From the NCBI GenBank assembly GCA_043381765.1, contig JBHJMP010000840.1, positions 1 through 50,437 of the forward strand: a stretch of 50,437 nt of DNA. The letters run 5' to 3'. The notes beneath the pieces are model-generated. The model was not told where the DNA came from and made no database searches. It worked only from the letters and a program-made list of their open reading frames with translations. The stretch comes from Collodictyon triciliatum (taxonomy: Eukaryota). Positions 1 to 50,437 of this stretch are shown here, piece by piece. Position 1 is the stretch's first letter. Each line of letters opens with the position of its first letter. The position numbers and the translations under genes are program-made.

Positions 1-89
<89 letters not shown>

Positions 90-93
90 ACAC
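1..93. repeat. (CA)n microsatellite, truncated by window edge
   Basis: Near-perfect CA dinucleotide run. Confidence 0.97.
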
Positions 94-586
94 CTTATAA
101 GTCAGACCCAACCCACAAGCCACCAATCACAAGAGAAAAAAAAGACGGTCCACAAATCGGATGTAGCGGCGGGCATGCTTCATTCTGAGTCCAACCACCT
201 TTGAGATTAATGCATTGGATATTCGAATACACAAAGCAAGACAAGTGAAGACCTATCCTGGATTCTGCACCCATTCCAAGAGAGCAGCATGAGCTGTGGC
301 CAGCGCTGAGATTCTGCAGAACAGACTAAGAGAAGCGGAGGTCAGCCGACCAGCTTTAATGACAGCCACCTGGAGCAGCAAAGCCGTCTCCCTGTCAAAG
401 AAGACCTGCACAAGCAGTGCATCCACAGCCGCGCAAGTCCCTCGCACCATCACAAACGCCCTTCAATCCACACCACACTGAGTCCTTCCTTTGTGCGATA
501 GTAGGCGAATTCAAGACGAGCGACAGACACTGCAGCTCACTTACCCCTTCAAACCTTTTGCCCAACCGCAACAGCAACGCCTTGTC

Positions 587-2375
587 ATGCCACCCAAACC
601 TCAATCTGCACACAAGCCGCATTCTCCAGCCGCCTCAGCCTCCGCCTCAGCCTCAACCTCACGCAGCAGGGAGTCGTCAAACCGAAGAGCCAGAGGCAAG
701 GACAAGCCAGGCAAGAGCAGCCCTCATCCCAAGGAGTCAGACCACTTTGCTGACCCGCAAGTCTTGCAAGACATCTCTTGGGACACTGCTATGGACCCTG
801 TTGCTGCTGCTGGCCTCCGAAACTTTTTGCGCCGCTCGTGTCCCAGATACTTGGTTCCAAAGTATGCTAGGCTGGTCATTCCTTTCATCCAGCGGGTCAG
901 CCAGTTGCAGCACTTTCTCCCCTTCAATCCAAACTCCATTCTTTTGCGCCCAGGAGAGACCCTGGACATTACACGAGGGGATGTTGCTGTCATCCTGGCT
1001 GCGGGCGTGATGTTGCGGCTGAGCAGAAACTACTTCGACTTCACCCGGTTTCTCAGTGCTGTGGATGCCAGAGGAGACAGCCAGGTATCATTCCTTTGGT
1101 AGTCGCCGACCCTGTTCTATTCCCAAGAGCAACACTCATGTCATTTGGCTGCTTTTCGATATTTACGATATCCCTACCACACAAAGAAGAAAAGAAAAAG
1201 AAAAAGAAAAAGAAAAAGAAAAAGAAAAAGAAAAAGAAAAAGAAAAAGAAAAAGAAAAAGAAAAAGAAAAAGAAAAAGAAAAAGAAAAAGAAAAAGAAAA
1301 AGAAAAGAAAAGAAAAAAAGAAAAGAAAAGAAAAAGAAAAAGAAAAAAGAAAAGCATGTTTGTAAATATATATGGTATCAACACCAGATGCATAGCACGT
1401 ATAAAACCACCTTATTTTCAACAAAGGGAGGGAAAGTATGGTGTCTGCTTCATTACTTTGACGTTGTGCGAGAGCGTTACTTGAAGGTCAGTGGTGGTCA
1501 TGAAGACATCATCCACTACGTTGCGTTGCGAGATGCCATGCAAGGTGCGAAACAGTTCTTTGACCTTTAATTTCTGCTTGAAAATACATTCCTTTTTACT
1601 TGACTCGGTATTTGATTGCTCTAATCTCAGCTTTGTTTTTTTTTTTTTGACTGCACTAAGTGACAGTCATCTCTCGTATCCATTGACTTACACGTACATA
1701 TGCACTTTCTCTTGTGCTGTTTACATGGCGTCTCTCAGGCAATATAATGTTCCAATCGAGAATGCTGACTTCTCCACCAAGCAGAGCACAGCTGGCATCA
1801 TCCTGCAAGACCCTTTGTAAGGTCGTAGTGAGAGAGTCGGGTACTATCGAAGATGATGGAAAGGTGCACACACTTGCCAGCCAACAGATGCGAAGGAGAT
1901 ATCTCATTATCCGTCCAGCCTTAATTCTTTGTATAACCTGCCCTTGCATGCGTGTACTAATTATGTACTTCGATGCACACAGGATTCCGTCCAAGTCGAC
2001 TTTGCAAACAAGAAGATCGGGGGAGGAGTGCTAAGGCTGGGATGTGTTCAGGTGAGAAGTTAATTTATCTACACATATTTCCAGTAAAATAAAGCTGGAA
2101 GATAAAAACAAAAACAAGATGCCTTTATTGTAAATATATATTTATTGTATCATCCTCTAGGAAGAAATTCGCTTTGGTAATTTTACTTTAAATAAATACC
2201 TTTTCATTTGATTTCTTGTTTATAGAATAATACCAATGTAGTTTTCATCTTGCATGATTTTATTGCAGAGAAGGCTATTATTATCGTTTTTTGATCTTTT
2301 ATTTGATCATGCTTTTCAATATCCTCTATGCGATACCTGTGCCTCACAAAACACTTTCTTTTTCTTTTTCTTTTC

Positions 2376-2472
<97 letters not shown>

Positions 2473-3520
2473 TCCAGTCATTAATCCGGAATGTCTCGTG
2501 TCCTTATTGTTGAAAGACTCGCCTATGGACCCTCTTGAATCTATCACGATATTGGGTGCCGAGCGTTTCTCTGAGTACCAAGGTTACGCAAAGTATTTTA
2601 ATTATGGATTCGTAAACTATTCATTATTTATTTTTTTAATGTAAAAGATCAAAATAAATGTCATGGAAACAATATCTGCACAGGACATTTCGCTTCGCTG
2701 GACCTCACATCGATGAAGTCGGTATAATTCAATACCAAGGAAATCGATACATCAACACGAACATTGTGGCGATCGATGCAATGCCAAGAGTGCCGTTGCA
2801 AGAACAATTTCAAGATGAAAATATTTGTCGTGAATTATATAAGGTTATTATTTGATTTTTCCAATCTCTCTTTCTCTTTCTCTTTCAAGCAGCTGATATA
2901 CTGCGATGTATTATATAATACAGGTATCATACTGCTCAGATACAGTGGTAATTTTTGAAATATTCACCGAGTTATATTGCTGTCTCAGTCACTCAGCGGA
3001 TTCGGAATCAATGACTGGGAGAGGGAAACCAATGTTCTTCCAATAGCGACTGGGAACTGGGGATGTGGGGCTTTTGGAGGCTGCATTCAAATCAAATCGC
3101 TTGTGCAGTGGATATCATGTTCCATCGCAGGTACCTTCTCTCTCTCTCTTTTTTTTTTTTTTTTTTTTTCTTTTTTTTTTTTTCCTTCTCTTCTTTTCAA
3201 TCAAGGCAACCATGTTCGAATCGAACAGAGATTTTCATACCACACATTTGTAATGGATCTCTACGCAAAAAGAGCAGAGAGTTGATGTGTGCTGCGAACC
3301 AACCAAAAAAATCTATACCAATGAAACCGCAGGTCGGCCTATGATGAAGTACTATTCCTTCAAGGACAAAAATGCAACCGGCACAGCTGAAATCGTTCAG
3401 TCGATCTCAGCGGCTGGCTGGACTGTAGGTGATCTATACAGAAACATACTCTCATACGACCCGCGGAAATGGGATAGACTGTCACTCTATGATTTCTTGG
3501 CTTACAAGACGAAGGAATAA
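587..3520 (+). CDS. PARG: Poly(ADP-ribose) glycohydrolase, multi-exon
   Basis: Spliced exons (approx. 587-1084, 1427-1544, 1739-1863, 1984-2051, 2161-2176, 2478-2591, 2684-2843, 2989-3130, 3333-3520) read KVWCLLHYF ... GTIED ... VQVDFANKKIGGGVLRLGCVQ|EEIRF|VINPECL ... GAERFSEYQGY ... IVAIDA ... ATGNWGCGAFGG ... WTVGDLY. This includes the PARG GGG-x6-8-QEE catalytic motif. The start MPPK at 587 is inferred. Confidence 0.93.
1186..1354. repeat. (GAAAAA)n microsatellite in PARG intron 1
   Basis: Tandem hexamer array. Confidence 0.95.
2378..2472. repeat. (TTA)n microsatellite in a PARG intron, abutting the acceptor
   Basis: Perfect trinucleotide run ending just before TTCCAG at 2477. Confidence 0.95.
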
Positions 3521-3704
3521 AGACATATGAGCCGATTAATATGCTTCCCTTCAGGGATTCCATTTGTAAGAGTCGGTTTAAAGTGTTTCAATCCAAAAAG
3601 AATAATAATCATCATCATAATCATTCGCGAACACATACATGCCATCCATACAGCCGCTCGATTTTTGTTTCTTGAATGCCATCGTTCGCTGATATGATTT
3701 TAGT

Positions 3705-6700
3705 TTATGCTACGTTGCTGTTGCGTTCGATAATAGATTCCCATGACCTAATATTTTGCTCCATCCTTTCCGCACAATATTTGAGTTCTGGAAATATGTC
3801 AACAACCCTGTTCCACAAGGGACTGACGACATATTTGATGAATCCAATATTGAGGTTGGCTTTTGATATCTATGAATGATGGGGGAAATGAAGGCACGAG
3901 AGTGATATAAATAACATGTAATTATTTTTTTTCTATGTGTATTAGAATAATCATAAAGGATAGGAGAGCTGTTTGCCACATGAGATGAGAGAGGATAATG
4001 ATGGGGCGATATGCCCTCAATATACCTCATCTGATTTTTCCATAAATGTAGCTACAGGCAGAGACAATGCATGCTCTTGTTTGGCCTAAAGTTCAGAATG
4101 TGACGATAAAAGTATATGTGAAATACATATTTGCAGTAGTAACTTTTGATTTATGAGCTTACATTTCTTTTGTGTTCCTTTTCAAAATATATTATTATAA
4201 TCATTCATATCAAAGAACTGTATTATATATTCTCAACAGACTTGCTGGTTAAACTCCTCTAGTACTCGGGTAGCCCACGTGTAAGCACGATTTGTTGGTA
4301 GCACCGGATTGCACAAGTCAGAACTATGCAAAATGATGTTGACGAGGAATTGCCGATCTTCTTTCCTGTCTCTCTGGAATTTATTACTATGGACAGTTAG
4401 ATTGGTGGTAAGTTTGGAATGCTCCGCCATATCTGTGGCAAGTATTGCTGGAATGATTGTTTTCCTAAGCTCTAGGCGATCGGATGGTTCTAGATTGGAA
4501 AATATGTCTGTTTTCGTCTCGTTGATAATTCGAAATGTTAGGGATGAATGGTGATTCTCCAAAATAGATATATCGTTGTAGATCAAAGCAAGAGGTGATC
4601 CGCTGTTCATCAAGAATGCATTATTTGTACCCTAGCAATGCAGAACCAATATTTCAATGCCCATATGTATTCTAATCAAAAGCATTACAAATAAATCAAG
4701 CATGCCCGTGGCTCTGTTCTTTGTCAAAAAAAGAAGAAAAAAAGAAGAAAAAAAGAAGAAAAAAAGAAGAAAAAAAGAAGAAAAAAAGAAGAAAAAAGAA
4801 GAAAAAAGAAATAAAAAGGAAATAAAAAGGAAATAAAGATGAACCATCACGAATGGTTTGGCATGCGAAAGGTTAGGTTTTTTTTCTTGAAAATTTATGC
4901 GCACAAAATATTGCAGATGGATTATTTAATATGATTATTACTAGATTTTTTAATTAAAAATTAAAAACGTACAGGATGATCAACATCATGGCAAATCGTG
5001 GCCACCATTAAACCAAGAATATCCAGTGGGTTTAAGTACTGTGCAGCGTCTGTGCTGGTGATTATGATGTATGATGACTGAAAGACTGAAAATGCGTGCT
5101 GAAAATTATGGTAGGGATTATCCCGATAATGCGACCGGATAATTCGAAGAAATGCTCGGAGTAGCCCTTGGTCGATTTTAAATGTCGAGAGCAGATCAAG
5201 AGATTCAAATCCGGCTATAATCATATTGTACATGTCTTCATCAGATAGTTCAAAATGGTCCAAATTCCAGTCCTTAAGTCGTTCGATGTAGTTAACCGTC
5301 TCCAAAAGTCGAGAGGTCATTTGCCTTTGCATCTTTACTAGGTCAGGTCTTGGAGTTAATTCCGTTACAATAGCCTTGCGAGATGTGGAATACTCTCCAA
5401 GAAGGTCTTTAATGGTATTTACAGACGAGGAATCCGAACTGTGCATAGAAGAATGAAGTTATTTCTTTTCTTGAAGATAAACCCGTATGTAAATGTAGAG
5501 CACTTCTGGTAACACAAAACAAAACAAAACAAAACAAAACAAAACAAAACAATGCAAAACAAAACAATGCAAAACAAAACAAAACAAAACAAAACAAAAC
5601 AAAACAAAACAAAACAAAACAAAACAAAACAAAACAAAACAAAACAAAACAAAACAAAACAAAACAAAAGAAAGAGAAATGCGCATGTACGAGAAATTAT
5701 ATAACACCTGGCCATAATATTATGATACGCAGTTTCAAGTGATTGTCTTTGAATAACTGCGGCAGCTTCGGCTGTGAAGGTGAGCAGAAGCTGTTCATCT
5801 CCATCGGTAAAGACACCGTTGGCTTTGTTTAAGACCTGCATGAGATGAGAAACCCCCCAAAGTTCAATATTTTTGGTGGTTGCTTTACATCCATATAAAA
5901 AAGAAAAACTAAATTTAATTTATATCAATTAAATTAGAATAGTCAAAAACCTGAATGACAGCTATAGATCTTTTGTTATTGTCGAATATTGGAACACAAA
6001 GGATCGTTCTTGTTCGGAATCTATTTTACATAACATATCATCACAATAAATTATCCGTCGCAGATGTGTGCTGATATAGTATATATATATATATATATAA
6101 CATCATGTGCAATAGCCCGGTGATAATTGTAATAATTACAGACCCTGTCTTTATATCGAATGTTCGATCAAATCGAGGGTCTTCGTATGCATCCGGAATG
6201 TTAATTGTTTGGCCCGTTGCTGCCACAGTTCCTGAGCAAAATGAGACATAAAATAAATATTAAGGTGACGCGAAAATAGGAAAGTATGACCAGACAGTTT
6301 TACCCACTCAAGTTTATATTGAGAAGATTCTTTTTCTATGCTGCTTTTCTTCATTTTTTTGTATTCTTTTTAAGAAAGTAAAAGGAACTGCACAAGACTT
6401 GCGGCAACATGCATAGCTATGGTCAATGTAGTCAAGGTTACCAGCGATTCCAACTCCAATAGGTACACGAATAGTCGCATTGTCCTTGCTAACTTTAAGG
6501 AGCAACTGCTTGGCTATATTATCAACAAGAAAAAATGAAACGCGATCAACTTCCATGACATCATACGTTACCTACAGCAGATTTGAATACATGAGGTACT
6601 GATTGGCTAAATGTACTCACTAGATGATGGTGATGATGGTGATGATGGTGATGATGATGATGATGATGATAAAAAAAAAATAATAAAGATCCTCTTAAAT

Positions 6701-9700
6701 GCAAGTTACTTACTCTTATAATTGTATCTATGACCTGATCAAAGGTTGCATTTTCGTCGTTAACGACTTTGAGAACATCTGATATCGCCTATTGAAGAGT
6801 TTTATACATCGTCAGCTTAATGGTCGCGTAATTTGGGTGTATTTCATCCCCGATTCAACACTTGAACAGAACATTTTTATAAGTGATCACCTTATTGATT
6901 TTTTCCCCTCGTATTGTCTTCATCAGAAGCCTAAATTGCTGCATATTATTACTGAGCTGATCAGCTAGAACTTGCATCAAAATCTCGTCTTCTCTGCCAA
7001 AACAGTCTTTTTGCTTGTATGCTGCTGCAATCGCGAAGACACTGTTGTAACGATCTGCCAAAGGAACAGCAAGGACAGATTTCACGTATATATTCGGAAG
7101 CTATATTTGATGGAGAATGTATATTAGAATACAAACTATATAAGGATTGTGACAAACGATCGATATACTACATATATCGAGAATGTAAAAGTCGTAAGTA
7201 AAATTGAAACAAAAAATTATGTAGACGAATGAACATGAAAGAGACTCTTCAAAATAATAAGATAAAAAGAATTAAGAATTTCATTTTTACATTATCTGTT
7301 TCTAGGTTATAGTCTTCATCATAGGAGACATCTTTAACATTCAACAAAACTCCAGTTTGTGCTACTCTTCCGATAATTCCTATTCCAACTCGAGTGCTCG
7401 GTGGCTATTTGAGAAAAATGCATATTTAAGTTAGACGTATAACCTTTTACGAATTTTTGGAAATATATGTAAGTTCTATATCTCCACGCATAAAATGGAT
7501 TTCTCTTTTCCTTCAGGATATTTAACAACCATGAAAATAAAAATAAGAAAAATAAAAATACAAAAGAATAATGATACACATAAAGTCCATTCCAAATACA
7601 ACTGCTTCAAGTAGTTGGTACGTAGAGCAAACCTTGTTTTCTTGAGTTGAATGGATTGCAGAAAGATTAGATTCGCTATCCAAAGTAAAAATGTGAATTT
7701 CGTCTGCACTCAAGACATCTTTCGTTCCTTCCTTGAACCTTGCCACCACTTCTTCCACTGTTTGAGAGAAAGAGATTTGTGTGGCGACTTCGAAGACCCT
7801 CTTGCTTCCTTTGATCATATAGAATAGCTCCTGGGTAATATGCATCTGGTTTGAGGCACTTTGTCGCTGGTACCATTTTTGAAAGGAATCCCACGCTATT
7901 GTTTCCATATCTATGGCTGCATACATGAATAAATGTTGATTAAGTTCAAAACAAAAAAAAGTCATGTACTTCACGAAGAAATATTCATGTTGGCTATGAA
8001 GCCGATATGACTATCACCAACATGATAAGTACGCTTGTTCTCTACTGAATGAATTCTCAAAACCATGGCCTTGATTTTCGGTGTCTTCAATTATCTGTGA
8101 GCAGTAACAGTAAGAACAAAAGAAACTCAAGAAAAATTAGAAGAAGAAAAAATGAATGGATCAAATAAGGAGAGGGGACAGGAAAAAATAAATTTTTTTC
8201 GTGATGAATTAGTATTGCAATTAACAAGTGCAGTAGGACAACCATTCGCTGACTTTGAGGTAGAGTAAATGCAGAGGGTGAGCTGAACACCAAAGCGATA
8301 GATTTGCGTTGTCTCATGTTGGACATCCCAATTTTTGGTGTGCGTGTGTTTCTCCCTTGATTGGAACGGGACTCATTCGTCACTTCTGCAAGGGCACTTG
8401 ATAAATGGGATGGAATAGCCGATGCGACTGCAGTTGACGATACTTGCTCAGGTGCTTTCTTTCCATCCGTCTCAGTAGGTAATTTCGGCTCACTCTTTGA
8501 TTATCAGTTGCATACAAAAAGCAAGTGATTAGAAAAGGGGTAGTAAGTGCTCTGATCATTCCATATTTAAATATACGGCTTATTCATCCTGGTCTAACCA
8601 AACCACGAATGACTCGGCAACCTGAAAATTATCCACTACAGAGATGCGAGACAGAACGAGGTTACATATATCTTCAATTTCCTCACGCGACGGTACTAGT
8701 TTTGATTCAATGGTCTTGTGCAGCTCAGTAATCTGAAGTTAAGTTATGGAATAGAAGCAAAATGTCAATAGCAGTAAGGTTTTTTTTAAAATAATAATAA
8801 TAATAATAATATGGACTGTGTGTACAATAGGGTCAATCAGTCATGTTCTTTGATATTGAACAGACCGCTTCTCTCAAAAGCCTGACTTCTGCAGAAAGAG
8901 GTGTCACACTCCTTTTTGAAGAGATCGTATTATGATATGTCCTTGTCGAACTAGGTGCCGGGCGATTGGGGGGCTTCGGCCTGATTTCTTTGGGCCCTTA
9001 ATGGTATGAAAATATTGGTAACTTTGGACGCTTATTAGCATTCATCTTCCGGTCAGGTATATGAATTTAACAAACTGCATATTTTCAATTTTAATGAACA
9101 CTTTTGTTCAATTAATTTCCTTACTTTCGTCTTCATCGTCTATATCAAAAGGTACCTAATGTTGAATTATTTGTTTGACGTCTTTGAAGACAAATTTTTG
9201 GTCTATACGAAATGCAAAGAAAATATAAAAGAGTATATATATTGAAGACCATGGACTATACTTTTGTGTATTTCTTCAGCTCATGTTCTAGTCTATGTAT
9301 CCGTGTTTGTAGTTTGACTCTTTCCTCTTTCAGTTGCGAGTTCATAATTTTGAAGTGTCTTAACTGATCCAAAATCATTTCATATCCAAGTGTAAACGTA
9401 ATGAGATAAATAAATCAAGCGAGACGAACAGCAATTTTTTTTTTATCAAAGAAGATATAATTATTCATTTTTGAATATAGATAAATAAATAAAATATAAA
9501 AGGGAAATCGTACGAAAGATTTTTTTTAAAAAAAAACCTGTTCCATCACGAATTCAACATCCATGAATTCATTTCCAGCTTCAAACTTTTGTCTTCTTTG
9601 GCCTTTCACCGAAAATGTTGATAATGAATGAAGTATTCAAGCTACCAAACCGTGGTACAGACAAAAAAAATCACATTGAAGTGTAATATTCTTTAAATAA

Positions 9701-9863
9701 TTTAAATAAAAGCAAACCAACGTCTGGGAGACGCGTATTGTCATAGTCGAAACGAGCCGATTTAGAGGGGTAATGTCTCTCCTTCTCTTTTGATTTTCTT
9801 TCATAGGGTAAGTAAGCTTTGCTATGCTCTTCCAAACTGTTGTGAACGAAAAATTACAAATTA

Positions 9864-9962
<99 letters not shown>

Positions 9963-9984
9963 AAAAAAACAACAAACAACAACA

Positions 9985-10069
<85 letters not shown>

Positions 10070-10334
10070 TAAGGCCAAATTGTAAGATTAATTGTTCGAT
10101 ATCGCAAGAAAATTTCTCTCAAAAGATATTGCAAAATATAAAAAAAAATCCCTTTCTTTTCATTTTTGTTTCTTTCCAACTATTTAAAAAAAACTTTGAA
10201 TAAAGTGTCTCTGCAGTTCGACCACCAGAGATCGGTTTTGAGACAGAGACAGGAACTTGTGTCGGCAGAGAAGGAAGCGTCAGATTGCTGCGAACGGCCT
10301 CGGAAATATTAGTGTCGCTTTGTCGCTGCTCCAT
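3705..10334 (-). CDS. Class I 3',5'-cyclic nucleotide phosphodiesterase with two GAF domains, multi-exon
   Basis: Catalytic motifs [63 protein letters not shown] and [12 protein letters not shown], with stop at 3705-3707. GAF motifs [58 protein letters not shown] and [14 protein letters not shown]. Exons 3705-7911 are well supported. The N-terminal extension to ATG 10334 splices in frame but is less certain. Confidence 0.88.
5515..5669. repeat. (CAAAA)n microsatellite in PDE intron
   Basis: Tandem pentamer array with two AATGC variants. Confidence 0.95.
9864..10068. repeat. Compound (CAA)n/(AAT)n microsatellite
   Basis: Adjacent trinucleotide runs. Confidence 0.95.
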
Positions 10335-10413
10335 TCTTTTGCGAACTCAAGCTGTATGTTAAATCGATGTACAGCGGGTTAATACGACTAAATCAAAGCA
10401 AATGAAATCAAAT

Positions 10414-10572
10414 AAAAAGAAGAGAAAGAAAAAAAAAGAAAAAAAAGAGAAAGAAAAAAAAGAGAAAGGAAAAAAAGAGAAAGGAAAAAAAGAGAAAGAA
10501 AAAAAAAGAGAAAGAAAAAAAAGAGAAAGAAAAAAAAAGAGAAAGGAAAAAAAGAGAAAGAAAAAAAGAGAA

Positions 10573-10613
<41 letters not shown>
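10414..10613. repeat. Imperfect A/G-rich (T/C-rich on minus strand) simple repeat upstream of PDE
   Basis: About 200 nt composed almost entirely of A and G. Confidence 0.9.
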
Positions 10614-11157
10614 CTTCGTGCTAAACCAAAGAGTCAGTCCATTAGGCACACTCAAAGCAAACTTTCTTTTTCTGTTCTCCATCTTTTCCTAATTCTCCGT
10701 CTTCATTTGGCGGCAATCGCTGGATGGCCTTGCCAGTTGAACGCAGCCCGTAACGCACAGTGGATTGGCCATCCTGCCACTTGGCACACCCAACAAAGCG
10801 CTAATTGTTGTTATTTCTTCAATTCCAATTCAGAAAAACGAGAAAGGAAAAAAATTGCAAACAAAACTGGAATCTAAATCTAACGTATTTCCTTATGTGG
10901 GCTGCCAGAAACGGGTTGCAAATCAACGCCCTCTTTGTGACGCGTGTTGTGGGACGAGACGCTGGCAAGGAGCACAAATCCCTTAACCAATGCCTTCAAA
11001 CCGGCTTTGAAAATGCTGATTTCTTGTTTTTTTTTTTCAAAGAGAAAGCGCATCAAAAACGGCAACACATTTGTTTATTAAGTTCTTGTGTGTGGCTGCG
11101 TACGTGGTTTTGATAATGAATAGGAGTGGAAAGAAATGGAGGCAGCGTGCGAATGGA

Positions 11158-14100
11158 CTACGACGAAATCTTTCGACGGGCCTCGATAAGTGATGAGAAC
11201 CACGCATCGCGTTCAGCCTGTGGTTGTATCAAGACAACTTTGTTAATCAGGACCCGACCTGTACTCTCGTACTCTTTATTCAAATAACGATGATTGCATA
11301 NNNNNNNNNNNNNNNNNNNNNNNNNNNNNNNNNNNNNNNNNNNNNNNNNNNNNNNNNNNNNNNNNNNNNNNNNNNNNNNNNNNNNNNNNNNNNNNNNNNN
11401 NNNNNNNNNNNNNNNNNNNNNNNNNNNNNNNNNNNNNNNNNNNNNNNNNNNNNNNNNNNNNNNNNNNNNNNNNNNNNNNNNNNNNNNNNNNNNNNNNNNN
11501 NNNNNNNNNNNNNNNNNNNNNNNNNNNNNNNNNNNNNNNNNNNNNNNNNNNNNNNNNNNNNNNNNNNNNNNNNNNNNNNNNNNNNNNNNNNNNNNNNNNN
11601 NNNNNNNNNNNNNNNNNNNNNNNNNNNNNNNNNNNNNNNNNNNNNNNNNNNNNNNNNNNNNNNNNNNNNNNNNNNNNNNNNNNNNNNNNNNNNNNNNNNN
11701 NNNNNNNNATAATTCACTTGAAGAGACACGTATCCGCGTCGAAGAAGCGACCCGGGAAGAAGCTGGAGGTGGTGAGTTCATAATCAGGAAAGGAAAAGGA
11801 AAAGGAAAAGGAAAAGGAAAAGGAAAAGGAAAAGTAAATAAAAAAAAGTAATAAAAAGGGAACTTCATTGGGCAGCTGTGGTGGATTTGAATCTGCCAAC
11901 TGAAGGGCGTGTTGTAGGTCTTGGCAATCCTGAGGCGTGTTAGGAAAAACCTCATACCTAAATAATGAGTGTTTAGTTGCGGATGAACAAGGAGTCGCTG
12001 TGGCTCTGCGGATATGTCTATCAAGAGAGGGGTAGCGAAGGGGGTATAAATCACCTGTGGAAATCTTTGAAAAATATGCGTATGCAAGTTGTTCCTTCGG
12101 TCTTGAATTCAAAAATGTCATGCAACCCCCAATACTTCCGAACAGAGCCATCCAAGACGTTATTGAGCCGCTATATTTCAAAAGTTTGAATAAACAAAAC
12201 AAAAACGATGAAGTGAAAAGAAGGATTGATTGAATGAATCTAAATTAAAGCACCTTGTTTTTGAAATCGACTTGAATGATGCGTGTTTGAGAAACTGTGG
12301 TGATATGGAATGAGATAATGAATCAAAACCAACAAAATACAACACGCATCAAAATTGCTGTTCATAATAGGATTCATGGCTTTATAGTACAAGTAAACTA
12401 ACGTCCTCGTTTGTTCAGTTTCACCACTGAGACATTTACAGAATTCATGCAAACGACCATGGATGGATTAATTGCAATCGAGGCCCCGTCTGATGCAGCT
12501 TCGTTCAAGGCTGCCTCCCATCCGTCTCTCTCAGGCTTAAGGTTTGGAATAAGAATAAATAAATAGATAAATAAATAAATAGAATTACATTGATAATAAT
12601 CGCTTATGAAAACACCTCAACTATCATGATTTATTTTTGTAAAAAAAAAGTTAGCGAATCGATTAAGTTACGCAGAAAACGGATTGAGTTCAAAGGAAAC
12701 AGTTAATATCACAAGTGCTTACCCGTGACCTGAATCTCAATGAGTATTCGCGTGATTCGTCCTTTAATTCCAATGACAAATCTTCTCCTTGAGTAACTTT
12801 CATCGCCGGGCATAGAGCCAATATGTTGACTGGGTATACATCCTAGGAGTGATTCATTAATGAGCTAATACATATGCAAGACAATATGTGATGTAGACAA
12901 ACAATATCTTGTTACATGCATTTATAAGAATGTTACAAAACATCAATATTATTTATTTGGTTTCTTATGCAATTAATCAAAATGGATGCTTCTTATGTGA
13001 ACCTGCGCTGTTTTGAAAATAAAGAGTTTTTTTCGGTATAGTAAAAGCCAACGCAAAGACCACGCACGGTTTCCAAGCTTCTCGCAGCTTCCACGTTTGA
13101 CACAGTCTCCGATTTTGAACTGATATTCAAACTTGGTCAGATTATTTTCCAAATAAAAAAACTGCGAAGCTTGTAATGAGCTTTTCTTCTTGATATTTTA
13201 GATGACCTGAGGGGGGATGGAGCGAGGATTCAAGTCAATTATATTCTTGAATGCAAAGAACATGTCAGCTGCATCTTTTTCCGAGGAAAGCTTGATTTTG
13301 TACCTGCGTGTTTCATTATATTATTAGAATTAACATATATGTAAATGGGTTAAAATTTAAGTAGAGACATACAAATCAGGTCCTCTGAATCGAATGTCCA
13401 CGATAAATGAGTTGGATGCATCCTTCACACAATCCTCGATATCGTGGAAGGTGAAGACCTTGTGAATATCACCTAATGTTATTGATATCAGTCAATATCG
13501 CAACACAAGAACAACTATCTCGAATATCGAGATACATGGCATTTTTGAATCATGCAGGGATGTATCTAGCTTTACCTTTCTTGACAACATTTACTTTCTG
13601 TATATTGTAGTCAACTTGGATGATTCTTTTTTTGAAGTTTCCTTTTTGCTGATTTTAAATTATGAAGTATTTAGTAAGAATATGTGTCGCACATCGACGT
13701 TTCAGTGAATACATTAATACATATGTAATGATTGAGTTTATTAACCTTGTCTTCCTTTTTGCAATCAAAGTGGAGACAACTTGTCGCCGCCAAGTGAGAC
13801 GGGAGAGGAGCACGAGATTCGCTATCTGCGATATCGAAGTTTTTTTTAAAAAAAAAACCCCCCGTAAAGTAGGGTTTCTTTAAAGAGCGAAGAGAAATAA
13901 AAATAAAGTAAAAACAATCAAGTGGTACATTTGAATGACGTAAAAAAAAAAAATTAAATAGACATTTGAATCGCTTACCAGTAGATGAGATATGGTCTTT
14001 GGAGGCTGCGATAGCCTTAGAGATATCTTCGTACCATACGCGTTTGTGCTCCTCTGAAGCCAGGCTATAGACAATGATAATGATAATAGTGAAAGAGGCC

Positions 14101-17100
14101 ATGAAATTATCAAAATACTAAAATTAAATTAATGATTATAAAAAATGGTGAGTAATAAAGTGATGTTTATATCATCGAAATTTAATCTCAATGAAAAGAA
14201 CTTATTAGAGCTTCTTAAATGTTGATATTTACCGAATAAAACATGTTGATTTCGGATTTTTTATTTGTATGGTTAGTGCTCGGTTATCTAATTATATTGT
14301 GTAAATTAAGTAATTGAAGAAGGAATCGATTTATTATTATTGATTGTAAATGGAAGTTGGCATAATTACGCGAGGCATCTTGGTTGTCTATAATTTCTGT
14401 TTCACTCAAGTAAAGCAGCTTGTGGAAAAAGTAAAGAGGCTTGATTTTGTTTGGAACGGGTGTGGCGAATCTGAGCATTTTATGTTATGAATCAGTTCAT
14501 TTTTCTTCCATGATAAACATGAATGCGCAGTAGTGTGATGAGAATATAAAATGTAAAATTATGGTTCCTTACAGCATCGCATCGTTGAACAGAAATAAAT
14601 GTCTTTTTTTCGCAACATGGCCACTATCGTACTCAATTTGGCCCTCTCGAATATATCTCCTCATGGGGTCGAATACCTTTTCCTGTGTCAAGACTTTGAG
14701 CTTTTTTTTTTTTCATAGTGGTAAGTTTTTTTGCTTCAATTTTACTGACCTTCAATCGTCCAACACACATCTTCTGGATATTTGCCAATTTTTCAAGGTT
14801 TTCTTGTAGTCGCCCCATTTCAGCACGCCCCATTCTCGACGCAGAGGGGAAATACTCTTTCATGTACTAATCAAAATTTATCGGGCTATTATCCGCTTTC
14901 CGTCATTTACCATCATGAAATCACTTCGATATAGGAGAAGGGTTACCTTTTCATCCACAACTGGGCCTTCCATGAGGCTAAGCTAAAATTGTTCGTTCAA
15001 TTACATATGAGATAGGAGCAAAGGTGACTATGATAGTGACTTTTCATATGTTTGCTTCTTTTTCTTTTCCATTTGTTTTTGATTTCATCGGTTTACATCA
15101 TCAAGGAACATGGCAATTCACATGTAACAAAAGCTTACATCTGGGCCTCCAGCTACATCATCTCCAGTCTTTACTCCGTTCCGTGCTTCTTGTCCAGAAA
15201 AGAATTTCAGATAAGCATTGATGAACGCACTCGCCTGCATTTTAGAAGTAAAAATATATCAATATCATTCCACATAAAAAAGTATACTGCCAGAATAAAT
15301 AAAGCTATTGAGATATAAGATAATAAAATAAAAAGGAGGGAAGAAACTCATCACCTCCACATCCAGAGAATAAAGAACAGAAAGTTTGATTGAGAGGCGA
15401 AAGCCTTCAGCCACGAGAGTCGCTCTATTTACATCGTATAGGGCCTAAATCATAATTGTGATGATTACTATGTATCAAAACGTGAGCTCCCAAGGACACA
15501 TTGCGACTAACCTGTGTCTTTCCTGTGTTTGCCGATTGGCTTAAGGTTCCGAGGAATGAGTACCAGGAATCCTAATATAAAACGAGTTTAGTTGCTCGAG
15601 TAAAATCAGTGTTGACAAATGAGTGAGTTCAAATGGCGATGCACATATTCAATATTTTATTGGGTTTGATTTGAATAAAAAAAATGCATCAAAACTCTAG
15701 CTGAATCATATGTTAATTTCCCTAGAATACAAACCTTAAACATCAAACGTGGTATATCTGTGTATGATGCCAATAGAAACAGTCTAGGTGCTTCATGAAA
15801 ATTTCTTGAGCCCAATATGCCCTATGCAAGGCAGAACACAGATAAATATGCGTAATTATCTGGGTTTTTTTTTCTCAAATATAAGGCATACCAAACTGCG
15901 GGTCAGAATCCGATCACCCTCCCACTCAAATAACATTGCTTTCTTTTTTGATGGACTCAATCCTTCATGTTGTAAAGTAATGTATAATTTCATTAAAAGC
16001 AAACTAAATTACAAAATCCCATAAAGAATGTAAAACTGTAACTATATGAAATATATTGATCAGTGTGCTATTTGAGAACCTGAAGGAATTTTAGGTTCTT
16101 CTGTTTCCTTCATTTTGATTTCATTTGTCACAATCTCTTTATAAAGGCTTTCCAAAAAAGAAGACGACAGGTCTTTTCCACCATCAATCCCTCGATTATT
16201 ACGAATAAACTATTATTTGGAGTAAAATTGAGTTATATTAAAACAAGCGTACTTAAAGTATGATGAGTATATGAGAGAAAATTCATGATCTTATGAAAAT
16301 TAGAATAAATGAGCTCAAGTTTGAACCTCTTCAAGACTCATCTTCTTTTTAACCATAGGGTTATGGGCATCTGTGTTGAGCATGATAACAGAGTATGATA
16401 AAACATACGCCGTTTCTATGTACAATTAAAATATCACTACTTGATGTTACAGACTATCTATCTATCATCATGATTTTTTAATTAAATGACAATCAGATAC
16501 TAAATTCATAGGAATACATTCTGACTAAGTTAACATAAAGCGTAGAATAAGAGGCAAAGGCGATGATATATACTTTATAATGAGAGTATTATATAAAGAG
16601 ATTACGAACCAGCAGTACTGAATACGGTGGGATTATGTTTGCAGTATCGCTCGGTAAAAATCTCTAGCATGCGAGAAATTTTTTGGGCCTCTCCAGGAAG
16701 GCGAAATCCAGAGAGATAATATCTAAAAAATATATGTATATCAAAAAACTTTTCCAGAACCTTTCTTTTTTTCTTTTTTTTTTTTTAGATTTTAGATTTG
16801 TAAGGTACGACAGAAAGAAAATATACATAATTTACCTGAGTGCACCGTCAAATGTCATATTCATAAATGAGAGACCCTCGACATACTCTCGCAGAACGCT
16901 TATATTGAAATCGTCTCTAACGAAATTTGATATTTAAAATTCACCACTTTTTCATCTCTTGAATTATTAGAGTAGTGTCGCTTGATTTGATTTTATTGTT
17001 TTGTTTTTTTTTTGTTTTGAGCTTTGACTTGCTTTCATATAAATTGACGAATCCTTAATTAAAGGCATACCCTTCTCCAAGATATTCTCCAACTTTCGAT

Positions 17101-20100
17101 TTGTCCAAAAGATGAGTGCCACGCAGAAATGTCGCAATCGACACTGCCGTATTCTCTATCATTTTATTCTCGATAAGGTGTGCAATGCCCTATTATTCGT
17201 CGGTTATGTCAAAAAGAAAAGAAAGGGTCTTTGCACAAAATATCAATAGCCTGAAATACTTAAAGTATAATATATGTACTGCAGGGAGATATTAGTGAAT
17301 GGCACCTTGTTTGGCTTCATATTAAAATTTTCCAGGCCTTTTCGAAAAGTAGATTTTCTTTTTTGCATGTCTTCAAGAAACTGTGCCAGTCACTAGTTAA
17401 CACGACATTTCTGGTAGACATGGAACAGGATGAAAGGAAACCGCAAATACTTCAAATGTGTGCATAGAATTTTAAAAACCTGAATACACTGCTCACGTCC
17501 TTGGGGCAGACTAGAATAATTTTCAATCAAGTCTGAAGGGAAGTGGTCAGGCGATTCATAGCCAATTTTGCACCAACGCACCATGCTTAAAAGAACTATA
17601 AACCGAAAGCCGGTTACTAATAGGAACATAATGCTCGAAATGATATTAGTATCGACTTTAGCATGTATGCATAAGATAAGGAAAATTACTGTCAATAAGG
17701 GCCTGAAGTCCGAATGTTTCAAAGGTATTCTCTGAATCAGGATCATCCATTTTAGACAGAGAGCCGAGTGAAACTTTGGTCAACAAATCAACCAATCTAT
17801 CGTACAGACAACCAGTTAAGATTCCTTTTTTCGTTCATAATCAGAATACTCCCTTCCAAAAAAATGAGGGCAAGAATAGTTTTAGAAGTTATGAAACATA
17901 TATTTATAATTTTCACATGTAATAATAAAATAGTTCTAAACTAAATTTTGTTCTTTTTCGAATTATATTTATAATAAAGGAGTTTGCCTGAGGAAAATGT
18001 TTTCTTCTTTGACGTCGTTGTCATAGTTGAGAAAAAGTTCGACGATGATGAGTTCGTTCTAATTTTAAAAGAATTAGATCAATTTCGTACGAGAATGATG
18101 CTAAATACAGCCCATATACTTGGGGGAAAAATATCATCTAAAGGCCGTGTAAAATGAAAGAAACCAAACAAAAGGCAAAACGGATTAATGACCCATCGTG
18201 AAGGATTTTACCTTGCATAATCTGTTCAGGACTTGAATCAATTTAATTTTGTGTCCGTCAGGTGTGTATTGACTCTCGAGAAGGCGAAGGTATATCTCTG
18301 AGAAAAATACTCCAATCTCCGTCTGAACAAAGATGGGTTACGGATGTTTTCAGAGTTGGGAGGACAGATCACTCGCTTGAATAGTTTGATCAAATTATTG
18401 CAAAAAGGACTTACCTTTAGATGAATTCTAAACTTTTCAATAAGCATGTACATGAAGTTGAGAGAATAATGAAAGAAGGTTGGATTCAAAGACACACTGG
18501 TAACCACTAGCGCATGGCAAAGATGTTCCTATCGAACGAATGGATGTGTCCATCAAAAAAAAATAGATAAAATAATCCAGCATCATGATATGTATAATAA
18601 AAAGGAAAGTGGATCAGGAGATACCTTAACAACCCGTATGAAAGATGAATTCTTTGATATTACATCATCTCGGCGTTCTATAATTGACAACAATGCCTCG
18701 TAGGCCAAGATTTTCCCTTGTTCATCTACGGACTCATCTTCGCTACTCCATGGTTTTTCGGCAGAACTGCGTTTTGGAATTGATTGACATCAATAAAATT
18801 TCTAACTATTCCGATAGTGTTGATGTGGGCAACAACACGTCTAACATTTCGGGATAAATGCTTTGATGGTCATCAATCACATAATTGAAAGAGAACAAAA
18901 TGAAAAGCGAACTACTCTTGATTTGGTCGGCGCAAGAGGATTCGACAGAAGGATATCATCATATTGCATGCATTTCTGCCATCAAATTTGGTATTTAGTT
19001 TAATGAAGTGAAAAATTATGATGGCGTTTTCGCACGTGGGAGTAGTTGCTGGAAAGAGATATAGTGATTGGAATGTACGATATATATTGTGATTACCTGA
19101 GTGCTGGAGAGAGTGAAGACACATGGGCCTCATTCGAAACCGAAAAAACATCCCTATATTGTTGGTATGTGGAGGTCTTTGTGGTCTTGCCCTGCCATAT
19201 GAATGAATAAGTAATTGTTCGTTTGAGATTAAATGGCTTCCTTTGCATGCATATGATTACCTCGCTTTTAGAAACAGCTTCTGAAATCATTTTATGGACC
19301 ATTCTTTCACAGAATATATCTATTGTGACATCAGCCTCCTCATCAGCCAGTTCTGTAACATCGCCATCAATTGGACTCAGCACCGATTCATCCGTTTCTC
19401 TTTCTACATCATAGTTGATTTATACGGGTAATAGTCATTTAATTCTATTGTATAATTTAAAGTAATATGAAAAAGGCAATTATGCGTAATCATTCCAAGG
19501 AATGAGTTTATTAAGGTATGATATTATACCATTTTTATAGGAGAAAACTGTCTCTGAATCATCACGAGGACTTGTATTACTGATAACATCGCTGATTCGC
19601 ACGCTCTTTCGAGAGAAAAAGCCATCGTCAAGTCGGTCAAGCACAGACTGCACAATCTGCATGAGGGTGGTTCGTGCAACTTGCAAAAGAGCCGGGGATT
19701 TTTGTGAGGTGAGTCTGACGGAGTAGCATGTGTCCATGATCCTCATGAGGGAATGGTCGTTGATAGTGCATGTCCGAGATGTTACCAGGGAGCCGAGGAA
19801 CTATATGGTGATTGATAGGTGAATAATGAGACAGACAGAATTGATCTTATTGGTAGATTACAACATCGATCAGGCTCCTTGATGCTATTGTTGATACAAA
19901 GGAGCAGTGATTTACAAGCTTTTCATAACAATACCTGCACAAGTTCAGACAATAGATCCTCCGAGGGGTCTCGTCGACAGCTGCAGATTAAATCGATTGT
20001 TGCATCGAGTGATAGACAATATCCTTCATAAGAATCTTGAAGAACCAAAGAGGGAGACGAGCTGCTTCGACTTGACCCTGTAGCAACAATTCATGTTAGG

Positions 20101-20196
20101 AAAATGCCTTTGTGAATCTCTGTCATACGTATACCAATTCAGGAAATGAAGAAATACGCAGCTCTAGTTAAAATCATCATGTTAACACTAATTCTA

Positions 20197-20231
<35 letters not shown>

Positions 20232-21382
20232 AGTGATATTGATAATCACAGTAAAAGTGATAGTAATAGTAATAGTGATAGTGATAGTGATGATAGTGAT
20301 AGTGATAGTGAAGGTGATAGTGATAACAATAGTAATAGTAATAGTGATAGTGATAGTGATAGTGATAGTGATAGTGATAGTGATAGTGATAGTGATAGTG
20401 ATAGTGATAGTGATAGTGATAGTGATAGTGATAGTGATAGTGATAGTGATAGTGATAGTGATAGTGATAGTGATAGTGACATCAATAGTAAAAGTGATAA
20501 TGATAGTGATAGTGAAGGTGATTTTTCACATACCAGTCTTTGCCTTGGGACTAGGACGGAAAGCAAGGTCGTTTGTGAACGATAGAACCTCATTTTCGAC
20601 TAGTTTCTATATACATATTTATTTTAGAAAACTTAAGTGCAGTATATTTCAGAAACTAGAAAGGCGCTTCAAAACGCCATTAATTTACAGGATAACTCAA
20701 ACGATCAATTGAACAAAGAAAAAATAAACCACCGAACAAAAATAAGTAAATTCAATAGAAATGAACAAATCAATCAGATAGAGAAGATCACGGTGAACCT
20801 GTCCACAACGGAGGACTTTGCCTAAAAGGCGATCCTTTCTTGCTGTCATCGCAGATAGAAAAGCATTCAGGTATGAATGCGGTGGGCTGTGGATTTAAAG
20901 CCAAAACAGACTTTAAATAAACAGGTAGATAAATGAAAGAAAACAAGAAAGGTTGTGTAGTCATATATCTCCAAGGAAACGAAAAAGAGAGGGTAGAATG
21001 GACAAAAAAAAAAGTCATACATGCTCCCGTCCAGCTTTAAGTCACGAAGCTCATCTATGTTGAAATTCTTAGTGTGAATACCCAAGTGTTTGAAAAGAAG
21101 AAAACTGCAGAATCTTCGAATAGTTATTTTTCTTTCAACAAGCCAACACGATGAATAACCGAAGAAATAAGAGAGGAGGTTTAGAAGAAAGTATTATCTC
21201 TAAGTGTCTATCGAACAACGCTTTGTCTCAGCGAAAGTCAAACCTAAGAGAGCCTTCAAATGCAAGAGAGTTGTTTGGTCTTTGCTCTGCGAAGAAATCG
21301 AGCGCATCAAATCCTCAACAGACTTGATCGACGCAAATATGTTTTCTTGCCGCTCTCGCAGCCCCAGCGTCGCCAGTTCCAT
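11158..21382 (-). CDS. Large Sec7-domain Arf guanine-nucleotide exchange factor (BIG/GBF-like DCB-HUS-Sec7) with C-terminal tandem PH/PH-like domains, many exons; spans an assembly gap
   Basis: DCB-like segments: VLRCGQ|KLVE and [19 protein letters not shown] region: [17 protein letters not shown] and [15 protein letters not shown]. Sec7 domain: [54 protein letters not shown] (catalytic Glu at about 16690), [32 protein letters not shown]. These are followed by an HDS1-like segment and PH-type motifs ([59 protein letters not shown]). Stop at 11158. Confidence 0.88.
11301..11708. other. Assembly gap (N run) within the Sec7 gene
   Basis: N bases. Confidence 0.99.
11787..11833. repeat. (GGAAAA)n microsatellite, intronic
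   Basis: Tandem hexamer. Confidence 0.9.
20197..20522. repeat. (GAT)n grading into (GTGATA)n microsatellite in a Sec7 intron
   Basis: Tandem tri- and hexanucleotide arrays with degenerate flanks. Confidence 0.95.
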
Positions 21383-22167
21383 CCTGTTTTCTTGTCCCTC
21401 ACGGGTCTTTGTTTGGGCGCTTAGAGAGCGGGAACAACGAGACACGAAAGGAGTGGTCTTTTAGTCTGGTGTGTTTTCGAAGGAGAGAAAAAAAAAAAAG
21501 AAATTGAAGAGAAACAAAGAAAAATGAAAAAGTGATGAAGGACAAAGATAAATGAAAAAGTGACAAAAAGATAAAGGAAAATGATAAAAGATGAAGGAGA
21601 AGTAGAAAAAAGAAAAAAATGAGAAAGGGATCGGCCGACAACCACGTCCAGCTATTTGTGTGTATCTCGCTCACAAGCCTGTTTTTCGGGTGCGACTCGC
21701 AAATGACATCGCAACAGACGCAGCTTGGGTGATCATCTGATCGAAAAACAAAGGCACAAGTTCTGTGAAAAAATCCGCATCTGGACTTCTCGTATAGAAT
21801 GGATTCACCGTATTTTGTACCAAACTTGCTCATTATACCGACAAAGCCACTACTTTATATTCTCTACATCAATTTGATGAGCTATTCATATAGACCTATG
21901 TATTATAAGCTTTAAAATAATTTAATATAACGTACGATAATATTTTCCAGAATTATACTTGACATAATTCCGCCTTTGGCTGGCAAAGTAACGCCGCCTT
22001 TCCAGCATCCAATCTGCACAAAACCAAGCCCACCACATTGCTGTCATTCTTAGCCAATAATGAAACACTCACGTGAATACGCTTCATGGCAGGAGAGAAG
22101 CAAACACTCAGAGGCGCTCTTTGTTTTCACAAGGAACCTACAAGTCTTCCCGGATAAACGTCAGCGA

Positions 22168-23875
22168 ATGCCCCAGCCTAAGCGTTGTGTCGCGATTGGG
22201 GCCGCGATTCTTGTGATAGGCACGATATTAGCCAGCCAACTGATCCAAGGACAAAGCCTGAGGAATCCGCGGACAAAAGATGGAATGGAGGTTTTCAACA
22301 ACTCTTTTGTTGGGGGATTTCACCGGATGGCAAAAGCAAAGGGTGGCAAGCACAATGCTGTCGCAAAGGCCGATCCATGTCTCCTTATCGGAATTACATA
22401 CAGCAACCAAATGGTTAGGCAGACACTCCGAGAAACCTGGCTGCAATGGACCGACGGGTTGTGTATTGAGTACCGATTTATTGTCGATTCTAGCCAACCA
22501 GGCTCTACTGATTCTGAAAATAAGGTATCTCAGTTTTTCTTCATCATCATTTAAGGTTACTACAAGGTATGGTAATTTTTTTTATTTTAGCCAGATGTAG
22601 TGCAAATAGGTTGGCTAAAGTTCTCATTTTTTTTAATCGGTTGCACATTTTTTCATACATACTTATGCATCGATATAGCCATTTTGTTGCTCTATTTATG
22701 GTCAACCTATGTAGATTGAATCTCAGAAAAGAAAAGAGGAGCTTGCAAATGAAAATCAGACACACAAAGATCTCTTTGTTATTCATGGTAAGCTGACATA
22801 AATTATTTATCGTTATTGTTGTAACTATCACTTGTAAAAAGAAAAGAGTAGCAGAAATGAATTGATTGAGATTAAGTTGGTTTTTGGACTCTGGAGATAG
22901 GCATCAAAGGATTTTTGTTCTTTCCCTGTTGTATTATTGCTAATTTATCTTTATCTTTATTGTTATTGTTATTCAAGGCTCAAGCCGCAAGAAATGGAGC
23001 TCCTCAAAGCTACTCATGCGTTTTTTAGTATATGCTGAAGTGACATTTAAATATGGTTCGTCAATCCTTGGTTGTGTCTACTGCCATTCAAAATACTGCA
23101 ATTCCTTCATTTTTATCTAATATTGGGAATGGTGCTCAGACTTTAGTTAATTCTGACATAATATCATCGAATGGTATAGACTTTTTCGCCGTGGTGAATG
23201 CGCACTCATTTGTTTGCCTGAAGCGAGTGATGAACGAAATGAGGCAGATATCTGAGAATCTTTACATAAATGGGTTGGTATCGTGCACATCCCCTACTAT
23301 GGCTTCGTATGAGGACGATTTTATGTATTTCAGCAGAGATATAGTCCAAATGCTCCTCCTGAGAAACGAGATTTTAGGCGTTTTTCCCAAATGTCTCTTT
23401 GCCCAGTCACTATCGATATGGCTTTCTGGAACTCTTGCAAAGTTCCATCATGATAATCGAATTATTCCAATAAAGAAACTGGCAGACAAGGTTTGTTGCG
23501 TATATTTAGTTGTTTATATATAATCTTTTCACAGCACTATCTACATGATTGGTCAAAGTCCCTCTGGTCAAGTCTTTAACATACAACTACTCACAATTGC
23601 TTCAATTGTATGACAAAAAATTATTGTCAAATAATAATAATGAATAATAATAGCAATAAAAATAAAACACGTAGGCCCAAGAATATCAAAAAGATATATG
23701 CAAATCAGGATTGTCCCTGACAAGACTTCAAGCGCCCCAGATACGGGATATATGGGCTTACGAAACAACTACTCCATCCAATCAAATCGACAGTATTTCA
23801 TACAAACCCAAAGATTCCATTTTGCACTGTCCTTATCCTCTCAGCTTTGCTGCAAAAAACTGTATCTCTGGTTGA
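22168..23875 (+). CDS. Type II membrane glycosyltransferase family 31 (beta-1,3-galactosyltransferase/Fringe-like) fold protein; DxD motif absent
   Basis: N-terminal signal-anchor CVAIGAAILVIGTILA, then LLIGI..., RQTLRETW, YRFIVD, LANENQTHKDL, FKY|DFFAVVNAHSFVCL, YFSRDIV and LSIWL. Approximate exons 22168-22524, 22715-22787, 22978-23055, 23180-23490, 23676-23875. The last exon and stop are tentative. Confidence 0.7.
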
Positions 23876-24149
23876 ACAGGAAGATGTATTCATTCGGCAA
23901 GGAGCCTGGGTGTGTTTTGTGTTCGCTGTGGGCGGCACAATGAGCCCAGACTACTGCCCTCGGTGTGGATAAAACGGAAACTATATTCCAGAAAAATGCT
24001 TGTCTCTTTACATATAATTAACCTAGATAAGGAAAAATAGTTTGACAGACTATCGCCCGAACGGATTTGCTCTGATTCTGATCAAACTAACCTACTTAGC
24101 GTTTGGCTGTGTTGCGTTGGAGATTCACACGAAGCAGGCGTATTTTATT

Positions 24150-24500
<351 letters not shown>

Positions 24501-24660
24501 ATCTTATTTATTCACCATGAAGTAACTGATCACACATAACTCTTTCAAATAAAAAACCGCCGTGCAGATAATGAACCCCAAAAGCTACACACACACCCAT
24601 TTCTCGTGCATTCATGTAAGTCCTTTGTAGCAAACACCAGGGCAGACCAAAGGATCTTTT

Positions 24661-27600
24661 ATGCTGCACAATTCAATCACAACATCCACAAGCACGCTGA
24701 ACGAAGAGACCGACTCTGTCCGAAGCAACAGAGACATCGTCACGGGCTCTCAGACGGGAAACAAACAGGCAGGTTCACTTTCGCGTCAGATACTCGACCG
24801 TAATGCACGCACAAGCCGGACAGCCATGAATCAGGCCATAAACTCAGCCGCAGCTGCACGTGAGGGTCTCTTTATCCTGTCCCTCTTGATGGACGTCACC
24901 ATGGACGAGCTCCGCAAGGTCGAAAAAATTGACATCAGCGGCAAACGGCTCATCCGCGTCCCCAACGGATTGTCGCTGCTTCCACAGGTTTATCGCTTGC
25001 ATGTGGACGACAATCACCTGAAAACCGTCCCGACTGGCGAGATTCGCGCATTGTCTCTGCTGACCCGGCTTGGATGCACACAGAACCAACTCACAGGGCT
25101 GCCCAACGACCTATTTGCACACTGCCCTCCCATCCGCAAGCTCTATCTCAACAACAATCGCCTCAGCGGCATCCCACAGACAGTCTCTATTTTGACTGCG
25201 ATGACGGTTTTGTCTCTCCATCACAATCACATATCGGTCTTCCCTTCTTGTCTACTTTCCGGTGTCCTTAATACCTTGGCTGATCTGAACCTATACCACA
25301 ATCGACTCAGCGCTGTACCCGCAGGGTTGTCATTGCTCACTGGACTCACGTACCTCTCTCTGGCGCATAATTTATTGTCGTGTTTCCCAGTCGATGTGTT
25401 ACCGTCGCTGCGCCGTTTGCAGCAGCTCATCCTCAGAAACAACAAGCTTACTGGGCTCCCGCCTGATATAGGACGGTGTTCCGCCATCTCTGTTCTCCTT
25501 CTGGAAGATAATCAGTTGTCTATACTGCCTGATTCCATCGGAGATCTAATCTCCCTTCGAGAACTATCTATAGGTCGCAGGCAAAGTGGGAACAAAATCA
25601 CAAGCTTGCCATTCTCACTCGGACAGCTGTCGAGGCTGGAAACACTATGTTGTGACTCAAACCCAATCATGTCGCCCCCGCCGAATCTCCTTCTTCAAGG
25701 CCCTGAGCCTGTCCTGTCCTACCTTAGAATTGCAAAAGCCCACGGCACTGACTGGTGGCGACGCGGCCGTGTCGTAATTGTTGGGCAACCATCTACAGGA
25801 AAATCATCACTTATACAAGCTCTTCAGTTACATGGCCACGCATTCACTCAATCTCATAGCTCTATGGGCAATATATCCCCGCGTCCCACTACTCCAGGCT
25901 CTCAAAGCTTGGGTTTCGCAAGGAACTTCTCTAAATCCGAACCCAGTTTACAGCTCCCTCCAGTCTCACAAATGTTGCACTCGCAAAACTCACATCCTAT
26001 TATGGGGCCCAAAAAATCTCTTCCGCCAACACCCGTGGCGAACGCAAATGATATCCAAGTGATACATAGTGATGTCCTGCTTCAATTGGCATGCGTTGAT
26101 TTGGACTTGGACAATGAATACCGCTGGACATTGCCCTACTTTTTGACCCAAATGTCTGTTTTTATCATAACTTTTGACGTGACCAAACCAATTTCACAGT
26201 CTGATTTAGTGGAATGGCTTTCCTTTTTGTCAACAATGGTATCCTGTCCTCGAGTGATTCTTGTAGGGACATTCATCGATTTGATCCCTGATTCAGTACT
26301 ATTTCCTGCTCTAGAACCATCTACACCAGAAACACCGAATTCATCAAGCATCCCTTCTCTCAGCAAATCCAATATAGATGTCAACATTGAAAATTGCTTC
26401 ACATTCAAGCTCGACCAAGAAATACGGAACTTGGTTGCACCATTTGAAGGCAAAGTCCACCTCGATGGGCCAATCTACGTGTCTTCTCAGACAAATTCAA
26501 GCCTATCAGAACTTCAAATATGCATCGCATCGGCTGTTTTGCAAATGGGGTCCTCACACTGTCAAGTTCCACACCCTTACCTAAGAGTTGCCAATCTAGT
26601 CTTGCAGGTACAAAAGTTTCGACCAATCCCCATTTGCGACGTGAAAGAGATAGCAGATGAAATAACTCTGGATGATGAATTCAATACTTCTGCTGTCTTG
26701 TTCGAAAGTATCTTGCCATTCCTTCATGACGTGGGGTTGGTCATTTGGTCCCCAGCGCAAACGCTAAGACACAAAGTTATTTGCAAGCCTGAGTATCTCA
26801 TGCAAGTAGTAACGAAAGGGCTTACGTCTCTCCAGAGGAATCACAACGCCTGCGGTTCTTATACTAGAGACCAGCTAGTTCAGGTATTTGATGTCGATGG
26901 CTCTGGAAACTCAAGCTATATTATCGAATTTCTGGTGCAACATAACCTGGCTTTCTTTTCCGCATCATCAGAGGAATATATAATTCCATGCCTGTTACCA
27001 GAAGGGCTACCCCCAAAGCACATATGGCCCCTTCTCCTAACATCATCTGCGGCGTACTATTCTTTCACTACATGTTTGATTCGATGCCGATATTTACCTC
27101 CGGGCCTATTTGATTTGCTAAATGCATATTTCAACTCTGCGATGTATGTGGACACGAAAAAGTCACACAGTGTTTATTTCGGTCGCTCCCACTCCATATT
27201 TTGCTTAACAGACCGAAAATCCTCAGCGCCTAAGGCCAATTACCAAGTTCTTATTCAGCACATCAGCGCCGACCGAGGTATTCTGGTGCAAGTGCGTTCT
27301 TTGACGGAAGCTTTAAAGTCATGGACCGGGATTCAGGATGTTTTACAAGATATCCGCAGAATTGCAGAGGTGTTTCCTGGGCTCGAATACGATGAAGACC
27401 TTGTTTGCCCGTACTGCATATCGCAATACGGTTCGGCTCATATAGGCAACTTGGTCCCCATCTGGAGTTTGCACGAACTCGATGAAAATGTTTCGTGTGG
27501 AATACACAGCACACCGTGGAAACAATGGAGGTCATCTAATAAGCTCCAATTGCTAAAACAAGCTCAGGCGTCCTCGTTTCGGTTACCAAAGGCCCCATCT

Positions 27601-28747
27601 CTCTTTTGGATTGAACAAGGAGGTGACGAGAAAGAATGCACTGTCCGTCTTGTTTGTGATTGTCCAGGCTCACCCCACTCGATTGATGGAGTATGTTACC
27701 CGGTCAAAGACATCGGGTCGTTCATCATGGAAAATCAGGCCTTACTCATGACAAACTTTGCCTATTTGAAGCTAATATCAGATAGGCTCGAAATCAGAAC
27801 ACAAATACCCGGAGCTACGGAAGAAAGGCAAAAATCGGCTTCGGAGATAGAGAGGGATATCCACGCCATTCAATTGATGCTGTCGGAAAGGAGAAAAATG
27901 CAGACCGAGATATATATCGAAGACCAATCGTGGGAAAACTATCTGACTGAATCTGATCCGAAGCTGAACTGGCAAGCGAAAGTCACTCCTGTTGTTCTGT
28001 CCAACGGGCAGCTGCGGTGGCTGTGTGGGACTTGCTCTCTTAAATACCATAATACGCAGGCTTCGTCATCTACTCGAGGCTCGTCCAGAGACACAATTCT
28101 GAGTGGAAATCTGCTGAAACTGGGTGGAATCGGTAAGGTCAAGTCAAAGTGGCAGACTCGCTACTGTGTCATAGATGAGAAATCTGCAAGGCTGATTTAT
28201 TTCAAGTCGGAAGGAGACCGAAAACCTGCAGGCGAAATCGACCTTAAAGCCATAAAGGTTTTTATCTTCCTTTTTCTTCTCCTGAATCGCTATTCATCTC
28301 TCTTTATCGGATTGTAATGTCAATATTTTCCCCCTTCGTTTAATTCAAAGGATATTGTAATACCGATATGATTTTTTCTTTTTCTTTTTCTTTTTCTTTT
28401 TCTTTTTCTTTTTCTTTTTCCTAATAATAATTAAGTAAAATAATTAAATCGTGCTCCAGTATATCAGCGAGTCAGAGTCACCTGACAACACCCCAGGATT
28501 TGTCTTCTGCATCCCATGCGCCTCAAAAGCATATTACTTCAAGGTTTTGCTCTATATCATCCTTTTCAATTTCATCATTTATTTTCAAATAGTTTCATAG
28601 ACTCTTTATCATCTGGTATCGACTGCCTGGAGTTCCTCCTCATAATATACGACTAGCTCACAAATCCTTACTCTTCAGTCGGACACACAAGCCTCAAGAA
28701 ATCAATGGGTCGGCAGCATTCGCCGGGTCATGGAAGCAAATTCGTAG
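24661..28747 (+). CDS. Roco-family protein: LRR - Roc GTPase - COR - PH, no kinase domain
   Basis: The 1218-aa ORF has about ten LxxLxLxxNxL repeats, the NPIMSPP..L.QG...VLSYL linker, P-loop VVIVGQPSTGKSSL, YFLT..SVFIITFD, VILVGTFID, and COR motifs LPFLHDVGLV and YIIPCLLP. The PH domain begins ILSGNLLKLGG..KWQTRYCV and is completed by two small exons (approx. 28460-28543 and 28679-28747, ending RNQWVGSIRRVMEANS*). Confidence 0.88.
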
Positions 28748-28749
28748 CC

Positions 28750-28874
28750 ATTTTTCTTTTTCTTTTTTTTCTTTTTTCTTTTCTTTTTCTTTTTCTTTTT
28801 CTTTTTCTTTTTCTTTTTCTTTTTCTTTTTCTTTTTCTTTTTCTTTTTCTTTTTCTTTTTCTTTTTCTTTTTCT
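28750..28874. repeat. (CTTTTT)n microsatellite immediately after the Roco stop codon
   Basis: Tandem hexamer. A shorter copy lies at about 28374-28420. Confidence 0.93.
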
Positions 28875-30284
28875 TATAATCCCCTGATAGTTCTTTTCTG
28901 AAATACCGACACCACTCTGACTGTCACAAAGATGAGCGGTAAATACATATAGGAAAACATAATTCCCGGTATCCTGCTCGTGTCCCGAAAAAACAAACAA
29001 AACAAACAAAACAAACAAAACAAACAAAGAAACAAAAAACAAACAAAACAAAACAAAAAGTTTTATAGAGTGAGTTATATGAGCTTCCAGTCTAAAGTCA
29101 TGCGCACGGTTGTTCATCGTATTTCCTTGCTGGTTGAGTGGTGTGGGTCGCTGGGCTTCCCAGACTCCAGAGAACGCGCAACCTGTCAAACCAACACAAA
29201 ACAAAACAACTTTGAATCGAGTAAAGGAAAAAAAAAGAAAAAAAAATACAAAACGAAACAAAACGAAACGAAACAAAAGAGAGAATAGGGCAAGAGGCAG
29301 TGGCTAAGGCTGGAACACACACTGCCAGAGACTCATTTTCACGGCCGAATACTTCTTGGAGCTGCAAAGAGGCGTGGATCATGAACGCAGACAATGATCT
29401 TTGCCTTTGAATCCCCTTTATTATGCAGGAACAACGCAACATGAACCAAAACTTTTCTTCAGGCCGTCCCGTCGGCTTTTACGCCTCCCATTCCACGCGT
29501 CCAAGCGTTTCTTCAGCTTCCAAAGTGTCAGCAAGATCTGGCTCCCATACAGAGTACCTGTTTCATTCATGATCGACGCCAAAAATACAGAGAAAAGAAG
29601 GCGGAAGTTGAGGCTCACTTCTGTTCTATTTTGCTTTTGCTTTTGCTTTGTTCTTTTTGCTTTGTTTTTTCTTTTTCATTTGGTAAACGATAAACCCGGG
29701 TAGTTCTGTTATCAACTCGAATTACCCGACTAGAAGAAACGAAAAGGTGGTCACCGAAGAGGACTTCATCGAGGTTTACAACAAAACTAGTTTCTTTTTC
29801 TTTTATAAAAGTGCCTTCTCTGCTGTTTTCTATCTGAAGTGAAATTCAGCAGGGCGATTATTTCTATCAAAATGATCATTAAACCCACTCTTTGCTCATA
29901 GTCATCTATCTCATGCATGATTTGCATACCATTAATTATCAAAACATGGTCAAAAATGCTAACCAATTAGAAAATTAAAATCGAACCATCATATATTACA
30001 TTATTTCGTCCCGAAGTATGTCTAAGTTTGGTGGAATGTGATAATAATGAAAAGTGTTTGAGGTTATCTTAAATTGTGAAAAAAAATTTTTTTTTTCTTG
30101 TAGTTTCTGTTCAGTAGAAATGTAGTAGTGAATAGAAGCGAATTACGAATCTTGTTTCTAGAAGCTGATAGGGTATACTCAGAAAATAATTATTCTTAAT
30201 AATACAAATGTAAAAAAAAACGATTTTTAAAAGAGAGAATTCCTGTGAATATTTTATGATTTGTTAACGAAAAGTCACATGTAG

Positions 30285-33200
30285 GATGGGGACGGAATTC
30301 TTAACCAAAAAGAGTTTCGAGAGTTAAATGATCGCATTCAAAAACCATGTAAAGTTATATCCAAGATTATTTTCACATATTTTCAACATCTTAGATGATT
30401 TATTACTACAAATTATATTATGGACTGAAGAGTTCTTCTTCGCATATATATATATCGGATTATAGTGAAAATAAATATCAAATTACCCAATCGCATCTTT
30501 TTGGGAGGCTCATGCAATCCTACAACATGGAGAAAGACCATCGCGATACCAAAACTAGAACAAGAAAAAATAACATACTACAATCCACAGGTTTATTCAC
30601 CTTAGAATCCTATTTACATTAGTGATTCTATGTTGGGGCATCTGTCACCATTTTGCACCATGCTTTATTTATTTTATATTTTATTTTAAAAAAGAAGAGA
30701 TCATCTGATTTACTGCCAATATGTTTAGGTTGATGAGTGGCATCCTGGGTTAGTAGAATTGGAGAGAAAGGCGAAAGAGTCGGCAACTATTCTGCTATTT
30801 GTAGTTGACGATCAAACACGAGCTGTTGTGTCCATGCTCGAGGTTACTTTTTTTTTTTCCTTTTCTATGTCTTGTATTGTGGAGTGTAGATTGTTTATTA
30901 TTGATTATTGATTCTTCATTTCTCATCTTTTAATATCCAAAGGCTGCCGAGTTTATAGGTCGTGGACGTCATTTAGTGCTTACGGCACAGGAAGTGAAAA
31001 CCAACTTGGTCTTTGGTGACTCAACCCTAGACCAGGATGAAGTTGATGCGCTGAATGAAGCCAGGGTAAATCGTAGATAATGAAAATGATATGACGCAAA
31101 TACCTTTTAAATTGTGGGTCTACATATACATCCGATTGCTTGGTTGTTCTCTGATTCCGAAAGAAAAAGTGAGACACATTTTTATCTCATATTCACCACC
31201 GTAATTATCAGCATCTGGTCTCTTTGCTGGCCCGAAAATCTCATCTGGTAAAACATCGCCGCTTAGTCCAACAAATAGTCTTAAGACCTTTTTTTTTTTT
31301 TATAGTCATTTGGCCGGATCTCATTGCATAGGACTTTCATCATTTCGTGTATATTTTACGATTATGCTATATTCTTCCTCTAAATTGTGAATTTTTTACT
31401 TAGGAGACTTTTTCGAGTGTTACTGCAGCAGTGTTGCATATCATATCTTTATTTGACCCGCTCACGCAGAGAGTTAAAAAGACTTCGGTTTACACGCCAT
31501 ATAAACTTTCAGCTGGCATGATGTATTCTTTTTTTTTTTATCCCGACATACATACAGTCAACCTGTTGGATCTTATCTGTTGCATCATCTATCTCATGTT
31601 AAGATGCAGAGGACTTATACTCAACTGGTCCCCTTTCAATTTATGAAAGCTAATCATTTGCCGACAATAGAGATGATTCAAATATAATGGATATCTTTAT
31701 CGACAACGGTGGCGAAGTAGATCCAGAGACCCTTACAATCGTCTTTAACTATTTGGGATTTTACCCGTCCACTTCCGAGGTCGAGACTTTCTCCGTTTTT
31801 CGTTTTGTCTTGTTTTGTCTTGTTTTGTCTTGTTTTGTCTTGTTTTGTCTTGTTTTGTCTTGTTTTGTCTTGTTTTGTCTTGTTTTGTTTTATGCAAAAA
31901 TATAAAATGGTAGTACGACAATTTATTTTGATTTTAAGCATCTAATCAATATATAGATGAAAAAAATATTCGGCGCTATTGATAAGAACAAGGATAACCG
32001 AGTTGATTTCGAAGAGTTTTCGTCCTTTTTGATCTACTTGGCGGTAAGAATGACGGAAATACAAACCAATATAAAAAAGGAGGGAAAATTAGAACATTCT
32101 TGTGATGCCCTTAGAATTAACTCGCCCTTCGCTAACAGGAGCTTCAAGATCAAAATTCTCCATTTCGCAATTTGACTATGTCTTCTGCTTTGTTGCGCAT
32201 ATCCTCCAACGTTGATTCATATGATATGAATAAATTAATCAGTTATACATTCAATTTTCTTGATTTTTTTTGTGTGTAATTTGTTGTATGAGGCCAGTTT
32301 TCTGTTGAAATTATTTGTTCCAGCCTTAAAAAAAAAAAATAATAATAATTGGACTTTACTAACACAAAGATTTTCCCCAGGCCGAGTGGAACAGACCAAC
32401 AAAATCGCTTCCTTTGTATATCTTGGAGGGAGGTATTTGGATTTTCCGCTTTTGCTATCTATCTCATGATATTTGATTATTACCACACACATATCTAATG
32501 ATTTTATAACAAATTCGCATTACTATCTTATTATTTTACCTTTCCTTCTGACATAGCGACTAAATAATTGATAATTTTATGTAACAGCTTCTCTGGTAAT
32601 GATTGGAGAAAAGATATTGCAATTCCAGCCCTAGCGTCTGCAAGAGTTACCTTTTTCAACCCCCAGGTAAGAATCTAGTATGCACTGTACAAACTCACTA
32701 AACAAAGCGAAAACTCACCCTATTTTCTTACGTATATATAGATCGGCCGTGATTTCCCTAACTTCTCCTGCATCGAGTGGAACGGTCGAAATCAGTGCTC
32801 CGTGTTCCTTTTTGTCATATCCTCAGATGCACGCTGCATTAAGGGATTGGCCGAGGTGATTATTTATGCTTATCTGGTCAAGGCGCACACTTGAAGATAA
32901 ATTTTCAATCGCCTGCTTCTAAGGGTATTTGGTTTCGTGAAATAGGCTGCCTATTATATCGGCCTCGGACGTAGTGTTGTGCTTGTCATCAATGACGTGA
33001 AAGAAGGAGCCAGGTTGGATGCTCGTGCATACCTCTCCATTTGATTCATAGAAGAATATGTTCTGTTTCATGATTCTTTCTTTTGTTTGTTTGTTTGTTT
33101 GTTTGTTTGTTTGTTTGTTTGTTTGTTTGTTTGTTTGTTTGTTTGTTTGTTTGTTTGTTTGTTTGTTTGTTTGTCCCTAAAAAGCATCAACATGAAACTA

Positions 33201-33354
33201 TAGCTTTGGCTCAAAGCCTGTGGCTGCATCGGAGCTAAAAGATCTGAATCGTGGCCGTGCCTATCTCCGTGAATCCGCAAAGGTGGCGTCTGTGCCTGTC
33301 TTTGACGACGTGACATCTGCCATTCAGCACATCATCAAATTGGGAAGAAAATAG
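30285..33354 (+). CDS. Raw/OLRN-1-like protein: EF-hands plus two nucleoside 2-deoxyribosyltransferase-like (TIR-like Rossmannoid) domains; 5' exons not resolved (probably start about 29.1-29.8 kb)
   Basis: Repeat 1: IFLGGSCNPTTWRKTIAIPKLEQEKITYYNPQ|VDEWHPGLVELERKAKESATILLFVVDDQTRAVVSMLE|AAEFIG. EF-hand loops: DGDGILNQKEF, DNGGEVDPETL, DKNKDNRVDFEEF. Repeat 2: VYLGG..NDWRKDIAIPAL...FFNPQ|...FLFVISSDARCIKGLAE|AAYYIG...KDLNRGRAYLRE...PVFDDV.SAIQHII. Stop at 33352-33354. Confidence 0.82.
31803..31890. repeat. (TTTTGTCTTG)n decamer tandem repeat, intronic
   Basis: About 8 tandem copies. Confidence 0.93.
33081..33173. repeat. (TTTG)n microsatellite, intronic
   Basis: Perfect tetramer run. Confidence 0.95.
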
Positions 33355-33675
33355 TTTGGACGCTACTCTCATCCCTTTCCTTCTGCCTTGAGTGGACATC
33401 TCTTGCTCGCTCGGCCTTCTCGTAGATGACATGCCATCTAAATGGCCCATACAAGAGCCAATAAATCAAAGGCAGACCTATTCGAGAATGAAAGAGGCAG
33501 GAAAAATAACAAAGAAATGAAATATTCAAAAATAAAACAAAAAAGTAAATCGGAAGGCAAAAAGAAAAGCGAAATACAAAGAATATCTTGTAATAGGCTG
33601 ATTTCATTTCTTTTTTTTCTTCCTGTTGTTAATTTGTTACTTTGTTCGTTTGTTTATGGCACTCTAACAAAGGCT

Positions 33676-36527
33676 TCAAGCAACTGCGAGATTCAACCAA
33701 TCCCACAACCCACTGCCTGAGTTCGGGGCAGCCCCAATCACCGAGTCGTACACTTCCAGGAAGCGTTGGCGGAGAGAAAGCAAGCGCCTTTGGCGCTCAC
33801 TCAGGTGCAGCAGAGACGACGATGCCGGACGCTCCGTTCGCAAAGGACGCCGGCTTTGATTGCGGCTGCTCTTTGTCTCTGATAGCGGGATGTCCCTGGG
33901 CGCTGTATCTCTTCCTGGTGCGAAGACTTCCTGCATGTCGAAGGGTGGCTCGAAGGACGAATCCGATTCCACAACACTGGACGGTTCGTTCAGGAGAAGA
34001 ATACTGGTCTCTGCACCGATTCCCTCGTCTCCCTCGTTTGCAACTGCTTCGGCAGTTTGGTTTGTGCGTTTCGGTTGGGGGCTGTCTCTGACTCCGCTTC
34101 GGGTTGTTGCAGAGGGCAGAGAAGCTACGCGAATGGGCTGCGCCTGTTGCGTGTGGTGGACTTGGTGGCTTTGGAGGCCGTCATAGTCTTCCAAGAGAAT
34201 CGGCCTCTGCACAAGCCCATCTCGCATGGTTGTGTAGACGAGCTTCACTGACGTCGACAGAGCTGCATCAATAAACGGGCGAGCCTCAAACTGCTCTGCG
34301 GCGAGTTTGTCACCAGGGGTGGTAGACGATATCGATATTAAATCAGAACGAGGTGTTCCTGCGATGAATAGTGATTTGTGTCGCTCCTTCGCCGTCTGTT
34401 CACGAGCTCGTCTTCTCTCCATGGCAGAGATGATTTCCCAACTGCCCACTGATTCAGGTGACTTTGTCTAATAAAATCAGGAGATAGTATATTATACTTC
34501 TTATCCTTCGTGAATTTATTTTATTTTATTTTATTTTTTATGATAAAAACAAGTCGTTTTTCATTTTTTTAACCGAATATATTAATATTTATAAATATAT
34601 TGGATAAATAGATATATGATTTTTTTTGAGAAGCCTGGCAGTAGAACACACCATCGATCCGGCATCTACCCATGACGCCGTAAATCCTTCTTCCACAGAA
34701 TCGCCTGTTATTCGATAAACATCGTGCGCGATGAATCCGTCCCCAGGACTCAGCTGTTGCAGGGCAATAATATCCATCATGTTTGCGCTGGCCTACATTT
34801 CATTTCTAAGGATTACCATGTCTGCTTCCGAATAAACATAGTGTTTTAAAAAAAAAGCAATTCTTTTCCAAGTATGTTTGTCTGTTCCTTCTTAAAGGAG
34901 TCTAATTACCGGTTCATCTTTCGGTAGGGACGACTGACGCACCAAATCATCAAGAAAGCTCGGATCTGGTTTGATGTGGCCTTGTCTACCGACCCAAAAC
35001 TGGTCAGAACGAGGCCGAGAACTCTGGTTTGCACTTAAAGGGTGATTATCAGTCTGCATTGGTCCCCGCACCAGTTGGATATCGTCTCCTTCCATGTCAA
35101 ACAGCACATCTTTTCCAAGTTGCTCATCACTAAATCTCTCAGCACTGAATTCAGCCGGATCGTTTTCCGTAGAGTCGCCCGATATTTTCTGTATAGATGT
35201 GTATTTATTGGAAACTGCTTAAAAATAAAAAGAAGAAAAACAGATTTCGTGATATCAGAACCATGTGTTTCGCAAATTATTATCATTATTCTTTTTTAAA
35301 ATAAAAAAACAAATCAAGAAGGAAGCATACATGTGGGTCTTCCGTATTCCTGGAGTCGTTTTCGTATTATTTTTTTAATTCGAATAATTATGGTGAGCAA
35401 CTGCCACACATATCATGATTGGTCTAAAATGTAAATACACTGAATGTGGCATTTGATATAACAATTTTAAGAAATCAATACGGAAGTAGAGCTGCTTGGT
35501 CAATAAAGGAGCCATTCTTATAAGTTGCGTGAAGACTTTCTGCAATATCCTTGCTACTTGTAGATTCTCTTCTGCTTGCACTTCGATGGTAAGAAAGTGA
35601 ATACTCGTCTTCGGTAAGATATTGGAGAACTTCATAACAAAAATGGAATATGTCTTCCCCTCTGGAAAATCGGTGGCAAAACTGGTGGCTTTTTAATTAA
35701 TTAATTTTTATTATGTTTTACTAAATGTAACCATGATTAATCAAAATTTGCGAGGATATATCCGCACCTTAGAATAATTGATGGTTTGGTGAATAAAATA
35801 GTTGCTTGAATCTGTAATACCAGAATAAAAACCAATCGTATGTGATGTTCAAAAACATAATCTCATCTACGGTCAATGAGGGGTGTATTTCTCCTTCTGC
35901 CCACAAGAGGATTCGGATGAGGCTGATAAACAGCGGGGTTCTATCCCAGCCTGCAAAATGTGAATATGTTCAGTTCTTGCTGTGGTCGATAAATGTAAAA
36001 AGGAGATTATTTAAAAAAAAATTGTGACAGATTGACCTTTTATATTTCTGTTGTTCTATCCATGAAATAAAATAAAGGAGGAGAGAAATCATCTTTCATA
36101 AGAGAGAAAAACCTGAGATGCAGTGCACAAGTAAGCCAAGATTAGATGCCGGGTCGGCAAGGTACTACGCAATATAATATACTTTTATTTCACAATATCG
36201 TATTTCCATAGAAAATTAGATATAAACGCAAAGAGCACATCGAATTTGCTTCTAGGTGTTCGCGTACATGCAAGATAAGGAAAACATATGACTGTGTAAG
36301 CTTGATTAAATCCCAATCTCTATATTCAGCCCAGTCCCACGGGAAATCAATACATGATCGGATGGTTATTTCTGCTGTGTTCTCTGGATTTTGCCAACTG
36401 AAATACATGTCTCTAGCTAATTAATTTTGGAAATAAGTTAATCATAATCAGAAAGACATAAGCAACATGCAATTTATTGATCAACACTCAAATTAGTTCT
36501 TTATTGTGAGTTATTTGGCCATTTAGC

Positions 36528-36624
<97 letters not shown>

Positions 36625-38440
36625 GGTATTGGTATTGGTATTGGTATTGGTATTATTATATTACCATCGTAGGCTTTTTCTCTGTACTTTGTAAAGAACT
36701 CAACACCTAAGTTACACAGACAGTAACTGACTTATTCACCAATATTCCCAAGCCAGATAATACTCATATATGAATTAAACAAAAACGGACCCGGATAAGG
36801 TATTGAATTCAATAAAAACTTTGCATTCTCGTAACGATTATACTGGTCTACTTTTTCAGAGGAACAAACGTACAATCCATAGCTAATTCGTGGATATGGA
36901 GTCGAATATTATCATTTTATTATTATAATTCATCAATACACACTGATCAGATCTTGAATAAAAGGACACAACACAAATATGAGAGAATAGATAACAAATG
37001 CACTTACCATTTTTTACGGTCCTCAACCATCAAATCACATATGTGTTGAACTCTGAGTAAATGCATCAGACGAATATCATAATTTCTTTCCTTTTCAATA
37101 AATGAATGCCTTTCAATATCTTTTTCAGAATAGTAACCATATCTGTAGATAAATAATTTAAATCAGTGTACAAAGTAGCCAATATGAAGATATCATGAAA
37201 GAATAGATTTTTCCTGATACTTTGAAGTAGAGTTCAATTTTGTTTCAATCATATCTAAGGTTGATTAAGAATCCAGTTACATGTGATTGATAAGTTGCTT
37301 CGTTTTCGACTGCGGGTCTTTCAGTATCACTTCCACGCCTCTGGATAATGTACTCGAGCGACAAATATATTTTTCGCCCAATAGAATGACGGGAATTGGG
37401 AATCTATCCTTCACGCGGGCCCCACGGCTGTGAAATATGATATTCTCCATATATATGGGGTTGATATCTGATATCGAATGTATGGACTCCGATTGAGTAT
37501 ATGGAATAAGGTGGAAAATTAAAAGGAGTCAATGCTTCATTTNNNNNNNNNNNNNNNNNNNNNNNNNNNNNNNNNNNNNNNNNNNNNNNNNNNNNNNNNN
37601 NNNNNNNNNNNNNNNNNNNNNNNNNNNNNNNNNNNNNNNNNNNNNNNNNNNNNNNNNNNNNNNNNNNNNNNNNNNNNNNNNNNNNNNNNNNNNNNNNNNN
37701 NNNNNNNNNNNNNNNNNNNNNNNNNNNNNNNNNNNNNNNNNNNNNNNNNNNNNNNNNNNNNNNNNNNNNNNNNNNNNNNNNNNNNNNNNNNNNNNNNNNN
37801 NNNNNNNNNNNNNNNNNNNNNNNNNNNNNNNNNNNNNNNNNNNNNNNNNNNNNNNNNNNNNNNNNNNNNNNNNNNNNNNNNNNNNNNNNNNNNNNNNNNN
37901 NNNNNNNNNNNNNNNNNNNNNNNNNNNNNNNNNNNNNNNNNNTCCCACCCTGACTGGTACAATAATGCGGGGTGGATAAGTGGAACAAAGGCGACCTTTT
38001 GTATTGTCGAGAATGGCACACTTGTAATCGCGGAGGAATAGCTCCTCGCACTTTTCTTGGAAAATGACAATCTTTGATGATTCCATATATTTGAGGATAA
38101 TTCAGATTAATAAGTACGGGGATAGCAAGGCAGAATGAGTGTGACTGTGTATTGACAAATACGAATAATGTTAGAAGCGATACTAATCATATCGTTTGTA
38201 CTGTAGGGGGAAAACTGTAGGAGAAAGCATAATACAGACGCCACTTATAGAGGATGGACAAATAAATAATACATATATAAATACATAAACATATAAATAA
38301 ATAAAAATATATATACATATTTTATCCATGAATGAATGAATGAATGAATTGATTTTGAATACTTTGGGTGTATCGTTTTTTCTTGATATACTTCGCGTTT
38401 GCCAAAAGTACAAAATCACCGAACGCAACGATTCATCCAT
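33676..38440 (-). CDS. MTMR14: Myotubularin-related protein 14 (Jumpy/EDTP-type phosphoinositide 3-phosphatase), multi-exon; spans an assembly gap
   Basis: Motifs LFLRDY..LCSTYPPRIIVP, ARVKDRFPIPVIL..KYICRSSTL, ICDLMVE, CSSEKVD, SIPYPG|VEFF and YRDWDLIKLTQ. Catalytic loop GLLVHCISG|WDRTPLFISL, then YDWFLF, RGEDIFHFC, and C-terminal GSWEIIS and RLLSLRQRFLEVY. Confidence 0.88.
36528..36660. repeat. (TTA)n microsatellite with a (TATTGG)n tail, intronic
   Basis: Tandem runs. Confidence 0.94.
37543..37941. other. Assembly gap within MTMR14
   Basis: N bases. Confidence 0.99.
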
Positions 38441-38607
38441 TATTGTTTAGAGTAGAGTATTTATCTTGAAGGACTGGTTCTCTTTTCCACTGACACAACA
38501 GGCTTTTGTTCCTTCAGAATGTAACTATTTTAATTATATTTTTAGTCGGTCTTTTGCGATAAAGTGTCTGAAGAATGAGCTAGAATGGAAGCAATATCAT
38601 CGCTATT

Positions 38608-39266
38608 GAGAAAAAGAGAAAAAGGCCAAAGAGAAAAGAGAAAAAGGCCAAAGAGAAAAGAGAAAAGAGAAAAAGAGAAAAAGAGAAAAAGAGAAAAAGA
38701 GAAAAAGAGAAAAAGAGAAAAAGAGAAAAAGAGAAAAAGAGAAAAAGAGAAAAAGNNNNNNNNNNNNNNNNNNNNNNNNNNNNNNNNNNNNNNNNNNNNN
38801 NNNNNNNNNNNNNNNNNNNNNNNNNNNNNNNNNNNNNNNNNNNNNNNNNNNNNNNNNNNNNNNNNNNNNNNNNNNNNNNNNNNNNNNNNNNNNNNNNNNN
38901 NNNNNNNNNNNNNNNNNNNNNNNNNNNNNNNNNNNNNNNNNNNNNNNNNNNNNNNNNNNNNNNNNNNNNNNNNNNNNNNNNNNNNNNNNNNNNNNNNNNN
39001 NNNNNNNNNNNNNNNNNNNNNNNNNNNNNNNNNNNNNNNNNNNNNNNNNNNNNNNNNNNNNNNNNNNNNNNNNNNNNNNNNNNNNNNNNNNNNNAAAAAG
39101 AGAAAAAGAGAAAAAGAGAAAAAGAGAAAAAGAGAAAAAGAGAAAAAGAGAAAAAGAGAAAAAGAGAAAAAGAGAAAAAGAGAAAAAGAGAAAAAGAGAG
39201 AGAAAAAACAAAAGACAAAAGAAGAAAAGAGAAAGAGGGAAAAAGAAAAGAAAAAAGGAAGAAAAA
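38608..39266. repeat. (GAGAAAAA)n array interrupted by an assembly gap (38756-39094)
   Basis: The same octamer lies on both sides of the N run. Confidence 0.93.
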
Positions 39267-39445
39267 GGCCTTTTATTTTGAAGGTAGTAGTTTGTTCTTA
39301 TGAAGACATAAACGTGTAACTGATTAACCAACTTCAAGGGATTAAGAAAAAGAGTGCGACAACTCTGGGCCTGAAACAAACCAAATAAAGCTGAAGCGTT
39401 TCGTTGTGAATCACTTAGAATCTAAACTATTATGATCGCAGACTT

Positions 39446-39515
39446 AACAAACAAACAAACAAACAAACAAACAAACAAACAAACAAACAAACAAACAAAC
39501 AAACAAACAAACAAA
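39446..39515. repeat. (AAAC)n microsatellite
   Basis: Perfect tetramer run. Confidence 0.95.
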
Positions 39516-39778
39516 GCGTGGTATTTTTTTTTTCCTTTCTCTTTCTCGCTGCCATTTCTCAAGCGGGGCAGGCGAACCCTTTTTCTGCATAGCCCAAAGT
39601 CCTCCTATAAACCACAGTTTCTTTCTATACAGACGCCAACACTCGATTCCCTTGTTGATCTTTAGCACTTACCACAAAGCTGCGTCCGCGTTTGCCTTTG
39701 TGGTTATATAAAATAACCATCACCTGAACAAAAGTTAGCAACAAGAGCAAACTTTAGAAGCACTTCTCCCTCCTCTCT

Positions 39779-40005
39779 CTTTCTTTTCTTTTCTTTTCTT
39801 TTCTTTTCTTTTCTTTTCTTTTCTTTTCTTTTCTTTTCTTTTCTTTTCTTTTCTTTTCTTTTCTTTTCTTTTCTTTTCTTTTCTTTTCTTTTTCTTTTTC
39901 TTTTTCTTTTTCTTTTTCTTTTTCTTTTTCTTTTTCTTTTTCTTTTTCTTTTTCTTTTTCTTTTTCTTTTTCTTTTCTTTTCTTTTCTTTTCTTTTCTTC
40001 TTTCT
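39779..40005. repeat. (TTTTC)n/(TTTTTC)n microsatellite just upstream of the Myb-like gene
   Basis: Compound pentamer/hexamer array. Confidence 0.95.
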
Positions 40006-40060
40006 CTCCATACATGTCCTTCATCCGCTTCATTTCTTCTTCTCATTCGGTCTGTCAGCG

Positions 40061-42153
40061 ATGGCAAAGAAGCCGCTTCACGCCGGCTCTCAGTTCATCA
40101 ACTTTCGCCTGGACCAAACCACCTCGGACGAGCTGGACCACGAGTCTTTTCTTCATCTGCAGTCGCTGGACTCCAGCCACCCGGTTGCTGTCCAGATGAG
40201 TCAGACACTCGCGCCCATGCCGCAGCCGCTCCAGACAGGTTTGTTTAACTGACTGTCTGAAAGGAATCGAGAAAGAGAAAAGGATATGTGTATGAATAAC
40301 TAGTCGTTTTCGTTCATTATAAATATTCTTCTCTTTATCTCTCATTCTGTGTCGCTTGACATCTGTCTATCCTAATAGTTTTGACATTATATGTCGATCC
40401 CTTAAATATTGCTTCTTTTTTTTTTTATGTTGTGTAATTTACATTTGAAAGGATATCCTCTTTCGATTCTATAGTTGATGTGTGTGACTTTCTTTGCTAA
40501 ATAGAGGATTTTGTGTGTGTTAGATGCAATTGCAGATGCTGATATCGTCAATGAATTCAATATCAAAGAGAATGGATGGGCTCCACACGAAACGAAGTTT
40601 GGGTCTTGTGAATCAAAAAAATGAATGGAATTCAAAGAAGCTTCATGACCTTGTCTCATGTTATACTTTTAGGAGACTGGTTCGACTTTCACTGGAACAT
40701 TACGTGCCTTGGACAAAAAGGAGGAAATCACCGAAACCAACCGCCGTAGTAAAGGGTGATTGCAGATGTATTAGCTTCTACAGCGTAGGAAAAGTCTGGG
40801 AACACATATCTTCACTTCTGAAGCGCGAAGGAATCCACAAACTACCGAGGCAATGCCAAGTCAAATGGCAAAATATCAAAGAGAGAGCCAAAGTATGACA
40901 TTTCATTTATGATGGAGAGCCTGACATGGTATTCAATTATGAAGGGGATTTTCTATTATTATTTTTAATAACAAGAAAAAAGGAAGAAAGGTCAAGGAAT
41001 TTGCTTGGCGATGCTGATGCGATTCGCAACAATATCATTAGAAAAAAAAGAATGAAATCAGCTTTGCTCAAACCTGCAGCGAACCGTCGGAGGAGGACGA
41101 ACTCCAAACTCGGCATAATCCGCAGATACATACACCCAGTCACTCTTCTCGGCTGCGCATCCACAACCATGGCGATCAGATTCATTCAGAAGATGATGAC
41201 GGCGCGCTTATGGACGGGCGAATGCTCCAGGATGATATCCACAAGGTAATGGCCTCATCAGGAAGGAATACATCTTCTGCTCATGAGCACGGAGCAGGAG
41301 AGGAGTCGTCTCTTCTTTTGGACCATTCGGTGATGATGGGCTCTGGGGCACACCAAAGCTCGCTGCAGGGTCAAATGACAGTAAAGAAGAGACGGCATTT
41401 GCGTAAGCTCTATTATCGTTTTTTATTGTATCAATAATTTCTCTCCACTGACTCATGTGATTGTTTCCTTGTTTTTCTCTCTCTTTTTTTCTCTCTCTTT
41501 TTTTCTCTCTTTTTTTCCCTCTCTTTTTTTCTCTCTCTTTTTTTCTCTCTCTTTTTCTCTCTCTCTTTTTTCTCTCTTTTCTCTCATTTTTCATTTCTTT
41601 TTCTCTTCTTTTTCCTTTGTTTAATCATCATCCTAGACTATTCTTGTTCTTCAATTGCTCCAAACTGCATCTTTTCTACTTTTGAGTGTAGATGACGAAC
41701 GCATCTCAAGTTTTGATCAAGGACAATCATCTCCCGAAAAAAGAACCAAAGTACACCACGAAATATATATGATTTGCAGTTTATTTATTTGCTATGTATT
41801 TATTTATTTCATTTCATTTTTCTTTCAGTTAGATATTTGTGTACTCGGCCTATGAATTATTAATCCGTGTATTGCGAAGAGTTTCTGAGTGTCCTAACCT
41901 CAATTACTCAACCTCCCTCATACCACTAAGCCAAGTTCCTATCTCCATTTTCCAGGTGGATGAATGCATCTCCGAGCAGCTCGAGAAAGTTCACGACGCA
42001 ATCGCGGGCTTCAAGGACATCATTCAGAAGCAGACGCATCAAATGGCCCAAGTGATGGTTCTGCTCGACCGCCTTGTGTCCCGTCTCGAGGGCAAAGAAT
42101 ACGGTCGCATGTATTCCGACCCGTCGCAATCGTTCCACCATTCGTCCAACTGA
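40061..42153 (+). CDS. Myb/SANT-like (trihelix GT-1/MSANTD-type) DNA-binding protein with probable C-terminal coiled coil
   Basis: GWAPHETK|RLVRL ... KVWEHISSLLKREGIHKLPRQCQVKWQNIKERAK matches the trihelix/Myb-SANT pattern. The middle is low-complexity, and the last exon EQLEKVHDAIAGFKDIIQKQTHQMAQVMVLLDRLVSRLE is amphipathic. Middle exons are uncertain. Confidence 0.7.
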
Positions 42154-42626
42154 ATCCTCACACGACTTATTATCAGAGCGAATCTGCTCTGTATTAGATT
42201 GCCTCACGAATCCATCAAGAAAAAGAACTTCTCTTTCTCTTTCTCTTTTTTCTTTCCATTTCTCTCATTCTCTTTCTCTCGATGAAAGCAATGCGCACTC
42301 ATTCTTTTAGTCTACCCCCAATCCCCACTCATTATAAACACCCCAACAAAAGTATGCGGCGCAGGCGGCGTTGTAGAAGAAAGAATGAATGGAGTGGACG
42401 TGCATGAACAATCCGCAGCCGCGCACTCAGAATCTATGGAGAGAGCGACAAACAAAGAGAGCACAAGAAGAAAACCAACGAGTTTGTAAAGCAAGTCGCA
42501 ATAAACCCTTGCGATGCTCTTCCCCCCGCAGAAATAATAAGCATCCCGACCTGCTTTGCTGCCTGCTCCTCCATCCGAATCCTGCCTTTGCATGTCTCCA
42601 CAGCAGCGCCACACACACGCGCGGCT

Positions 42627-44980
42627 TTATTTGGGGCCTTGGACGCGCTGAGCCAGTTCGGCCAAATCCTTGATACTTTGAGAAAGGACGGCGGCAAATT
42701 GAGACGCGTCCTTGTTGAAGTTGCTGACACTCACAGTGATGGAGTCGCTTGTAATCATGTACCCGAGTCCGTAGCCATCCTGGTGAACGGCGCCGAATCC
42801 AAAGAGGGCGGTGTAAGGACTATACAGGCCGCTGGTTGAGAGGATGGATGAGCCCATTGTTGCGTATGTTGGGTCCTGGAAGAAGGCGGGCAGCTTCATC
42901 TCATGCTTCTTTGCGATGTTGAGGAGGCCGTATAAATGGCGGTCGACCCCGCGGCCTTCCTTGCAGTAGGATGCCACGGCATTGTGTGCCTCGATGGCTG
43001 CTTTGAGGCGCTGGAAGCGGGCTGCATCATCGGTGGCCGGGTCGTCAAAGGTGCTTGCAAAGGCCACGGACTGCGGTGTGACGGAGCGGATGCATTCTGT
43101 TCGGCCGCGCAGGAAATGCTTTGTGTTGCAGGATTCGTAGGTGGACACGGTTTTCTGGTGGCGCCGCCAATAAGCCAGTTGGAACGACATCTGCACAAAG
43201 CTGTCGGGGCTTAGGCGGTGGCTGGTGATAAACTTTTTGCCGAGGCCTTTCAGAACGACGCTGGCGTGGTCGTTGGACGTNNNNNNNNNNNNNNNNNNNN
43301 NNNNNNNNNNNNNNNNNNNNNNNNNNNNNNNNNNNNNNNNNNNNNNNNNNNNNNNNNNNNNNNNNNNNNNNNNNNNNNNNNNNNNNNNNNNNNNNNNNNN
43401 NNNNNNNNNNNNNNNNNNNNNNNNNNNNNNNNNNNNNNNNNNNNNNNNNNNNNNNNNNNNNNNNNNNNNNNNNNNNNNNNNNNNNNNNNNNNNNNNNNNN
43501 NNNNNNNNNNNNNNNNNNNNNNNNNNNNNNNNNNNNNNNNNNNNNNNNNNNNNNNNNNNNNNNNNNNNNNNNNNNNNNNNNNNNNNNNNNNNNNNNNNNN
43601 NNNNNNNNNNNNNNNNNNNNNNNNNNNNNNNNNNNNNNNNNNNNNNNNNNNNNNNNNNNNNNNNNNNNNNNNNNNNNNNNNNNNNNNNNNNNNNNNNNNN
43701 NNNNNNNNNNNNNNNNNNNNNNNNNNNNNNNNNNNNNNNNNNNCGGTTGGCTCCTGTTCCGTGAAGGGTCATCTGTCTAGTAGGGGATAAGAAAGAGATT
43801 AGAACGAACATCTGAAAAGACTCTAAACACCCGCGCTCATCCCTGATTCGATTGTATTATCTTTTCCTATCCAATACACTAAACTAAAATCAAAGGGACA
43901 TGCGTATTATTCGATTCAAAGTAAATCAATTCTGCTTATTGATGTGTTGGAGTTTACCTTGCATATGATATGGCTCTCATAAATGAGCAAATATATATAG
44001 GGTTATATGATTGTAAAAACTCACCCTGCTTCAGTGAGACTCTTTGGTGTTTGGTCATCAAGCACAACAGCAAACAGAGCTGAGTCGATTATAGCGAGAG
44101 ACTTCTCGTTATGTGGCCCAACAGCTTCGAGAACTTCGCGCTGCTTCGCCCAAACGTCACGGTCTTCACTTGTTAGGGTGCTTAGGTCATACTTTTGGCT
44201 CGAAACATCTTTGTTCTGTTGAAGGATTCCACGAATCGACTCCGCAATCTGCTCCTCCGAAATGGTTGTGTTGTCCTTGTTGAGAACGTGGATGCAGTAG
44301 AACTGGTTCTTGTGTATGATAAGCATATGCTTGGACTGGTTGTAGACAGTAAGGAGGTCTCGCTTGGTCTTTGGAATGCGCGACGTTCCGAACATGAGAG
44401 AATACTGAAACATATCCAGTGGGGTTGTCTTGGCCATGTCTGGAACCATCTGGCGATTGCGATACGCTTCGATGAATTTGCATGTGCTCTTGATAAGGTT
44501 TGCAGCTCTGGACACCTGTGGGTACAATGTAGAGAAATGAGTTGAGGTGTACCGAGGAAAGTGAATGAAGCAAATACACATATACGTAAATATAGAAATA
44601 AACGAAGTGGACGAATGAGGAATCGATAAGGAAAAACCTGATTGTTGTGCACAGGAGATGGATTCATGACAATGTACGGATTGGAGTTTATCAGGACAGG
44701 ATACCGACCAGTGAGATACATTTCGTCCCAGAATTCAGCGATGTAACTAGAATGTGGGCGGCTTCGGTCGTAGCTTTCCAGCTTGGCCTGCAAAACAGGT
44801 CCTTCATTCGCCAAAAAGTCATGTGCAATCTGCGACGTTTTCTCAAAGGTATCCTTCGACACAAGTGGTTGCACCGTTTGCAGATACTTTGGGATAGTTT
44901 CCAGCAAAGTGGGGAGAGGCAGGCGCGGAATTCGGCGCTGGTGTTGGTGTGTAATATCTGTTTGGAATCGCTGTAGTGTA
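42627..44980 (-). CDS. Carnitine/choline O-acyltransferase (CPT2/YAT1-like); N-terminal exons unresolved, catalytic-His region probably within an assembly gap
   Basis: Motifs IPRLPLPTL.ETI.KYL..VQPL, FWDEMYL..RYPVLINSNP, PLDMFQY..MFGTSRIP, LTSEDRDVWA, IDSALFAVVLDD, SPDSFVQMSFQLA, TYESCNTKHFLRGRTECIRS, GRGVDRHLYGL, LSTS and FGAVHQDGYGLGY. Confidence 0.9.
43281..43743. other. Assembly gap within the acyltransferase gene
   Basis: N bases. Confidence 0.99.
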
Positions 44981-45187
44981 CTATATGATTAGATAAGATT
45001 GTTGTGGGTCGAACATCAAGAAGAGAAGACGAACGAAAACATGACCTTGGTGTAGTAATTAGTCGTTGACTGAAAAAAAACCTTGATAATGTGGGGTCCA
45101 GAACTCGGTCTCTAGAAAATAGAAGTGAGATTAAAAAAAAAAAGGATTTATTGATGTTTGCAATGTCAAGATCTTAAGCCGCAACCA

Positions 45188-45300
45188 TTTTTTGGGTTTT
45201 TTGGTTTTTTGGTTTTTTGGTTTTTTGGTTTTTTGGTTTTTTGGTTTTTTGGTTTTTTGGTTTTTTGGTTTTTTGGTTTTTTGGTTTTTTGGTTTTTTGG
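45188..45300. repeat. (TTTTTTGG)n octamer repeat
   Basis: About 13 tandem copies. Confidence 0.94.
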
Positions 45301-45654
45301 CATGATTGCATAGGTGAAGTGGAACATGACAGACGAATTCCCATAACTTGTGAACATATGTCGAAGGGAAATCCTTGGACACTTCAGGCGGAAACTGAAA
45401 GAGAAAGATCAACAATTACCAAGTTCGAAGCAAAGATCCGACCAGCGAGAGAGACGGTCATTCTTCAACTAGAATTGAGTGAAATTAGCATTGCATAAAG
45501 GAATATCGGAGTTAATTTTAAGCCGTGCTTTGTCCGTGCCTGGCTAATTATTTCATATAAGGAGCAACAGAAATCAATATACGTGTTTGATTTACATTCA
45601 CTATTGTGAAAAGAAGCGTGTGTCGACCTTGAAGTTGAAGTTGCAAAACACGAA

Positions 45655-45831
45655 GTTTTTTATGTGTTTTTATGTGTTTTTTATGTGTTTTTTATGTGTT
45701 TTTTATGTGTTTTTTATGTGTTTNNNNNNNNNNGTTTTTTATGTGTTTTTTATGTGTTTTTTATGTGTTTTTTATGTGTTTTTTATGTGTTTTTTATGTG
45801 TTTTTTATGTGTTTTTTATGTGTTTTTTATG
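45655..45831. repeat. (TTTTTTATGTG)n 11-mer repeat containing a 10-N gap
   Basis: Tandem copies on both sides of 45724-45733. Confidence 0.93.
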
Positions 45832-46636
45832 ATGTTTCTTGGATTGCAGAACGTGGGTTTATAGAGGTGGCATACGCACACACAATGCGTCACAAGGTAT
45901 ACCTAAACATGCTAAAGCAATACTTATTAAAAAAATTGATTTATTAGGAAGTGCGAGAAAATCAGAAAATGCAAATTAATACCCTATGTTATATTTTCCA
46001 TAGTTATATAATAATTATGGAATTTATTAATTACATTGATTCGAGCCACAATTGATCTTCTCAAAGATTACACTTAATATAATATAAATATATTTGCGTT
46101 ATATTATGTACATCAATTGGAGAATTTTACAGAAGTGCGATATCTTGGGGTTCTTTCAGCCCTTGCCACAGCGGTTCCCAGTGTTGCTTGCCGCCACATT
46201 CCCAACCACGGCCAGCAACGGGAACATTGAGGGAGGGTCGGGTTGGGAACAATCAGCCTTGGGAGACATAAACTGCGGCTTTGCGAAGCCTATAAGAGCA
46301 GCACTCAAGGCTGACCCGGCCAAACTCATTCCACGGTCATCATGAGCGAGTATCATAATTCTCCACGACAAAGCTGGGCCGGTGGCAGAATCACAGAGGG
46401 ATGTTAGAGCCTGCCGTGGCTTATCACACAACGCTTCAGCGTCAAGAAGTTGACAAGGCTATGTGGTTTATATCCCATAGACAGCCAAAGACAGAGTCAG
46501 GACACATCGAAGCAATCAAATGTCTATAATCGGCTCCATCAAAAGCCAAAAGAGATGATGCGGCAGCCGCCAGGACAAGCGCAACATACTAACCTTCTTC
46601 TGCGGCGGTTGCCAAGACAGAGACAAGGACAAGGAA

Positions 46637-49600
46637 ATGGGTCTGTCTGAAGAGTATATCTGGATTCCGGTGTTTGCCACCATCTTCGCCTTCATCATGG
46701 CCTTCGGTATCGGAGCCAACGATGTCGCCAACGCTTTCGCAACCTCAGTCGGTGCAAAGACTTTGACCCTCCGCCAAGCCGTAAGCCTTTCAACCCCCAC
46801 CCAACCCGACTCACTCGCACCCTGCACATTCATACCATTTCTGCACATAAGAGGCACCCAATACACACCGTATTCCCGCTCTTTGTGACATTCGGGGCTG
46901 AGTTGGACTTGCCTTTGCTTAGGTGATGATTGCGGCGGTCTGCGAGTTCCTTGGAGCAGTGACTCTTGGAGCCCGTGTTACTGACACAGTCAAGGATGAC
47001 ATCACACTCGTGGACCAGTACGAGAACGACCCTGAGGTAAGCCCATGCAACAGAGCTGTCACAATACTGAACTGATTCTACTTTCAGACAGAGTCTGTAT
47101 GTAGCCGATTAACTATTCCCCTTTTTTTTATTCTCTCTTTTATCTTTGGATCTTCTTCTCTATCCGACCTAGACACTGATGTTTATTATGATGTGCTCCC
47201 TGCTCGGCGCTGGCTCGTGGCTGCTCATTGCCACATACTTTGGGCTGCCTGTGTCCACAACACACTCCATCATCGGCTCAATTGCCGGAGGCGCTCTGGC
47301 TGCCAAAGGTCAAGATGCTGTTGGCTGGGATGTCTTGGGCAAGATTGCCTTGTCTTGGATTATTTCGCCGCTCTTGTCTGGTGTCTTCGCCTTCATCGCT
47401 TTCTTGACTGTCCGACACCTTATCATGAGACACGACAACGCCGCCCGCCGCGCTTATTTCGCCTTCCCAGTCCTGGCCTTTGCTGTCTTCTGCATCAACA
47501 CCTTCTTTATCATGTACAAGGTACGACCCAAAGTCACTTTGTTTTGTGATTATCACACCCAATTGTCATGGGTGCTGACTATTTGGCAACTTTTTTCTTG
47601 ATTATCACAACCCCCCTTTTCCCCAAACTATTGGGCATGATTCATTCCGTGCTAACCACTCCTCGGAATAGGGATCGCCTGACCTGGAACTTGATGAAAC
47701 CCCTCTGGATGTTGCCATCGGTGTCGCCTTCGGTATCGGTGGAGGTGCTGGTATCATCGCCTACCTTGTTGCCAGATAGTACGTTCGTTCGTTCGTTCTC
47801 AAGTTGCATTTTGCCGATGATGAGCCAGTTTCTGCTCTGTACAACTTTTTTTTAATGACAACAAACTGTCGGTTGACTAAGGCTCTAATTTTCCACCTTA
47901 AGCTACCTACTGGACCGCATGTCAGTCTCTGAAGATGAATATCTGTATCAAGGGATGCCTGGGGATAAGCGCATCTCCGCTGTCGTGGATGTATGAAATA
48001 ATAACCTTACAACATAGCACACCTAGTTCGTTTAAGAATAACTACATATTACCAAAACCAACATCCCCACCATCCTGCAGAAAATTAAAAGGAAGAGTAA
48101 AAAGAATATCTACATATTTTACTAACATCATTTATTGCCCATCTTGAATCTATGCAGAAGCCATCGTCTCCTAACGCAAACCCAGTACAGTTTTTCTCTC
48201 TAATATCATGGTTATCAACATTAATATGTGATGGGGCTAATACTAACCACAACGAAATAAACAGCAACCTAGTGGCTCTTGGATTTCACAAGGAGTCAGC
48301 CAGGTGAATTTCGTCTACCTTTGTTTTTTTCTTCTTCTGTCCGGTATCTTGTGACCTCGCATAAGTATGTGCGCACGATAATTTCTCAAAAATCATCAAC
48401 ATTTACACATCCAGCACTCTAATGACATACACACAGGACATCCACGAGCACACTGAAACCGACCACGCTGTGAAAGCCATCCATGAGAACACTGAAGTGT
48501 TTGATCACAATGCCGAGCGCATGTTCTCCTACATGCAGGTTTGAACCATTTCGCATAGAACCTTACATCCCACAGTCAACACATATCAGATGTAAGCTTC
48601 GGGCTTTTTTAACACTATAAATACTCGTGTTGGTGTGGCATGCAGGTTCTCACTGCCATTTTCGACTCATTTGCCCATGGAGCCAACGACGTTGCCAACT
48701 CTGTCGGGCCCCTCGCCGCATGCATTGAAATCTACCGTTCAGCTGAAGCCGACAGTGAGGCAGATGTTGAAATCTGGATCCTTGTTCTCGGTAAATAATT
48801 ATTATGACGAGCCAATAAAATATGAGATTCTTTAAAACTCAATTTACAGTCGATGCCAACAAGAAAAGTAACCGCGAATACAATCATCCAGGTGCTGTCG
48901 GTATCGTCGCTGGACTGGCCCTTTACGGATACAAGGTTATGGCTGCCATCGGCGTGCGCTTGACCAAGATTACTCCCTCTCGGTGAGCAATGTGCAATAG
49001 AAAACGCTATTTTCAATATTGAAGTATATCTGTAAATGGTGGTGGCAGTTTGACCGATTATTTTGACAATTTTTCTTATCCTTTTCTCCATAATTTTAGT
49101 GGGTTCTCGATTGAGCTTTCATCTGCCCTTGTCGTCATTATTGCCAGCCGATATGAGCTCCCTGTCAGCACAACCCATTGCCAAGTATGCGATAGCAATC
49201 GCCTTTTTTTACTGTGTTTGCGCTAAACACTTATGCATTTACATATACTTTGAATATGTTCGGTGCTGTGCTAGAACCTTATCCCGACTAATCAACATCT
49301 CTGCTTCACAGGTCGGTGCCACTCTCGGAGTCGGAGTTGCCAACAGCTTCAAATCCGTCAACTGGTTCCTTCTTCTGGATGTGAGTCACCCGGCACCCAT
49401 TCCATCATCCTCCTGGCCAACCTAGCCCATCCATTTTCCCCAACCAGCATTTCGACATCCTCATGCACTCGTTTTAAGGCACCATACTCCGTTTTTTTCA
49501 ATAATATTAACACAATTGGTTTTTTCCCCTACACTTACTCCCACAGGTCGTTGTGAGCTGGATCACCACCCTTGTTTTCTCGTCCTTTGTGACTGGTCTC

Positions 49601-49639
49601 ATCGTGGCTTTCGGATACTACTCTCCCTCCTACTTCTAA
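46637..49639 (+). CDS. PiT/SLC20 (PHO4/Pho89-family) sodium-phosphate symporter, multi-exon
   Basis: Both PiT signature motifs are present: [18 protein letters not shown] and [15 protein letters not shown]. Also [56 protein letters not shown] and [17 protein letters not shown]. Stop TAA at 49637-49639. Confidence 0.95.
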
Positions 49640-49869
49640 TCCAATTATATGCGACCGGTATTGCGGGGCAAGGCGCTCTATGTTACTGCCGCCGCCTCAT
49701 ATACCCACCGCAGATGAGTCATATCCGCTCGTCGCCCTCTTCACAAGACTTACAGAACAATACAAGAAATACAGATATATCAATAAACCCGCTGAGTTAC
49801 TTATTCAACAACAGCATTGAATTATGACAATCCTTTTCTTTTATTCCTTTTCAATTTTGCACAAGATGG

Positions 49870-50437
49870 TTAAGATGCTGGCCTTGGTTCGCTGGCCATC
49901 GCTTGCATGGATGCTACTTGGTGGCCGGGTGGTGGCGAAGTAGTCGGTAATCAGGAATTGCATCCTGCGGTTGGCCTGTAGCCTGGGTCTTGTTCTTGCA
50001 TGAGAGAGACAAGGCGAGGTTGAATCTCTTTCTCAGCCTCTTTCCACATGTCTCTTCTCACAGGGTCGGAGTAGTAGAGAACGTGCGGGTGGCGAAGAAA
50101 GTCATTGAGGAAAGAGATTTGTATGATGTCATCCAACTTATTATCAGGAATGGGTGGCTGGTTGTTGGGTCATGCTTTGTTTGAGTATATGCGCGCTATC
50201 CACATAGTCCATAGCAAATGGCCTTACATCACTGCCCAGAATGTTTTTGCATCTGGATGCAGCTGTTGCAGAGGCCCAAATATCGCCTGGATTGGGCCAA
50301 CAGCCGCAGCCGTCATGAGTGTCAGTCGAAGAATCTCACCGGCTGTTTCGCGCAGGTTTTGAGCGAAGGGACATTGCACAAATGTGTGCTCGATGGATTC
50401 ATCACCGTTGCTGCAAAGTGTGCATTGTTGGGAGACT
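49870..50437 (-). mobile_element. Decayed 3' end of an L1/Tx1-like non-LTR retrotransposon ORF2 (zf-RVT region), truncated by window edge
   Basis: The minus frame reads QQCTLCSNGDESIEHTFVQCPFAQNL ... FWAVM*GHLLWTMWIARI..KA*, which fits the CxxC-x8-H-x4-C and WxxWxxR pattern of LINE ORF2 C-termini. It is intronless and GC-richer, with in-frame stops at 50224-50226 and 50170-50172. Confidence 0.78.

Follow-up and report, generated by a model that had tools for sequence, protein, structure and literature searches.

A probable BIG/Sec7-type large Arf-GEF carrying a PH array in place of HDS2-4 in Collodictyon triciliatum

The window, that is the whole stretch of 50,437 nucleotides of Collodictyon triciliatum DNA analysed here (GenBank assembly GCA_043381765.1, contig JBHJMP010000840.1), carries on its minus strand a multi-exon gene predicted to encode an Arf-GEF. 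The ATG lies at 21380-21382 and the stop codon at 11158-11160, so that the limits 11158..21382 given in the initial annotation proved exact. The features of the gene are listed below, with the identity of its parts to P0001, an ORF of 1503 aa on a Trinity transcript of Diphylleia rotans from EukProt:

11158..21382, minus strand: whole coding region, with 43 exons from the ATG to 11718, an N gap, and a terminal exon with the stop codon
19630..21319, minus strand: DCB domain, exons 1-6 (Pfam DCB; 59% identity)
20078..20533, minus strand: intron 4, the longest (456 nt), filled with a trinucleotide microsatellite (repeat at 20341-20479)
18011..19098, minus strand: HUS domain (four Pfam Sec7-like_HUS pieces; 68% identity)
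17797..17987, minus strand: the single intron with GC-AG borders, which follows exon 13
16117..17359, minus strand: Sec7 catalytic domain, exons 16-21 (five Pfam Sec7 pieces; 80% identity)
15145..15957, minus strand: HDS1-like helical segment, exons 22-26 (profile alignment to fungal Sec7)
14750..14982, minus strand: linker exons 27-28, with a conserved helix at 14750-14827 (85% identity)
13983..14682, minus strand: PH1, exons 29-32, of the DH-adjacent type (Pfam SOS1_NGEF_PH)
13210..13802, minus strand: PH-like 2, exons 33-36, PH superfold with a FERM-F3/PTB-like shape (80% identity)
12482..13209, minus strand: PH3, exons 37-39, a classical PH domain (77% identity)
11867..12466, minus strand: PH-like 4, exons 39-42, a paralogue of PH-like 2 (70% identity)
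11158..11866, minus strand: PH5, a paralogue of PH3, with its first exon (11718-11762) and last exon present

The 43 joined exons give a frame of 4242 nt without a single stop, running from 21382 to 11718. GT-AG borders are found in 41 of the 42 introns and GC-AG in the remaining one; colinearity with P0001 across the HUS box is restored only with exons 13 and 14. Exon lengths range over 34-271 nt (median 96) and intron lengths over 67-456 nt (median 116.5), and the GC content is 0.431 in exons vs 0.303 in introns. After the 43rd exon an assembly gap, a run of 408 N (11301-11708), interrupts the gene, and the terminal exon with the stop codon lies beyond it. The gene appears to be real and intact, a single unit of at least 44 exons with a predicted product of about 1,480-1,500 residues.

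The exon model was obtained by manual reading first and then by a P0001-guided model with checks. The unguided reading found most exons between Sec7 and PH5 before any homologue was known, while self-trained exon finders over-split or under-split the gene and were used for coordinates only. P0001 served to set the boundaries in the N-terminal half as well as five further on, between Sec7 and PH5 (exons 22, 26, 27, 29 and 37), which slightly favours the identity of the product to P0001 (941/1404, 67.0%, colinear throughout). The raw window was also scanned with Pfam as 123 minus-strand stop-to-stop pieces of at least 28 aa (10800-22500); besides the domain pieces described below, 12 further pieces gave weak matches to unrelated families only (E 0.0077 or worse). 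No RNA run carrying the locus was found among the sequencing runs indexed, where 0.17 and 0.09 of the words occurred in two runs whose kind was uncertain.

The tblastn matches to P0001 are colinear over its residues 8-1496, the stop codon comes after PH5 in both, and the window gene is the orthologue of this transcript ORF. Identity rises from the DCB and HUS domains to the Sec7 domain and spans 63-80% over the PH modules. Two further transcript ORFs, more distant than P0001, have the PH array in common with it: P0002, in which Pfam recognises DCB, HUS, Sec7 and PH domains as in P0001, and P0003, which is 5'-truncated and holds Sec7 and the PH array.

The front end of the protein is that of a large Arf-GEF. 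Pfam DCB is matched by one raw piece (19483-19800, exon 6; E 6.3e-7) and by P0001 residues 22-213 (E 4.5e-13), HUS best by the raw piece 18188-18337 (E 5.5e-6) and by P0001 residues 330-488 (E 5.5e-29), and Sec7 best by the raw piece 16605-16784 (E 2.1e-12) and by P0001 residues 578-760 (E 1.1e-71). The HUS box, of which the consensus is N-Y-D-C-D, has here the variant NYDND (18014-18028), and the glutamate-finger motif FRLPGE is present (16689-16706). These Pfam matches and motifs bear out the DCB domain, the HUS domain with NYDND and the intact Sec7 domain that had been proposed from the letters alone. Y, S, D and M occupy four positions of the Sec7 domain that we take, as a lead only, to set brefeldin sensitivity.

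Profile comparison suggests that the N-terminal two thirds are of the BIG/Sec7 type rather than of the GBF type. The A1 profile scores 353 bits against the fungal full-length Sec7 chain 8ucq_B vs 131 bits against Gea2 (7uro), and the Sec7 domain alone scores 248.8 bits against BIG1 vs 134.9-145.6 bits against Gea1/2. The DCB-HUS structures matched are that of Sec7 (5has, E 5e-13) and, at E 1.4e-5, the DCB of BIG1. The A1 alignment runs unbroken from Sec7 into the HDS1-like segment (8ucq_B residues 649-992); the single-sequence match of this segment is weak (3.5 bits), and in the AlphaFold2 (AF2) model of P0003 it is helical with pLDDT of only 30-45. The initial annotation had seen only the start of an HDS1-like segment, which falls short of the approximately 130 residues found over five exons (15145-15957). 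No further Sec7-family Pfam model was matched in P0001 (E up to 1) or in P0002 and P0003 (E up to 0.1). HDS2, HDS3 and HDS4 are absent, and the region after the HDS1-like segment is predicted to fold as PH modules. The earlier claim that the HDS arm is replaced by a PH array stands in so far as PH folds occupy the place of HDS2-4, and needs amending in that the HDS1-like part is kept.

About 200 residues of HDS1-like segment and linker separate the end of Sec7 (residue 760) from the start of PH1 (961). The conserved linker helix, which spans residues 317-341 of the P0003 model, corresponds to the final helix of the FARP/FGD DH domain. With the profile, FARP1 (4h6y, E 4.2e-17) and FARP2 (4gzu, E 2e-15) are matched, a single sequence gives E 2.5e-6, and the alignment covers FARP residues 197-325, namely a segment like the last DH helix and the first PH domain. 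The DH-like remainder amounts to about 25 residues of helix, and no RhoGEF family that would indicate a complete DH domain appears in the Pfam lists for P0001 (E up to 1), P0002 and P0003. PH1 itself, with seven strands and a helix in the P0003 model, is recognised by SOS1_NGEF_PH (E 2.7e-10, 2e-9 and 4.8e-12 in P0001, P0002 and P0003, respectively). Exon 29 alone matches FGD5 (3mpx, E 0.084), and the raw piece 14572-14712 is the sole one with PH-family matches (RHG20_PH, E 8e-4; PH_19, E 0.063). The likeness of PH1 to DH-associated PH domains, noticed at the outset, is borne out by matches to the FARP/FGD DH-PH junction.

Five PH-type modules had been proposed, and all are found at the noted positions. 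In the AF2 models, which are of P0003 and not of the window protein and were built on 3-sequence alignments, each of the five is a seven-stranded sandwich with a capping helix by DSSP, and most 10-residue blocks have pLDDT of 63-88; the unit of PH-like 2 and PH3 reaches pLDDT 87.4 and pTM 0.81. At the head of the Foldseek matches (E 5e-10) stand the tandem PH structures of FARP1/2 (DH-PH-PH) and of centaurin-alpha1. PH3 is the best stretch for Pfam PH (P0001 residues 1208-1286), and VIA-align places it closest to TAPP1 (1eaz, Z 15.2, rmsd 1.8, 94 residues) and to the ARAP3 PH domain with IP4 (7yis, Z 15.0). Its presence was as claimed; only its middle exon had to be corrected, to 12723-12842. 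In VIA-align, PH-like 2 aligns with the 4.1R FERM domain (3qij, Z 12.2, rmsd 1.6, 86 residues) and the F3 lobe of IDOL (6qlz, Z 11.8), and in P0003 it is matched by Pfam PH_29 (E 1.4e-5, 25.1 bits, under the 27-bit cut-off). PH5 was correctly placed; the run of N conceals its middle, which corresponds to about residues 1417-1460 of P0001.

Blastp self-comparison gave no internal repeats; they were found by profiles. The PH-like 4 profile matches PH-like 2 in all four proteins, with domain E-values of 8.4e-10 to 2.2e-23 that refer to a 4-sequence local database, and the reverse search also succeeds in 4/4, as does the PH5 profile with PH3. The modules initially called merely PH-like, 2 and 4, are hence better described as true PH-superfold domains of FERM-F3/PTB-like shape and as paralogues of each other. 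The tail is accordingly predicted to begin with PH1 and to continue with a pair, present in two copies, in which a FERM-F3-like PH fold precedes a classical PH domain.

From N- to C-terminus the parts are DCB, HUS, Sec7, the HDS1-like segment, a single DH-type helix, PH1, and then twice the same pair, an F3/PTB-like PH fold ahead of a classical PH domain. With BIG1, BIG2 and Sec7p, its best sequence matches, the protein has in common the order DCB, HUS (here with the variant box), Sec7 with glutamate finger and HDS1-like segment, whereas these have HDS2-4 where it has five PH-fold modules; it is also shorter, with about 1,500 residues vs 1,937 of the fungal chain 8ucq_B. Cytohesin, BRAG/IQSEC, EFA6 and, among protists, the ARCC and TBS classes likewise have PH domain(s) C-terminal to Sec7 (PMC6727740); PH1 gives weak matches to Pfam IQ_SEC7_PH (E 0.0059, 0.004 and 0.00055), and the BRAG2 Sec7-PH structure is among the fold matches. 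Those classes, however, lack DCB, HUS and HDS1 and have a single PH directly after Sec7, whereas here DCB and HUS are present, PH1 lies some 200 residues past Sec7 and four more modules follow. With FARP1/FARP2 and FGD5, the FERM or FYVE RhoGEFs of DH-PH-PH layout, the last DH helix and first PH domain align by sequence, and tandem PH structures lead the fold matches; in contrast to them the window protein has no DH domain. Since its catalytic domain is Sec7, the substrate class would be Arf and not Rho.

The explanation that we consider likely, and the best of those weighed, is a BIG/Sec7-type large Arf-GEF with a PH array in place of HDS2-4. Its Sec7 domain, with the glutamate finger predicted to be intact, would exchange GDP for GTP on an Arf1-class GTPase, and DCB-HUS-HDS1 would still supply the helical backbone by which the GEF domain is positioned. 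The part of fungal Sec7 beyond HDS1 is described as providing membrane-binding helices (H-loop), autoinhibition by HDS2 and dimerisation by HDS4 (bioRxiv 10.1101/2023.11.22.568272). Standing in that place, the PH array may serve membrane recruitment via phosphoinositides and/or GTPases, with several weak sites acting jointly, and by analogy to the PH region of cytohesins it may also have assumed autoinhibition. As to origin, a BIG-type gene may have gained, from a FARP/FGD-like RhoGEF, the 3' part that encodes the last DH helix and PH, after which the two-module unit would have been duplicated in tandem; both gain and duplication would be older than the split of the lineages carrying P0001-P0003.

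It is possible, although we give this somewhat less than equal weight, that the array is mainly protein-binding, recognising Arf/Arl/Rab/Rho-family GTPases or cargo tails, so that the enzyme would be a relay in a GTPase cascade. The resemblance of PH-like 2 and 4 to FERM F3/PTB lobes, which are peptide binders, speaks for it, as do fold matches to PH domains solved with GTPases, among them ARHGAP21 ArfBD-Arf1 (2j59, Z 12.8), the Ral-binding PH domain of Exo84 and Grp1 PH-Arf6 (4kax). However, the closest folds of PH3 are lipid-binding PH domains (TAPP1, ARAP3 with IP4, Akt), and its first two strands and connecting loop keep the invariant basic residues K120, R121, K126 and R135; together these are leads toward phosphoinositide binding by PH3, and lipid and protein roles are not exclusive.

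We regard it as rather unlikely that the gene represents no additional class but a remodelled form of the only BIG orthologue of its lineage, with all trans-Golgi Arf activation passing through the PH-tailed enzyme. Its Sec7 domain does score as high against the BIG1, BIG2 and yeast Sec7 structures as against any other GEF, and a search with the DCB exon among 1.84 billion representatives recovered P0001 as the sole match; yet this 90-aa query missed even P0002, so the search says little, and BIG is missing from few taxa only in the text of a 77-genome survey (PMC6727740).

Far less probable is that two adjacent genes, a short DCB-HUS-Sec7 GEF and a multi-PH protein, are joined only by read-through or assembly chimera. 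Trinity assemblies can fuse adjacent genes, but the same join is carried by three different transcript ORFs, the junction exons 26-29 are in frame across introns of 156, 80 and 67 nt without a stop, the linker is among the best-kept parts, and the helix required by PH1 sits in the linker exons; the single gene claimed originally, whose exons keep one frame from the ATG past Sec7 and on into the PH modules, is upheld. A decaying pseudogene copy seems just as improbable: the assembly gap does break the gene, but there are no stops over its 43 exons, exon GC differs from intron GC, and identity to the expressed orthologue is highest in the functional domains. Least probable of all is that the C-terminus consists of divergent HDS2-4 helical repeats misread as PH, since it models as five all-beta sandwiches with capping helices that match Pfam PH families and solved PH domains (Z up to 15.2), and not as the HDS/ARM repeats named in advance as the finding that would count against the array.

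A search with the P0003 PH array recovered P0003 alone among 8000 scored candidates and is limited in reach, since it missed P0001 and P0002. The DCB-exon search at 'longer' lengths scored none of 100 candidates, a metagenome scan with P0001 gave 51 pattern matches with none confirmed, and in the ESM Atlas the PH array reached at best 0.86, under the lead level of 0.9, with generic PH and RhoGEF fragments only. That the Arf-GEF type may be lineage-specific is suggested by these searches of limited reach. Consistent with its being undescribed, as first suggested, the DCB-HUS-Sec7-PH layout is found neither in full-text literature searches nor in the text of the 77-genome survey (PMC6727740). 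According to the text of that survey, the domain sets of BIG and GBF1 are conserved, DCB, HUS and HDS are restricted to these proteins, and plasticity lies wholly in small, cytohesin-derived, PH-bearing GEFs; no CRuMs taxa are named in its text or in one of its supplements (PMC6727740).

Only tentatively can a third large Arf-GEF class be proposed in CRuMs, one in which a FARP/FGD-like RhoGEF cassette, grown to five PH-fold modules, replaced the HDS2-4 scaffold by which BIG enzymes are ordinarily autoinhibited and dimerised. If true, the helical tail of a large GEF would be swappable for a coincidence-detecting PH array, and phosphoinositide or GTPase signals would stand directly upstream of Golgi/endosomal Arf activation. 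The gene crosses the division drawn in the survey text (PMC6727740), having a BIG-type front end joined to a PH array that is both conserved and duplicated, and it does so in a deep-branching group that appears unsampled there. It may be regarded as a natural experiment on the purpose of HDS2-4, be it membrane binding, autoinhibition or dimerisation, and it provides a means of asking whether PH modules are able to take their place.

The exons from the Sec7 domain onward were chained by eye in three frames, before any homologue was known, and this chain has canonical splice sites and keeps its frame throughout, from Sec7 through an HDS1-like stretch and a linker into five PH-type modules (PH1, PH-like 2, PH3, PH-like 4 and PH5), up to a run of N at 11301-11708. 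Five of its boundaries (exons 22, 26, 27, 29 and 37) were afterwards reset on P0001, a 1503-aa Trinity transcript ORF of Diphylleia rotans in EukProt (singleton cluster), which also guided completion of the N-terminal half; self-trained exon finders split the gene too much or too little and were used for coordinates alone. The final model up to the gap comprises 43 stop-free exons (4242 nt), separated by 41 GT-AG introns and a single GC-AG intron, which sits after the HUS-box exon. The GC content is 0.431 in exons vs 0.303 in introns, and identity to P0001 reaches 67.0% (941/1404). The N run hides the middle of PH5, roughly P0001 residues 1417-1460. The limits set in the initial annotation fall on the same codons as those of the final model:

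21380-21382, minus strand, start codon of the Arf-GEF gene model
11158-11160, minus strand, stop codon of the Arf-GEF gene model

The window is eukaryotic, rich in AT and dense in introns, with five N runs. When the minus strand from 10800 to 22500 was scanned against Pfam as 123 stop-to-stop pieces, DCB was matched by one piece, HUS by four and Sec7 by five; one piece (14572-14712) matched PH families weakly (RHG20_PH, E 8e-4), and 12 further pieces gave weak matches to unrelated families only. Taken one by one, the downstream PH exons had no Pfam match, since it takes three or four exons to encode one of these domains.

Long purine/pyrimidine and trinucleotide microsatellites lie at 10360-10690, 20142-20600, 24100-24520, 38540-39300 and 39740-40000, one of them filling the longest Arf-GEF intron; several adjoin N runs, an indication that the assembly gaps are due to repeats. 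Open frames of 159-166 aa without a Pfam match lie on the opposite strand, immediately upstream of where the Arf-GEF starts (22054-23523, plus), and may represent a divergently transcribed neighbour. An uninterrupted frame of 1228 aa (24631-28317, plus), unusual for such an intron-rich window, matches LRR repeats, Roc/Ras (weak), COR-A, COR-B (weak) and, at its end, the start of a PH domain, and therefore encodes a ROCO-type protein. The window also holds a class I 3'5'-cyclic nucleotide phosphodiesterase, seen as two of its exon pieces (4233-5458, minus; PDEase_I, E 1e-39 and 1.7e-15), a choline/carnitine O-acyltransferase gene (42627-44988, minus; E 4.1e-70 and 4.2e-26) broken by the N run 43281-43743, and a PHO4/PiT-family phosphate transporter exon (47173-47601, plus; E 8.7e-32). 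A single 2025 study includes two sequencing runs, with different organism labels, that contained 0.17 and 0.09 of the words sampled from 11720-21400; such a share would be compatible with a match to exons alone or with a close relative.

P0001 was the sole match to the 90-aa DCB exon (HMMER, 1.84 billion representatives; E 3.6e-27, 62% identity), and by tblastn its residues 8-1496 are covered by colinear minus-strand matches from 21361 to 11170.

Pfam domains of P0001 (residues)
22-213, DCB
330-488, HUS
578-760, Sec7
969-1065, SOS1_NGEF_PH
three stretches, PH

Its PH array (residues 900-1503), used as query, found three proteins among 5658 candidates, all EukProt Trinity ORFs: P0001 itself, P0002 (1473 aa, 43% identity) and P0003 (940 aa, 32% identity), which starts within Sec7. 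Pfam detects DCB (weak), HUS, Sec7, SOS1_NGEF_PH and PH in P0002, and Sec7, SOS1_NGEF_PH, PH_29 (sub-threshold) and PH in P0003; therefore, Sec7 and the PH array share one frame in three independent transcripts. A protein search from P0003, a metagenome scan and the ESM Atlas added nothing. The initially proposed joining of a DCB-HUS-Sec7 front to a PH array is confirmed.

Among solved structures, P0001 is best matched by the fungal full-length Sec7 (8ucq_B, E 6.7e-71), followed by the Sec7 domains of BIG1, BIG2 and yeast Sec7, with Gea1/2 scoring about half as high; its DCB-HUS part matches Sec7 5has and the BIG1 DCB. A three-sequence profile scored 353 bits on 8ucq_B vs 131 bits on Gea2, and aligned to the former in one stretch, from Sec7 as far as residue 992 of the chain, thus covering an HDS1-like segment. 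On these scores and this alignment, the protein is classed by sequence as BIG/Sec7-type with HDS1 kept. It shares DCB, HUS, Sec7 and HDS1 with the BIG/Sec7 GEFs, whereas HDS2-4 found no match in either the solved-structure or the profile comparisons. The initial annotation, which recognized only the start of an HDS1-like segment, hence understated its extent.

Identity of the window protein to P0001, by part
DCB, 59%
HUS, 68%
Sec7, 80%
HDS1-like, 58%
pre-PH helix, 85%
PH1, 63%
PH-like 2, 80%
PH3, 77%
PH-like 4, 70%

Judged from these identities, the tail is no less constrained than the regulatory front. PH1 and the conserved helix before it align with the DH-PH junction in FARP1 (E 2.5e-6 as single sequence, 4.2e-17 with profile), FARP2 (1.5e-5 and 2e-15) and FGD5 (9.9e-5, single sequence); the DH domain itself is absent here. 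In local profile searches, with E-values referring to a database of four sequences only, PH-like 4 matches PH-like 2 in all four proteins, as does the reverse search, and PH5 matches PH3 in 4/4, the reverse agreeing except for the window's PH5, within the gap; these matches point to a unit of two modules that was duplicated in tandem.

AlphaFold2 on P0003 (3-row alignment) gave five modules, each of seven strands and a C-terminal helix, with most 10-residue blocks of the array at pLDDT 63-88 and a helical, low-confidence HDS1 region. The PH-like 2 and PH3 unit modelled alone reached pLDDT 87.4 and pTM 0.81, and its top Foldseek matches were FARP1/2 DH-PH-PH and the centaurin-alpha1 tandem PH (E ~5e-10). 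By VIA-align, PH3 resembles TAPP1 (Z 15.2), the IP4-bound ARAP3 PH (Z 15.0) and Akt (Z 14.0), and PH-like 2 resembles FERM F3 lobes, those in 4.1R (Z 12.2) and IDOL (Z 11.8). The five modelled PH folds and the lack of an HDS2-4 match support the earlier interpretation of a hybrid Arf-GEF.

Full-text literature searches turned up no account of any DCB-HUS-Sec7-PH protein. PMC6727740 calls the BIG/GBF1 architecture conserved and states that DCB, HUS and HDS occur in no other proteins; Collodictyon, Diphylleia, Mantamonas and Rigifila are unmentioned in its main text and one supplement. The hybrid architecture described here is genuine and conserved, and belongs to an organism related to Diphylleia. 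In fungal Sec7, according to a preprint (bioRxiv 10.1101/2023.11.22.568272), access to the GEF domain is blocked by HDS2, dimers form through HDS4, and membrane-binding helices are located in the loop that follows HDS1. In the window's protein, the PH array starts exactly at the position expected for the post-HDS1 loop, HDS2 and HDS4. An array in this place would be expected to supply membrane recruitment, acting as a coincidence detector for phosphoinositides and/or GTPases, and may also provide autoinhibition.
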